From an uncultured Verrucomicrobiae bacterium (lineage in GTDB: Bacteria; Verrucomicrobiota; Verrucomicrobiia; Chthoniobacterales; Chthoniobacteraceae): a stretch of DNA of 64,000 bases. The notes below the pieces were generated by a model. That model saw only the letters and a list, made by a program, of their open reading frames with translations. It did no database searches and was not told the origin of the DNA. Shown piece after piece: positions 1 through 64,000 of this stretch (position 1 is its first letter; every line of letters starts with the position of its first letter). A program made the position numbers and the translations under genes. Location of the stretch: positions 352,001-416,000 of the forward strand of contig CAWIKF010000002.1 of assembly GCA_963836755.1 (NCBI GenBank), read 5' to 3'.

Positions 1-1687
1 TTCCGTCCGGCGTGGCGGCGCCGACGCGCAACGTGTGTGTTTTTTTGTCGTCAGTGGTGAAGGTGGCGATGAGCGCCGGCTTGTCGAGGCCGTGCTCGGG
101 TTTCGTCGCGCCGATCCAGCGGACGGCGTGCAGATGCGGTGAGGGTATTGAGGAGCGACTGGAGGTTATTCGGGTTGACGCTCGCGTCGCCTTGCGCCGG
201 CTTCCATGTGTCTTTTTCCTTCACGAACGCGAGCGGCGGCTGCGAGTCGCGCGTGATCTCGAGCGCGTTCACGTCGTCGGGTTTCGCGTGGAAAATCGCG
301 AGGTCCTGCCATTGCAATGGATCGGTCGCGATGCTCGCGAGGATCGATTTGTTCACCGTGACGATGAACGGCTCGGTGTCGAGCTTCGCGTAAACGTTGT
401 CGCCCTCGACTTTGCCGAAAAGGATCGTGACGATGGAATCCTCGCCGGCCTTGCTCTCGGCGGTGTTTTCGGAGGCGTAGCTGGCGAAGTTTACCTTCAG
501 CTGCGGCTGATCGAGGCCGTAGCGCGGCAGGTCGGTGGCGACGCCGGAGACGAACGTGGCGACCTGCTCGTTCTGAAGCGCGTCGGCCATCGCGCGGACT
601 GCCTCCGCGTTTGCGGGTTTGTCGCCGCTCGATTTGATGGTCCAATTTTCCTCCTTGCGCGCGAGCGTGATCGCCGGCTGGCCGGCGGGCTCGATGTGAA
701 TGCGGTCGACGGTGTCGAGATTGAGCCGGACGAGATGGCGGTCGCGGAGGTCGTCAGGCTTCACGTCGAGGATTGCGCCGATGGTGTTTGGGACGAGGAA
801 AATCGAATCGCGCGAGGAGACTTTCGCGTAAACTTTGCCCTTCTCCTTCTCGCTGGTCTTGGAAATTTGCACGACCGTCGGCTTGTCGCTTCCCTCGGCA
901 GTAGAGCGTGACCGAGCCGCGCGGGTCGGCGATCGCGCCGGCCGCGGCAGTGGTGACGTCGCCGGAGACAAAGGAATCGACGCGCGTGTTCAGCATCTGC
1001 GCGATCAGGTCGGAAATCTTTCGCGTCATCGCCGCGAGCCTTGATCGGCGTTTCCAGTTCCCAATGCTCATGCTGACGCTGCAGCTCGATTTCGCCGGCG
1101 GCGGTCTTGATCTCGAGCTTTGTTGATCTGGCTGGCGTTCAACTCCGTGAGCCGCCGGTCGCGGAAGTCGTCGGCTTTTTTCGTCACCTGGTTTCTCAAC
1201 TCGTTGCCGACAACATAGACCGTGTTCGACGAGGCGAGGCGGATGTAAATTTTCCCATCGACCGCCGCGTCTTTGCCGAAAATGAATTTCCACCGGCTTG
1301 CCCGCGCCCTCGAGCTTGAGGCTGACGCTCGACTTCGCGACGCCGATGGCTTTCGTGTCGATTTTGCCGGCGACCTTCGCCGCCTTCGAGCGTCGTGTCT
1401 TTGTTTAAAGTTTCGACGCTCGTAAGCAAAGTGCTCACGGCGTTGTCATCAGCGCGATCTTTCACCGGCGCGGTCATCATCCATTTGCCATCGGTTTTTT
1501 GCAGGACGATTTTTTCCTCGTTGTTCGTCAGCGTGATGCCGGTGATTTTGTCGCGGTCGAGATTGACCACGTGCTTTTGCTGGTCGGCGGCTTCCTGCGT
1601 CGAGGGAAGTTTTGACTCGTAGAAATGGATGAAGGCGAAAACCCCGACGGCGAAGAGCAGGAGGACGATCGTGTTTCTCGTTTTCAT
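1..1687 (-). CDS. DUF4340-domain protein (Gld-type ABC operon accessory), split by frameshifts; runs off the window edge
   Basis: N-terminal TM segment MKTRNTIVLLLFAVGVFAFI from ATG 1687. Repeated DUF4340-like units (W.M..P...RAD...V..LL; DLRDRHLVRL; YGLDQPQLKV) lie across ORFs 1196..1720, 754..1293 and 51..971. Last gene of a GldA/F/G-like operon. Confidence 0.75.
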
Positions 1688-1698
1688 GCGGAGCGGTT

Positions 1699-3189
1699 TT
1701 AACGGCGGCGCTGCACCCATGCGCCGATGCCGATCAGCGCTACGATCGCCGGCATCGCGCCGATGGTTAGCAAGGCGATGTTGCGCACCTGCTCATCGGT
1801 GAGGTTGAGCGTGAAAAGTTGCGCCTGTTTCGGCGCGATGCCGATGAGTTCCTCGCGGGAAAGGAGCCAATTCAGCCCCGCGAGCGCGAAATCAACGTTC
1901 GCCTCGGTCAGCGCATCGTTCGTGACGAATGCGGAGTTGCCGACGACGATCAACCGCGAAGTATCCACTTGCACGCGCTGGTCGGGCAAGCCCACCTTTT
2001 TCGACCGAGACCGCGATGTCGAGCGGCGGCGCGCGGTCTTCCTTCGGGTCAAAGGAGACGCCGGTCTCGGTCATGTTTTGATATTTCGTCTCGCCCCAGA
2101 AGCCTTCCGCAGCCGTCACGAGTGGCTCGTCCTTCAAGCCATTTTTGTTCGCCACCGCCGGATCGAGCGAGAGCGATTGCGTCTGCGCCCATGAAAAGCG
2201 TCTGCACGCCTTTGAGCCGCTTCGTGACTTCGCTGTTCAAGCTGAAAACGCCAACGACTTCGCGCACGATGCCGGTCATCGGCCCGAGCGCGACGGTGCG
2301 CAAAATCCGATCATCCTGCGGCTGGATGCCGAGCTCGCCGAGGAACGCCGACAGCTTCGGCGTCAGCGAGGCCGGGTCGAGCGCGATGAACAGACGCCCT
2401 TTCTTATCCCAAAAATCGCGCAGCATCTTCGCCTCGCGATCTGTCAAATCGTAGCGCGGGCCGAGGATGAAAAGAACTTTCGCGTCGTCCGGCACCTTGT
2501 CGACATCCATCAGGTTCAGCGTGTCGAACTTGATGTTCTGCCGCTCCATGATAGGTCTTAAAAGTCGTCAGCTCGTCGCCCTTCAAGTCGGGCCCGCCGT
2601 TGCCGCCGAGCAGGTAAACTTTGCTCTGCTGGTTCTCGATCACCTCCAGCATCGCACTCGTCAGCGCCTGCTCGCCCTTGAAATCCTTCAGCGTCGGCGG
2701 CTGGCCATACATCTCGCCGCTGTTGTCGTAGTCGGCGAGATCCGCCGCGTTCACAAACTTCGTCCGGCCATCGTAATCGAGGATGACGACGTTCTCATTC
2801 GCGCCGAATTTATATTTCGCCTGCAGCTCGCGGGCGCGGGTGAAATTGCGATACGGATCGACCGTCTCGACATCGAGTTTGTTGTGCGCGGCGTATTGAT
2901 ATTCCTTCAGCAGATTCTGCAGGTCGCCGTAAACGTCCGAGACAGGATTGAAAAAGACGATGACCTTCATCGGCTTATCGAGGCTTTTGAGCAGCCGCTT
3001 CGTCTGGTCGGAGAGCGCGTATTTCTGGTTGCGCGAAAAGTCCCACCGCTTGTAATGCCGGAACGCGTAGTAATTGATCCCGCCGAGGATGAAGACGACG
3101 GCGATGATCTGGATCAGCACATTCAGCCCGATCTGGAAACGGTGAATGCGGGAAACTTTCGGCGACGGATCGGAATTTTTTTCAGCCAT
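1699..3189 (-). CDS. GldG-family ABC-type uncharacterized transport auxiliary protein, frameshifted
   Basis: RWDFSRNQKYALSDQTKRLL, LLKEY, FKGEQALTSAM, LFILGPRYDL, RLIVVGNSAF, ANVDFALAGLNWL and a C-terminal TM ending WVQRRR, across ORFs 2404..3189, 2049..2549, 1892..2155 and 1699..2052. Confidence 0.8.
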
Positions 3190-3195
3190 ACGAAG

Positions 3196-3951
3196 CTACA
3201 GTTTCCACTTGCGCGACTGGAAGACCTGATGTGTGAGCACGAGCATCAGGACCGTCATCGTGGTGTAAAAAACGATCGGGCGCGAATCGATGATCCCTTT
3301 TGAAAACTCGCCCATGTGCTCGATCGCCGAGTAATAGCCGACGATCTCGCGCAGCGCCGGAGTGATATTCAGCACGATAAACCCGAGCAGCCCGGCGAAA
3401 AGCAGTAGCGTGATCGCGCAGAACGAAATCACCGCCGCGATGATCTGGTTGCGCGTGACCACCGACGCGAAGCAGCCGATGGAAATGTAAAACATCCCCA
3501 TCAAAAGCAGCAGCAGAGCACTCCCCGCGTAAGCGCCCGCCGCGTGCGCCGCCTCGGAGCTCGTGACTCTTTGGAAGATGAAAAAGTAGAGCGCGCTGGG
3601 CAGCCAGAGGATGATGTAAAAAACCACGCAGCCGAGCCATTTCGAGAGCACCACCTGCCAGTCGCGGATGGGCGCTGTCATCAAAGTCTCGATGGTGCCC
3701 ATTTTGAATTCCTCGGAAAAAGTCCGCATCGTGATCAGCGGGAAAGTCAGCAGATAGCCAATCCAGAAGAGAACGGTATTGTAAAACGCCTCGACCACCG
3801 TCACTTCGGACGGCCCGCGATTGAGCAGCGAGACGCTGATGTAAAAGTTGAAGCCGGTGATGATGAGGAAAAAGAACATCACCACGTAAGCGATGGGCGA
3901 GTAGAAGAACGATTTCACCTCGCGGCCGAGAAGAGTGAGGAATTTGCTCAT
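3196..3951 (-). CDS. ABC-2 type permease (GldF-like)
   Basis: REVKSFFYSPIAYVV, PLITMRTFSEEFKMGTIETLMTAP, NQIIAAV; six TM segments. Confidence 0.9.
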   Translation of the reverse strand: MSKFLTLLGREVKSFFYSPIAYVVMFFFLIITGFNFYISVSLLNRGPSEVTVVEAFYNTVLFWIGYLLTFPLITMRTFSEEFKMGTIETLMTAPIRDWQVVLSKWLGCVVFYIILWLPSALYFFIFQRVTSSEAAHAAGAYAGSALLLLLMGMFYISIGCFASVVTRNQIIAAVISFCAITLLLFAGLLGFIVLNITPALREIVGYYSAIEHMGEFSKGIIDSRPIVFYTTMTVLMLVLTHQVFQSRKWKL

Positions 3952-4017
3952 TTTGTCGAAAAAGTCCTAGAAGCGGGTGCTGCGTGTCTGTTTTATGCAA
4001 GAAAGGCCCGAAACTAC

Positions 4018-4227
4018 GGCTCCAACGTCTAATCTTCCGTTTCCAATGTCCAATCTTTGCATCCCGAGATTCAATATTCCCGCTCCGATGTTCTCGCTTC
4101 TGGCGCCAAGGTTCCCGCTTCCGGCTCCGAGGTTCTCGGTTCCGACTGCGAGGTCCGCACCTCCGGTTCCGCGGTTACGGCTTCGGGTGCCAATGTTCGC
4201 TCTTGCGGTCGCTGGGTTGAAAGTTCG
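4018..4227. repeat. Degenerate 21-bp tandem repeat, about 10 units
   Basis: Units in register, e.g. ggctccaacgtctaatcttcc / cgctccgatgttctcgcttct / ggcgccaaggttcccgcttcc / ggctccgaggttctcggttcc / ggttccgcggttacggcttcg. Confidence 0.75.
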
Positions 4228-4257
4228 GGTGCGCATGTCAAAAATTGCCGCCGTGGG

Positions 4258-5190
<933 letters not shown>

Positions 5191-5344
5191 GGTGCTACGG
5201 GATTAAATGAAATACGCATGGCAAAGCAACGGGGAATTTTTTTGACCGACGCGCGCGCGATCCGTTCAAAATCCGCGCGCGGCGCGGCGCGGAACAATGG
5301 CTTGTCTTTTGCGCGATGAAGCAGGATGCTCCGCGCAGTTCTTT

Positions 5345-5505
5345 GTCTGCTTAATGGCTCGGCGAGTGCCGGGCCAGCGGGGGATCCGAATTTTCGCACC
5401 GGCTTTTTTTAAAACGAAGCGCGGGGCGGATCGGGGCGAACGGTGCAAGGCGCATCGCGAGCATTTCATGGCTCGAGCCCGACAGCTAACCTCGTCAGCG
5501 CCACA
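5345..5505 (+). promoter_or_regulatory. c-di-AMP (ydaO/yuaA) riboswitch
   Basis: Diagnostic blocks in the right order: GCTTAAT - hairpin - AGCGGGGGATCC ... GGGGCGAA ... GCCCGACAGCTAACCTCGTCAGCG. These match the B. subtilis ydaO element as recalled (CGCTTAAT...AGCGGGGGACCC...GGGGTGAAT...CCGTCAGCTAACCTCGTAAGCG). Lies 5' of an APC transporter. Confidence 0.88.
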
Positions 5506-5617
5506 TGATGGGCAAGGGACTGTCGATGCGCACATTCGCGCGACTGCCCTCTTCTCTTGCCAGAGAAAGCAAGATTCGTCCGCGCCGGAAGGCCGGGGCG
5601 AGGCAGTTTAAAACCAA

Positions 5618-7447
5618 ATGATCGCAACCGATTCGAAGCGGCCGCGTAATGTCGATTGGACGCGCGCGGCTGCCATTTTATATGGCGACTGGGGCACGAG
5701 CAAAGCCTACGTCGTAGGGCTGGCGTTTGCCGTCGCGGGCTATTCGTCGTTCTGGCTCATCGCCGCGATGTGCGTGCTCACCGCGCTGGTCGGGGTGAAT
5801 TACACGGTGATCTGCCGCTGCTATCCCGACGGCGGCGGCGTTTACGCGAGCGTGCGCCATCGCTCGGAGGTGGTGTCGATCGTCGGCGCGTTTCTGTTGA
5901 TCGCCGATTACATCGTCACGGCCGCAATTTCATCGCTCTCGGCTTTCCAATATCTCGGCGTGCCGCATCCGGAACTTTTCGCGGCGGTCGCGATTGCGGT
6001 GATCGGCGCGGGAAATTATTTCGGGCCGAAACTCACGGGCGGCCTCGCGTTTCTCATCTCGTTGCCGACGGCGCTGGTCGTGGTGGTGCTCGGGCTTTTC
6101 TGTCTGCCGCATCTCGGCACGGCGATTCACAATCTCCAGCCGCTGCACGGCGGATTTTTTACAAACTGGAATGGCTTCGTCGGAATCGTGCTCGCGCTCT
6201 CGGGCGTCGAGGCGATTGCAAATTCGACGGGCGTGATGAAGCTCGATCCGGGCAGCACCGATGCGCATCCGGTTGTTAAACGAACCGCTAACAAAGCGAT
6301 TTTTTGGGTCGCGATCGAGGTTTGCGGTTTCACCGCGCTGCTCGGCCTCGCGATGCACGCGCTCGCCGGCCTGCAAATCGTCAATGGCGACGTGAACGCG
6401 CCGGGCGCCGCGGGCGTGCGCGATTACATGCTGCGCTACATGGCGCAGGTTTTCGTCGGCGGCTCGCTCGGCACAGTCGCCGGTCACATCGCGGCGTGGA
6501 CGGTCAGCATCGTCTTCGGATTCCTGCTCCTTTCCGCGGTGAATACGGCGATCGTCGATTTGATCGCGATCTCGTTTCTCATGGCGCGCGACGGGGAGTT
6601 GCCGCCGGTTTTTCAAAAGTTAAACAAATTCGGCGTGCCGAATCTCAGCATTTTCGCCGCGACGATCGTGCCCGTTTTTCTCGTCGTGCTCGTCAAGGAC
6701 ATGGCCGGCCTCGCCGATCTTTACGCGGTCGGCGTCGTCGGCGCGATCGCGACAAATCTCGGCGCGAGCTCGACCGACAAGCATCTCGCGCTGAAAAAAT
6801 GGGAGCGCGGTTTGATGTTCGTGACGTTCGCGATCATGGCCGCGATCGAAGTTTCGCTCTTCGCCGACAAACCGAATGCGCGACTTTTTTCACTCTGCAT
6901 CCTCGCCGTCGGATTGATCGCGCGCGGCCTCGTCACCGAGCGCCGCATGAAGCGCGAGAAGACCGAGGCCGCCATCGCCGCGACGGAAAAAGCGCGCGAG
7001 ATCGCGCGGCGCACCGTGCAATTTGGCACGACGCACGTCGCGGCCGGCCAGCCGCTGCTCGCCGCCGTGCGCGGCATCGGGCGCACGCTCGACTTTGCGA
7101 TCGAAGAAGCGCGCGAAACCGATCGACCGCTCTATTTGCTCTTCGTGCGCGAGCAGCCGATTACCACTGCCGAGGACCGCAAACGCAAATGGATGGACGA
7201 TGAAGAGGCGTATGAAATTTTCGCCTACGCGGCCGAGAAGGCCGATGGACACACCGTTCTGCCGTGCTACGCCGTCAGCCAATCCGCCGCCGACACCATC
7301 GTGGACATCGCCGCGACGGTCGGCGCATCGCGGCTCATCGTCGGCGCGCCACAGCGGAGCGCGCTCGTGAATTTGCTGCGCGGAAACATGATGCGCCAGA
7401 TCGCGGACCTTTTGCCGGACGACATCCACATGCTCGTTTACGCGTAA
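5618..7447 (+). CDS. APC-superfamily permease with C-terminal USP-like domain; probable KimA/KUP-like K+ transporter
   Basis: TM1 LYGDWGTSKAY (cf. KUP YGDIGTSPLY), YPDGGGVY, LIADYIVT, LSGVEAIAN, about 12 TMs, soluble C-terminal alpha/beta domain. Preceded by a c-di-AMP riboswitch. Confidence 0.8.
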   Translation: MIATDSKRPRNVDWTRAAAILYGDWGTSKAYVVGLAFAVAGYSSFWLIAAMCVLTALVGVNYTVICRCYPDGGGVYASVRHRSEVVSIVGAFLLIADYIVTAAISSLSAFQYLGVPHPELFAAVAIAVIGAGNYFGPKLTGGLAFLISLPTALVVVVLGLFCLPHLGTAIHNLQPLHGGFFTNWNGFVGIVLALSGVEAIANSTGVMKLDPGSTDAHPVVKRTANKAIFWVAIEVCGFTALLGLAMHALAGLQIVNGDVNAPGAAGVRDYMLRYMAQVFVGGSLGTVAGHIAAWTVSIVFGFLLLSAVNTAIVDLIAISFLMARDGELPPVFQKLNKFGVPNLSIFAATIVPVFLVVLVKDMAGLADLYAVGVVGAIATNLGASSTDKHLALKKWERGLMFVTFAIMAAIEVSLFADKPNARLFSLCILAVGLIARGLVTERRMKREKTEAAIAATEKAREIARRTVQFGTTHVAAGQPLLAAVRGIGRTLDFAIEEARETDRPLYLLFVREQPITTAEDRKRKWMDDEEAYEIFAYAAEKADGHTVLPCYAVSQSAADTIVDIAATVGASRLIVGAPQRSALVNLLRGNMMRQIADLLPDDIHMLVYA

Positions 7448-7520
7448 AAGTTTTTTTGAAAAAAATCGGCGTTGCGATTTCATGCGCGCGCAAATCCGCA
7501 TAAACTGCGGCTTCGCGAAA

Positions 7521-9335
7521 ATGGAAATGCTCACCGCGCTCAAGCAAAACTTTGGCTTCGACTCCTTCCGGGCGCTCCAAGCCGACATTATCGCCGACGC
7601 GCTCGCGGGCCGCGACGTCTTCGCGTTGCTGCCGACCGGCGGCGGCAAATCGCTCTGCTTTCAGCTCCCAGCCTTGCTTCGCGAAGGATTGACCGTCGTC
7701 GTCTCGCCGCTGATCGCGCTGATGAAGGACCAGGTCGATGCGCTCCGTGCGAGTGGAGTCGCTGCTACTTTTTTAAATTCGACGCTCGGCGCGGATGAAG
7801 TGCGCGCGCGGCTTCGTGGCTTGCATGCCGGCGAATTTCGTCTGCTCTACGCCGCGCCGGAGCGACTCATGCTCGACGGCTATTTGGAAAATTTGACGCG
7901 CTGGAATGTGAACCAATTCGCGATCGACGAAGCGCATTGCATCAGCGAATGGGGCCACGATTTTCGTCCGGAATATCGGCAGCTCGCGAGTCTGCGCGCA
8001 CATTTTCCCGGCGTCCCGATCATGGCGCTGACCGCGACGGCGACCGAGCGCGTGCGCGAAGACATTGTCAAACATTTGACGCTCCGCGATCCGCGCGTTT
8101 ACGTCGCGAGTTTCAATCGCCCAAACCTCACCTATCGCGTCGTGCCGAAAGCGCATCCGGGCGATCAAGTGCTCGAGTTTATCCGCGCGCGGCCGCGCGA
8201 AAGCGGCATCGTTTATTGCGCGAGCCGTAAAACCGCAGAGGCTGTTGCGGAAAAGTTATCCGCGGCGAAAATCCCCGCAAAGCCTTACCACGCGGGCCTC
8301 GACGCGGAAACGCGCGCGCAAAACCAGGAGGAGTTTTTGCGCGATGAAGTGCGTGTGATCGCGGCGACAATCGCGTTCGGCATGGGCATCAACAAGCCAA
8401 ACGTCCGCTTCGTTATCCACCACGATCTGCCGAAAAACGTTGAGGGCTACTATCAGGAAACCGGTCGCGCCGGCCGCGACGGACTGCCATCGGAATGCTT
8501 GCTGTTGTTTAACGCAGCGGACATCGTGAAGCAGACGCAATTCATCGAGGAAAAAAATGCTGAGGAGCAAAAAGTAGCGCGCGCGCAGCTCCAGCAAATC
8601 GTCCATTACGCGGAGTGCGGCAGTTGTCGTCGCGCGGCGCTGCTTCATTATTTTGGCGAAGAATGGCCGGACGGCGCTTGCGACGGCTGCGACAACTGTT
8701 TGACGCCGCGCGATACTTTTGACGGCACGCTCGCGGCGCAGAAATTTCTTTCGTGCGTCTATCGCGTCCGCGAACGCAGCGGCTTCAACTTTGGTCTCAA
8801 CCACATCATCGAAGTGCTCACCGGCGCCGACACTGACGCGGTGCGCAAGCGCGGACACGATCAACTTTCCACCTACGGAATCGGCTCGGAAATGAAGCGC
8901 GGCGAATGGCAGGCGATCGGCCGGGAACTGGCTCGGCTAGGGCTTCTCGAGCAATCGACGGAAAAATTTGCGACGGTCGAAATCACCGCCGCGGGACTCG
9001 CTTTTTTAAAAAATAAAAAGCCGCTCACGCTCACGAAACCGAATGCGGTCGTGGACAAAAAGTCGCGCGCGCGCCGCGGAGAAATTGCGTGCGACGAGGC
9101 GCTTTTCGAACGCCTGCGCGTGCTGCGGCGCAAGCTTGCCGACGAGCGCGAAGTGCCGGCCTACATCATTTTCAGCGATGTCTCGCTGCGAGAAATGGCG
9201 CGCGATTTTCCGCAGTCGGCATCGGCCCTCGCAAAAATCAGCGGCGTCGGCGCGCAAAAGCTCAAGGACTTTGGCGCCGCTTTTCTGGCCGAGATCGAAA
9301 GTCACTTGAAAAATTTTCCTTCCGCCGGCGCGTGA
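7521..9335 (+). CDS. recQ: ATP-dependent DNA helicase RecQ
   Basis: FGFDSFR, PTGGGKSLCFQLP, DEAHCISEWGHDFRPEY, ALTATAT, QETGRAGRDG, Zn-binding CRR...CDGCDNC, RQC and HRDC domains. Confidence 0.97.
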   Translation: MEMLTALKQNFGFDSFRALQADIIADALAGRDVFALLPTGGGKSLCFQLPALLREGLTVVVSPLIALMKDQVDALRASGVAATFLNSTLGADEVRARLRGLHAGEFRLLYAAPERLMLDGYLENLTRWNVNQFAIDEAHCISEWGHDFRPEYRQLASLRAHFPGVPIMALTATATERVREDIVKHLTLRDPRVYVASFNRPNLTYRVVPKAHPGDQVLEFIRARPRESGIVYCASRKTAEAVAEKLSAAKIPAKPYHAGLDAETRAQNQEEFLRDEVRVIAATIAFGMGINKPNVRFVIHHDLPKNVEGYYQETGRAGRDGLPSECLLLFNAADIVKQTQFIEEKNAEEQKVARAQLQQIVHYAECGSCRRAALLHYFGEEWPDGACDGCDNCLTPRDTFDGTLAAQKFLSCVYRVRERSGFNFGLNHIIEVLTGADTDAVRKRGHDQLSTYGIGSEMKRGEWQAIGRELARLGLLEQSTEKFATVEITAAGLAFLKNKKPLTLTKPNAVVDKKSRARRGEIACDEALFERLRVLRRKLADEREVPAYIIFSDVSLREMARDFPQSASALAKISGVGAQKLKDFGAAFLAEIESHLKNFPSAGA

Positions 9336-9426
9336 TGCCGCACGGCCGGCCGCTTGGAACGGCGAGAATGGAAATTGTCTCCGGCTGGTTCATGCCGATA
9401 CTTCGCGCGACAGTTTTTGCGCTCTA

Positions 9427-10314
9427 ATGTTTCCCGCTTTTCTCACCACGATTTGCTTTGCGTTCTCGATCATTTTCGCGGCGCGGTCCGCGCGATTGCT
9501 CGGCAGCAGCGCAGCGAATCTCGGGCGCATGCTCATCGCGCTGGCGCTGCTCGCGATCTGGGCGCACAGCTTCGGGCAGGGGCTCGCCGCGAAATCGTCG
9601 TGGTGGTTTTACATCAGCGGCGCGCTCGGCTACGGCATGGGCGATATCGCGATGTTTCTCGCGCTCACGCGAATCGGGCCGCGGCTCACGGTGATGCTCG
9701 TGCAATGTCTCGCCGCGCCGATCGGGGCGCTGGGCGAATGGCTCTGGCTCGGCACGGAAATTCGCGGGGTGCAGTTGGCGTGCGGCGCGGTGATCCTGCT
9801 CGGGGTCGCGCTGGCGCTCGCGCCGAAACGCGACATCGATGTGCATCGTCCGACTTTTTTTACCGGCATTGCATTCGGCCTGATAGCGGCGATTGGCCAG
9901 GCATCTGGCGCGGTGACGAGCCGCAAAGCTTTCTTCGTCGCGCTCGCGGCGGGGTGGCGCATTGATGCAGGCACGGCGGCTTACCAGCGGATGCTTGGCG
10001 GCATTTTGCTGACCGCGGTTTTCTTTATTTTCGCGCTCTGGCTGCGCGGTTCACGATTGCCTTCGCGTGAAAAGTTCGCGCGCGCGCTGCCGTGGACTTT
10101 CGGGAACGCGCTCATCGGTCCCACTCTCGGCGTCGCTTGTTATCAATGGGCGCTTTTCAGCAGGCCGAGTGCGATCGTTTTGCCAATCGTCGCAACGACG
10201 CCGGTGGTCGCGATTCCGCTCGCATGGCTGATTGACGGCGATCGGCCGAGCTTGCGTTCGATCATCGGCGGGCTGATCGCGGTGGCTGGCACCGTGGCGC
10301 TTTCGCGCTGTTAA
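9427..10314 (+). CDS. DMT/EamA family transporter
   Basis: About 10 TM helices in two EamA-like halves (SGALGYGMGD..F.AL..IGPR; WLWLGTE). Confidence 0.85.
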   Translation: MFPAFLTTICFAFSIIFAARSARLLGSSAANLGRMLIALALLAIWAHSFGQGLAAKSSWWFYISGALGYGMGDIAMFLALTRIGPRLTVMLVQCLAAPIGALGEWLWLGTEIRGVQLACGAVILLGVALALAPKRDIDVHRPTFFTGIAFGLIAAIGQASGAVTSRKAFFVALAAGWRIDAGTAAYQRMLGGILLTAVFFIFALWLRGSRLPSREKFARALPWTFGNALIGPTLGVACYQWALFSRPSAIVLPIVATTPVVAIPLAWLIDGDRPSLRSIIGGLIAVAGTVALSRC

Positions 10315-10910
10315 TACTTCACGCTGCAGCCGTAGGGCCGACTAGTGGGAGTGGTCACCGGTTTGCCGGCGATTGACTCGTCGAGCGCGGCTTTCACGTA
10401 ATTTGTCGCGGTGGCAATGTCGGCCTTGTCGGGCGTCGGTTTGTCGTCGATGCCGCCGTCGTAAATCAATTTCCCATCGGGATTGATGACATACATGTCG
10501 GGCGTCGTCTTCGCGTCATACTCGTGGCCGACCTTGCCGGTCGGGTCGAGGAGATACGCGGTCGGCTCGGCATGTTTCTGCGAGAGCATTTCCTTCATTT
10601 TTTCCGGCGGATAATTGCCCTGACGTCCCGGCGCGGCGGAGTTGATTGTCAGCCATACCGCGCCCTTCCCGCGCGCTTCCTCCTGCGTTTTTTGCATGTT
10701 ACCGGAATCGTAATGCTTGTGCACGAACGGGCAGTCGGGATTGTTCCACTCGAGCACCACGTATTTGCCTTTGTAGTCGGACAGCGAATGCGGCTTACCG
10801 CTGAGATCGTTGAGGGTGAAATCCGGCGCGGGTTTGCCGATTTCCGCCGCGGCGAAAAGCAATGACGAAGTTGCAGCCAACGCTGCGAGGGAGAATGCGA
10901 ATTTTTTCAT
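10311..10910 (-). CDS. Secreted thioredoxin-fold redoxin (AhpC/TSA-like)
   Basis: Signal peptide, APDFTL, SLSDYKGKYVVLEWNNPDCPFV, AKTTP, YDGGIDD, PYGCSVKY. Confidence 0.9.
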   Translation of the reverse strand: MKKFAFSLAALAATSSLLFAAAEIGKPAPDFTLNDLSGKPHSLSDYKGKYVVLEWNNPDCPFVHKHYDSGNMQKTQEEARGKGAVWLTINSAAPGRQGNYPPEKMKEMLSQKHAEPTAYLLDPTGKVGHEYDAKTTPDMYVINPDGKLIYDGGIDDKPTPDKADIATATNYVKAALDESIAGKPVTTPTSRPYGCSVKY

Positions 10911-10964
10911 AGGTCGTGTTTGGATTGAACCTCGCTCCAGGCGATTGGTTGTGTCAAATCGAAC

Positions 10965-11384
10965 TCAACCCGGGATCGTAACCATCCAGCCGATTCCAAA
11001 TCGATCGGCGACCATGCCAAAGCAGGGCGACCAGAATGTTTTCGCGAGCGGCATTCGCACCCTGCCCCCTTCCGCGAGCGCGGCAAAAGCATGGTTCGCC
11101 TCATCTTCCGTCGGCAGTGTGAGCGAAAGCGAAAAGCCCTCGAAGCCGGGCACGTCGCCGCAGCCATCCGACGCCATGAGCGTGTTTTCGCCGAGGCGAA
11201 AGGACGCGTGCATGATTTTGTTTTCAAGTCCTGGGGCGAGCATTCCTTCCGGTGGCGGCTCGGGCGCTTCGCTGTAGCGCATGAGCATGTCGATTTCCGC
11301 GCCGAGCGCGCGTTTGTAAAATTCCAGCGCTTCCTCGCAACGGCCGCCAAAGAAGAGATAAGGTTGAACCAGTCCGATTTTCAT
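10965..11384 (-). CDS. VOC/PhnB-like protein
   Basis: PYLFFGGRCEEALEFY, IMHA, LMASD, MPLAKTFWS..FGMVADRFGIGWMV. Confidence 0.9.
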   Translation of the reverse strand: MKIGLVQPYLFFGGRCEEALEFYKRALGAEIDMLMRYSEAPEPPPEGMLAPGLENKIMHASFRLGENTLMASDGCGDVPGFEGFSLSLTLPTEDEANHAFAALAEGGRVRMPLAKTFWSPCFGMVADRFGIGWMVTIPG

Positions 11385-11531
11385 AGCTTTCAAAGTTTCG
11401 TTTCCTGCCCGAACGTATGGCGCCCAACCAAACTCGCGGCAAGCTTTTTGGCACAGCTGCGCGACAAAATAGAACTCGCTAAAACGGAGGTGGCGACATA
11501 GAAAAAATCCGCTTCACACTTCCCCCGCTGG

Positions 11532-12605
11532 ATGAAACCAAAATTTGTATTCGCCGTAGCATGCTATCTTTTATGCATCGGCGGAGCATTGTGGTTGGGT
11601 AAGGGTAAAAGTTTGCAGCCGGGCGTGAAGGAGCGCCGTGCGCCACTCATCGGCCTTTCTCTCGATACCTTGAAAGAAGAGCGGTGGCAGGCGGATCGCA
11701 ACGTATTTGAAAAGCGTGCAAACGACCTTGGCGCGCAACTTTTAGTCCAGTCGGCGAATAGCGACGACACGCGGCAGGTCGCGGATGTGCAGGCGTTGAT
11801 CAGCCGTCGTGTCGACGTCCTTGTGATAGTCCCACACAACGGCGCGGCGATGGCGACCGCCGTGAACATGGCTCATGAAGCGGGCATTCCAGTGCTTTCT
11901 TACGACCGGCTTATCACCGGCTGCGACGTCGACCTCTACATGACTTTTGACAACGTAAAAGTCGGTGAGCTACAGGCCAAATACGCGGTCGATAATGTCA
12001 CGAATCGTCCCATGAGGATTGTGCGCATCTATGGTTCAAAAACGGATCACAACGCCGTTCTTTTCAAGGAAGGTCAGGACAAGGTGTTGGAACCGCTCAT
12101 AAAGACTGGGCAGGTTCAGGTAGTCCAGGAAGACTGGGCCGAAGATTGGCGGCCGGAGAACGCAAAGAAAATCACCAACGCCGCGATTACAAAAGCGGGC
12201 CATAACATTGACGCCATCGTCGCTTCCAATGACGGCACGGCCGGCGGAGCCATCCAGGCGCTTACGGAAGAAGGACTTGCCGGGAAGGTCTTGGTGACAG
12301 GACAAGATGCGGAGCTAGCCGCCAGCCAGCGCATTGTAAACGGCACCCAGGCCATGACTATTTACAAACCTGTCTCGAAACTGGCAGTCCAAGCCGCGGA
12401 AGCTGCGGTGAAAATGGCTGAAGGCAAATCCGTATTCACATCCAGCTCGATCGACAATGGCCAGGTGCAGGTGCCATCCATTCTACTGAACGTCATCGTC
12501 GTGACAAAGGAGAATATGATGGAGACTGTTGTCAAAGATGGCTTTCACAAACCATCGGAAATCTACCAGGGAATGGCCATTCCTGCAGCGAGTTCATCGC
12601 AATAA
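11532..12605 (+). CDS. xylF: Sugar (D-xylose-type) ABC substrate-binding protein, copy 1
   Basis: IGLSLDTLKEERWQADR, VLSYDRLI, FDNVKVGELQA, GSKTDHNA, ASNDGTAGGAIQAL, TGQDAE, QAMTIYKP. Confidence 0.85.
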   Translation: MKPKFVFAVACYLLCIGGALWLGKGKSLQPGVKERRAPLIGLSLDTLKEERWQADRNVFEKRANDLGAQLLVQSANSDDTRQVADVQALISRRVDVLVIVPHNGAAMATAVNMAHEAGIPVLSYDRLITGCDVDLYMTFDNVKVGELQAKYAVDNVTNRPMRIVRIYGSKTDHNAVLFKEGQDKVLEPLIKTGQVQVVQEDWAEDWRPENAKKITNAAITKAGHNIDAIVASNDGTAGGAIQALTEEGLAGKVLVTGQDAELAASQRIVNGTQAMTIYKPVSKLAVQAAEAAVKMAEGKSVFTSSSIDNGQVQVPSILLNVIVVTKENMMETVVKDGFHKPSEIYQGMAIPAASSSQ

Positions 12606-12608
12606 CCT

Positions 12609-13703
12609 ATGAGCCCCGCAAGCAAGTCGAAACTCATCCTTGTAGTAGTATCGATCATCGTCAGCGTCCTGACCGGAGTAGTCCTTTGGCGAGGCCCCGG
12701 CGTGGCTTTGACGAATCATGGACGGCGCGCTCCTTTGATAGGTCTCTCGCTGGACACACTCGCCGGAGCCCGCTGGCAGGCTGATCGTGATCTTTTTGTG
12801 AAACGCGCGAAGGAGCTTGGCGCAGACGTTCTAGTTCAGTCTGCAAATAGTGATGATACACGCCAGATTAGCGATGTGGAAGCTCTCATCAGCCGCCGCG
12901 TGGATGTGTTGGTGATAGTCCCACACGATGGCGCCGCAATGGCCAAGGCAGTGAACATGGCGCATGACGCTAAGATTCCAGTGCTGGCTTATGACCGCCT
13001 GGTCACCGATTGCGATCTCGATCTCTATGTCACCTTTGACAACGTCAAAGTAGGCGAACTACAAGCTCAGTTCATCGTAGATCATCTAAAGGATCACCTT
13101 CCCATCCGCATCGTGCGAGTGCTGGGCTCCAAGACCGACCACAACGCGCTCTTATTCAAAGAAGGTCAGGACAAAGTTCTCGATCCTCTCATTGCAAAAG
13201 GCGATGTGAAAATCGTTCACGAAGACTGGGCTGAGAGCTGGCGGCCGGAGAATGCGAAGAAGATCACCAATGCCGCAATAACGAAGGTCGGTTCAAACTT
13301 TGATGCCATACTGGATTCCTACGATGGCACCGCTGGCGGAGATATTCAGGCACTTACCGAGGAAGGCCTTGCGGGAAAGATCCTCGTCACAGGCCAGGAT
13401 GCGGATCTTGCCGGATGCCAACGCATCGTCAATGGCACACAAAGCATGACTATCTACAAGCCGTTGAAGAAACTGGCGACGCTCGGTGCGGAAGTCGCAG
13501 TGAAGCTGGCTCGTGGCCGGCCCATTGCGACGACTGCCACCATCGACAATGGAAAGGCCAAAGTCCCAACTATCCTTCTCGACGTCGAGTTGGTCACAAA
13601 GGCGAACATGATGGACACGGTCATCAAGGACGGCTTTCACAAAGCCTCGGAAGTTTACCAAGGAACAGCTACAACTTCGCCGCAACCTGCCAATGCGCAA
13701 TGA
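12609..13703 (+). CDS. xylF: Sugar (D-xylose-type) ABC substrate-binding protein, copy 2 (tandem paralog)
   Basis: Same motifs as copy 1, with substitutions such as LDTLAGARW and DSYDGTAGGD. Confidence 0.8.
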   Translation: MSPASKSKLILVVVSIIVSVLTGVVLWRGPGVALTNHGRRAPLIGLSLDTLAGARWQADRDLFVKRAKELGADVLVQSANSDDTRQISDVEALISRRVDVLVIVPHDGAAMAKAVNMAHDAKIPVLAYDRLVTDCDLDLYVTFDNVKVGELQAQFIVDHLKDHLPIRIVRVLGSKTDHNALLFKEGQDKVLDPLIAKGDVKIVHEDWAESWRPENAKKITNAAITKVGSNFDAILDSYDGTAGGDIQALTEEGLAGKILVTGQDADLAGCQRIVNGTQSMTIYKPLKKLATLGAEVAVKLARGRPIATTATIDNGKAKVPTILLDVELVTKANMMDTVIKDGFHKASEVYQGTATTSPQPANAQ

Positions 13704-15235
13704 GCACGGTCGTTCTCGAAGCTAGAAAGATCGTCAAGAAGTTTCCTGGCGTCATTGCGCTGAAGAACGTCAGCTTTGACTTGCGGAAAGGAGAAATCCA
13801 CGCCATCTGCGGAGAGAATGGCGCCGGTAAATCGACGCTCATCAAGCTACTTTCCGGCCTTCATCCTTACGGGTCTTATGAAGGAGAGTTAGTGATCGAT
13901 GGCAAGCCGGCACACTTCCGCTCATTAGCTGATGCGGAGAACGCGGGCATTGCAGTCATTTATCAAGAGCTGGCGCTGGTCAATGAAATGACCGTAGCCG
14001 AAAACATTTTTCTCGGCGGCGAACCGCGCACGCCTCTTGGCATGATTGACTGGCACAAGGTCTATCGCGACGCGCGCGTTCTACTCGACCGTTTCAAGGT
14101 CGACATTGATCCCGCGGCACAGGTTATCAAGCTAGGGGTGGGGCAAAAGCAGCTGGTTGAGATCGTGAAGGCTTTGTCCAAGAATTCGCGCATCCTCATT
14201 CTCGATGAACCGACAGCGGCGCTCGCGGAGCACGAAGTTCTCATCTTGCTGGACATCGTCCGTGAGTTGCGAAAGGAAGGGATCTCGAGCATCTACATCT
14301 CACACAAGCTCGATGAAGTTTTTGCAATCAGTGACCGCATTACTGTCATCAGAGATGGTGAATCGATCGTCACTCTCGATGCGCAAAAGACGAACAAGGC
14401 GGAAGTGATTAAACAGATGGTTGGACGCGAGATTGCCGACCTTTTTCCGCGCCGGCCGAGCAAGCCCGCTGAACCGGTGCTGGAAGTAAAGGATCTAAGT
14501 GTCGCCAACCCACACACTGGAGAAAAGTTTCTAAAGGAGATCAACTTTACTTTGCGCGCGGGTGAAGTCCTCGGCATCGGTGGATTAATGGGCGCGGGGC
14601 GCACGGAGTTATTGATGCATCTTTTCGGCGCGTGGGGTGAAAGGCTTTTTGGGAGAGTTAGTTTAAATGGAAATGAAATACAGGCGGGCAAACCGCACCA
14701 GATCATCCGGCGCGGCATGGTGCTGGTGAGCGAAGATCGCCGCCGCTACGGCCTTATCCTCGAAAAAAGCATCTCCTTTAATATGTCGCTCTCATCGCTG
14801 GCTCGTCTCACGAGCAGCAACTTTCTTATCGACCAAAGGCGAGAGCATGGGCGCAATGATGAGTTCTTCTCCTCGTTGCGCGTAAAAGCTCCTTCGATGA
14901 ATTACATCGTCGGGAAGCTCTCGGGCGGGAACCAGCAAAAGGTCGTGTTAGGTAAAGCCTTGATGACTGAGCCAAAGGTCATCTTTCTCGATGAACCGAC
15001 GCGCGGCATCGATGTCGGCGCGAAGCTGGAAATTTACGAGATCATCAACAAGCTCACCGAGAGTGGACAAGCCGTGGTGCTGGTGTCGAGCGAACTGCCG
15101 GAGCTGATCGGCATGAGCGATAGGATCCTGATGTTGCACGAAGGAGTGATCGGCGGCGAATTCACTCGGGCCGAAGCGACGCAGGAGCGGTTGATGGCGG
15201 CGGCGATGGGACAGCAGCAGGTGGAACTGGCATGA
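13700..15235 (+). CDS. xylG: Sugar ABC transporter ATP-binding protein (two ABC domains)
   Basis: ATG 13700 overlaps the upstream TGA (ATGA). GENGAGKSTL, YGSYEG, ILDEPT, LSGGNQQKV, DEPTRGIDVGAK. Confidence 0.92.
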   Translation: MSTVVLEARKIVKKFPGVIALKNVSFDLRKGEIHAICGENGAGKSTLIKLLSGLHPYGSYEGELVIDGKPAHFRSLADAENAGIAVIYQELALVNEMTVAENIFLGGEPRTPLGMIDWHKVYRDARVLLDRFKVDIDPAAQVIKLGVGQKQLVEIVKALSKNSRILILDEPTAALAEHEVLILLDIVRELRKEGISSIYISHKLDEVFAISDRITVIRDGESIVTLDAQKTNKAEVIKQMVGREIADLFPRRPSKPAEPVLEVKDLSVANPHTGEKFLKEINFTLRAGEVLGIGGLMGAGRTELLMHLFGAWGERLFGRVSLNGNEIQAGKPHQIIRRGMVLVSEDRRRYGLILEKSISFNMSLSSLARLTSSNFLIDQRREHGRNDEFFSSLRVKAPSMNYIVGKLSGGNQQKVVLGKALMTEPKVIFLDEPTRGIDVGAKLEIYEIINKLTESGQAVVLVSSELPELIGMSDRILMLHEGVIGGEFTRAEATQERLMAAAMGQQQVELA

Positions 15236-15269
15236 CTGTCCGAACTTTGACTTCAGACCTATCGCCTCT

Positions 15270-16400
15270 ATGCAGTCAAAACTAACTCCCCGCGATTTTT
15301 CCATAGCTCTCGCGCTTCTCGCGATCTGCGGCTTCTTTGCCTTTAAGTCTCCGGACTTTCTAGGACCGCGGAATCTTTCCTTGCTCATGACGGAGCTGGC
15401 GATCACGGCGACACTCGCGATGGGAATGCTGCTGGTTATCCTGCCAGGACATATCGATCTCTCGGCTGGCAGCGGTGTCGGATTGCTCGGTGGCATCGCG
15501 AGCGTTTTGATCTTTGAACATGCGTGGCCGGCTCCGGCCGCAATGGCGATCGCTTTTGTCGCAGGCCTTGTCATTTGGGGTTCGATGGGCGCGCTCATTG
15601 TCCATGAAAGGATTCCCTCCTTCATCATCACGTTGGGCGGGCTGCTTGTTTTCAAAGGCTTGTTCTGGCTCGTGATTCACAATGCAACAATTCCCGTCGT
15701 GCTCGGCGGCCAGACCAATCTCTACTCGCTCCTCACCACGTTTTACTTTCCGCCGAAAATCGGCTACCTACTCGCCATCATCATCGTTTCGGCGCTCATC
15801 ACCGCGAGCCTCAGCGCGCGGAAGGCGCGCCAGCAATACGGCGTGCATACCGAGGATGGCGAAACGAGTTTCCTGAAGCTCTTCCTGGCCGCACAGTTGG
15901 TCTTTCTCTTCGTGATAGTGACGAACCAATTCCGCGGCGTCCCGCTCCCCGCTGTCATCCTCGGAGCTGTCGCCTTCATCGTCCATGTGCTGACAACGCA
16001 CACACCTTTCGGTCGCTACCTTTACGCCATCGGCGGCAACGAAGAAGCCGCTGTCATCTCCGGCATCCCTGTGGAAAAGGTCGTCATCGGCGCCTTCACA
16101 TTAATGGGTGCCATCGTTGCCATCACTGGCTTCATGCAGACTGCTTATGCCGGCGCCTCCACCACCACGGTCGGCGAACTCATGGAGCTCGACGCTATCG
16201 CCGCCTGCGTCATCGGCGGCGTCAGCTTGAAAGGCGGGCGCGGCACGGTCATGGGAGTGTTTTTTGGCGCGCTGCTCATGGCGGTCCTGCTCAACGGCAT
16301 GACTCTTCTCGCAGTTTCACCGGAGTTTAAGCTCATCGCCCGCGGCACCATCCTGGCACTCGCCGTTTGGATGGATGTGCGCCTTGCGCGCACCGCTTAA
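15270..16400 (+). CDS. xylH: Sugar ABC transporter permease
   Basis: GHIDLSAGS, IPSFIITLGG, TPFGRYLYAIGGNEEAA, ELDAIAACVIGGVSLKGGRG. Confidence 0.9.
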   Translation: MQSKLTPRDFSIALALLAICGFFAFKSPDFLGPRNLSLLMTELAITATLAMGMLLVILPGHIDLSAGSGVGLLGGIASVLIFEHAWPAPAAMAIAFVAGLVIWGSMGALIVHERIPSFIITLGGLLVFKGLFWLVIHNATIPVVLGGQTNLYSLLTTFYFPPKIGYLLAIIIVSALITASLSARKARQQYGVHTEDGETSFLKLFLAAQLVFLFVIVTNQFRGVPLPAVILGAVAFIVHVLTTHTPFGRYLYAIGGNEEAAVISGIPVEKVVIGAFTLMGAIVAITGFMQTAYAGASTTTVGELMELDAIAACVIGGVSLKGGRGTVMGVFFGALLMAVLLNGMTLLAVSPEFKLIARGTILALAVWMDVRLARTA

Positions 16401-16525
16401 GGTTTTACAAGCATCGCCCGCGATCGCGCAACAATTTCGGCTCGGCGGTGCACGATCCCTATTTGACCTATCTCCGATAGCAATTAAGAAAAGCACGAAA
16501 GCGCACTTGCGCAGCGGAGTAGAAA

Positions 16526-16569
16526 GCCAGTATGGCGAAATTGGCAGACGCGCCAGACTTAGGATTGGT
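16526..16569 (+). tRNA. 5' half only of tRNA-Leu (anticodon TAG); likely island attachment site
   Basis: GCCAGTA-TG-GCG-AAATTGGCAGA-CGC-G-CCAGA-CTTAGGA gives the acceptor 5' strand, Leu D-arm and anticodon loop. No variable arm, T-arm or TACTGGC acceptor 3' strand follows. Confidence 0.8.
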
Positions 16570-16684
16570 TTTTTGCCGCTTTCAAGACGTTGCTTCAAAT
16601 GCCATCGAATCAAGCACCAGACAGGGTTTCAGGTCGATTCTCGCTCCAAACGCGGTTGTCAAAAGACCCCTCAGAAAACGGCGC

Positions 16685-16705
16685 ATTCTAGCACAATTCT
16701 AGCAC
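16685..16705 (+). repeat. Tandem direct repeat ATTCTAGCAC x2 (possible integrase arm-type sites)
   Basis: attctagcac-a-attctagcac, 11-bp period, about 120 bp inside the tRNA junction. Confidence 0.5.
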
Positions 16706-17174
16706 GAACTTTCTCGGACGATCCGGCTACGTGCGAAATGTCCGCCTGAACTCGTGCGCTGAGGACGGGCCGTATTGGAACGCCGATGTTAGGCACGCCG
16801 CTCACGCCGGGATCGCCGACCATTTAAGCTCTTGCCTAGTCTGCGTGTGCACGTAGCTGGCGCTGCTCAAGCTTCAGCCAGGCAGCCCGATTGTCGAACA
16901 CGGCATTTGCCCTGCTATCCTTCCTGAATTTGCGGCGGACTATCTCGGAGAATTGCCGTGGCTCAAATCCTACCGCCGAAAAATTGGCTTTGTCTGGCAT
17001 CAGCGACTTTCCGATACAGGCCCCGCCGTTGCAAGGGTGCTTAACGCGCTGCTTTCAATTCAACTGCACAATCGAAATTGAGCCTTAAGTTGTGCAACGA
17101 GAGCCGTAGCAAAGGATCGATGGTGGCAATATACGGAGTTATCGCAAGCCAATGACTGCCACGAGAGCCGCTCG

Positions 17175-17339
17175 CTACATGCCGAAAGGTGAGAACATCC
17201 GGACGTGTCCCCATTTCCGCACGGAATCAGCGATCTGCCCGCGCTCGAATATTTCCATATCGAATCCCCGCGCCGTCGCCGCGAGCGCGGCCTCGAGCCC
17301 GATGGGGCCGGCGCCGATGATTGCGATTCTTTTTTTCAT
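17175..17339 (-). pseudogene. N-terminal fragment of an FAD/NAD(P)-dependent oxidoreductase
   Basis: MKKRIAIIGAGPIGLEAA...FERGQIADSVRKWGHVRMFSPFGM then stop; only the Rossmann GxGxxG start remains. Confidence 0.75.
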
Positions 17340-17473
17340 GAAAACTGACGCAGCCGACCACGGCTCTGCGCTGGTTGCAAGTAATTCGCAGATCGAATCA
17401 TCGTGCCTGCATCCCACACCGCGCAATGTTTCGTATCATGGCTAATGGTCATTGCATGGCAACCGCTGCGGCG

Positions 17474-17740
17474 CACCTCATGGAAGATGTGGAATTTTCC
17501 CGTCGACTCCGACGGAGTGGAAAAATCGTCATGCTTGATCCACCGATGCGGACGTCGCCGCGACGGCACATCGAGCAGGGAGCATGGAAAGTCACGCTGC
17601 GAAACACATTTTTTCTCGCGATGTTTCATTGCGGTCTTTCCCCCGCGCGCTTGCATCGCAGCTATTACGCCGGGACTTTCCGCGAGCGCGCCTTGCCATT
17701 ACCAGCCGGTGTGGCCGTGGACGGAACCGCCGCGACCTAA
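17474..17740 (+). pseudogene. C-terminal fragment of a TIGR04283-family glycosyltransferase (arsenosugar-cluster type)
   Basis: LMEDVEFSRRLRRSG....LDPP.RTSPRR....G....L.N...LA.F..G.SPARL.R.YY; the N-terminal GT-A domain is absent. Confidence 0.75.
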
Positions 17741-17748
17741 TTAACTTC

Positions 17749-19191
17749 ATGAACACGCACTTGACCAAAACCGAAATCTGGCGACGGCGCTGGCATGCTT
17801 TCAAAAACCCAATCTCGGGCGAAAAGGCGGAAATCTTGAAGCAGCGATGGGCTTCGCTGCCGCGAGAACTGCAGACACCGAATCAAATCTCCGGCCGCCA
17901 TCTCACGCACTGCGGTTTTATCCTGGGAGCGAGCTACTGCTCCTTTCACTGCACTCACTGCTATCTCCCGAAAAACGCTAACCGCGTGCCCATTCCATCG
18001 TTGAAGGATGTGAAAGAACAGATCGACGCGAACCGTCACTTCCAAGGTCCTGGCGGCGGCCTGCAAATCACCGGCGGCGATGTGGCCGATGCCTACTGGC
18101 GCGCCGGCCGAGCTGGTGAGCTGGTCGAGATCATCAAGTATGCATATCACGCGGGATTAGTGCCGATGTTAATGACGCACGGGCAGACCTTAATCGAGCA
18201 ACCCGAGTTTTTGGAAAGACTGGTTGTCGAAGGCGGCTTGCGCCAAATCTCCGTCCACATCGACCTCACGCAAGCAGGCCGGCACGGGTATCCGATCAAT
18301 CGAGTCGAAAGCGAAGCGGATCTCCATCCCGTTCGGGAAGCTTTCACCAAGCTAGCGCAGGATTTACGCAAAAAAACAGGACTTCCACTGGAATACGCAC
18401 TGAGTTTTACCGTGACCCGCAAAAACATCAAGGATGTGCCGGAGGTCATTCGATGGTATCTCGCCGATCCGGAACGCACATGCATCTGGCGCATGCTCAG
18501 TTTTCAACCAGAGGCTGATACCGGACGCACTGTTTTTTCCGAGAATCCCGTGAACCCACAAATCGTCTGGCAAAAAATATGCGAAGGCACTGGCTACGAA
18601 CTGGAGCAGGATGGGACCTTTTTTGGACATCCGGATTGCAATAGCTGGGCTTCCATTTTGGTTTCACGCAGAACGGGCAGAACCATCGCGCTTCTGCCTA
18701 CCGACAAGGTAACCAAGCGCCTGCTAGGACAGGTCCTCGCCAGCATCGGCGGCCTTTCCCTCATCACGGATGATGCCGGGACGGCGCCTTGGAGACTTAT
18801 AGGTGTGCTAGCCCATAACCCCATGCTCGCCGCTCGCACCCTGGCTCATCTATGCTCGCTGGTGATCTCTAACAGGCTTCCGTTCGAGATGATGAAAGAT
18901 CTTCTCACCGGCCACGCACATACGCTCGGTGTAGGCACTCACAACTTCATGGACGCCGCTACTGTCGCCCGCGCGGATTCTGACCCAGTAGTCCGCGCGC
19001 GGCTGGATGCATGTGTTTTCAAGGGAGCCGTAAAAGAGAATGGCGAATGGAAAGCTACTCCCATGTGCCAGATGAATGAAAGGAAGTGGTCGCAGGTTTA
19101 CGAGGAACGCCTCAACGATCCTGCCTTGGTTTTTGAAAAACAGATACAGGAGGCATCTGACCTACAAGAAACTTTAGCTCCGCATGGATAA
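17749..19191 (+). CDS. Radical SAM protein (large)
   Basis: CSFHCTHC (CxxxCxxC), QITGGD, MLMTHG, C-terminal HNFMD...RLDACVF...PMC. Confidence 0.88.
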   Translation: MNTHLTKTEIWRRRWHAFKNPISGEKAEILKQRWASLPRELQTPNQISGRHLTHCGFILGASYCSFHCTHCYLPKNANRVPIPSLKDVKEQIDANRHFQGPGGGLQITGGDVADAYWRAGRAGELVEIIKYAYHAGLVPMLMTHGQTLIEQPEFLERLVVEGGLRQISVHIDLTQAGRHGYPINRVESEADLHPVREAFTKLAQDLRKKTGLPLEYALSFTVTRKNIKDVPEVIRWYLADPERTCIWRMLSFQPEADTGRTVFSENPVNPQIVWQKICEGTGYELEQDGTFFGHPDCNSWASILVSRRTGRTIALLPTDKVTKRLLGQVLASIGGLSLITDDAGTAPWRLIGVLAHNPMLAARTLAHLCSLVISNRLPFEMMKDLLTGHAHTLGVGTHNFMDAATVARADSDPVVRARLDACVFKGAVKENGEWKATPMCQMNERKWSQVYEERLNDPALVFEKQIQEASDLQETLAPHG

Positions 19192-20128
19192 GCCGCTTAG
19201 CTTTCCCTACCTTCCGCTGACGGCGCTGGACACACTTTGGTTTCAAATCTCAGGAACACTTTGCAACCTCCGCTGCCATCATTGCTTTATCTCATGCGCG
19301 CCTGACAATCACGCCTTTGGACTGATGAAGTCCACGCAGTTCAAACCTTACCTCGAAGAATCCGTAAAGCTCGGCGTAAAAGAGTATTACTTCACGGGCG
19401 GAGAGCCATTCATCAATCCGGACATCCTGGAAATTTTGGAAGCTACCCTTGCTGTAGGCCCGGCAACTGTCCTTACAAATGCGACAAGGCTCTCGATGGA
19501 AAAAGTTGCGAGCCTGGCGCGGATTCGCAATGCATCGCGCTACTCATTGGAAATCCGGGTAAGTATCGACGGATTCTCTCCAGCTACAAATGATCCGATC
19601 CGCGGAGAAGGAACGTTTGATGCGGCAATGGCTGGAGTAAAGCTCCTCGTCGAACACGGGTTTTTACCGATCATCACCTCGATGCGCTCCTGGCCAATGG
19701 AAAATGACGAGGAATTTCTCATGGAATTCAAGAACCGCCTTTTCGCAATAGGCTACACTCGGCCGCGGATGAAACTTTTACCGTCATTGAAAATCGGCGA
19801 GGAAGCCGGGCGGGATCATGGCTATGAAAAGTTCGATTGGGTGACCGACGAAATGATGGCTGGATATGATGTAAATCAATTGCTTTGCCATAACAGCCGC
19901 ATCGTGAGCGACCGCGGGGTCCATGTCTGCCCAATCCTTGTGGATCAACCGCGAGCGAGACTGGGCGCAACTCTGCAAGACGCTTTCAAAGGCTACCATC
20001 TCAGCCATCAGGCATGTTCCACCTGCTACAAGTTTGGCGCGCTTTGCTCCAATGTCGGCTCCCGTCCGGTGGAATCAATGAAGACTCATGCTACGCCTCA
20101 GCGTTTCGAGGCATCAGCGATATCGTAG
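19184..20128 (+). CDS. Radical SAM protein with Cys-rich C-terminus
   Basis: LDTLWFQISGTLCNLRCHHC, YFTGGEPF, VLTNAT, RVSIDG, NDPIRGEGTF, C...CPIL...CSTC...C. Overlaps the upstream stop. Confidence 0.9.
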   Translation: MDKPLSFPYLPLTALDTLWFQISGTLCNLRCHHCFISCAPDNHAFGLMKSTQFKPYLEESVKLGVKEYYFTGGEPFINPDILEILEATLAVGPATVLTNATRLSMEKVASLARIRNASRYSLEIRVSIDGFSPATNDPIRGEGTFDAAMAGVKLLVEHGFLPIITSMRSWPMENDEEFLMEFKNRLFAIGYTRPRMKLLPSLKIGEEAGRDHGYEKFDWVTDEMMAGYDVNQLLCHNSRIVSDRGVHVCPILVDQPRARLGATLQDAFKGYHLSHQACSTCYKFGALCSNVGSRPVESMKTHATPQRFEASAIS

Positions 20129-20173
20129 CTGCGGGGCATGCTAACTCGCTCGGGTAAGCAGACTTTCGACACC

Positions 20174-20866
20174 TTAGACCGCACCCGATTTCTTCAATGC
20201 TTTTTTGGCGACACGGCTTATGAAGATAGCGACACCTATCGTGGCCAGCAGGCCTACTGCGAGCAGCACATATTGCATCGGACCATGATTGGAGTTTCCG
20301 CCAGTCACACTCGCCTTGCCCACAGCTCCGAAATAAGCGTAGAGCCATGTGCCAGGCAACATACCCGCCGCTGAACCGAGCATATAAGGCACGAGGCGGA
20401 TGGATGTCACGCCATAGAGATAGTTGCTGACATTGAATGGGATCAGTGGGCTAAGCCGCAGGAGCCCCACAATTTTCCAGCCATCTTTGCCAATGGCTTC
20501 ATCGATGGCCTTGAATCGCTCACTCTTTTTTGCTGCGTCTTCGACCTTTCCGCGAACCAGATAGCGGGCAACCAAAAAGGCAAGTGTCGACCCAAGAGTG
20601 GCACCACTCAGCGCCACAACCGTGCCGAGGAAAACGCCATAAACCAAGCCGGCGCTTATCGTAAAAACCCAACCCGGCAGGAAAAGGACAGCGCCCAAGC
20701 CGTAGATAGCGATGAAGATAATCGGTCCCCAAGGACCAAACTTCTGCACCCATTCAGTGAAGTCTTTCGCCAGTTCCTTGAGCGGAAGAAACGAAGCCGC
20801 CGCTGAGATGGCGATCAGGATGAGAACGACTGCAATCGCCTTCCCGTAGTTTCTTACGAAGTTCAT
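20174..20866 (-). CDS. TVP38/TMEM64 (DedA/VTT) membrane protein
   Basis: GWKIVGLLRLSPLIPFNVSNYLYG, GMLPGT..Y.Y.G. Confidence 0.92.
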   Translation of the reverse strand: MNFVRNYGKAIAVVLILIAISAAASFLPLKELAKDFTEWVQKFGPWGPIIFIAIYGLGAVLFLPGWVFTISAGLVYGVFLGTVVALSGATLGSTLAFLVARYLVRGKVEDAAKKSERFKAIDEAIGKDGWKIVGLLRLSPLIPFNVSNYLYGVTSIRLVPYMLGSAAGMLPGTWLYAYFGAVGKASVTGGNSNHGPMQYVLLAVGLLATIGVAIFISRVAKKALKKSGAV

Positions 20867-20869
20867 CGA

Positions 20870-22318
20870 TCAAGCCCCTCTGTCACGTTCGTAGCGCCAT
20901 GCGAAGACCTTCTGCACAAAAGGGGTGAAGCGGGTCTTACTGTATCGGTCCGCCGTCTTCCTGGCCAGTTCGGAGTAGGTCGGGTAGGCATGAATCGTCC
21001 GGCCAATTTTGCCCATGCCCAAACCATTTTTAATGGCAAGAGCGAACTCATGGATCAACTCGCCTGCGTGCTCGCAAACAATCGTCGTGCCGAGTATCCT
21101 GTCGCTGCCTTTAGCCAGCAATACCTTGATGAATCCGTGGGCTTCGCTTTCCAGGATTGCTCGATCTACTTCTTCAACCTTTTGCACGATTAAATCATAC
21201 GCGACTCCGTTTTTTCGGGCAGCACTTTCATTTAAACCTACGGTTGCGATTTCAGGATCTAGATAAGTGCACCACGGAACGACGGAGTAATCCATCTTCT
21301 GCCTCATGAGTTGAAAAGGCATGAGGATATTTCGCACCACCACCCGTGCCTGTGCATCCGCCACGTGGGTAAACCGGTAAGGACCGGCAACGTCTCCCGC
21401 TGCGTAGATATGCGGCACGGTGGTTTGTAAGTAATCATTTACTTTTACACCGCGTCCGTCGGCTTCGACGCCAGATCGAGGAAGGCCAAGTTTTTGTATG
21501 TTTGGGGCGCGGCCTGTCGCAATCAAAAGGTGGGTCGCGGTGAGAGTTTTTCCATCCGCAAATTTCATGGCCACACCAGCTAGGTCAGGTTTGACCAAAG
21601 CTACTTCTGCATTTGTCATCACTTTTAAGCCAGACTCAGCAAATCGCCTGGCGACACAGGCGCCGACGTCTTCGTCCTCCTTGGGTAAAAGCCTGGGTCC
21701 TCTTTGCACAAGGGTGACTTTGACTCCGAATCTATGCATGACCCAGCTCAACTCGCAGCCCACCGGTCCTCCACCCAGGACAATCATGGACTCAGGCTTT
21801 TCATGAAGTTCATCGAAAATTGTCTCGTTGGTGAAATATTTGACGTCGGCGAGTCCTTCGACCTGCGGCAATGCCGGGTGTGTGCCGGTTGCAATGACGA
21901 AGTTTCGTGCCTTGAGTTCGACCCCATCCACTTCCACGGCATTTGCGGAACGAAACTTCGCAGCGCCGCGAAATATATCTACACCTAGAGATTCAAAACG
22001 TTCCTGTGAATCATTTGGAGCAAGTGTGGCGCGCAGCTTTCTCATCCTATCAAAGAGTGCATTGAACTCAAAGCGAGGCTCCATTGCATGGAGCCCCCAC
22101 TTTGCGGAACTTTGTATCTTGCAAATCAAGCGGGCGGAAGAAATCAGCGCCTTGCTTGGAACGCAACCATAGTTCAGGCAGTCACCGCCCATTTTGTTTT
22201 TTTCGATAAGAGCCACGCGCCCGCCCAGTCCTGCGGTGCCCGCCGCGACGACAAGGCCGGCCGTTCCCGCACCAATGACTACAACATTATAAGTCCCGGT
22301 GCCCTTCTCAAGTGTCAT
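20870..22318 (-). CDS. Class-I pyridine nucleotide-disulfide oxidoreductase (mercuric reductase/Lpd-like)
   Basis: GAGTAG, GGDCLNYGCVPSKAL, GGGPVGCE, YAAGDV, FTHVA, IHAYPT. No MerA C-terminal Cys-Cys. Confidence 0.9.
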   Translation of the reverse strand: MTLEKGTGTYNVVVIGAGTAGLVVAAGTAGLGGRVALIEKNKMGGDCLNYGCVPSKALISSARLICKIQSSAKWGLHAMEPRFEFNALFDRMRKLRATLAPNDSQERFESLGVDIFRGAAKFRSANAVEVDGVELKARNFVIATGTHPALPQVEGLADVKYFTNETIFDELHEKPESMIVLGGGPVGCELSWVMHRFGVKVTLVQRGPRLLPKEDEDVGACVARRFAESGLKVMTNAEVALVKPDLAGVAMKFADGKTLTATHLLIATGRAPNIQKLGLPRSGVEADGRGVKVNDYLQTTVPHIYAAGDVAGPYRFTHVADAQARVVVRNILMPFQLMRQKMDYSVVPWCTYLDPEIATVGLNESAARKNGVAYDLIVQKVEEVDRAILESEAHGFIKVLLAKGSDRILGTTIVCEHAGELIHEFALAIKNGLGMGKIGRTIHAYPTYSELARKTADRYSKTRFTPFVQKVFAWRYERDRGA

Positions 22319-22330
22319 GATGACGCCCGT

Positions 22331-23149
22331 TCAAAATATCTTGTCGAATATAAGATTGGTCGTTCCATAGTGACGGCCATGTTCTCCCTGGTCGTTCAAG
22401 CCCCAGTTGTAAGTCTTGTAGTTGATTTCGTATCTACCGCTGCCGAGGAACTGCCGGTATTGCTCAGGAGCATAAAGGGCAAGAATTTTCGGCACTCCGC
22501 CGGCTTTGTCGAAGTCACTTTTGAACCACTTGAAAATGCTGGAAATGTCCACCGAATTTTCTAATGGCTTGAACTCGTTCATGTCCTTTCGCGACAGCCA
22601 TATTTCATAGGCATGCGCGTCCTGCTCTCCGAGCGCAGCCTCACTATAAGCGGAGCGCTGGAGTGGCGGGCAGCTTCTCGCGGCACAGACCAGCACGGCA
22701 TGTGTGCGGTAACCATATTGCGGCCGCAGAGTTCCCTGCTCAATATCGTTAAGGGACACAGTTTGACCGCCGATCTTGTAGCGTCTGCCCGTAAAGGAGT
22801 CTTTGTAGATTTGAATACTTTCAGTGGGATACTTCTGCAGGATCCACTCCAGCACACCGGCGTTGTAGGCATTGATAAGAGAAGCGAACTTTTCCTCACC
22901 TTTGGCAGGAGTTCCGCCGGGCGCGAACTGCGCAAGATACTTTTCCAAAGCCGCGCGATCCGCTTCGTTGTCTTTCCAGGCGTGGTAAGCGACCAAGCCG
23001 CGGTCATCCACGTATTTCTTGAGCAGCCGGTCGTATTCGCTGTGATTGATTCCAGCCGGCACGTTAACTTCCACGTTCTTCTCCGCCGCAATTGAAAAGG
23101 TGTGAGTGAACGCGGCAAAGGCGATGCCGAGGAGGATAGTCGTTTTCAT
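22331..23149 (-). CDS. DUF547-domain secreted protein
   Basis: Signal peptide, LLKKYV..G.V.Y, INAYNA, SLNDIE, HAVLVCAARSCPPL, SSIFKWF..DF, YNWGLND. Confidence 0.9.
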   Translation of the reverse strand: MKTTILLGIAFAAFTHTFSIAAEKNVEVNVPAGINHSEYDRLLKKYVDDRGLVAYHAWKDNEADRAALEKYLAQFAPGGTPAKGEEKFASLINAYNAGVLEWILQKYPTESIQIYKDSFTGRRYKIGGQTVSLNDIEQGTLRPQYGYRTHAVLVCAARSCPPLQRSAYSEAALGEQDAHAYEIWLSRKDMNEFKPLENSVDISSIFKWFKSDFDKAGGVPKILALYAPEQYRQFLGSGRYEINYKTYNWGLNDQGEHGRHYGTTNLIFDKIF

Positions 23150-23182
23150 ATTTTGAAGGTGTTGCGTGAGTTGATTCGCTCT

Positions 23183-23850
23183 CTATCCATACATGGATGC
23201 ATTCGAGCTAAGATCCGGAATTTGAAAATCCAGAATGCTCCGCGCGCGACGCCAGCTTTCGGCGTCATCCACGTCCTCCAATGGCGGTGTCAAAAGAGCC
23301 AGCGTCAATCCAGCTCGAGCGATCCGAGCCTCAGTTTGCGCGCACACAACCGGCGTGCTCCAGTCGATCCCGTGAAAAATATCAGGATGTGGAGCGTTCA
23401 ATCCAAGCAGGCAATAACCTCCATCCACCGCGGGAATGAGCACAGTATCGGCTCTCGCGAGCGCCTTCGCCACTTGCACCAGCGCGGCCTTATCGAGATA
23501 GGACAATCGCCGCCAAGCAAGATCAATCTTCTGCAACCCGTCGCAAATAGTTGCTCGGCGGCTCTCATGAGACGTTCGCCGAGATCGCCTTCGCATTGTG
23601 GAAAATATTCGAGCTTCGGCCCGAGCCATTCCCGCATTTCAAAAAGGGCGCCGGCTGGAGAGAAGCAGACGTGAATCGGCCAGTGGCAAGGAATGCTCCT
23701 GACCTGGTGCTCTACCAGTCGCCGGTAAATCAATGCAGCACGTTCAGCTCCTACTGATGCGGCCAGGCGCGTCTTGACCTTGCCGACGATCGGAGCTTTC
23801 AACATCAGAGAAACCGTCGGGACTTCGATTGGATTCGCAATATTCTTCAT
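23183..23850 (-). CDS. TIGR04282/DUF2064-family glycosyltransferase, one frameshift near 23500
   Basis: KAPIVGKVKTRLA, QCEGDLGERL, LLGGDCP | PAVDGGYCLLG, IDWSTP.V, LEDVDD across ORFs 23398..23877 and 23183..23629. Confidence 0.85.
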
Positions 23851-24383
23851 TTGCTTGTCACGTGACTTATCGTTCAACGCCGATGACGCTTGGCCAACAG
23901 GTTGGAATTTTTTCCCCGAAAGTAGTCGAGCGTTAGAAAAAAATCCGCCCAGGTCGTCCGGATCGGGCCGAAGCGGTCAAACCGTCGCCCGGAAGAATAG
24001 ACAGGCGGGCGCAACGTCACCACCTGCCCGCAAGCGCGTCCTTACGAGGGAGAATGCGCTCGGCATCTTCCTAAGCACGATACCCCTCACCCAACAGCGG
24101 TTGTCCCTTTCGGAAGCCACCTTCGAGCAGAGATTGTGGCCGCGGAGCAGTTGAATCCTCTTGAGATGAGCCTCGTCCCAGCGATCAGGAACGAAACTGC
24201 CGTCCTTTAGCGTCAATCGCCACACGCCGCGACAACTCGTGCCGGAACGCGGCGCGCGCAGAGTCGGCAGCAACAAACAATTCAGCGTGCTCCGAGGTTG
24301 TAAACCGTGACCCCGTGGGCTAGCGATTGAACCTGGCTAACACCAAGCTCACCTCGATGTAGCTATTTTTTCGACCCGATGCC

Positions 24384-25078
24384 TTAGAACCCTAACGTCT
24401 GCTGGCCCATTGAATCATCTCTAACGGCTCGGGTGATCACCAGCTTTTGCTGAACCAGCTCAGGTTCACAACATTTCTCATCATCCACCCTGGCGCTGTT
24501 TACCAACGTTGAAACGGCCAGCGCCGACATTTCCTCCGCGTGATATGGCGCGGTGACGCGCTGAAAACTTTGTTCAACAAGCTCACCCGTTGAAAACCAT
24601 TCCTCCCAATCTTCACGGCGCACAATCACCGGCATTCGGTCATGAATCGGCTCCAGCACGGCGTTGGCCAATGCCGTCAATAAATAGCAACGTGAGATGT
24701 TTCGCTCTGTTCATAAATTGCAGTAATGGCGAACGGAGCGTCTCCATTCAAAGTGAACAAGTAGGGGCGCTTTCCCACCTTCGTCCATTCGTAAAATCCA
24801 TCTGCCGGCACCAAACATCTTCGCTCGATAAACGATTGTTTAAATGAACGCTTTCCGCGAACCGATTCACAACGGGCGTTGATCAGGGCTCGCGATTTTA
24901 CATCCGCCCATTTTGGAATAATGCCCCACGACATTTCCTGCAATTTTCGCTCAGCAGTGACCACCGGCACCCGCTGGGTTGGTGCCACATTGAACCGAGG
25001 CCGAAAACCAATTGAATCTTCCACCTCCAGCCAATCGAGGATTCGCCTGGGATCTTTGATTCGGCACCGGCCGCACAT
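24384..25078 (-). CDS. SOS response-associated peptidase (SRAP/YedK/HMCES), frameshifted near 24680
   Basis: N-terminal MCGR, RFNVAPTQ, WGIIP.W, INARCES, RRCLVPADGFYEW | T..AN....PIHDRMPVI, VS..VNS. Confidence 0.9.
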
Positions 25079-25149
25079 CGTCGCGGTCTCTGCTCAATCG
25101 GCCGCGCCGGTAACGTTATCCCAACAAAGCAAGACGCTGAATTGAGCGT

Positions 25150-25325
25150 TATCCACAGTCTGGCGCTTTGGGATGCCATAGAAGCTGGAGTTGACCTCGA
25201 CGAAGTTGAAATGCTGCGCATACCAGAGCAAGTCCGTCTTCTTTATTTCGGATGGATACCAGTCCCGGACAAAACTCCGGGTCACTCCAGCTGGCAGTGC
25301 CAATCAGAATTTTGCTAGAGCTCAT
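25150..25325 (-). pseudogene. DUF72 protein, N-terminal fragment
   Basis: From ATG 25325: MSSSKILIGTASWSDPEF | DWYP......L.WYAQHFNFVEVNSSFYGIP, then truncated. Confidence 0.8.
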
Positions 25326-25338
25326 TTAAGAAAACTAT

Positions 25339-25699
25339 CGAAACTCATGAGATGCCGACATGGCAAGACAGTTAAAGGGCTATCATTAGGGGGATGCATA
25401 AAATCCGTGTTTCTTTGTCGGAGTCATCACAATGGCTCCGTGCTTGGACCCTTGGAGGTGCGCATTGTCCCGTCGTTATGGACGCGATCTAAGCGCCAGC
25501 ATAAGGATTCCGGATTAGTGACTTTCCTTTTCGAGCGCGGTATGGCAAAATTTGTCTTCAAATTTCCTGCACATGAAGCAAGCCCAGCTAAAAAAAAATC
25601 CGCCCGCGATGAACGTGGTTGATCAGACACATAAGTTTCTGGTGGCGATCGCAACATCGCTTTCTCTTTCAGTCCTCGTCCACGCGGCGGCAGCACCGG
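25339..25699 (+). repeat. About 360-bp upstream region + signal-peptide module, copy 1
   Basis: Aligns with 35676-36037 (about 40 differences by hand count). Includes an identical block catggcaagacagttaaagggctatcattagggggatgcata. Confidence 0.93.
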
Positions 25700-28551
25700 T
25701 GGCGCTAGACGGCGATGGCTGGATTGTCGCGCCACAGGCCGAAGTCAGCGGTAGTGGAGAGCAGATCTCCGCGCCCGGCTTCGCCACGGACAAGTGGGTG
25801 AAGGCAAAGGTGCCGGGGACGGTGCTGGAGGCTTACGTGGTGGCAGGGATCGAGAAGGAACCGAGCTATGGCGACAACGCATATAAGATCGACAAGAAAA
25901 AGTACGATCGCAATTTCTGGTATCGGACGGAATTCCAGACGCCGGCGGCTTTTACCACAGGCCGGACCTGGCTGGAATTCGACGGTGTGAACAAGAGTGC
26001 GGACGTTTACCTGAACGGGAAGAAGCTGGGCTCAATGCATGGATTCGTGCAGCGCGGCAGGTTTGAAGTCACCGGGCTGCTCCGCCATGGAGCGGACAAT
26101 TCCTTGGCCGTCCTCGACTATTTCCCCGGCGAAACGGACAAGCGGACCGTCAACACGACGAGCCCCTCGTACATTTGCAGCACGGGCTGGGACTGGATGC
26201 CCACTGTGGCCGGATACAACATGGGAATCCACCGGAGCGTGCGGCTCACCAACACGGGCGACGTTTCGCTGGTGGACCCATGGATTCGCACGGAGGTGCC
26301 CGATCTTTCGCAAGCGGACGTTTCCATTCAGGTCGAAGTGCAGAACCATTCCACCGCGCCGGTGAATGGCGTATTGAAGGGCATCCTCTCGCCGGGCGAG
26401 ATTGCATTCTCTCAGCCGGTGACGTTGGGGGCAAGTGAGACGAAAACAGTCAAGCTGGACGACGCGGCGGTGCCGGCCCTGAAGCTCTCCCACCCGCGCC
26501 TGTGGTGGCCCAACGGCTACGGGAGGCCGAACCTGTATTCATGCCGGCTCGATTTCCAAACCGGCGACGCTATTTCCGATACAAAAACAGTCAATTTCGG
26601 CGTTCGGAAATATTCCTACGACACCTCGAAGAAGGTCCTAAACTTTTACGTGAACGGCGTGCGTGTTTTCGTCAAGGGTGGGAACTGGGGCATGGCGGAG
26701 TTCATGCTGCGCTGTCGCGGGCAGGACTACGACACACGCCTGCGTTTCCACAAGGAGATGAACTTCAATATGATCCGGAACTGGCTTGGCATGACCACGG
26801 ACGAGGCGTTTTACGCCGCGTGCGACCGGTACGGCGTGATGGTCTGGGATGAATTCTGGCTCCACTCCACGCAAGCGATGCCCACGGACCTGGACGTTTA
26901 CCAGGCGAATGCCATTGAAAAGATCAAGCAGGTGCGAAACCATGCGTGCGTAGCCCTGTGGTGTGCGGAAAACGAGAGTACGCCAAGTCCGCCGTTTAAT
27001 GAGTGTCTGCGGCAGGACGTCCAGACCTACGACGCGGGCGACCGCCGCTACGAGCCGCAATCCAACAAGGGCGATCTCAGCGGGGGCGGGCCTTACCGCA
27101 ACCTGGACTTGAAGGCGTATTATCAGCGGAAGGGAAATTATGGCATGCACAGCGAGGCCGGCACGGCAACGTGCACCTCGTACGACAGCTTTAAGAAGTT
27201 CATGCCGGCGGCCGATGCCTGGCCTCAGGACGAGATGTGGAATGAGCATTTCTTCGGAAACTTGGGAAGCAACGCGGGGCCGGATGTCTATAACACTTCC
27301 ATCAGCCTGCGGTACGGGCGGGTGGCCGGCATCGAGGACTATTGCCACAAGGCACAGTTGCTCAACGTGGAAACGATGAAGACGCTGTACGAAAGCTGGC
27401 TCGACCACAGCGACAACACCGCCGCCGGCGTGCTGATCTGGATGAGTCAGTCGGCCTACCCTTCGTTCGTCTGGCAGACCTACGACTACTACTTCGACAC
27501 TACCGGCGCCTACTGGGGGGCGAAGAACGCATGTGAGCCGATTCACATTTATTGGAACCAGCTCGACGACCGCATTCGGGTGGTTAACACCTCCGGCAAG
27601 GAAGCGCCGAATCTCAAGGCCGAAGCCTCGATCTACAACGCGGACGGCACGCAAAAGTTCTTTCGCTCCACGCCCGTCTCGTCCAAGCCGGATGCAGTGG
27701 CGGATTGCTTCCCGCTGACGTTCCCCGAGGGGCTTTCGCCCGTGCACTTCATCAAGCTGAAGCTGAAGGATGGGCAGGGAGCGACTGTCTCAGAAAATTT
27801 TTACTGGCGCGGCACAACCTACGAGCGGTACGCGGACTTGAAAAACCTGCCGGCGGTGAAGCTGGGGATTTCCCAGACACTGCGCCATGAGGGCGGCACC
27901 GAAACTATGACGGTCGAGATCACCAACCCCGCCGACTCGCACACGGTCGCGCTTGCCATAAGGCCAAAGGTCGTCAAGCCCGGCACCGACGAGCAGGTCC
28001 TGCCGGTCTTCATGAATGACGGCTATTTCTCGCTCCTTCCCGGCGAGACCAAGCACCTCACCATCCAGTATGAACGTGCGAGCGCCGGCACACAGGATGC
28101 CGCGCTGGCCGTCGAGTGTTGGAATAACTATCCCAAGCCAAGCCCGCAGGCTCCGAACCCCGCGAATCTGGCACTCGCTCGGCCGGTGACGGCATCCTCC
28201 TCGCTGGGTGAAGAGACGCCCGAATGTGCGATTGATGGCGACATCCTGACCGCTTGGGAATCGGGCAGGAAAACGAACCAGCCGTCGTGGCTCTGCGTTG
28301 ATCTTGGAGAGAGCAAAGCCTTTAGTCGCGTCAGAATCGACTGGACGGGAACCGAGTTCCCCAAGAGCTTTGAGGTGCAGGTCTCCGACGACGCTAAAAG
28401 CTGGACGCCGGTTTATCAAACAACCAAGGGTGACGGCACCTTGGACAACCTAGGCGGACTCAACGGAAAGGGGCGGTATGTGCGGTTGTTCACTGACAAC
28501 AAGGCCAGATACAACTGTCTCGTCAAGGAGTTTGAGGTGTATGCGAAGTAG
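25609..28551 (+). CDS. Secreted GH2 glycoside hydrolase (beta-mannosidase/exo-glucosaminidase type) with C-terminal F5/8-type C (CBM32-like) domain
   Basis: VPGTVL, FWYRTEF, LEFDGVN, GWDWMP, LWWPNGYG.P.LY, GGNWG, WCAENE, WQTYDYY; C-terminal NLALARPVTASS...AIDGD..T.W...WLCVDLG. Confidence 0.9.
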   Translation: MNVVDQTHKFLVAIATSLSLSVLVHAAAAPVALDGDGWIVAPQAEVSGSGEQISAPGFATDKWVKAKVPGTVLEAYVVAGIEKEPSYGDNAYKIDKKKYDRNFWYRTEFQTPAAFTTGRTWLEFDGVNKSADVYLNGKKLGSMHGFVQRGRFEVTGLLRHGADNSLAVLDYFPGETDKRTVNTTSPSYICSTGWDWMPTVAGYNMGIHRSVRLTNTGDVSLVDPWIRTEVPDLSQADVSIQVEVQNHSTAPVNGVLKGILSPGEIAFSQPVTLGASETKTVKLDDAAVPALKLSHPRLWWPNGYGRPNLYSCRLDFQTGDAISDTKTVNFGVRKYSYDTSKKVLNFYVNGVRVFVKGGNWGMAEFMLRCRGQDYDTRLRFHKEMNFNMIRNWLGMTTDEAFYAACDRYGVMVWDEFWLHSTQAMPTDLDVYQANAIEKIKQVRNHACVALWCAENESTPSPPFNECLRQDVQTYDAGDRRYEPQSNKGDLSGGGPYRNLDLKAYYQRKGNYGMHSEAGTATCTSYDSFKKFMPAADAWPQDEMWNEHFFGNLGSNAGPDVYNTSISLRYGRVAGIEDYCHKAQLLNVETMKTLYESWLDHSDNTAAGVLIWMSQSAYPSFVWQTYDYYFDTTGAYWGAKNACEPIHIYWNQLDDRIRVVNTSGKEAPNLKAEASIYNADGTQKFFRSTPVSSKPDAVADCFPLTFPEGLSPVHFIKLKLKDGQGATVSENFYWRGTTYERYADLKNLPAVKLGISQTLRHEGGTETMTVEITNPADSHTVALAIRPKVVKPGTDEQVLPVFMNDGYFSLLPGETKHLTIQYERASAGTQDAALAVECWNNYPKPSPQAPNPANLALARPVTASSSLGEETPECAIDGDILTAWESGRKTNQPSWLCVDLGESKAFSRVRIDWTGTEFPKSFEVQVSDDAKSWTPVYQTTKGDGTLDNLGGLNGKGRYVRLFTDNKARYNCLVKEFEVYAK

Positions 28552-28913
28552 CAGTCCTACAGCTTTTGGATTCAGCCGCAGGTAAATGATGCCTTAAGCT
28601 CGTCATATTGAGATATTCCCTCTGTCCATGACCGCGCAGAACGAAATCCGCTGAATTCCTTTCCGCCCCGCCGTATTGGTAGTAGTTTCCGCTCAATTCG
28701 CGCGCCTCGCTTTGTGGCAACATACTCTCCTAGCCAACGGCAACTACGCGGGAAACGGTTACGTGCAGCTCAACGCTGGAGCAACAAAAAGCAACTTCTA
28801 CGTAGTGTGGCTGTTCTAGAGGATATGTTAACCCCTTTCCCAATCCGCTTCGCAGGTTCGTCGCCGCGATGATTCTGCTTATATCTCTCCTGTCCATCGA
28901 ACCCTTCGAACTC

Positions 28914-31214
28914 ATGAACAACAATCCATCTGCAAAATCCCGGTTTAATCCCCTACCGAGCATATTCAAGAATATCTTCCCAGCGATCTTCCTGGGCGTC
29001 ACTCTCTCTTGGAGCGGTCATTTAGAAGGTGCTGAGAGCGCGCCGTCTCCAGCCTCATTCGTCGATCCTCTAATCGGCACCGGCCCCAACGCCACTGTCA
29101 AAGTAGGATGGTCGTTTGATACCGGAAATGTCTTTCCCGGGCCGGTATGCCCCCGCGGGATGCTGGCGTGGAGCCCGGATACCACGAACAAGGACAAGAT
29201 CGCCGGCGGCTACTGGTATCCGGACGACAAGATCGAAGGCTTCAGCTTGACGCACTTTAGCGGCCGCGGGGTGGTTTGTCTCAAAGATGTGACCTTCATG
29301 CCGCTGGTGCAGCCCGTCGCCGCATCCCCTGGCGCCGATTGGAAACCGTATGAAGCTGGCTATTCCCACAAGAACGAAAATGCGTCGGCGGGCTATTACG
29401 CGGTAAAATTTGACAACGGCCTGCAAACGGAATTGACCACAACGCCCAGAACCGGGATGGCTCGTTTTACCTTCCCGGCGCAATCCACCGCCACGCTCTT
29501 AATCCGGGCGAACGGGTCCATTTCGGTAAGTGGAAACGAGGTTTCCGGTTATTCCGATTCGAGAGTCGGGAAGTCAAAGCAAGCTTATAAAGTCTATTTC
29601 TTTGCCCAGTTCACGCGTCCGATCAAGAGCGCCAAGACATGGGTTGCGGACAGGCTTAACGATGCCGCCACTGCCGATGGAAAAAGCTCCGGCGCCATCC
29701 TCAGCTTTGACACCGCAAGCGACCCTGTGGTGCAAGTGCGTGTTGGTATGTCTTACACCAGCCAGGAAAACGCCCGGGACAACCTTAAGCGCGAAAACGC
29801 CGACGGAGACTTTGAGACCGTGAGAAAAAATGCGGTCACGCTTTGGAACAGCGAGCTGAACCGCATCCAGGTCGAAGGCGGAACGGACGCGGGAAAGAAG
29901 GTCTTTTATACCGCGCTCTATCACTGCTTTATTCATCCAAATTTTCTGGATGACGCCAATGGCCAATACATTGGCATGGACTCGAAAGTTCATACCGTGC
30001 CGGCAGGGCATCACCAGTATCAGAATATTCCTGCCTGGGACGAGCACCGCTCCCACTCTCCGTTGATGGCCATTATCGCTAGCAACGAAAGCAGCGATGT
30101 GATCCAGTCGCTGGTCAATTATGCCCAGCAGGATGCCAGCGTGAGCCCGAATGGCGGCGGGTTGCCGCGTTGGGAGCAGATCAACCACAACTCGGGCGGC
30201 ATGAGAGGCGACGGGGATGACTCGATTATCGCCGCGTCATACTCCTTCGGGGCGACGCAGTTCGATACGAAGGCCGCCTGGGAAGCGATGGATAAAGGGG
30301 CCTCCCAGCCCGGGACCACTTCGGACGGACACAAGGTGCGCGGCGATCTTGAGCAATACCTGAGCGAGGGATACGTGCCAGAGGCGGCGTCGACCTTGGA
30401 GTATTGCAATGATGACTTTGCTCTCTCCCAATTCGCAAAGGTGATGGGGGACGAGCAGAAGTCCGCGATGTATCTGAAGCGGGCTCAGAACTGGAAGAAC
30501 CTCTTTGATCCAGCCACAGGATGGATCCGTGCGCGTATTGCCGGCGGAGCCTGGGATGGGGATAAGTTCTCGCCTAGCAGCGGCAGGGGTTTTATCGAGG
30601 GCACCGCGGCCCAGTATTTTTGGATGGTGAACTTCAATCTGCGGGCGCTTATCGAGAAAATCGGCGGCAATGACAAAGCCGTTGAACGCCTGGATCATTT
30701 CTTCACCAAGACCAATAGCGGCCTGAGAGGTGACATGGCCTACATGGGCAACGAACCGAGTGAAGAGACCCCGTGGGTATACGATTTTGCCGGCGCGCCA
30801 TGGCGCACGCAGGATGTCGTTCGCCGCATCCAAACCGAACTCTTCACCGCCGACCCGAGCGGCATTCCGGGCAATGACGACGCCGGTTCCTTATCCTCCT
30901 GGTATGTTTTCTCCGCCTTGGGTCTTTATCCGGAGATTCCGGGTGTGGCCGGATTTGTGGTGGGAAGCCCGGTGTTTCCGAAGGCAATCCTCCATATGGA
31001 TAACGGCAAGACGCTACAGGTCATCGGCAGGAATGCCTCATTGACCAATCCCTATGTTCAAAGCCTGGAAGTGGGTGAACAGGCATGGGATAGCCCGTGG
31101 ATTCCCTGGTCAAAGCTATCGGATGGCGGTGCTGTTAAGTTTACCCTCGGCAACAAGCCTTCCTCGTGGGGAAAGGATCCCGCGAAAGCGCCGCCCTCCT
31201 TTGATAGCAAATAA
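28914..31214 (+). CDS. GH92 family (alpha-1,2-mannosidase-like) glycoside hydrolase
   Basis: VDPLIGT, GNVFPGP..P.GM..WSPDT, GFSLTHFSG.G, FYTALYH, STLEY..DD, FIEG...QY.W, GNEPS, PGNDDAG.LSSWYVFSALG.YP. Confidence 0.93.
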   Translation: MNNNPSAKSRFNPLPSIFKNIFPAIFLGVTLSWSGHLEGAESAPSPASFVDPLIGTGPNATVKVGWSFDTGNVFPGPVCPRGMLAWSPDTTNKDKIAGGYWYPDDKIEGFSLTHFSGRGVVCLKDVTFMPLVQPVAASPGADWKPYEAGYSHKNENASAGYYAVKFDNGLQTELTTTPRTGMARFTFPAQSTATLLIRANGSISVSGNEVSGYSDSRVGKSKQAYKVYFFAQFTRPIKSAKTWVADRLNDAATADGKSSGAILSFDTASDPVVQVRVGMSYTSQENARDNLKRENADGDFETVRKNAVTLWNSELNRIQVEGGTDAGKKVFYTALYHCFIHPNFLDDANGQYIGMDSKVHTVPAGHHQYQNIPAWDEHRSHSPLMAIIASNESSDVIQSLVNYAQQDASVSPNGGGLPRWEQINHNSGGMRGDGDDSIIAASYSFGATQFDTKAAWEAMDKGASQPGTTSDGHKVRGDLEQYLSEGYVPEAASTLEYCNDDFALSQFAKVMGDEQKSAMYLKRAQNWKNLFDPATGWIRARIAGGAWDGDKFSPSSGRGFIEGTAAQYFWMVNFNLRALIEKIGGNDKAVERLDHFFTKTNSGLRGDMAYMGNEPSEETPWVYDFAGAPWRTQDVVRRIQTELFTADPSGIPGNDDAGSLSSWYVFSALGLYPEIPGVAGFVVGSPVFPKAILHMDNGKTLQVIGRNASLTNPYVQSLEVGEQAWDSPWIPWSKLSDGGAVKFTLGNKPSSWGKDPAKAPPSFDSK

Positions 31215-31364
31215 AGACATCCATGGAAGAACGGGACACCGGTGAAGGCCATCTATCATCGGTGGCCCAGGGAAACAGAGGAATGGCCGTTTCGCGTAAC
31301 GGAAGTTCGCTGACTCGGCCCGCGAACAAACAGGATTAGCAAAGGGGAAGGCGGGGGGAAGAAC

Positions 31365-31500
31365 GGTCAGTCAACATACATTTTTTGACAGGCGGCTGCC
31401 GATTGTTGACGCTGGCGGTATGGCGCGCAGCGTCCGACTATGCCGGGGCGTTTCACCACGTCATGGCGCGCGGCAACCGGCGGCAGGCCATTTCCGCGAT
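31365..31500 (+). mobile_element. Remnant of a REP-associated tyrosine (Y1/RAYT) transposase with upstream hairpin
   Basis: GGTCAGTCAAcatacattttTTGACA hairpin, then MAR..R | DYAGAFHHVMARGNRRQAI, a typical RAYT N-terminus; truncated. Confidence 0.7.
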
Positions 31501-31528
31501 CCCCTCGACCAGCGATCACGTTGCGGCT

Positions 31529-31713
31529 AACTATGTATCGTTGGTCCCCGGGCGAGGAAGACCATCACCATTGAGGCCGCCGCGGCCAGCCTCAAGGGCG
31601 AGAAACCTCTAGCACTGGTCGATGGCCGGAACATCGCCGTAAACCCGGTAACCACGCCCTCTGCCCTCGTTGTCTTAAACGAGAAAGCCCAGGTCGGCTT
31701 CACAAAGGGTTGA
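31529..31713 (+). pseudogene. C-terminal fragment of another GH2-type protein
   Basis: NYVSLVPG | RKTITIEAAAASLKGEKPLALVDGRNI resembles the DGYFSLLPGETKHLTI Ig-like domain of the 25609 GH2. Confidence 0.55.
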
Positions 31714-31836
31714 CGTGCTTCTTGCCTGCTTGGCCGTTGACAATGCGTCCGGAGACCGAGATGAACCGCGTCCCAGAACACGTTTACAAAGCCCGCCAAA
31801 TTGCCTTGCCACGTTGGTAGTTCAACGGGCTGCTAA

Positions 31837-34092
31837 GTGCTGTTCATCGCAGTTTTGCGATGTTTGAATGGTGTCAGAAAACACTTTGACTCTGTGAATA
31901 AGCAAAATGGGATTTTCCAGTTCATCATTTTTACTGCCATCATAAGCTGTTTGACCGCGATGGCGTTGGGAGCGGAGAGCTATCTAACGCCGGAATCGCT
32001 GGCAAAGCCACGGGCCCAGATTGCCCTGGCGGATAGTTCGCTGAGAGTGTTCAACCAACGCGGTTGTGTTTCAGTGCGGGATTGGACGGTGTGCGGCGTC
32101 AAGTTGGTGCGCTTTCCTCCCATCAATCTTGTAGATTACCGTTTTGGCCTTTCCTTTCGCGAGCGGACCACCGGCACGCTGATTGTGGACAATCAGGATG
32201 AGTATCAAGACCCGCTTTACCTCAACCAGCGAGAGAAGGATCCTGATCTCCTGATTAGCCAGGATGCGACGTGGCAACCGAACCTTTACACCCGCACGGG
32301 CACCTATCATCGGTATTATAAAGACCAGCTGATTTCCTTCGGCGTCACCTCAAAGTTAAGCGTTTCCGCCGAGGCCGATGAAATATATCTGGCGGTGGAC
32401 GTGACCAATCGTGGTGCGGAGACGCTCGACCTGACAGTGATGCCCGACCAAGTCAAAGCGACGAATACCCGTCCTGACGTCGTGCTCTCTCCTCTCGCCG
32501 GAACTTTGCAACCGAAGCAGCCGGCGGCGGGCATCCGTCCGCCCGTTTTTACCTATCGCGACAAGGGCTGGCAGGTTGCCGCCGCCAGCGATCTGCCGCT
32601 GGCAGGCGACGCTGGGTGGGATTTGGAAATCCCGGCGAATAGCCACAAGCTTTTCCGCCTGGTGCTGTCACTGGCGAAGGCATCTGATACCGTGCAACCG
32701 CCCAGTCAGGCGTCTGATCTGGCCGCGCGCATTGAGCGCGGGCAACAGGCTACCCGCGAGGAATTGACTTGGGCCGCCGAGCGCCTGCCGCAGATTTACA
32801 CCAACTCCAAGGCACTGGACGAGTTTTACCGACGCTCGGAGCTGACCCTGCTGATGTGTCGATTGAAGCGTCCCGATTATATCGTCACTCCCTTCTATGA
32901 CTACGGCAAATTGGATGGGGCTTCTGTGCTCTGGGACTTGTCGTTTGCCTCGCCCACCATCGCCCTGCTGGAACCCGAGGCGCTCAAAGGCATGGTGCAA
33001 GCACATCTGAAATCGGGGATTTTCAATGCGACTTATACCAATTGGCAAGGCAGGGGCCACGGCTGGTATGCGCAGAGCCCTTTTGCCCTTTTAAAGATCG
33101 TCAATGACTATCTCGCTCAGACCGGCGACACCAAATGGCTGGATGAAACCACTCCGGGCCAGCCTTCGCTTTATGAGCAACTTTGTTACGTCGGCACGCA
33201 ATTTCATAAACGCTACGCACGGAGCGACGGCCTGATCGACATCGGTAGCAACACCACTGACATGTTGGAAATTCGCACCAGCGATTACTATCACGTGCTC
33301 CCCGCGATCAACGGCCTGGCCAGCGATTACTATCGCCAAATGGCCGGATGGGCCGAGACCCGCCACGACCCGCGCGCGACCGACTTCAAGCAGTGGAGCC
33401 AACAACTTGCGGACGGAGTGCAGACCAAGATGTGGGATCAGCCGGCAGGATGGTTTGTGGGCCTTTTCCCCGACAACTCCCGGCATCTGGTGATGAGCTA
33501 TCATCTGTTCGATCTTTTGGACTGCACCTCCATCCGCGCGGACCAGCGTCAGGCCTTGGTGGAGCATTTAAAGAAGGGTGACTTTAGCGACACCTTCGGG
33601 CTGCACTCCATCGCGCCTTCCGACCGCATTCACTACGACCGAGAAGACTGCGACTGGGGCGGCGGCGGACAATACATTGGAATGAGCGCGCGGATTATCG
33701 AGTCGCTCTACCGACTGGGCGAACGCGCCACCGCGTGGGACATCCTGAAACGTTGCACGCGCTGGACCGAAGCGTTTCCGTATTGGCCGCAAACCGTTTA
33801 TGCCGACCAACTGGCCTTGCAGCCACATCAGATCGATTGGCCGCTGCAGCTTTCCGGCGGTGGCTGTGTGACCGCGGTGACAGCGGGCGTCTTTGGCATT
33901 CATCCGCAACTTGATGGCACCCTTGAGTTCGAGCCGAGCTGCGAACCGGAGTTAGGTGAGGCCCGTTTGAGCGGCTACCATTTTCGTGACAACACGTACG
34001 ATGTGGAGATGACAAAAAGCGGCTTCCGCGTTTATAAGAATGGCCATCTTGCGACTCAAGGACATCCCGGGGAGAAGGTGGAGTATCGGTGA
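31837..34092 (+). CDS. Secreted (alpha/alpha)6-barrel glycoside hydrolase (GH63/MGH1-like); start uncertain
   Basis: Hydrophobic leader, WDLSF, DYL..TGD..WL, KMWD...GWF, FGLHSI, DWGGGG.Y.G, GVFGI.P. Confidence 0.7.
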   Translation: MLFIAVLRCLNGVRKHFDSVNKQNGIFQFIIFTAIISCLTAMALGAESYLTPESLAKPRAQIALADSSLRVFNQRGCVSVRDWTVCGVKLVRFPPINLVDYRFGLSFRERTTGTLIVDNQDEYQDPLYLNQREKDPDLLISQDATWQPNLYTRTGTYHRYYKDQLISFGVTSKLSVSAEADEIYLAVDVTNRGAETLDLTVMPDQVKATNTRPDVVLSPLAGTLQPKQPAAGIRPPVFTYRDKGWQVAAASDLPLAGDAGWDLEIPANSHKLFRLVLSLAKASDTVQPPSQASDLAARIERGQQATREELTWAAERLPQIYTNSKALDEFYRRSELTLLMCRLKRPDYIVTPFYDYGKLDGASVLWDLSFASPTIALLEPEALKGMVQAHLKSGIFNATYTNWQGRGHGWYAQSPFALLKIVNDYLAQTGDTKWLDETTPGQPSLYEQLCYVGTQFHKRYARSDGLIDIGSNTTDMLEIRTSDYYHVLPAINGLASDYYRQMAGWAETRHDPRATDFKQWSQQLADGVQTKMWDQPAGWFVGLFPDNSRHLVMSYHLFDLLDCTSIRADQRQALVEHLKKGDFSDTFGLHSIAPSDRIHYDREDCDWGGGGQYIGMSARIIESLYRLGERATAWDILKRCTRWTEAFPYWPQTVYADQLALQPHQIDWPLQLSGGGCVTAVTAGVFGIHPQLDGTLEFEPSCEPELGEARLSGYHFRDNTYDVEMTKSGFRVYKNGHLATQGHPGEKVEYR

Positions 34093-34306
34093 AATTTCCA
34101 TGCCGCCACGAAGGAACATGCACAGCACCGGAATCGCCTCCATTCCCATAAATTGCCTCAGCTCCTCCTCCAGCTTGAACTTAAGCTCCCGTAAACGGAA
34201 GTAATCTAAGCGGCGGGCAACATCACGGAGACAATCGGGATGAGGAGATGTGTTTTCATGGCGTGCTTTGGTTATTGTCGATAGGTGAGCGGCTAGCAAC
34301 ACCTAC

Positions 34307-34368
34307 CGTGAACTGCGACAGCGGAATTGACCGCGCCAACAGCGGGCTGGTCCAGTGACTTGTTAGAC
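34307..34368 (-). other. Truncated attC-like site downstream of a low-GC ORF
   Basis: Minus strand, 27 bp after the CPBP stop: GTCTAAC (RYYYAAC)-AAGTCACTGGACCAGCCCGCTGTTGGCGCGGTCAATTCCGCTGTCGCAGTTCACG. The GTTRRRY arm is missing. Confidence 0.5.
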
Positions 34369-34395
34369 CGCAACATCCGCCGCCTCTCTACGATA

Positions 34396-34893
34396 TTATG
34401 GGAGCCAGAACAGCAGGCAAAGTAAAACCAGGTAACTGGACATATTAACTGCGAGCGTATTAGCTAGACCAAATCTAAATCCAATAGACGGAGCCAAATC
34501 AAAATGAGTGAAATCTATCAACTCATGAGCAATAGCAAGAACCAATAACAAGGCCCCACAATATCGTGTCACGGCAAACAACAGCCCTACAAAAAGTGCA
34601 ATACCCGCCGATACCACATCAATGTGTATATGCATCAAACCAAAGAATACACTTCCGACGATAATCGCCACCGCCGGGCGATCTGGAAAATGTGCAAACC
34701 AAATGCCACGAAACCAGGGCTCCTCCGTAAAACCGACGAGACAAATAAAACAGATAATCTGGCCAAAGACAGCCAGGGGATTGATATGCCTCACCGACAA
34801 CGATCGCGTAGTGAAAACTGAGAAGTTAAGCGCAACCACTCCGGCAAAAACCAAAAGTGCGAACGGCCATCCTCGCAAGCTGAACAAGTCCAC
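34396..34893 (-). pseudogene. CPBP/Abi intramembrane glutamic protease, 5'-truncated
   Basis: GFTEEPWFRG, FGLMH, AIAHELID. Low GC; in-frame stop just upstream; 5' end replaced by the 34963 repeat. Confidence 0.75.
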
Positions 34894-34962
34894 CCGGTCG
34901 CGATACTATCGCCAGACAAACAATAGGCCGCCTCCCATCATAAATAAGTTGCCCGTACAGTT

Positions 34963-35085
34963 GAACCCTTCTGTGTCTTGCGCCACGATCATATCGCTCT
35001 TTCCACCTCTGCCGCTCACAATGCCGTCAATTGCGGCTGCGCAATGTTGAGGCCGACGCGCCCCCAGCCACTTTGCCATTGCATT
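34963..35085 (+). repeat. 123-bp copy of the 3' end of the TPR gene at 61423..62805
   Basis: Matches 62642-62764 with 4 mismatches (gaacccttctgtgtcttgcgccacga...ttgccattgcatt). Confidence 0.92.
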
Positions 35086-35300
35086 CCGTTCTTCCCCACG
35101 GGTTCGCCGGACACTGCCAATGCCGGTAGAGCCGGGTTTTGCGCCCGACGAGGGAACTGGACCCTATTCAGATTATTTCCAGTCGCCAAGCCCCGCCTTT
35201 GCTTGCATTTTCCAATTGCCTCAAGTGCTCACCAACTTGTTATTTCTCAAATTTAGCCATCACATGCCAAACCTCATGAATAAGAATAGGGCTGCCACCC

Positions 35301-35676
35301 TCACACCTTCATTACCTGTCGCAGCCGTTCCGCGGCTGTTGGTGCATAGTGGGAGCGGTTGTTGTTGAAGACAACATGGACTTGTTGCACCTGCTGACTT
35401 AGAGACTCCACCCGTTCCGCAACTTCATCTAACTCCCTTTCTGAATAATCATAATCAAAACGATCTGCCACGGTCTTTCCAGTAGTGTAAGCATGTTCGT
35501 CCCTGCCATGCAGACGAAGGTAGGCCAGTGACGGCGAGGTGATCACATCAAATGTCGGGATGATGGTGAAGTGTTCGCCTTTGGGCGCATCAACCATGAC
35601 AAGCGGAACTTTTCGCTCTTGAAACCAAGCGACCGTCGTATCGCGTTGTTCGCCAGTCATCCACTCTCGGTTGCGC
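35301..35676 (-). pseudogene. DUF72 protein, C-terminal fragment
   Basis: RNREW...LVMVDAP...AYLRLHGR...RFDYDYS..EL...VVFNNN...AP..A. Breaks exactly at the left edge of repeat copy 2. Confidence 0.85.
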
Positions 35677-36037
35677 GAAAATCATGAGACGCCGGCATGG
35701 CAAGACAGTTAAAGGGCTATCATTAGGGGGATGCATACAATCCATGTTTCTTTTGCCGAAGTCATCCCAATGGCTCCGCGCTTGGACGCTTGAGGGTGCG
35801 CATCCTACCCGTCGTAATGGACGGGAACTTAGCGCAAGCATAAGGATTCTCGATTAGTAACTATCCTATCTGAGCGCGGTATGCCAAAGTTAGTCTTCAA
35901 ATTTCCTGCACATGAAGCAAGCCCAGCTGAAAAAATACCGGCCGCGATGAACGTGGTTGGTCAGACACATAAGTTCTTGGTGGCGATCGCCACATCGCTT
36001 TCTCTTTCAGTCCTCGCCCACGCGGCGCCCACACCGG
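35676..36037 (+). repeat. About 360-bp upstream region + signal-peptide module, copy 2
   Basis: Aligns with 25339-25699; encodes MNVVGQTHKFLVAIATSLSLSVLAHAA. Confidence 0.93.
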
Positions 36038-38532
36038 CCGCGGCCCCCGCCCCGCGCTCGGCGACGACTATGCCCTTCAAGCCCGCACTGGCCGCTTTAC
36101 TGGCCTCCCACGGCGGCCCACAAAAACCCAGGCTAATCTTCCGCCCCTCGCCCCCACCCCCGCTTACGCCTTGGGAAGAATTGAAGACCTTCAAGCTGCC
36201 GCCCGGCTTCAAGATTGAATTGGTCGCCGCGGAGCCCTTGGTGCAGGCGCCCACGTCCATCAGCTTCGACGATCAGGATGCGATGTATGTCGTAGAAATG
36301 CGCGATTACATGAACGACATCGCCGATTCTGAAAAAGAAAGCCCAACCGGCCGCGTCTCTAAGCTCACCTCCAGCAAGGGTGATGGCGTCATGGACCGGT
36401 CCACCATCTTCGCGGACCATTTGGTCGAGCCGCGAGCGGTCATGGCATTCGGCGACGGAGCCCTGATCGGCGAGCCGCCAAACCTCTCATATTACCGCGA
36501 TACCAAGGGCGCCGGCGTAGCGGATACCATCGAAGTCATCGACACCGCATTCGGCACCCGCAACGGCCAGCCGGAGCACATGGCCAACCAACCGACATGG
36601 ATGCTTGATAACTGGATATGGTGTTGCAACCACTCCGTGCGCTACCGCTGGAGCCAGGGGAAATTTATTCCCGCCAGGACAGCCACCTTCGGCCAATGGG
36701 GCTTGAGCCAGGACGATTGGGGCCGGCTTTTTTTTAATTACAACAGCAACCTGCTCTTCAGTAATCCCGTGCCGCCTGAGGATTACCGCAACCCGCATAT
36801 CCGCCCGCAGCTCGGCGTAAACCAGGAGGTCATCCGCGACCAGACCGTCTGGCCCTCCCATCCTACGCCCGGTGTCAATCGCGGCTACGGGTCCCAAGTC
36901 TTGCGCACCGATGGGACGCTCGCGGCTACGACGGCCGCCTGCGGCCCCTGCATCTACCGCGGAGATCTCTTCCCGAAGGAGTATGAGGGGAACGCCTTCG
37001 TCCCTGAGCCAGCAGGCAACCTAGTAAAGCGGCTGGTGCTCACCGATTCCAACGGCTTGATCAGCGGCGTCAGCCCTTATCAGAAGATGGATTTCCTCAC
37101 CTCGACCGATGAGCGGTTTCGCCCGGTCAATACTTACACCGGCACGGACGGCGCGCTCTATATCGTCGATATGTATCGCGGAGTCATTCAGCACCAAGGA
37201 TTCCTCACCACCTATCTCGCCGAAAATATCGTGGATCGGAAACTTGAGGAACCGCTGAACTGCGGCCGCATCTTCCGGGTGGTGCCGGTGGGAGCGGTAG
37301 TGAAGCCGGTGAAATTGCCCATCGAGAATCCGTCCAGGATCGTTCCCTATCTCTGCCACCCGAACGGCTGGGTGCGTGATACCGCCCAGCGCCTGCTGGT
37401 GCAATACGGCGATAAATCGGTCGTCGATGCCATCGAGAAAATCGCGGCCGCCGGCCCGAGCACGCAGGCGAAGGTCCAGGCTCTCTGGACGCTCGAGGGG
37501 CTCGGCGCGGTCGACCCGCAATTTATGGCCGGCCGCCTTGCCGATCCTGAGCCGCAGGTGCGGATCGCGGTCATTCGCATCGCCGGCAGCGCCCTGCTGC
37601 CCGCTGTGGAAAAGATGGTGAACGATCCAGATCCCGAAGTGCGGATGCACGTAGCTTTTCTGCTGCCCCCCGGTTCCGAGACCGACGTTTTGCGGCTGGC
37701 ATTGCTCCGAAAGGGAGGAACGCCGCTGATTCTGGATGGAATCGCCTCCGGGCTTGCGGATCGGGAGCTGGTTTTTATGTCAGAGGTGTTGGAGGATAAA
37801 TCGCTGGATGGGTTGAACCACGGAATTCTGACCCGGCTCGCCACGTGCATTATGAACCACGGGAATCGCAGCCAGGTATCCGAACTGCTCAAGCTAACCG
37901 CATCGTTGCCAGATGGCAGCGAGAAGCTGGCCATCCTGCGCGGGATGACGCCAGTGCGGACCCGGCTGATCTACCTGACCGCGAAGCCCGCGCTCCTCAA
38001 TGCGCTCGCCTCCTCCTCCAACCCTGCTCTGAAGAAGCTGGCCACCAGTCTCAATGCCCGCCTTGCATGGCGGGGCAAGCCTGGCGTCCCGCCGCCTCCC
38101 GTGGTCGCGCCGCTTACGGCGGCCCAACAGGTGCTCTTTGATAAAGGCCGGAAGATTTACTCCGGCCTCTGCATCGCGTGCCACCAGCAGGGAGGGGACG
38201 GGCTCGCCGGGCTGGCGCCGCCGCTCGAAGGATCGGAGTGGGTGGAAGGCGCCGCAGACCGTCCCATCCGCATCGTGCTCAAGGGGCTCGTCGGTCCGGT
38301 GACCGTAGATGGCACCGAATGGAACCTCGAGATGCCCGCTCTCGCAATGCTCACCGATGACGATATCGCCTCGACGTTGACCTATGTGCGGCGGGCATGG
38401 GATAATACCGGCACGCCGATAACCGCGGAGCAGGTCACCGCGCTGCGCATCGCCCTCAAGAATCGCGTGCAGCCATGGACCGCGGCGGATCTTGGCGAGA
38501 GCCGGAAGAAGCAGGCCGAAAGCAGCAACTGA
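35947..38532 (+). CDS. PVC-type heme-binding CxxCH protein (sorbosone-dehydrogenase-like propeller + HEAT repeats + cytochrome c)
   Basis: FKLPPGFKIELVAAEP, YVVEMRDYM, GQWGLSQDDWGRLFFN.NS, STDERFRPV, DMYRG.IQH, HPNGWVRDTAQRLL, CIACHQ..G.G....APPL. Confidence 0.9.
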   Translation: MNVVGQTHKFLVAIATSLSLSVLAHAAPTPAAAPAPRSATTMPFKPALAALLASHGGPQKPRLIFRPSPPPPLTPWEELKTFKLPPGFKIELVAAEPLVQAPTSISFDDQDAMYVVEMRDYMNDIADSEKESPTGRVSKLTSSKGDGVMDRSTIFADHLVEPRAVMAFGDGALIGEPPNLSYYRDTKGAGVADTIEVIDTAFGTRNGQPEHMANQPTWMLDNWIWCCNHSVRYRWSQGKFIPARTATFGQWGLSQDDWGRLFFNYNSNLLFSNPVPPEDYRNPHIRPQLGVNQEVIRDQTVWPSHPTPGVNRGYGSQVLRTDGTLAATTAACGPCIYRGDLFPKEYEGNAFVPEPAGNLVKRLVLTDSNGLISGVSPYQKMDFLTSTDERFRPVNTYTGTDGALYIVDMYRGVIQHQGFLTTYLAENIVDRKLEEPLNCGRIFRVVPVGAVVKPVKLPIENPSRIVPYLCHPNGWVRDTAQRLLVQYGDKSVVDAIEKIAAAGPSTQAKVQALWTLEGLGAVDPQFMAGRLADPEPQVRIAVIRIAGSALLPAVEKMVNDPDPEVRMHVAFLLPPGSETDVLRLALLRKGGTPLILDGIASGLADRELVFMSEVLEDKSLDGLNHGILTRLATCIMNHGNRSQVSELLKLTASLPDGSEKLAILRGMTPVRTRLIYLTAKPALLNALASSSNPALKKLATSLNARLAWRGKPGVPPPPVVAPLTAAQQVLFDKGRKIYSGLCIACHQQGGDGLAGLAPPLEGSEWVEGAADRPIRIVLKGLVGPVTVDGTEWNLEMPALAMLTDDDIASTLTYVRRAWDNTGTPITAEQVTALRIALKNRVQPWTAADLGESRKKQAESSN

Positions 38533-38606
38533 TGGAGAATTTCCGGTTCGTCATCGCAGGCACCGGCGGCATCAGCGCCACCTATCTACGCACTGAGAAA
38601 GCTTAG
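38532..38606 (+). pseudogene. N-terminal stub of a Gfo/Idh/MocA-type oxidoreductase
   Basis: MENFRFVIAGTGGISATY, with its ATG overlapping the upstream TGA; stops after 24 codons. Confidence 0.5.
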
Positions 38607-38962
38607 GCAACGGTGCCGTCGGCGTTGAGCGTGCTATACCAGAATGTTACAAAAAACGATCCGGGCGGACGACATAAACGCCCCTGCGCACGGATCCTTC
38701 TCACGCTTAAGCTGAGAACAACCCGAAAGGAACTTTTGAGAATCCCAAACTTTCATCGACTTGCTTCACTCTACGGACGCTGCGGACGGCTATTTCGCAC
38801 TCCTTTTAGAATTCTGAGTGAAGAGAGCAGCCGGATCGCCAGTTCGACATTCCCAAAGTAAGTCACTAAATAGCGTCCGTGGCTCTCCTTATAGCACTCG
38901 GTTAATCGTCTTTAGGGCATGGCGTGACGCACGGAGCCATTTAGCTGCATTCCATGGTTAGG

Positions 38963-39610
38963 TGTCATGTTTCAAGAGGTTGTCCGCACGGGGAAGGTCT
39001 GGCAGGCTGGTGGTGGATGAAAACTCAACCCTTAATCATTCCGCACGGACAACATGCACGCTAATGCCACTCTCACTCTTTAAGTCGAGCACAAATGGTG
39101 CGCGAGATCCTCACCTTGGGTTTGACTTTGCGGGCGGCGGCCGCCGCACGCAAGGTCAGTGAAAAGACGGTCCGCAAATGGCTGCGCCGCGCCAAAGACG
39201 AAGGCTTTAAGCCGCGTCTGGAGGACCGTTCCTCCCGCCCAAAACATCAGCCGCGCAAGACTCCCGCGCAGCTCGAGGAACAGATTCTCGCCTTTCGCCG
39301 CCAGCGCCGTTCCTACGCCCAGATCCTCATGGTTCTCCCTGTTTCAAAAGCCACGCTCTCCCGCGTGCTGCGCCGCCATCATCTCAACCGCCTCTCCTGC
39401 CTGGAACCTCCAAAACCTCCCGCTGTCCGCTACGAACGCGCAGCTCCCGGCGAGCTCCTTCACCTCGACATCAAGAAGCTGGGCCGCTTCGCAAAGCCAG
39501 GCGTTCGCGCCACCGGCGACCGTTCCCATCGCAACCCGGGCTCCGGCGTGGAGAGCCTGCACGTCGCCATCGATGATCACAGCCGCCTCGCTTTCGCCTG
39601 TCTGCTCCCT
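38963..39610 (+). mobile_element. IS481-family element, 3'-truncated
   Basis: Left end TGTCATGTTTCAAGAGGTTG; MHANATLT start, HTH (VSEKTVRKWLRR, LEDRSSRP), RYER..PGELLHLDIKKLG, HVAIDDHSRLAF. Rest of the DDE domain and the right IR are absent. Confidence 0.9.
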
Positions 39611-39643
39611 AAACGCGTATGGCAGCGTTCATAATCCCCTTGT

Positions 39644-42277
39644 CTATTCTAATCGAGCCCCCGACTTGATCAGCACCACCGCGTCGCGGTCGCCCAGGCT
39701 CACGCTGATTTTCTCCCCAGCCGCCGTCTGATGCACATAAAGCTGCGCCGGGACCAGGATGAGGGCATTGTCGCGCCAGACAAAGTTGCCCATCGGAACT
39801 TCCGTGAATCCTCCCTTGTCGGCAAACGCCGGTGGCGCTGCCATTTTGGTTGCCATGATATAAACCTTCCCCGGTTTGGTCATGGTAAAAGACAAGTTCG
39901 TGGATTGGTCCGGCTCGGGGGCTTCTGGCTTGACCCGCTTCGACGTATCGATTGGGTCCGGCTTGGTCACGCGGAGCTGGGCGATCCAGGCCGCGCCTTC
40001 GATCTGCGGCGGGATTGTGTTCCAGGAGTTGTCCGCCGTTCCATCGAGGTCGTAATAGAGCGGCCACTGGGCGTGCACGGGCATGTCCATGAAGTAGGCC
40101 GGGTTGTTCGCGTTGCTGCTGGCCAGGTTGGCGATCGGCAGCGTGGCATCGACCGGCGCGGGAGCGGTCGGCGAGCCGTAGTAGTAGATCGTGGCCGAGT
40201 CGCTGTTGCCCTTGTCGTCGGTCGCAGTCACGGTGTTTTTACCCGGATTGAGGGCCACTGGCCAGTAGAACACGTTGTCGACCTTCTCCGGCACGTAGGG
40301 CCGCGGCGGTGGGGGCGGTAGGGGCGGCTCGCCCTTCTTTGCCTTTTTCAAATCTACCTGGGTCAGGTAAGGGCCATTAGGGATGACGTAGTGTCCGTTA
40401 TCGAGCGTGGAAACCGTCTTCCCGTTCAGCATCAGCGTCACTTTCGGCGCATTGCTGTAGACCTTGATGCCGTTGTCCGCCGCGCCGCGCCGCAGGAAGT
40501 AACGCTTCGACGTGATCCAGACCGTCGGCTCATCGGGCCGCAGAAAGGTCCGGTAGAGATAGTAAACATCCTTCCTGTCACCGGCGTAGGTCTCGAGGCC
40601 CTTGGAGTTGATGCCCACGGGGGCCTTGTATTTGGCGTCGCTAAAATCCCGCAGGCACCAGACGCAGAACATGCCCAAGTGCGAATCGTCGCCACGAAAC
40701 GATTTCTGGAAGTTGTTCTCCGAGACGATCTGCTGGTATTCCTCCGGCTCGTATTTGCCAACCTTCCAATCGGCGTTGCCGTAGTCACAGTGCGTGGTGA
40801 CGAGGCCGCCGGCGCCAATCTCGGAAATAAATCCCAGCGGCCTGTAACCGTCCATGTCTTTGTGGTACCAGCCGTAGTAGCAGTGTGCCGTATGAAAATC
40901 GGCCAGCTCCGATTTTTGGTTGGCCACGCCCACCGGACGGGAGGGATCAAGCGCCTTGGCAATCGGCACGCATTGGTCTGCCACCTGCCCGTTGGATTCG
41001 TTGCCCATGCTCCACACGACGATCGAGGGATGGTTGTAGTTCTGCTTTACCATCTCCGTAACAATCTGCGCGGCGGTCGGGCCAACGATGTCCTTGCTGT
41101 TGCTGTGGCCGTCCTCGCACCAGGCGAGAATGCCGTCCTGATCGCAGAGCTCGTACTCCAACGCCGCGTGTGGGTAATGCGGGAAGCGCATAAAATTTAC
41201 TCCGAGATATTGCATGTCGTCGAAGTTCGCCTTCAGGTCTTCCGGCGAGACAGCCGAACCCTTTTCCTCGGTTTCCTGGTGAATGTCCGCTCCGTAAAGG
41301 ATGATCCCCTTCCCGTTCAGCGTCACGCTTCCGCCTGTCCAGTCCCAGTTCAACCAGCGGAACCCGGTCGCCTGCGTCAGTGCGTCCGTCACTTGGCCGT
41401 TCACGCACACGCTCGTCTCGATGTGGTAGAGCTTGCCCTGGTGCGCGCCCCAAAGCTGCGGCTGATTGATCGTGGTGTTCAGCTCCACCGTCGTGCGTCC
41501 ATTAGCGGCAATTTGCGCTGGGGTAGTCAGGGTAGAGACTTCCTTGCCATCGGGATCGATGATCTTCGCGCGAACCTCTGCCTGCGCAGTGGTTGCGGAT
41601 GTATTTCGCAGCAGCACGCGAACGTTCAGGTCGGCCGATTTATCGGAGACGTTTTTTGTGGTTAGATAGACGCCGGGCGCCGCGAAGTCGGTCGGATCAA
41701 TATGGACCTGCGAAGTCGTAACGAGCCAGACATTGCGATAGAGACCACCCCAGACTTTATAGAGCCCAGTAATGCTCCAAGGTAGACAGTCGGTCGTGTT
41801 AGCAGGTGTGTCGTCCACTAGCACCGCAAGCTCGTTGTCGCCGGGGTGCAGCGCCGCGGTGGCGTCGAAGATAAACCGCGTGTAGGCGCCGCGATGCTGG
41901 CCGAGATGCTGGCCGTTGACGTAGACATCGGCGATGCTCGCGGCACCCTCGAAGACGAGGTATTGCTCCTTGCCCTTCGCCGAGGGTTTGATGGTCACCT
42001 GCCGCTTATACCAGCCCTTGGTCAGCGTGTCGTAGGCCGTTCGCGTCTGGAAGTCGTGCGGCACCGATACTGGTGCCCAAGCCGCGGACTTGAAGCCGTC
42101 AGAGTCGACCTCCGGCAGCGGGTCTGTGGCGGCCGTGCCAACAAATTGCCAGTCGGGACCGTTGAGCAGTTGTATCTGCCGTGGTAGACTCGTATCGGCG
42201 CCAGCGTGACGAGGCAGGACGAAAAGCGCGGCCATAGCAAAAAGAAAACTGGCCAATCGGACGGAGGGTAGATTCAT
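39644..42277 (-). CDS. Secreted GH2 glycoside hydrolase (beta-galactosidase/glucuronidase type)
   Basis: Signal peptide, VSVPHD, LVFEGA...ADVYVNG, HRGAYTRF, GGLYRNVWL, RFPHYPH, NHPSIVVWSMGNE, SEIGAG. Confidence 0.92.
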   Translation of the reverse strand: MNLPSVRLASFLFAMAALFVLPRHAGADTSLPRQIQLLNGPDWQFVGTAATDPLPEVDSDGFKSAAWAPVSVPHDFQTRTAYDTLTKGWYKRQVTIKPSAKGKEQYLVFEGAASIADVYVNGQHLGQHRGAYTRFIFDATAALHPGDNELAVLVDDTPANTTDCLPWSITGLYKVWGGLYRNVWLVTTSQVHIDPTDFAAPGVYLTTKNVSDKSADLNVRVLLRNTSATTAQAEVRAKIIDPDGKEVSTLTTPAQIAANGRTTVELNTTINQPQLWGAHQGKLYHIETSVCVNGQVTDALTQATGFRWLNWDWTGGSVTLNGKGIILYGADIHQETEEKGSAVSPEDLKANFDDMQYLGVNFMRFPHYPHAALEYELCDQDGILAWCEDGHSNSKDIVGPTAAQIVTEMVKQNYNHPSIVVWSMGNESNGQVADQCVPIAKALDPSRPVGVANQKSELADFHTAHCYYGWYHKDMDGYRPLGFISEIGAGGLVTTHCDYGNADWKVGKYEPEEYQQIVSENNFQKSFRGDDSHLGMFCVWCLRDFSDAKYKAPVGINSKGLETYAGDRKDVYYLYRTFLRPDEPTVWITSKRYFLRRGAADNGIKVYSNAPKVTLMLNGKTVSTLDNGHYVIPNGPYLTQVDLKKAKKGEPPLPPPPPRPYVPEKVDNVFYWPVALNPGKNTVTATDDKGNSDSATIYYYGSPTAPAPVDATLPIANLASSNANNPAYFMDMPVHAQWPLYYDLDGTADNSWNTIPPQIEGAAWIAQLRVTKPDPIDTSKRVKPEAPEPDQSTNLSFTMTKPGKVYIMATKMAAPPAFADKGGFTEVPMGNFVWRDNALILVPAQLYVHQTAAGEKISVSLGDRDAVVLIKSGARLE

Positions 42278-42494
42278 GGAAGGGTGTGACGAATAAACCC
42301 ACAGGGAGGACCGTAGTTGCGTCCTCTTTTCCTTTGATGGCTAAGGCCCTCAATAGGATTTTACGCTTCCGACGGCGACTGGCTCTAAGGACCGTTCGGC
42401 CTCCACGCACGCGTCGCGTTCTATAATGCAAGGCAGCAGGCGAAGCCAGGCTCTCCCCAAACTCCAAAGGCATTCGAGATTGGAGACTCTCTTT

Positions 42495-44591
42495 TTACGG
42501 TGCCCGTTTGAGGTCCTCCCATCTTACCACCCACGAGCCGTCAGCCGGAAAGCCCGGTGCCGACTTATTCGGAGCTCCATCCCAACCAGCCGCCATCATC
42601 GCGACGGCATAGAGAAGTCCCCCGTTTCCCGGCAAATAGGTGCCGTTATTGATGCCTCGCCAGTCGTATTTGTCCGTTGGCGAAGTACTCAGTAACGTAT
42701 CAACAGCGAGTTGGGGCTCACCCGTCCGTGCCGCTGCCATGGCCATCCACGGAAAGTCCCATCCCCAAGTCTTGTCCCACCGCCACTCTTGCGCAACCTT
42801 GAGCACGGTCTGGCGAGCGGTTTGAGGATCGACTCCTTCGGTTGGCGGAATCGTTCCCAACATGCCTATGGGATCCGGATGGCTGTGATTGCGCTTGGTG
42901 TAGGTGTCGTGCCATTCGGGTGAAATCGTGTAGACTCCGTCCTCAACCGGTAGTGGCGCCAAATGCAGGCGGACTTCGTCCCAATGCGGATCTGGAGCGA
43001 GGCCAAGCCTCTGGCGCCACTTCTGTGCTATACCGAGAGCCCAGCGCCAGTAGGCCAGATCGAACGAAACGTTGCGCGTGAGCGGCCCCTGTTCAGACGG
43101 CGCTAGGTCCGGAAAAAGCGAGTAGGTGTGGGTTGCAGGATCCAGCGTCGCATAATCGGCCATGTTGTCGGCCGTCTCCTGCACCACGGTTTGCCACCGC
43201 AAAAGAGTTTCATGGGTCGGATGTAGTCGATAATCGAGCTCCGCAAAAAAAATCGGGTGCGGCTGTTTCCAAAGCAGCGCAATATTCCCCGACCAGGGCA
43301 GACTAATGCCGTCCGGGCCAGCGCCCTTGGGCCATTCCGCCCCTTTCATTCCGATTTGCTGGGCTCGTTTTTCGGCCGATGGGAGGAAGAGGTCATAGAC
43401 CTTAAGGGCCTTTTCGGCCATCGACCAGCGATCCCACAGTGCGTAATGCGCCAGATGCCACCAGATCATTTCCATGTGAAACCGGTTGACCCACGCGAGA
43501 CCCATGAGACCGTCTTCCGCAGGCGGGTAACTGCCGGAGGACTGTGCGGCCATATGGTATTGCGAGAGCACAATCCGCCGTTCCAGTTCAAACCAGCGCG
43601 GGTCTTTGCTGCCCGAGAGATCGATGGCTCCTCCCGATTTCCAATAGGCCGCCCAATGTTCGGCCGAGTCCCTTTCCACATCACCAAAAGAGGGAAGCGC
43701 GACAGTTATCGGGTTGGGAGAATAAGCGCACACCACCTCAAGGGTGTCTCTACCGCCCGCATCCACTGCCATGCGAAGGGGCGACTGCACCGGGTCAGGT
43801 TGCGAGCGCAAGTTGGCTCCGTCGGAACAGGCTATCTTCACATCGTAATTCGTTGCATCAATTTGACGGCGCACCTCGGCTGAATGGCCGCTGGTGAACG
43901 TGATCGCCGTCATGTGTTCGTCATTCTTTGTAAAATCGCCAACCCAAGGTCCGTTCTTCAATGTGGGGTACGGAAAATCAAGAGTGACCTCAAGTTTGCC
44001 GCTGGTGAGCAGAGGCGATTCGATGTGTACGGCGACCGCGTCGAGCGATGAATCGACGCAAGTTTTGACGCTGACCGGCGCACCGGCGAGTTTGAAGTGG
44101 GAAGCTAGCTCGCCGGACCACAAGTCTAGGGTGGCCGATAGGTCCGTGACCTCTTCCCGAGTAATATCGCGACCATCCGTCCAATGAAGGCGAAGTCGTC
44201 CGAGGTTGATCCCGTGTGGATTTGCCCTCATCCACTCGTAGAGCACCTTCTTGTCCTTAGGAAAATTGTCAGGCCCGGTTGGGCGCCCTTGCTGGAAAGT
44301 GCCCGTGTCGGGTATCTGGTCAGCAGTGATTCCAGCCGGGAGTGGAAAGGAATGCCACGCCCAATGGGCCATCGTGTTGCCACCAAAGGTCTGCAAACCC
44401 ATAACGTCCGCATTGAAGCAGAATTCGCCATTGCCCAGGGGCATCGTTCCCTTGAGGTCGGTCCAAGTGACATTGTGCCGTGAAACCAGGGCGTGCCGGT
44501 CGATGGCTGGCGCAGGGGAATCGCCCGGAGAGGAGAGCAACCCCAGCGTCATAGCAGCTAAACAAACGAATGTACGTTTGCAGACTTTCAT
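42495..44591 (-). CDS. Secreted (alpha/alpha)6 glycoside hydrolase (GH65/GH95-like)
   Basis: IDRHALVSRHN, LGNGEFCF.AD..GLQT, ELERRIVLSQY, FHMEM.WWH, WGWDFP..AM.AAR, YLPGNGGLL.AVAMM.AGW. Confidence 0.8.
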   Translation of the reverse strand: MKVCKRTFVCLAAMTLGLLSSPGDSPAPAIDRHALVSRHNVTWTDLKGTMPLGNGEFCFNADVMGLQTFGGNTMAHWAWHSFPLPAGITADQIPDTGTFQQGRPTGPDNFPKDKKVLYEWMRANPHGINLGRLRLHWTDGRDITREEVTDLSATLDLWSGELASHFKLAGAPVSVKTCVDSSLDAVAVHIESPLLTSGKLEVTLDFPYPTLKNGPWVGDFTKNDEHMTAITFTSGHSAEVRRQIDATNYDVKIACSDGANLRSQPDPVQSPLRMAVDAGGRDTLEVVCAYSPNPITVALPSFGDVERDSAEHWAAYWKSGGAIDLSGSKDPRWFELERRIVLSQYHMAAQSSGSYPPAEDGLMGLAWVNRFHMEMIWWHLAHYALWDRWSMAEKALKVYDLFLPSAEKRAQQIGMKGAEWPKGAGPDGISLPWSGNIALLWKQPHPIFFAELDYRLHPTHETLLRWQTVVQETADNMADYATLDPATHTYSLFPDLAPSEQGPLTRNVSFDLAYWRWALGIAQKWRQRLGLAPDPHWDEVRLHLAPLPVEDGVYTISPEWHDTYTKRNHSHPDPIGMLGTIPPTEGVDPQTARQTVLKVAQEWRWDKTWGWDFPWMAMAAARTGEPQLAVDTLLSTSPTDKYDWRGINNGTYLPGNGGLLYAVAMMAAGWDGAPNKSAPGFPADGSWVVRWEDLKRAP

Positions 44592-44674
44592 CGGTTCCAA
44601 TCTTCTAATATTTTGTTTGTGAAAAGTGGCAACCTAGCGCCTATTTGTCCAACTAGTTGGCCCCTTCGTGGAAG

Positions 44675-45047
44675 CTACTCCGGCACGATTTTGATCGTAT
44701 GCTGTACCGGCAGCACCAGAGCCGCCGCCGCGTCCGCCAGCTTCTTATCCTCCGCCATTCCGTTTGCAAAATAGGCACCGGCATCCGGCGCCTTGGTCTT
44801 GATGAGGCGCATGTACATATCCCGTGCATACCATCCAGCACCACCAGGTATTTGTGTAGAACCCTGCGGTCCCCAGTGAGCCCAAATTCCAAATTTCGCA
44901 TCTTCAAATCACTCCGGCACCACGTACTGCTTCAAGGATTTTATATTGGGTTGGAAAACGATCGGGCTGGGATGGCGCGGGCTCTTGAGCCCGACAAAAC
45001 GGGACGAGAAGAAATCCTACCTTAACGGTGACAGGGATTTTGAACAT
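44675..45047 (-). pseudogene. GH29 alpha-L-fucosidase N-terminal remnant
   Basis: FQPNIKSLKQYVVPE*FEDAKFGIWAHWGPQ...GWYARDMY; conserved Trp replaced by TGA, plus a frameshift and truncation. Confidence 0.8.
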
Positions 45048-45074
45048 GGAGGAGGGCGTTAACGCAAATCATCA

Positions 45075-45104
45075 ACGAAGTAAATTGGCACGAAGTAATT
45101 TGGC
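45075..45104 (+). repeat. 15-bp tandem direct repeat
   Basis: acgaagtaaattggc / acgaagtaatttggc. Confidence 0.6.
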
Positions 45105-45169
45105 AATTGCTTTCTAGCTCATTAGTGGACGGCGCGCCAACCAGCTAAGCCACGTGCCATCGGACGTAA

Positions 45170-45255
45170 GGAGGGCGGCATCGTGCCCGACATGCAGCAA
45201 GATCTCTGGCAGACCGACACTCCGATGGCCATTGGTTTTACTGCCAAGGCTATAG
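45170..45255 (+). pseudogene. Possible internal GH29 fragment in the opposite orientation
   Basis: EGGIVPDMQQDLWQTDT | GHWFY resembles the GH29 E.G......PWQTDT.IG.W.Y segment. Confidence 0.4.
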
Positions 45256-45274
45256 GTTCTGGCAGCGGTGCGTT

Positions 45275-47854
45275 TCACTCCTTCTCAAGCCCCACGACAC
45301 TAAATTGATAATGGCCCGGATCGCACTGGAAGCCAATCGAGCCCGGCTGGACTTGAATCGAATGAACGCCGGAGAGGGTTCCGGTGGTCGTCGCCAGCGG
45401 CTTGCCTTCTAACAGCAACTCCGGATTCGAAGCCTGGCCTGTAGGGAGATCCACGTTGGCGTGCGTGCCGGGCGGGACGTCCAATTTGATCGACAATTGA
45501 CCCGGCTGCTTCGTCCAGTCGACCCCGATGAGGCCATGGCGGCTCGGAACCGCCCCACGGGCGAAGGACAAACCGCATAGTGTCGGAGCGATATTGATGG
45601 TATCGAAACCGGGGGAGGCCGGCGTGATGCCCAGGATCTTGCTCGACATCTGGTAGGTGGGCGAAGCGATCCAGCCGTGGCTATAGTCGCCTTTGTTCGG
45701 GCCCATTTCCCGCACTGTCTGGGTTTCGGGAACGACAACGTAATCGTGCATCCTCGTCACGGCCTCGGAATCAAAAAGGTCGCCCTGGGCCAGGGCGCTA
45801 AAGACGAAATGCATGAAAAAGGGTGTCACGTCCCAGTTCGGATTTTTCAGCATGACCCGAAGAATCGACTGCTGCTGTGCGGCGGGTGCGAGGCCGTAGA
45901 GCACCGAGAAGGCGTTGTTTTGCACGCTGAAACTTTCCATCTGCACATCCGCCGGCAGCCATTTGCAAGGCTTGACCGTCGTGACAAACGGTTTGCCATC
46001 CCGATACTGCCCGCGCGTTTCGTTCCAGAGTTCCGCTTGGTACGCCGCGGCGACCTGCTCCCGCAGCTTTGAGTATCTTTCGACCCGCGCCTGATCGCCG
46101 GTCAATTGTGCAACCCTCATGCCGTCGGCCAGGCCGCGATAAAAGAGCGCCGTTATGTACCCCTGCCCGATGACGGCGGGGGGATGATGGCAGGCGAAGG
46201 CAATCTTCGGATCCTTGTCGTCGTGAACGATAGCCCAATCCATGAACATGTAATTGGGCGCCTCGGAGATGATTCCGTTCTTGCCGAGATAGGTCGTGTA
46301 TTGATCGAGCATGGCATGGACATGGGGCGTCACTTCATCGATCACGGTGCGGTCTCCCGTGTAGTCGTAGTAATTGAGCAGGCATTGGAGCCAGTAAAAG
46401 ACGTAGCTGGTGTGGAAGGTGTGGTAATGCGCGTTTTCCATTATCCAGGCCCATTTTCGAAGGTCCTGTCGGGCCAGCCATGGATTGGTGCCCATGGTGT
46501 TGAAATTGACGAGGTCCGCGATGACGTAGTCGCCATAGTCGCTGATCGGCTCTTGGTGTTCCGGCGAGTCAAGATGATGCGTGATCATGCAGATCTGGGT
46601 GGACCAGCGGCCGCTTTTCCAAAGCGTGTTCAACGCCTCATCGCTGCATGTGAACGATCCCAGGTACTCCACCGGCTGGGAGAGAAAACCGGCGGTGACC
46701 TCGCGGATTTCCACCGGCTTAGTCGCGCCGCGCACGACGACGCGCACCGTCCCGAGCGAGAAGTAATCGCGGCTCTCAAAATATTGCAGCCCATCGCGCA
46801 GCTTCAACCAGTAGAGGCGCCCGCCTTGAGCCTCGGTCTCGTTGGAGATGAGATAAATCTCCGCACCGGCGCAACCGTCCACGGCCAGCCCGCAGCGTCC
46901 CGCCATCACCCGGCTGAAATGAACGATAAATTCCCCGTCGCCCTTCACCACAATGGGGTGTCCCGGTGTGAGCGGCTCGTTTGGGATGCTGACATCGCCC
47001 GAGATCGGTTTGACGTCGAAGACGGGATAAAAGACCTCCATCAGAGGCGGGAGTTCACTCTTCACCAGTGTCGCCTCGGGTGGAGTACCTGTCCGGCACG
47101 CGGCCCAATTGCGATCGTCAAAGCCCGGCGACTGCCAGCCCACCGGTTCCGCCGCGGCATCAAAGAGGACGACAGGCCTGCCGGGCTTGCCGGCCTTGCC
47201 GGGCGCGACATAGCGCTTTGCTTCCTCAGGCGGGAACGAATTGGCCGGCGAAAGGTACGGACAGGCGATGCCGCGCCACGTTTCGTCCGTTCCAATCACT
47301 TCCGAGGAGCCGTCGGGGTAATCAACGCGCGCTTGGAGTTGGAATCCGCCACTGCCTGCTACCTCCACCGCCAGCGTGTTTGCTCCCGACTGGAAAAGGG
47401 GCGTAAGGTCCCGCACGTTGTAGAATCGGCGGTTGCTCACGGCGAAGTCGCGCTTGATCACGGGGCCGGAGAAATCGCGTCCCGGGTCCGCCGGACCGCG
47501 GTCCGCCGCATGGCCGTTGACCCAAAGAAGGTAATTAGCTCCCGTTATCCACGCGGTGACCTTGCCAGGGGCCGCCTTGAGCGTCACGACCTTGCGGAGG
47601 CAACTGGCCAACGCACCCGGAGCCGTCGATGGGCCGATCCATTTCCCGCTCCACGACGACAAGGCCTCGGGTTCCTGCCAGGTGTACCCGGGAGCCTGCA
47701 CGCCCTCCGCGTTCGCCACGACGTGCATGCCAGCGTTCTGCACCGGCCCACGAGTGTCCGGGACCTCCCCTAGCACTGTGTTGACGGAAAGAAGCACGAG
47801 GAGGCAAAGGTTCATGCGCAAACTTGTCATGTGATCATTGACCAATAGATTCAT
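45275..47854 (-). CDS. Secreted GH78 alpha-L-rhamnosidase-like protein
   Basis: WIG, Y.LWVNG....GP, TDETW, GSFTCSDEALN.LW, DSPEHQE..SDYGD, FMDW, DYSHGW..SP, ILGITPASPGF, GAVPS.HG.I.V.W. Confidence 0.87.
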   Translation of the reverse strand: MNLLVNDHMTSLRMNLCLLVLLSVNTVLGEVPDTRGPVQNAGMHVVANAEGVQAPGYTWQEPEALSSWSGKWIGPSTAPGALASCLRKVVTLKAAPGKVTAWITGANYLLWVNGHAADRGPADPGRDFSGPVIKRDFAVSNRRFYNVRDLTPLFQSGANTLAVEVAGSGGFQLQARVDYPDGSSEVIGTDETWRGIACPYLSPANSFPPEEAKRYVAPGKAGKPGRPVVLFDAAAEPVGWQSPGFDDRNWAACRTGTPPEATLVKSELPPLMEVFYPVFDVKPISGDVSIPNEPLTPGHPIVVKGDGEFIVHFSRVMAGRCGLAVDGCAGAEIYLISNETEAQGGRLYWLKLRDGLQYFESRDYFSLGTVRVVVRGATKPVEIREVTAGFLSQPVEYLGSFTCSDEALNTLWKSGRWSTQICMITHHLDSPEHQEPISDYGDYVIADLVNFNTMGTNPWLARQDLRKWAWIMENAHYHTFHTSYVFYWLQCLLNYYDYTGDRTVIDEVTPHVHAMLDQYTTYLGKNGIISEAPNYMFMDWAIVHDDKDPKIAFACHHPPAVIGQGYITALFYRGLADGMRVAQLTGDQARVERYSKLREQVAAAYQAELWNETRGQYRDGKPFVTTVKPCKWLPADVQMESFSVQNNAFSVLYGLAPAAQQQSILRVMLKNPNWDVTPFFMHFVFSALAQGDLFDSEAVTRMHDYVVVPETQTVREMGPNKGDYSHGWIASPTYQMSSKILGITPASPGFDTINIAPTLCGLSFARGAVPSRHGLIGVDWTKQPGQLSIKLDVPPGTHANVDLPTGQASNPELLLEGKPLATTTGTLSGVHSIQVQPGSIGFQCDPGHYQFSVVGLEKE

Positions 47855-48018
47855 AATTTTCTTCGCGTAGCGACTCAGGCAAATTGGTGGAAAGCGCTAT
47901 GGGAGCGAACACCCTAGCAGTCGCAGGTGCGTCATCGGCATTGTTTGTAAACAAGTGTAGTAATGTGAGATAATACTACCGCGCTTTTGTCAGCACATCC
48001 CACTCTCCCATCTTTGAA

Positions 48019-48510
48019 TTAAAGCTCCGCCTTAAGAGTGTCCCACAACGGCTCCAGGTCCTCATCCTCCAAGGCCCGCATGCGAAAGCGAGGATCAATA
48101 GCGAACGCTGTCTTTAGATAATCCTTGGCCGCTTGCATGTTTCCAAATTGGCACTCGTAACATGCCGGGTTGTAGTGAACCACTGCCACCTTCATGTGGT
48201 GTGTAGTAGCTCGCAGAGGTATCTTTCGAGCAGCTTCGATGGATTCAACACGACGTGTCGCATAGGCCCAGTGAATCCAATGCCAGTAATCCTCTGGGTG
48301 ATATTCCGCCAGCTTTTTAGCCACTGTTTGCATCAGCTCCCAGTGCTGCGTTTGCATATACAATCCAACCTTTACCGCCAATACCTCTGGAAGCTGGCGA
48401 GAGAATGGATCGATCGATTCCAACTCGTTATTGGCTTCCAAATACATCCCCAATTCGATGTATCCTTCGGCCGCGGTTAAGTGACGCAGTTCTTCAGCTT
48501 CAAGGGGCAT
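48019..48510 (-). CDS. Small TPR protein
   Basis: HLTAAEGYIELGM..EAN.ELE, HYN.ACY.CQ.G....AK.YL..A, ALEDEDLEPLW. Confidence 0.8.
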   Translation of the reverse strand: MPLEAEELRHLTAAEGYIELGMYLEANNELESIDPFSRQLPEVLAVKVGLYMQTQHWELMQTVAKKLAEYHPEDYWHWIHWAYATRRVESIEAARKIPLRATTHHMKVAVVHYNPACYECQFGNMQAAKDYLKTAFAIDPRFRMRALEDEDLEPLWDTLKAEL

Positions 48511-48517
48511 GGACGCA

Positions 48518-48889
48518 CTAGAGGTTTCTATCCATCCAATCTTTTAGATTTTCAGTAGGGTGACAATCTGGGAAATGCCGTCTTATCCACCCTTCGTCGA
48601 TCTTGTAAATCTGTAAGAACTGCGCAGGCCGTTTTTCATCCCTTCGTGCCAGTAGAAACGTTTGTCCTCGTTCGATCATCCGCAACAGGTATTTTTTCAT
48701 CCTCACGCCATCTGGATAATTTGCGTGGTAAAAATCCAAGGCGAATGAGCGGTTAGACAGTGGAACAACTGCCTCAACTCTAATTGAAGAATATGAGCAA
48801 CGATCCTCATCAAATGCATCGCCAATAAATTCGCAGGCATACCAATGTCCAGGCCGAAGAGTGAATCGTTGCACAGATTGCAACCTCAA
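48518..48889 (-). CDS. Hypothetical protein
   Basis: 123-aa ORF ending 7 bp before the TPR start, same strand; no motif recognised. Confidence 0.5.
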   Translation of the reverse strand: MRLQSVQRFTLRPGHWYACEFIGDAFDEDRCSYSSIRVEAVVPLSNRSFALDFYHANYPDGVRMKKYLLRMIERGQTFLLARRDEKRPAQFLQIYKIDEGWIRRHFPDCHPTENLKDWMDRNL

Positions 48890-49009
48890 GGTTCAGAAGT
48901 GAATTGTAAAATCCCCCATGTGTCCACGGGAGAAACAGCAGCCCATCGTTGACCCGCCACAACGTTCGATGGAAGGTAGCTTTCCTGCGCCTTCCCAATG
49001 ATTTCAAAA

Positions 49010-49567
49010 ATGAAGCTCCCCCTCTTCTTCGCCCTTGCCCTGTCATTCGCTCGTCTCTCACAAGCGCAGACCCAGTTCGACCAGGCTTTCCACCAAACAA
49101 CCGCTGCGCTAAACATTCAGGTTTATTTCTCCCCGCAGGGAGGATGCACAGAGGCGATCGTGCGCGAGCTAAACGCGGCGAAGAAGACGGTGCTGGTTCA
49201 AGCATACTCCTTCACCAGTGACGAGATTGCCAAGGCTCTGGTAGATGCCCACAAGCGAGGGGTCGATGTGAAGGTGATCCTGGACAAAAAGGACAACACA
49301 ACAGGCAAATATTCGGCTGCGGCGGATTTTGTCGCTCATGCCAAAATCCCGACCTGGCTTGACGGCAAGCATGCCATTGCTCATAACAAGATCATGATCA
49401 TTGATGGGGAGACGCTGATCACTGGCTCGTTTAATTTCACCAAGGCGGCGGAGCATAGTAACGCTGAAAACCTGCTCATCATGAAAAACGTGCCGGACTT
49501 GATTGCGAAGTACACAGCAAATTGGAACAAGCACCTGTCGCATTCAGAATCTTATGCGGGAAGGTGA
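49010..49567 (+). CDS. Phospholipase D-family (Nuc-like) endonuclease with signal peptide
   Basis: VYFSPQGGCT, QAYSFTS, A.KRGV.V.VILD, single HKD motif HNKIMIID...TGSFNFT..AE..NAEN. Confidence 0.93.
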   Translation: MKLPLFFALALSFARLSQAQTQFDQAFHQTTAALNIQVYFSPQGGCTEAIVRELNAAKKTVLVQAYSFTSDEIAKALVDAHKRGVDVKVILDKKDNTTGKYSAAADFVAHAKIPTWLDGKHAIAHNKIMIIDGETLITGSFNFTKAAEHSNAENLLIMKNVPDLIAKYTANWNKHLSHSESYAGR

Positions 49568-50035
49568 AGCCCGCCGCAGGGCCGAAGCAGTGGACCTCGC
49601 GAGCGCAAACTGCTCCAGAATTGTCGCAAGCCGACGACTGCCACAAAAGCCGCGCCCTACTGGAAATCTTTTTCCGGACGATCGATCCGTCATTGAATTC
49701 AATTTCGGGAAAGCCGCGAATTTTAAAAAATGTCGGCGAACCCGCTTAGATTCAAAAAAGTGTGTCTGGCATCCGCCATTCAACCATGTCAGCCGCAAGC
49801 ACCTTCCGCTCGATCTCGCGAAGTTTGATTTCTTCTAACGGACGGCAAGCGCACGGTTGTGGGGCTAAAAAAGACTGGAGACAAGCCACTCACAATCAAG
49901 CCGCTTTCGTAAAAAGCATTCTATTCAAAGGTGTGTGAGCGTGTGGATATTCGTTTTGCGGCGAGCGAATAGGAGGAAAATTGTGATCTGGCCATAACCG
50001 AGAAATAACAACATGATCGATCGATTTAGATTTTC

Positions 50036-53000
50036 ATGCCTCTCTTTTATGAATCTGCGTTTCGCGCCGCTTGCCGTGATCGGCCACCGGCCGAGATCAA
50101 CCGGCTGTGCCCAGACCATTTCCTGCGCTGGGATCGCCTATTTCAGGCGCTCTCGTGGCTGAGCGACGAGCAACGGTGCGATGCAATCTACGGCGATTGG
50201 CTGTGCCAGCTCGATGCGCCGGGCGGCGAAAACCAACTGCTCACGCGTAATCATCTCCTGACCGGCGGCGCGCTCGATGCCCACTTTCTGGCGGAGCTGG
50301 CGCAGAACGCGAACGACGCGGCCGACGGCAAACCGGCGGCCTTTCGCGCCAAGCTCGAAGGCGATTGGCTGCTCGTCGCGAACGACGGGCGGCGGATCAA
50401 CGAGCGCAATCTTTTCGGGCTTTCGCGCTTCTTCGTCCACCTCGGCAGCGAAACCCTTCACGCGCTAACGCAAAAAGAGATCGGCCGCTTCGGAATCGGC
50501 TTCAAGTCGTGCTACCGCATCGCGCGTGAAGTATTCATCGAGAGTTGGGATGCCGCGGGAGGCTTTGCGTTCCGACTGCCGATCGCGCGGGACGGCGATC
50601 TGGAGTCGCATGCGGAAGAGGGGCGACTGCGGCGCGTCGTCGCCGGCCTAAAGAAGGGGGGATGCAGCGTGGAGACTTCCAACGCGGAGCCACAGCGTTT
50701 CGGTTATTGCACGCCGGAGTTTCTCTCACGTCTGCCTGCGCCCGCCCGCGCTTTGGCGCAAAAGTTCGACCGCTCCGAGCGCGGCACGGTCTTTTGTCTT
50801 CACCTCAACAAAGACGGCGCCGCGGAAGTGCGAGAAATCTTCGAGCGAGAGGATGCGGCCGTGGATGAATTGACGCCACTTTTCACGCCCCATCTCCGGC
50901 GTGTGGAGATCGGTGAGGTGGTGCTGGCGCGCACGCAGGCCAGGTCGCAAGCCGATGACGCGGCGGGTAAGATTGAGGCCGTGAAGCTGACGTTGGCGCG
51001 AGAATCAGCGGGCGCTGCCACTAATCAGCGTATGTGGCGGCTGCGAGGGACGGGCGCGGACGACTGGTGGCAGATCGCTCTGGCTGCGGACTCTAAGTTT
51101 CAACTCACGCGCGCCGATGCGGAGGCCGTGGCTGGTTCTGGTCGGGAAGGCGGTGCCTTTGCCTTTTTCCGGCTGGGCGATGTGAAGTGGCCGCTGCGCT
51201 TTCATCTGCACATTGCGCTGCCGACCAATCTAAGTCGCGGTGATTGGACCGACGCCAAAGCCCTCGACGCGGAGATCGCTCGCGCGATGAATGAATTGGC
51301 CGAGTGGCTGGAAAGTCACACGGACCGCTGGCATCCGGGCTGGTCGCCGGCCGACCTGATCGAGCGAGAGCCGGAGGCGGATGAAGGGAGAGCGATCCAA
51401 GCCGTGGCATGCCTTCGCACCGCCGTGCGCTCGCGGAAACTGGTGCGCTCACTGGCGGGCGGATTTGTCACGGGAGCCGCCGCCCGGGGACTCGAGATTG
51501 TAGATCGCGAGGACGTTCGCGACGCATGGCGCCGGCTCGGCGCGCATCCGTGCATGGCGGAACTCGCGCCGCGGCTGGCCTTCGCGAATCCCGTCCTCGG
51601 TATCAAAGCCACGCGCGAAACCGCGCAGGATTGCCTGCGTATCCTCGCTGAAATTGCGGGCGAATCGGCCATCGAACATCCCGACCATGTGCAGGACGCG
51701 ATAGTTGCCGCTCTGTCCATCGAGCCCCCCTCGGCGTCCGCGATCGAGCGGGTCTTAGGGAAGGTGCAACTGCCGCGCGCGGAAGGTCGCACGATTGCCT
51801 TGAGCGAGTTGGCGAGCGCGCGCCGAAGCGCGCATCTCGCGCCTGGCTGGCATCCCTTTTTTGCAGAGCTGCTCAAATGGAACGATCGGCGCCCGGTCGT
51901 CGGCGGCACGGTCTTCGGCACGGCGCTCAGCGGGGCGCTCGATTTCGCGGAGCCGGCGTTCTACGTCGATTGGCACGAGCTGCCGGATTTTCTCTCCACC
52001 GAAGAGTCGTGGAAGCAGCGCGGTGAAGAATTCTGGAAAGATCAGCGCGCGGAATGTCCGCCACGGCACGCCGCGCGCGTCGTCACGGCCCTGCGGCTGC
52101 GGGATGCAGGCGGCCGCTGGCGCGCCATCACCGATTTCTGGCTACACGACGCCCGCGTCCCCGCGTGTTTGGATGACGTATTGAGCACTCACGCGGAAGG
52201 CGCGCGTGTTACGGCCAAGCTGCGCCGCTGGGCCTTGCTCGACGCATACGATCGGGCGGTGGCGCAACATGTCGTCAGTGATCTTCCGACAAAGCTCGCC
52301 GCACTGTTCACCAAATCCGCCGACGCCGATCCGCTCGCGATGCTCGAGGAGGGGCGTTCCGCCAACTCGCGCGCGGCACTTTCGCCCGAATGGCAAAAAG
52401 CGGTCGCCGATGCAGAGCGCGCGGCGGTCGTTTCGTTCCGCGCGACCCATCCGATTTCAGCGACCGGAAAGCAGCTTATCTCCACATTTTTGCCGGTGCC
52501 GCTGCGGTCGCTCCTGCTGAAATGCGAGGAGTTTCAACTCGCTCCCGCGTGGATGACACCATTGGCCGCGAGGGCCGTGGCGCGGCTAAATCCGAATCAG
52601 CCTCTCCCGAGGGTCGTCTTCCCCGAGACGCTGCAGAATGTGGCCAGTCGCAGCGAACTTGCCGAAGCGCTGCTTGCGCAAGCCCATCGATGGGCGGCTC
52701 AAGAACTGGCCGCGCTCGAAATCGCGGCGCTCGATGAGCTATGCCGCGACTGCAACGGGAACACGCGCATCACGCTCGCTCGCGGCAATCCCGACTTCCT
52801 GCGCAACATTCTCGCCATCCCCGCGGACGCTGCCCCGGCGCATTGCGGTGGTGGAAAATGGCAGTGGCACGGACGCCGCCATCTGCCGGCGAGCCTCGCG
52901 CGCGCACCGCGTCTCGTCGCTGCCTGCCTCACGATCGCTGACGCGAAACGGTTGATCGAAAAGCGCGGTGAAAGCATGCCGCTGGCCGAGGACGACGTCG

Positions 53001-55605
53001 CGCCGGAGTTGCGCGCGAACCTGAAGTTCATCGCTGCGCTCGCAGCCACCGGCGGTCCGGCGAATCTCCGCTACGGCGCAGAACTCAAGCTCGTCTGGCA
53101 CCGCGGCGATGAGCCGCTGTGCGAATTGCGCGATCTCGATTTCGCACGCGACGGCGACCATCTCCTCGTCAGCCGCGTCCTCGCACCGCCGGATGTGAGC
53201 GGTTACGCGGATGTGCTCGCCACCTATCTGCGCTTCCACCGCGACCTGCGGTCGTGCGGGCGAGGGAGCAGCGGCAGGGCGCCTTCACGATCTACGAGGA
53301 GCATCGCGACAAAATCCTGCGCGTCTTTCGCCAGCAACTCCTGGAGCGAGTCGGTTATCGCGTCGAGCACGTGCTGCGCGAGCTGCTGCAAAACGCGGAA
53401 AGCGCCTACGCAAGCCAGCGCGAGCCGAAGCCGGCGCAGCGCCCGTTTCTCGTCACCGTCGCTCCAGGCGCTTCCGAAAACATGCGGCGGGTCGAGGTCG
53501 CTCATGACGGGCGCGCGTTCAACGCGATGGACAAGGACGGTCGCGAACGCGACGACACTCACCGCATCGTGAGCCTCGGAGGTGATCGGCAACAAGCGGT
53601 CGAGGAACTGGGACGCTTCAATCGCGGTTTCAAATTCGTTTTCAACGTCACGCGGCGGGTGCAGGTGCGCAGCGGCGCCTATGATTTTTCGATTGTCGAT
53701 CTGCTAATCCTCGCGCCGCCGAATCCGATGCCGCGCGACGGGGCGTTTTCGGCGCGGACGACGTTCGCGTGGGAATGTGCGCTCGCACAGGCCGAAGAGC
53801 TCCTGAGATGGAATGGCAATCGGCCGGTGATCGCGCGCGTTGGCGCGTTTTCTCAGCGGCGCTCGTCTTCTTGCGCGAAGTCACGCAGGTCGTCATCCGC
53901 TACCGCGAGAAAACGTGGAACTGGGCGATCGACCGAAAGGTGGAAGCCGATGGCTGGACACGCGTGCGCGTGGTGAGCGTCGAGGCTGGTGAACAGACGT
54001 TTCGCGTGCTGGCTGCGACTTCGCAACAGCGCTGGGCTGGCGGCGCGCGCCGGCTGGCCGTCGGCTTTGAACTCGATGCGCATGGCCGGCCAAACGCCCC
54101 GCTGCCGCTCCGCTCTATTTGTTTTTCCGAACGGAAACGACAGGGCTGTGCGGGCTGTGGTTCAATGGCGATTTCGACGTGGCCGAAGATCGGCTCGCGG
54201 TGCGTGACAACAGCAAGAACGCGGCACTGATCAAGGAAGCTCTGGCCCTCGCTATCGCGGAAGCGCAGCGGCAGATCGCGGCGCAGCCCGAGGCCGCGAT
54301 GTGGCTGGCGTGGGCGCGCGTGCTCGCGCCGCAGGATGGCCGAGAATGGGTGCGCGCGCGCCTGCACGAGGACACGGCAAATTTGCGTGCCGGCTTCGAC
54401 GCGGCGGCGGCGATGCTGACGGCGGCCATCCCGCACGAGGGACGGCTACGGCGCGCGGAGCAACTGCGGCAGCCGACGAATTTCCTGCGGCGAGTGGCCG
54501 GGAGATTTGCCGCGGCGTGGGAAATCGACGGCTCGGATTGGATCGAACCGGAGATCGGCGCGGAGCTCGACCGATTCGCGGAGCGCTCCGGAAAATTTTG
54601 GCTCGACGACCACATCAAAGAGCACGGTGCGCGGCACGACTTGCTGCGCCGCATCCGCATACGCTCCTCCGCCGGTTTTCCGCAGCGAATTTGTCCGCTC
54701 GGCGATTGAGCAGCAGGAGCACGATCGAGCGCTCAACGCGATCGCCCGCTTTCTTCCCCGCGACCTTGAGCCGGAGCCTGAACCGGCATCGCTTGAACTC
54801 GCCGACCTCCTCGAGTGGTGGGAAGACAAGCGCGATCTCGCGCCTTACACCCTCGATGGGGACTGGTGGCCACTGCTTTTCCCCGGCGCGGAGACGCCAG
54901 ACCGCGCGACCTTCTTCGCGACGTGCTGACTCGGACCGGCGACGACGATGGCCGGCTCGCCTGGTATCAAGTGCTCAGCGTGCCGTGTCTGCTCGCAATT
55001 CCGCGGCCGGTGCAGCGGACGCGCCCGTTCTGGCAGCAAGAGTTGGGGGCGCGAGAATTCTGGAGGCGCACGGCGGCGGAAGGGTTCGGCGCATGGACCG
55101 ATCAGCTCTTCGCGGAGCTGATCGCGCGGCCTTTCGATGATCCCCGGGCCAGCGGCGAAGACGCCGAATCGGGCGGCGCGTCTTTGATGACGTGCGAAAT
55201 CTGCACGCTGGTTTTCGAAAACGATTTCGCGGGCGCGTTGGTCGACGCGGCGGTGCGCGGCATCGGGCTCGCCGATTTTCTGCACAACGGCAACCGCCCT
55301 GATCTGATGCGGTTGACCGTGTCGGTCAAAGCGCCATTGCGCCCGACTTCTTCTGCGGGAAATGCCCGGCTGGGAATTTCCTCGCGGGCGACATGCATCC
55401 ACCTTCGCTCTTCGTATGCCGGCCGGTGCGCCTCGCCGCGGCAGATTATGGCCTGATCACGCCCGAGCAGGCGGAGCGTTACGACTTCGCCGCGCTCCAG
55501 GAAACCGACGAGCAGATCCGCGCTGCGCTCGCCCGTGACCCTGCGGGACGCGAGCTCCTGCGCGATTACGACATCCCCCTGCTGCACTGGAGGCTGACGC
55601 ATTGA
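50036..55605 (+). CDS. Giant (~1800-1850 aa if repaired) protein with two sacsin/GHKL-type ATPase domains; several frameshifts after 53.2 kb
   Basis: Domain 1: FLAELAQNANDA...LLVANDG...IGRFGIGFKSCY...VFIES. Domain 2: VLRELLQNAESA...VAHDG..F...LGRFNRGFKFVF...VQVRSG. Coding sense continues through ORFs 53119, 54119, 54507, 54815 and 55393 to TGA 55605. Confidence 0.75.
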
Positions 55606-58347
55606 GCCTGCCCGTTGCCGGTCAACGTGTGATCCTTCGCCCGCGGCCGGAACTTGGCTTCGGGCGTGTTCGTTTGATTGAGGAGGACGCTTTCGGCGAG
55701 ACCCGGTGCCAGGTCGAGTTCGAGCATCGAGACGGGTATCTCGCAGTGCCACCGGCGGAGCTCGAGATCGTGCCGTGGCCGTGGGAGGAGTTCGCGGCGG
55801 GAGCACTCGGCGTCATCGAAGTTTTCCGCCGCAAGCTACTAGCGGGCGTGGTAGTGGGAGAAAATAATCGCACGGGCGCATTCCTGCGTGCGGCCACTCA
55901 GCCGCTACCGCACCAGGCCTTCCTGCTCGACAAGCTGCTCTCGGGAAATCGCTTCGGGCATGTGCTCGCGGATGACGTGGGCCTCGGCAAGACGGTTGAA
56001 GCCGGGCTGATTATCATGAGTCTTTTGCAGCAGGAGGCGGAGGCGCGCGTCCTCGTGGTTTAGTCCGGCCGGTCTGACGCTGCAATGGCAGGATGAAATG
56101 GACGAACATTTCCAGCTCGTGTTTGCCATCCTGGGCCGCGACTTCAATCCTAGCACCGCCGCGGGCTGGCGCGGTCGGCAGCTCATTATTGCACCCCTCG
56201 ATACGGCCAAGCGCGAGGATCACGCGGCCACCCTTCATGCCGTCGGCCCATTCCACCTCGTCATTTGCGACGAGGCGCACCGGCTTTCCGCGCGACGCGA
56301 ATTCCTCTCCGGGGAGTTGCGGACGACCGCGAACTATCGGCTCTTTCGCGAACTCGTCGAAGACGGACGATCGACTACGTCACGGGCGGCGACGGCGCAA
56401 CCCGCTCGCCGCGGCTGCTCCTGCTCTCCGCGACACCGCACCAGGGCGACGACTTGCGCATCGGCTATTTGCGAAGCTCGTGCGCCCGGATCTCTGCACA
56501 CACGACGACGACGAAGTGACAGCGGATTTCACGTCCGAGAACCTGCGCGAGGCGATCACGCGCACCGCGAAGTCGCGCGCGACGGATTGGCAGGGGCGAC
56601 CGCTTTTCAAAGGCCACGTCGCGGAGACGCACGAGGTGGATTGGACGGAGGAAGAGCGCGAGGTAGCGCGGGAGCTCACGCGTTACATCCAACAGAGCCT
56701 GCTCGTCGCGGAGAATGCGGGAGCCGCGCGCCACTCATCATCGAACTGGTGATGCACACATTTCACAAGATCGCCGCGTCGAGCTGGCACGCGCTCGAGG
56801 AGGCACTCGATCGGCGGCAGGCCGCGCTCCTCGGGGCGGTCGTCGCGCCCTTGGGCGACGACGATCCCGAGACCGATGAAGACGAAACGACGCGCGGCCT
56901 GGCGCAGCCGGAATGGTTTGCGGGCGAACAGCAAATGATCGGCGCGCTGCTTGAGCGCGTGCGCGATCTCGAAAACGACAGCAAATGGGACGCATGCGCG
57001 GACCTGTTGCGCGCGATCGAGGCCGCTGAGCCATGTGCGAAGGTGCTTTTTTTCACGCAATACCGGGCAACACAAAGCGCCCTGATCGAGCGCCTCGCAG
57101 AGATCTTCCCCGATGCGGGCGTGACCGAGATCCATGGCGGCCTCTCGCTTGATGAGCGGCGTGAGGCGCGGCGAAGCTTCGAAGGCCCGGCGCGATTTCT
57201 CGTCTCGACCGAGGCGGGCGGCGAGGGCGTGAACCTGCACCGGGCTTGTCACGTCGATGATCAATTATGATCTACCGTGGAATCCGATGCGGCTGCAGCA
57301 GCGCATCGGCCGTCTCGATCGGTATGGCCAGCAGGCATTAGTGCAGGTGTTCAATCTCCGCGTGCCCGATTCGTGGGACGCGCGCATTTCCATCCGCATC
57401 CACGAGCGGCTCGCCGTTGTGCAAGCGACCATGGGGCCAATCGCCGGCGGGCTGGAGGACTACCACGAGATGATCCTCGGGAACGTCGCCAGCCATGTCG
57501 ATGCGCCGCGCATTTTCGCCGAGTGGCGTCGCGATCCGCGCGCCGCTGTGTCCGACGCGCAGATTGATGATTGGGTGAGGGAAGCGGTCGCATCGGCTCG
57601 CCGATGGGAGCAGCTTTTCAGCCGCGATCTCGGTCTCGGCGCACTGCCGGCGCAGGCGCAGGTGGAAGGCGCGGTCTTCCGCGCCGCTTACGACGCGTGC
57701 CTCGGCGCGCATGGCCTGCGGCTCTCCGACACGCGCACCTCGGCGCAGCAGATCATTCCTGGCGTTTTTCATTTTCCGCTGCCGGCGGAAGTTTCGCGGG
57801 CGGGAATTGCGCGCCTCGCGTGAAGTTTACGTCGTCTTCGACAAGGAGCGATTCGCGGAAGTCCGTGGCGAGGTGCTTGGCCGCGCCCGCGGGCAGGAAA
57901 TCAAACCGGGACTGGCGGGCTTTGGTGAGCCGGTCACCGATTGGCTTTTCCAAAGTGCCTTCGTGCCGCGCCGCGGCGAGAGCGCGTTTGCCATTCGCGC
58001 TGGGGAGGGAATGGACGCACGGCCAAGGCTGGCTCTTTGTCGCGACGCTGCGCTGGCTTGGAGCGGCTCGGCGTCTTCGCGCGCCTGACAGCCTCGCTGC
58101 TTGTTTCATCGCGGACGCGGGCGAACCGCGGCTGCTTTCCGCTACGGAGCTCGCGTCCTTGGCCAAAGGCGCGACGCCATCTTCCGCGGGGGCGGCGTCG
58201 AATGACGCGCCGCACGATGTTGCCCGCCCACTGGTGCAATCGCACCTGCGCGCTCTCGCCGAGCAGCGTGGTGCGCACGCCCGCGCGAACGCCGGTTGGA
58301 ACTGGACGCTATTCGCTCGCGTCGGCGTTGGCGGAGGCTCGACGTAA
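55602..58347 (+). CDS. SNF2/RapA-like SF2 helicase, frameshifted
   Basis: PLPHQ, LADDVGLGKTVEAG, DEAHRL, LLLSATPHQG, KVLFFTQYRATQ, LVSTEAGGEGVNL, INYDLPWNPMRLQQRIGRLDRYGQ. Start overlaps the upstream stop (TTGA). Confidence 0.88.
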
Positions 58348-58380
58348 GGCTTCGCGAAACCATCTTCACGCACAAACTCT

Positions 58381-61362
58381 ATGAAAACCACACTCCCCTT
58401 CCGCCATCTCTCGATCCGCGTCCCGTGGCACGATGCGGGTTGGGACGGGACGGTGTGCCAGAGGCCGCTGAGTAACAACGCGTGCCTGTGTTTGAAAGGC
58501 ATCAGCGAAAGCCGCGACGATCCGTGGGAGGCGGCGCATGCGGGCGAGGCGATGGCCGACTTGCCGGACAAAGTGCCGCCCTGCCTGCGCGAGCGGGCGG
58601 GCTTCATGTCGGGCCGGCCGGTCACGCTCTCGCTCACACACAAGCTCGGGCACGACGAGGACTACGAGCACATCCAACCGACGCCGCTCGAGATGCCGGC
58701 GTGGTCCGCGCCCGGCGTGCCTTTCAACTGGCTGAACCGCGCTGGCGCCGCCGCGCGCGAGGAGCGGCTGGCGATCGGCTACGATACCGGCCGCGAGCCG
58801 ATGGACCGCTGGAAAGCCACGGGCACGTGGGTTCTGCATCCGGAGAATCAGCGCGCGTGCCTCGAGTCGTTTTGGAGCGCGATCGTGCCGGGGCGCTCGC
58901 TCGTCTTTTTCTACGCAAAGGCGATTCCCGGCGTGGAGGACAACCGCCGCGTGCTCGTCGGCGTGGCACGGGTGAGCGAGCTGAAGCCGCTGCGCGAATA
59001 CATCAAGGGCGACCCCGCGGGCGTCGGTGCGTGGATGTGGGAGCGGCCGGTGCTCCACACGTTGCGCACCGATTTTCGCGACGGATTTTTGCTGCCGTAT
59101 CAGGCCCTGCTCGCGGCGATCGACGTCGGGCAGCCGCTGCATCTGCCGGAATTCGTGGCCTTCGCGCCGGAGGAGCATCGGATGGAATTCAGCTACGCCA
59201 CGGAGCACGTCACCGGCGACGCGGCGCTCGGCGCGCTGGAGGAAATGCGGCGCGCGCTAATGCGGTGCTCAGAGGTGGTGCCCGGGCCTTGGGAACGCGT
59301 GCAGGCGTGGATCAACGACCGAATCATCGAGGTGCGCCGGCAGCGCGGAGCCTGCCCGGGGCTCGGGGCGGCGCTCACCGCCTTCGGGCTGCCGCTCGGC
59401 GAGATCGTGGCCGCGGCGCTCACCGCGGAGCTGCGTGACGACGAAGATCCGTGGGCGCGCGTGGAGGCCGCCTTCGCCGACCCGAAGAAACTCCCGGCGC
59501 CGCTGCGCTCGCAGATCACCGTGTCCTTGAAAGGAAAGTGGAAGGTGCTGACGAAGCCGCGGCGCGCGTGGCTACGCCTGCTCTCTCGCCTGGCGCTCAC
59601 CGCGGATCAGGCGGGCATGCTGTGGGACGAGGCGGAGCGCATTTTCACGCCGATCCGCGCCCGCGAGAGCGAGCTGCTCGCTAACCCGTATCTTATCTGC
59701 GAGCAGTGGTCGCAGCCGGCGGTCAAGGAGGAGGTGTTGGAGGATGAGGAGGGCAAGGAAACCGAAAGCATCACGGTCGTTCCGGCGCCGGGATTTTGGA
59801 CGGTGGATCGCGCGGTCTATCTGCCGGCGGCGCTGGCGGCGCATCATCCGCTGCCTGGGCCGGAACCGGCTTGGGAGCGGGACGATGCGCGCCGCGTGCG
59901 CGCCTTGCTCGGGCACGTTCTGCGCGCGGGCGAGCGCGAAGGCCATGCGGCCCTGCCCTTGCCGCTGCTTGTGGAGCGAGCCGCCGCCCTCGGGCTCGAG
60001 CCGCCGCTCGGCGTCGATGCGGGGCTCATCGCGGCGCTGCGGGAGACGTGGGACGCGGCCGCGGAAGAGGACGATGCGCCCGAGGCGGAGCTCGTTTTTC
60101 ACCAGCTCGCCGAGGGCGAAATCATGGTCCAGACCCGCGCGCGCGAGGAGGTCACGCGCATGATTCGCGGCCTGACGCGGCGCGTCCGGAAAATGAAGCG
60201 GCTCACGGTTGCGTCCAATTGGCCCGCGCGGCTGCGGGACAACCTGCCGCCCGACGATGGCACGGCGCGCGAACGCAAAGCGCGCGAGGAAAAAGCCGCG
60301 GCTCTCGCAGAGCTCGCGGCGTCGCCGTTCGCAGTGCTCGTCGGACCAGCCGGGACAGGAAAGCCACGCATTCTGCGGACGCTGATCAATGAACCGTCGG
60401 TGCAGCAGGGCGGCGTGCTGCTGCTCGCGCCGACGGGCAAGGCGCGCGTGCGCTTGCAAACGCCGACGGCGTATCCGGCGAAAACGGTCGCGCAATTCCT
60501 AATGCGGCTGCATCGCTACAATACGGCGACGGCCGCTTATTTCATGAACCCGGACGAGAAGGGCGCGACTCAGCTCAAGACGGTGATCGTGGATGAGGCG
60601 TCGATGCTCACCGAGGACCAGCTCGCAGCGCTGCTCGATGCGGTGCGCGCAGCCGAGCGGGTCGTGCTCGTCGGCGATCCGGGGCAACTACCGCCCATCG
60701 GCGCGGGGAAGCCGTTCGTCGATCTCGTGGAAGCGCTACGGCCGGCCGAGGCCTGCTGGCCGCGGGTTGCGCAGGGTTATGCGGAGCTCACGCAGCGCAT
60801 GCGGCAGGATCAGCGCGACGAGCGCGTGCCGCTCGACGTGCAACTGGCTCCGCCTCAGCCACTGCGCAACGGTTTACGACGGTCAATTTGGACGAACCGG
60901 AGTAGCGCGGCGCCCGCATCCGGTCAAAGTGAAAGACGCCGCCAGCGGACGCGAAGGTTGGTATGAGCAATACCTGATTCATCGGACGCGCGCTGGGACA
61001 CTCGTCAGCTCAAAAGCGGAGGTGGTGGTAGCCAACGAGCTTGATTACGCCCGCGAGAAACGGTGGCTGACCTATGGATACGAAGAGCGCCTCCCGCGGC
61101 CGACGGATCTAGCCGCCTTCCGGACTTCACCATTCGTGACGAGATAGGCCGCACCTTTTACTGGGAGCACTGCGGCATGCCTGACGATCCCGGGTACGCG
61201 GAACGTTGGCAGGAAAAGCTCGCCTGGTATGCCCGGCAGGGTATCGAGCAATGGCATGAGACCGAACGGCCTGACGGACAGTTGATCGTGACGCAGGATG
61301 CCGGAGGCCGATTGGACGCTTCGCGAGTGAAGGAGATTATTCGGACAATTTTTTCCGGATAG
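58381..61362 (+). CDS. RecD2-like SF1 ATPase/helicase with long N-terminal domain and C-terminal nuclease-like domain; frameshifted and apparently internally deleted
   Basis: N-terminal RHLSIRVPWHD.GWDG.VC; GPAGTGK, LLAPTGKA, VIVDEASM, VLVGDPGQLPPIGAG; C-terminal LIHRT..G..V.SK.EV..AN | PDFTI......FYWEHCGM..DP.Y..RW..KLAWY. Confidence 0.8.
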
Positions 61363-61422
61363 GGTGGGTGGCCTAAGTGAAATGCGGTTGACGCTCCCAA
61401 GACTTGTTTGTGGGTTTTGGGA

Positions 61423-62805
61423 ATGGAGTTCGAATCTGTGCTGAAAACGGCAAATGGCCTACTCGATCTCGGATTGTTCGAGGAAGCAGCGAAGGAGTTG
61501 ACGAGGGTGCCTGAAGAAGAGAAAGCACGGCCGGCTTTTCTCCGGGCGTTGCTGCGCGTTCAGCTCGCGCTTGGACACTCTAAAGCTGCAGCCGAGACCG
61601 CAGCGCAACTCCGCTGCAGGGACAAATACTTGCTATATGGAGCACTCGATATCTCCATAGCACTGAGTTTTGCCGGAAGGCTTATAGAGGCACGGTCGGT
61701 AATGGAGGCATTTGCACAATTCAAGATGGGTTATCCTTCGGAGGCTTATCATATGGCCTGTCTGGAATCGCGTCTCGGAAAATTTGAAGCTGCGACGCGC
61801 TGGCTTCATCTGACTTTGCAGCAATCCGAGGTTTACTGCACCAAAGCGCCCTTCGACTCCGATCTTATTCCACTGTGGAAATCTGTCAGGAGTGAGCCGC
61901 TTACATTGGAACAAGCACACCTGCTGCTCGATCCCTGCTTTGACGTTCTACTCGGGAAGAGTGCTGGCGATCTAGCACAGAAAAGTCAAATCGACTCCAA
62001 CGATTTGCGGGCTTTTCCGGAGAGTTGGAAGCGACTCTTTCGGTTCGACCCGACGAAGGGACTTTTTACAATTCATGCTTTGACGGCGACTCAGTTCCCC
62101 TTTCAACGAGATGCTTGTCTCGCTTGGTTTCGCAAGCGCGCGGAAATTTTCCTTCGCAATCTGCAAATTGGCCGCGAACGGGCGTTGACTGTCGTGTTGG
62201 CAGCACAATGCGAATATGCACTCAAGTATTTGCAAATCGGCAACTATTTCGCCGCGCGATGTCATCTGTTATGGGCTCTGGCCAAGAAGCCGGAGTTTCT
62301 CTCAGAATACCGCTGCCACAAGGATTTGCACGCAATGCGCTTTCTCCTCGACGAAATTCATTGGGCCAATGGCATTGATCCGCAATGGAGTCATTTTCTC
62401 GTTCGAGCATGTTTTCCTAGCGCAGAGATGAATGTGCCGGAGCTTCTTGAGGATGTGCCGGTCGCGCTACGAAACACTTCCCTATACTTGTTGCAAATCG
62501 GTTCTGTCGCTCAGGAGAACGGAGATTATGTCCCAGCCGTTCAAAGCTGGATAAAGCTGTCCGCGAATTGGGCGAAAGATATCGTGGGATATGCAAATGG
62601 TGTGACCTGTTTGCTGCACATGCGGATGTGGGACCGGGCTAGAACCCTTCTGTGTCTTGCGCCACGAGCATATCGATCTTTCCACCTCTGCCGCTCACAA
62701 TGCCGTCAATTGCGGCTGCGCAATATTGAGGCCGACGCGCCCCCAGCTACTTTGCCATTGCATTGGCAACCCGAAGTGGGACGAATCGCGAAGGGGTATT
62801 CCTGA
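61423..62805 (+). CDS. TPR-repeat protein; N-terminal domain paralogous to 48019..48510
   Basis: LKTANGLLDLGLFEEAAKEL, AYHMACLESRLG..EAA..WL, KAPFDSDLIPLW. Confidence 0.7.
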   Translation: MEFESVLKTANGLLDLGLFEEAAKELTRVPEEEKARPAFLRALLRVQLALGHSKAAAETAAQLRCRDKYLLYGALDISIALSFAGRLIEARSVMEAFAQFKMGYPSEAYHMACLESRLGKFEAATRWLHLTLQQSEVYCTKAPFDSDLIPLWKSVRSEPLTLEQAHLLLDPCFDVLLGKSAGDLAQKSQIDSNDLRAFPESWKRLFRFDPTKGLFTIHALTATQFPFQRDACLAWFRKRAEIFLRNLQIGRERALTVVLAAQCEYALKYLQIGNYFAARCHLLWALAKKPEFLSEYRCHKDLHAMRFLLDEIHWANGIDPQWSHFLVRACFPSAEMNVPELLEDVPVALRNTSLYLLQIGSVAQENGDYVPAVQSWIKLSANWAKDIVGYANGVTCLLHMRMWDRARTLLCLAPRAYRSFHLCRSQCRQLRLRNIEADAPPATLPLHWQPEVGRIAKGYS

Positions 62806-62857
62806 AACGTTAACCCGACGAGGATAGAGATGGTTGCATGATCTTGCTTAATGCCTC

Positions 62858-63439
62858 TCATCTCCCCGCGCGAATGAGCGCGAGCAGTTCGCCGAGCAAA
62901 TTGTCGGCATTAACCGGCACTTCTCCCGCTTTCAGTTCACCCGCGAGTTTAGCGTCGAGCTCGATCGCTTTCAGTTTGTCGGGCATTTTAATAGTAATGG
63001 TTTCGAAGCCGTTCTCGCCGTCTCTCTTCGCTGCCCACACCTGGCAAAGTCGGCTATTTTGATCTACTTCTCCAATCGGAGTGGTCACCACCGAGCGCAA
63101 GTAGGCGCGCTTCTCTTGTAGCGTTAGCCTCGTAGAGGCATTTTCCGATTCCCTGAGCGCCTCGAGTTGCTTTTTGACGTTAACATTAGTCAACAAACGC
63201 GACCCCGCGGATTTCGCCGTCGTTCGATCCGGACATTGATAAGCTTCCGCATAGGCCTCGGTAGCGGTTTTGCCCAGCACATAAAGTCGACAAAAAACGC
63301 TTTGACGACCGTTCAGTGAAGGGGTTCTGTCCGCATCGCATTCGGCCGCTTTTTTAATTGAACGCAGAAGCCTACGTCCCGGTGGCTTACCGATTTTCTC
63401 GGAAGGTGACGGGTCGTGATCATGATCGTTTACTTCCAT
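62858..63439 (-). CDS. Phage terminase small subunit-like protein
   Basis: LNGRQ..FCRLYV.GK.ATEAY..AY......A...GSRLL.N..V HTH; C-terminal IKMPDKLKAIEL.AKL.G. Confidence 0.75.
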   Translation of the reverse strand: MEVNDHDHDPSPSEKIGKPPGRRLLRSIKKAAECDADRTPSLNGRQSVFCRLYVLGKTATEAYAEAYQCPDRTTAKSAGSRLLTNVNVKKQLEALRESENASTRLTLQEKRAYLRSVVTTPIGEVDQNSRLCQVWAAKRDGENGFETITIKMPDKLKAIELDAKLAGELKAGEVPVNADNLLGELLALIRAGR

Positions 63440-63505
63440 GGACCCGATGGCTGCTATCGCCACAGCCGTAAAGGGCAATTCTTTTTTTTGACAAATGTTC
63501 GGCCC

Positions 63506-63565
63506 GCGAGGGGACGCAACTCGTTCAAAAAGCGGTCGGTTTTTGAACAGCGTTGTTTTCCTCGC
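63506..63565. other. 60-bp imperfect inverted repeat upstream of terS
   Basis: GCGAGG..CAAC..GTTCAAAAA / TTTTTGAAC..GTTG..CCTCGC. Confidence 0.6.
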
Positions 63566-63765
63566 AAAAGGAGGGGAGTTTTTGAACGGATGATGTGAGA
63601 AGCAGTCCCGTAAAAAAACTCACGTTAATTAGCTCCTCCTTAATTCGATCCCTGGGCGATTCCGGGTCCAGCGAAGTGCAGTTACCTATTGGGCTGATAC
63701 TCGAATCTGCTTGTTCTCGTTCCAGGTTCATTTTACGGTATTGAGTCTTCAAGAATTTGCGGGCG

Positions 63766-64000
63766 CTGCAGCTGGAACACGCGAAGGAAGTGGTCGAGGC
63801 GGAGAAGCAGGTCGATCCTGTGGAGGAACGGAACCGGGCCAAGGAAGCCCTGACGGAGTTATTCAACGAAGCCAAAGGCAAGAACACCCACATCATCGTC
63901 GAGCGCATCGTGGCGGACATCGACGACATCGTGAAAAGGTGCGGTTCCCCGACTGGCAGCACACGACCCAGGGCGAACGTCTCGTGCAAAAAGAACTCCG
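63766..64000 (+). pseudogene. hsdR: C-terminal fragment of a type I restriction enzyme R subunit
   Basis: AKEVVEAEKQVDP.EE...AKEALTELFNE......IIVERIVADIDDIV | VRFPDWQHT..GER.V.K.LR; no upstream part of the gene. Confidence 0.65.

Follow-up and report, generated by a model that had tools for sequence, protein, structure and literature searches.

The locus

The window, as the whole stretch of 64,000 nucleotides analysed here is called, carries three co-oriented genes in one block (Table 1). This layout, first described in the initial annotation, is borne out by tblastn with intact homologues, which follows gene 1 over residues 1-1857 and gene 2 over residues 3-912. The tight coupling is equally real: genes 1 and 2 overlap in the TTGA at 55602-55605, and a gap of 33 bp (58348-58380) precedes gene 3. 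The block is as GC-rich as had been claimed (0.659 vs 0.497 and 0.526 in the flanks), and its GC content tops that of all 1,570 genome windows of equal size. As also claimed, no methyltransferase was matched when 21 fragments were compared with Pfam and PADLOC.

Table 1. Features of the block and of the left end of the element that carries it
Feature	Position in window	Strand	Remarks
Block of three genes	50036-61362	+	fully accounted for by the three genes (tblastn with intact homologues)
Gene 1, giant protein with two sacsin-type GHKL modules and an HhH-glycosylase-like C-terminus	50036-55605	+	about 1,860 codons
GHKL ATPase 1 and S5/transducer domain	50216-51355	+	lid (GxFGxGFK) and N-box residues Glu and Asn intact
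Middle region, variable and largely helical	51356-53244	+	within gene 1
GHKL ATPase 2 and S5 domain	53300-54320	+	limits approximate; Glu and Asn retained
Putative HhH-GPD (EndoIII/Ogg)-like C-terminal domain	54786-55602	+	heavily frame-broken; profile matches in three frames
Gene 2, RapA/BrxHII-type SNF2 ATPase	55602-58347	+	homologues 902-928 aa
Gene 3, PDC-S68 RecD-like SF1 helicase, C-terminal PD..WEH motif	58381-61362	+	internal deletion 60849-60906
Att-like copy, 5' part of tRNA-Leu(TAG)	16524-16570	+	left end of integrated element

The block is carried by an integrated element of roughly 51 kb, bounded by a partial and an intact tRNA-Leu; the tRNA-anchored island of the initial annotation is thereby confirmed. 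The att-like copy agrees with the tRNA at G000:C2:419631-419713 over 33 bp exactly and over 48 bp at 93.8%; the intact tRNA lies about 3.6 kb past the window's end, and the adjoining tyrosine recombinase (402 aa) about 2.4 kb past it. Within the window ARAGORN found no tRNA. The sole Rfam match is a c-di-AMP riboswitch.

The neighbourhood had been read as a defence island, and here the picture is mixed. The terS gene is confirmed at 62858-63478 (PF03592). The PLD gene is present and is NucT-like by its best NCBIfam match, but that match falls below the cut-off, and the gene is not kept beside homologues of the block; a near-identical partial copy occurs elsewhere in the same genome. The supposed hsdR remnant, which we take to resemble an HsdR C-terminus, went unconfirmed, with no match in Pfam, NCBIfam or PADLOC. 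The remaining ORFs of the island are mostly carbohydrate-enzyme- and transporter-like, as judged by eye. Homologues of the block do lie in defence islands, but the window's island is not itself a dense one.

State of the window's copy

In the window all three ORFs are broken. Comparison by tblastn with intact homologues locates six frame changes in gene 1 (a minimum), seven in gene 2 and at least one in gene 3; the last domain of gene 1 has compensated indels in addition. The homologue P0002 tiles gene 1 in seven pieces (41% identity up to residue 1,092, 31-52% in later pieces), the L004 and L037 proteins tile gene 2 in eight, and the L022 protein tiles gene 3 with its residues 833-1143 absent.

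Most of the frame breaks are probably assembly errors. Two proteins about 99% identical outside the frame-shifted stretches, P0009 and P0001, are continuous across 53244, and carry breaks of their own at other sites. Contigs from runs X1 and X2, of two studies, agree with some parts of the block at 91-98% identity and leave others without cover; they have one extra base at 53244, 53851 (both runs), 54091, 56472 and 61092, and at 60849-60906 the 58 letters of the window correspond to 918 in the X2 contig. Runs X3 and X6 yielded no long pieces of the block. A simple, unvalidated coding model, applied to the first 1.2 Mb of contig C2, finds 122 frame switches, with a peak of 10 in the block's 16-kb bin; the second-highest bin, with 8, holds unrelated genes at the window's start.

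Other observations speak against assembly error: outside the block the island shows hardly any switches in the same scan, and a deletion of 860 bases is atypical of homopolymer error. Of 26 sites at which both runs differ from the window (drawn from 40 of 461 listed rows), 17 change an amino acid, which fits error and decay alike. Also against assembly error, the strain behind X2 has a 4,490-bp deletion of its own, and several homologous loci are truncated or interrupted (L002, L008, L019, L041 and L050). The biological reading that follows is drawn from intact homologues rather than from the window's broken copy.

Architecture of the proteins

The double GHKL assignment of gene 1 stands: two GHKL-S5 modules are found, of sacsin type by matches to PF25794 and NF047352 and by structure. 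The second is possibly degenerate, because its lid reads GxFNxGF. The best library matches, to TmtA (E about 1e-21), are confined to the ATPase regions. With E allowed up to 1, neither P0002 nor P0008 matches DUF3684, and a 2,436-aa form of the protein does not match it either. Pfam, PADLOC and NCBIfam found no nuclease in gene 1, the 620-residue middle region being barely covered structurally; for that region no fold was found at this slight coverage.

The last domain of gene 1 is quite likely to have an HhH fold: the model of a homologue (L023) is all-helical and matches HhH glycosylases. The domain has no Pfam match; hhalign against EndoIII and MutY gave nothing significant, and the PDB sequence search a best E of 0.17. 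The Foldseek lists, the VIA second look included, were filled by Hsp90-type matches, so that they say nothing for or against this fold. With moderate confidence, the model suggests an EndoIII/Ogg-like fold devoid of catalytic residues. The position of the catalytic Lys, after the hairpin, is Gln in 129/129 sequences, and that of the catalytic Asp (VDTH motif) is Cys, Asn, Ser or Ala in 128/128, both positions being placed by an ungapped motif, not by superposition. Other polar residues are invariant: Glu134 and Asp280 (each 128/128), and Asp145, Lys148 and Gln196-Ser197 (each 129/129). Mean identity is lowest in the N-terminal half of gene 1 (0.35) and reaches 0.43 in the last domain and 0.54 in gene 2; the best-conserved non-ATPase residues of gene 1 sit in the HhH-like domain.

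The SNF2 ATPase motifs of gene 2 are invariant across 25 homologues, and its best PDB sequence match is RapA. Residues 24-677 align to BREX helicases; the last 240 residues do not. Against DrmD it scores 312 bits, under the equivalog cut-off of 610. Complex prediction for residues 1-750 of gene 2 with the last domain of gene 1 scored 0.00 twice, with controls not folded, which speaks neither for nor against binding.

The initial annotation recognized no named defence system here, and for genes 1 and 2 the libraries searched agree, with TmtA matching only the ATPases and gene 2 staying below the DrmD cut-off; gene 3, however, is a catalogued PADLOC candidate, PDC-S68. It scores 826.6 bits (E 9e-249) against PDLC05065, a match counted as full-length (model positions 3-793 and 1082-1219), and lacks the equivalent of homologue residues 833-1143, the second helicase domain (the UvrD_C_2-bearing part). 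Its Walker A motif reads GKP, with Pro at the Thr site; in 6/6 homologues it is GKT. As far as its sequence can tell, the window's gene 3 would not encode a complete SF1 helicase. The PD..WEH motif we take to be nuclease-like. The name PDC-S68 is absent from all full texts searched.

Conservation and neighbours

Gene 1 belongs to a family, with 74 matches among 1.84 billion representatives and 75 proteins of 1,800-2,000 aa among 149 examined. Two scans gave 61 loci, reduced to 49 by dropping 11 duplicates and one Tiamat-like locus. The 20 named genome records comprise 13 Verrucomicrobia, one Victivallales, three Planctomycetes and three others; intact loci (for example L037, L023, L018 and G115) come from bacteria of the PVC group, for which current libraries give poor coverage of defence systems. 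The module is rare and patchy: its last domain occurs in 2 of 401 genomes of the phylum, the window's own counted. Neither last-domain query had a match in the plasmid collection. Among viral contigs, three stretches code for a last-domain relative, with no locus recovered, and the gene 2 query met only distant SNF2 cores, at most 35% identical over the core.

Genes 1 and 2 almost certainly form a two-gene core. Among 26 non-redundant loci in which the end of gene 1 is present, 25 have gene 2 beginning no more than 92 bp after it; the exception, L044, has a YhcG gene and stops 747 bp on. The distant 2,436-aa form, in G115, retains both the last domain and an adjacent gene 2. Gene 2 was not found in three fragmentary genomes, where gene 1 is cut by the contig end. 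Divergence of the two genes is correlated (Spearman 0.9), which speaks for joint inheritance only. Across the 61 loci there is no constant third gene.

To read the context, 140 proteins, controls included, were run against PADLOC with an E threshold of 1e-25, among them most of the 183 listed neighbours of at least 240 aa, and 50 against Pfam. BREX genes flank eight loci; other loci have DRT1, CBASS, SIR2-HerA, IetAS, DruE, or type III and IIG methylases; Mrr, GmrSD and HNH, NERD or UvrD nucleases also lie near homologues. Known defence genes are found around homologues, and a defence role of the pair is very probable. Many neighbours have no match at all, and some loci have no defence gene.

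A candidate mechanism and its rivals

One way to understand the pair is as a two-component anti-phage module for modification-dependent (type IV-like) surveillance of DNA, an explanation to which we give an even chance. It draws on the fixed gene order, tight coupling and defence-island context, the two GHKL-S5 modules, the intact-motif SNF2 ATPase and the HhH-glycosylase-like fold without the canonical catalytic pair. That is, the two GHKL modules, of a single chain or of a head-to-tail dimer, might form an asymmetric clamp that shuts around duplex DNA; the complex would be carried along the DNA by the SNF2 motor; the inactive EndoIII-like domain would probe for non-canonical bases, such as those of hypermodified phage DNA; recognition would lock or remodel the complex and so block phage replication; alternatively, a nuclease that happens to be close by (here PDC-S68) might receive the DNA. 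A methyltransferase to mark self would not be needed, because the mark would sit on the invader. How the clamp is arranged, which base is sensed and how killing comes about are inferences; the modified-base sensor is proposed by analogy with END nucleases and Tiamat, and sensing of modified bases by the pair is about as easy to doubt as to believe. In its boldest form, possible but doubtful, a single-chain asymmetric clamp with a disarmed EndoIII-fold sensor and an SNF2 motor would restrict modified-DNA phages with no nuclease or methyltransferase of its own, as a MORC/SNF2-like reader and silencer of foreign DNA marks.

The same domain could instead be an active glycosylase with relocated catalytic residues, a Dag-like effector to which clamp and motor lend processivity and control. 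Invariant polar residues do persist in it, the absence of a nuclease would be explained, and the HhH glycosylases Dag1 and Dag2 protect against G-modified phages, according to the accessible part of their description (10.1101/2025.10.29.685425); yet the canonical positions are never Lys or Asp, and Dag1 is there said to work with a Lys-Asp pair, so that this reading is unlikely. Nor is it probable that the module is modification-independent, with a middle region that senses some DNA structure or phage protein, an HhH domain that only holds DNA, and a replication block or cell arrest as the outcome. The low conservation of gene 1's N-terminal half would suit it, as would the fast-evolving middle sensor proposed in the available portion of the Tiamat preprint (10.64898/2026.09.30.754977); however, without a methyltransferase it leaves no self/non-self discrimination on DNA, and it is the HhH-like domain that has the best-conserved residues outside the ATPases and that survives in the distant subfamily. 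The original proposal of a modification-independent system that destroys DNA by itself is probably wrong, because the conserved pair shows no nuclease and has a glycosylase-fold domain of the modified-base-sensing kind.

That proposal also made the three genes one system, which in its obligate form, with PDC-S68 as nuclease effector, is very improbable. PDC-S68 does lie upstream of gene 1 in 4 of the 30 loci with at least 4.5 kb of upstream sequence (abutting it in L022), vs at least 3 of the 400 genomes of the phylum, in each of which two candidates were scored, and the X2 match runs from 50034 to 61362, linking gene 1's start to gene 3's stop across a deletion in a close relative; this leaves the trio some support. 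But none of the 19 loci that continue for 1 kb or more after gene 2 has PDC-S68 there, all three of its loci in phylum genomes are without gene 1 or 2 in the surrounding DNA fetched (two of these genomes have no gene 1 match anywhere), and BREX, Mrr and GmrSD recur near the pair about as often. By these counts, gene 3 is a recurrent but optional neighbour. A mobile DNA-repair or chromatin-like module for damaged host bases, with no part in defence, would account for the folds, all of them repair folds (GHKL being MutL-like), and for L001, L009 and L017, where homologues lie amid non-defence genes; its rarity and patchiness, its repeated position beside or inside BREX and RM loci, the frequent truncation or interruption of loci and the host's own EndoIII and MutY make this most unlikely.

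Relation to known systems

Genes 1 and 2 are a real two-gene candidate defence module with an apparently undescribed combination of domains. If the modification-dependent reading is true, this would be a third use of the glycosylase fold against phages, as a sensor with an ATP-driven clamp and a motor, beside active glycosylases and sensor-nuclease fusions. Insertion of the pair into BREX loci has a counterpart in the complementary pairing of BREX and the modification-dependent BrxU, reported in the accessible text of 10.1101/2024.01.29.577857, where the PADLOC PDC set is also described. Gene 3 is a PDC-S68 member by score, a separate single-gene candidate broken in the window.

Gene 2 shares an N-terminal small domain and SNF2 core with BrxHII of BREX type 3, DrmD of DISARM, HmaA of Hma and RapA; it falls in the same RapA-type clade but below the family cut-offs, and the unit has no PglX, PglZ, BrxC, DrmA/B or methyltransferase. 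With Dag1 and Dag2 gene 1 shares the HhH-superfamily fold and the defence setting, but Dag1 keeps its catalytic Lys-Asp pair, and the words 'fusion', 'ATPase' and 'helicase' are absent from the accessible text (10.1101/2025.10.29.685425). The pair belongs to none of Dag, BREX, DISARM or Hma.

Eukaryotic sacsin likewise has tandem Hsp90-like ATPase modules in one chain, and its SR1 is the structural match of highest identity to gene 1 (20-22%); gene 1 is bacterial, with two modules rather than three and no J or HEPN domain. It is a compact bacterial system for testing tandem GHKL modules; if the reading is true, it would also be a tractable model of the reason for sacsin's repeated ATPase module.

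The literature searched, with subscription papers mostly outside it, holds no description of a double-GHKL/HhH-like protein with an SNF2 partner; the supplements of the Tiamat and PDC preprints could list the family. Tiamat and Tiamat-like GHL proteins, in the accessible part of 10.64898/2026.09.30.754977, have a sacsin-type GHKL ATPase and transducer, a helical middle, an interchangeable C-terminal domain and helicase neighbours, Swi/Snf included; gene 1 differs in its two ATPase modules, its nearly fixed SNF2 partner, the absence of a DUF3684 or C-terminal PD-(D/E)xK (NOV_C) match, and an HhH-glycosylase-like C-terminus not among the C-terminal types described there. END nucleases, in the available text of PMC12191111, are marked by protection against hypermodified phages and have a C-terminal inactive EndoIII/Ogg-like domain and no methyltransferase, with only PLD, a NucS-like nuclease and McrB GTPase given as fusions; in gene 1 the fusion is instead to two GHKL ATPases, with no nuclease found and a separate SNF2 gene. 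The pair connects these Tiamat/sacsin and END-nuclease themes: by analogy, it may work as a sensor of the END type coupled to an ATPase of the Tiamat type, yet is a member of neither.

Genomic setting of the block

The integrated element that carries the block is ~51 kb long, runs from window 16524-16570 to G000:C2:419713 on the source contig, and lies at the 5' side of tRNA-Leu(TAG). Judged by eye, carbohydrate-enzyme-like and transporter ORFs make up most of its content; two pairs of direct repeats lie within it, and a truncated transposase-like ORF presumably resembles IS481. Beside the block is a gene for a PLD nuclease that is NucT-like and has a hydrophobic N-terminus; a 420-bp part of this gene recurs (98.8%) at G000:C2:1299384-1299803. 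A TPR-like gene lies on each side of the block.

Outside the island, at the window start, a second cluster of predicted frame switches lies in genes that presumably resemble gliding-motility-type ABC transporter partners; further on, a c-di-AMP riboswitch stands upstream of the gene for a 609-aa membrane protein, presumably similar to a KimA-type potassium importer.

Features in the window and at loci carrying homologues
Feature	Location	Strand	Remark
Frame-switch cluster	136-2549	-	7 predicted switches
c-di-AMP riboswitch	5338-5515		RF00379, 57.2 bits
609-aa membrane protein	5618-7447
Direct repeat, 363 bp	25339-25699, 35676-36037		88%
Direct repeat, 123 bp	34963-35085, 62642-62764		96.7%
Transposase-like ORF	39095-39634		truncated
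TPR-like gene	48019-48510	-	NF047558, weak or passing match
PLD nuclease	48998-49567
TPR-like gene	61408-62805	+	NF047558, weak or passing match
~300-aa family	L019:9089-9991
~300-aa family	L037:9080-9991
~300-aa family	L052:697-1527
~300-aa family	L057:212-1003

Variation among homologous loci

At four loci, an uncharacterised family of ~300 aa is encoded directly upstream of gene 1. Searches of Pfam (E 0.001) and PADLOC (E 1e-25) gave no match to it; it is possibly an accessory gene, or a separate defence gene.

At L089:633-10687 (G115:C11, in a PVC-group genome), gene 1 occurs as a 2,436-aa subfamily with two canonical sacsin lids, followed by gene 2 and then UvrD-like, SF1, UvrD-like and HNH genes, with type III RM and vWA/DnaJ genes on the upstream side. 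At L008:2263-5691, part of gene 1 is fused in-frame to residues 273-914 of gene 2, a product of internal deletion or misassembly.

At L021:6231-13126, a Bacteroidales record holds a different, single-ATPase gene, which is like TmtA, the GHL protein of Tiamat, and lies immediately 3' of a DrmD-like SNF2 gene, with a DndH-like gene nearby.
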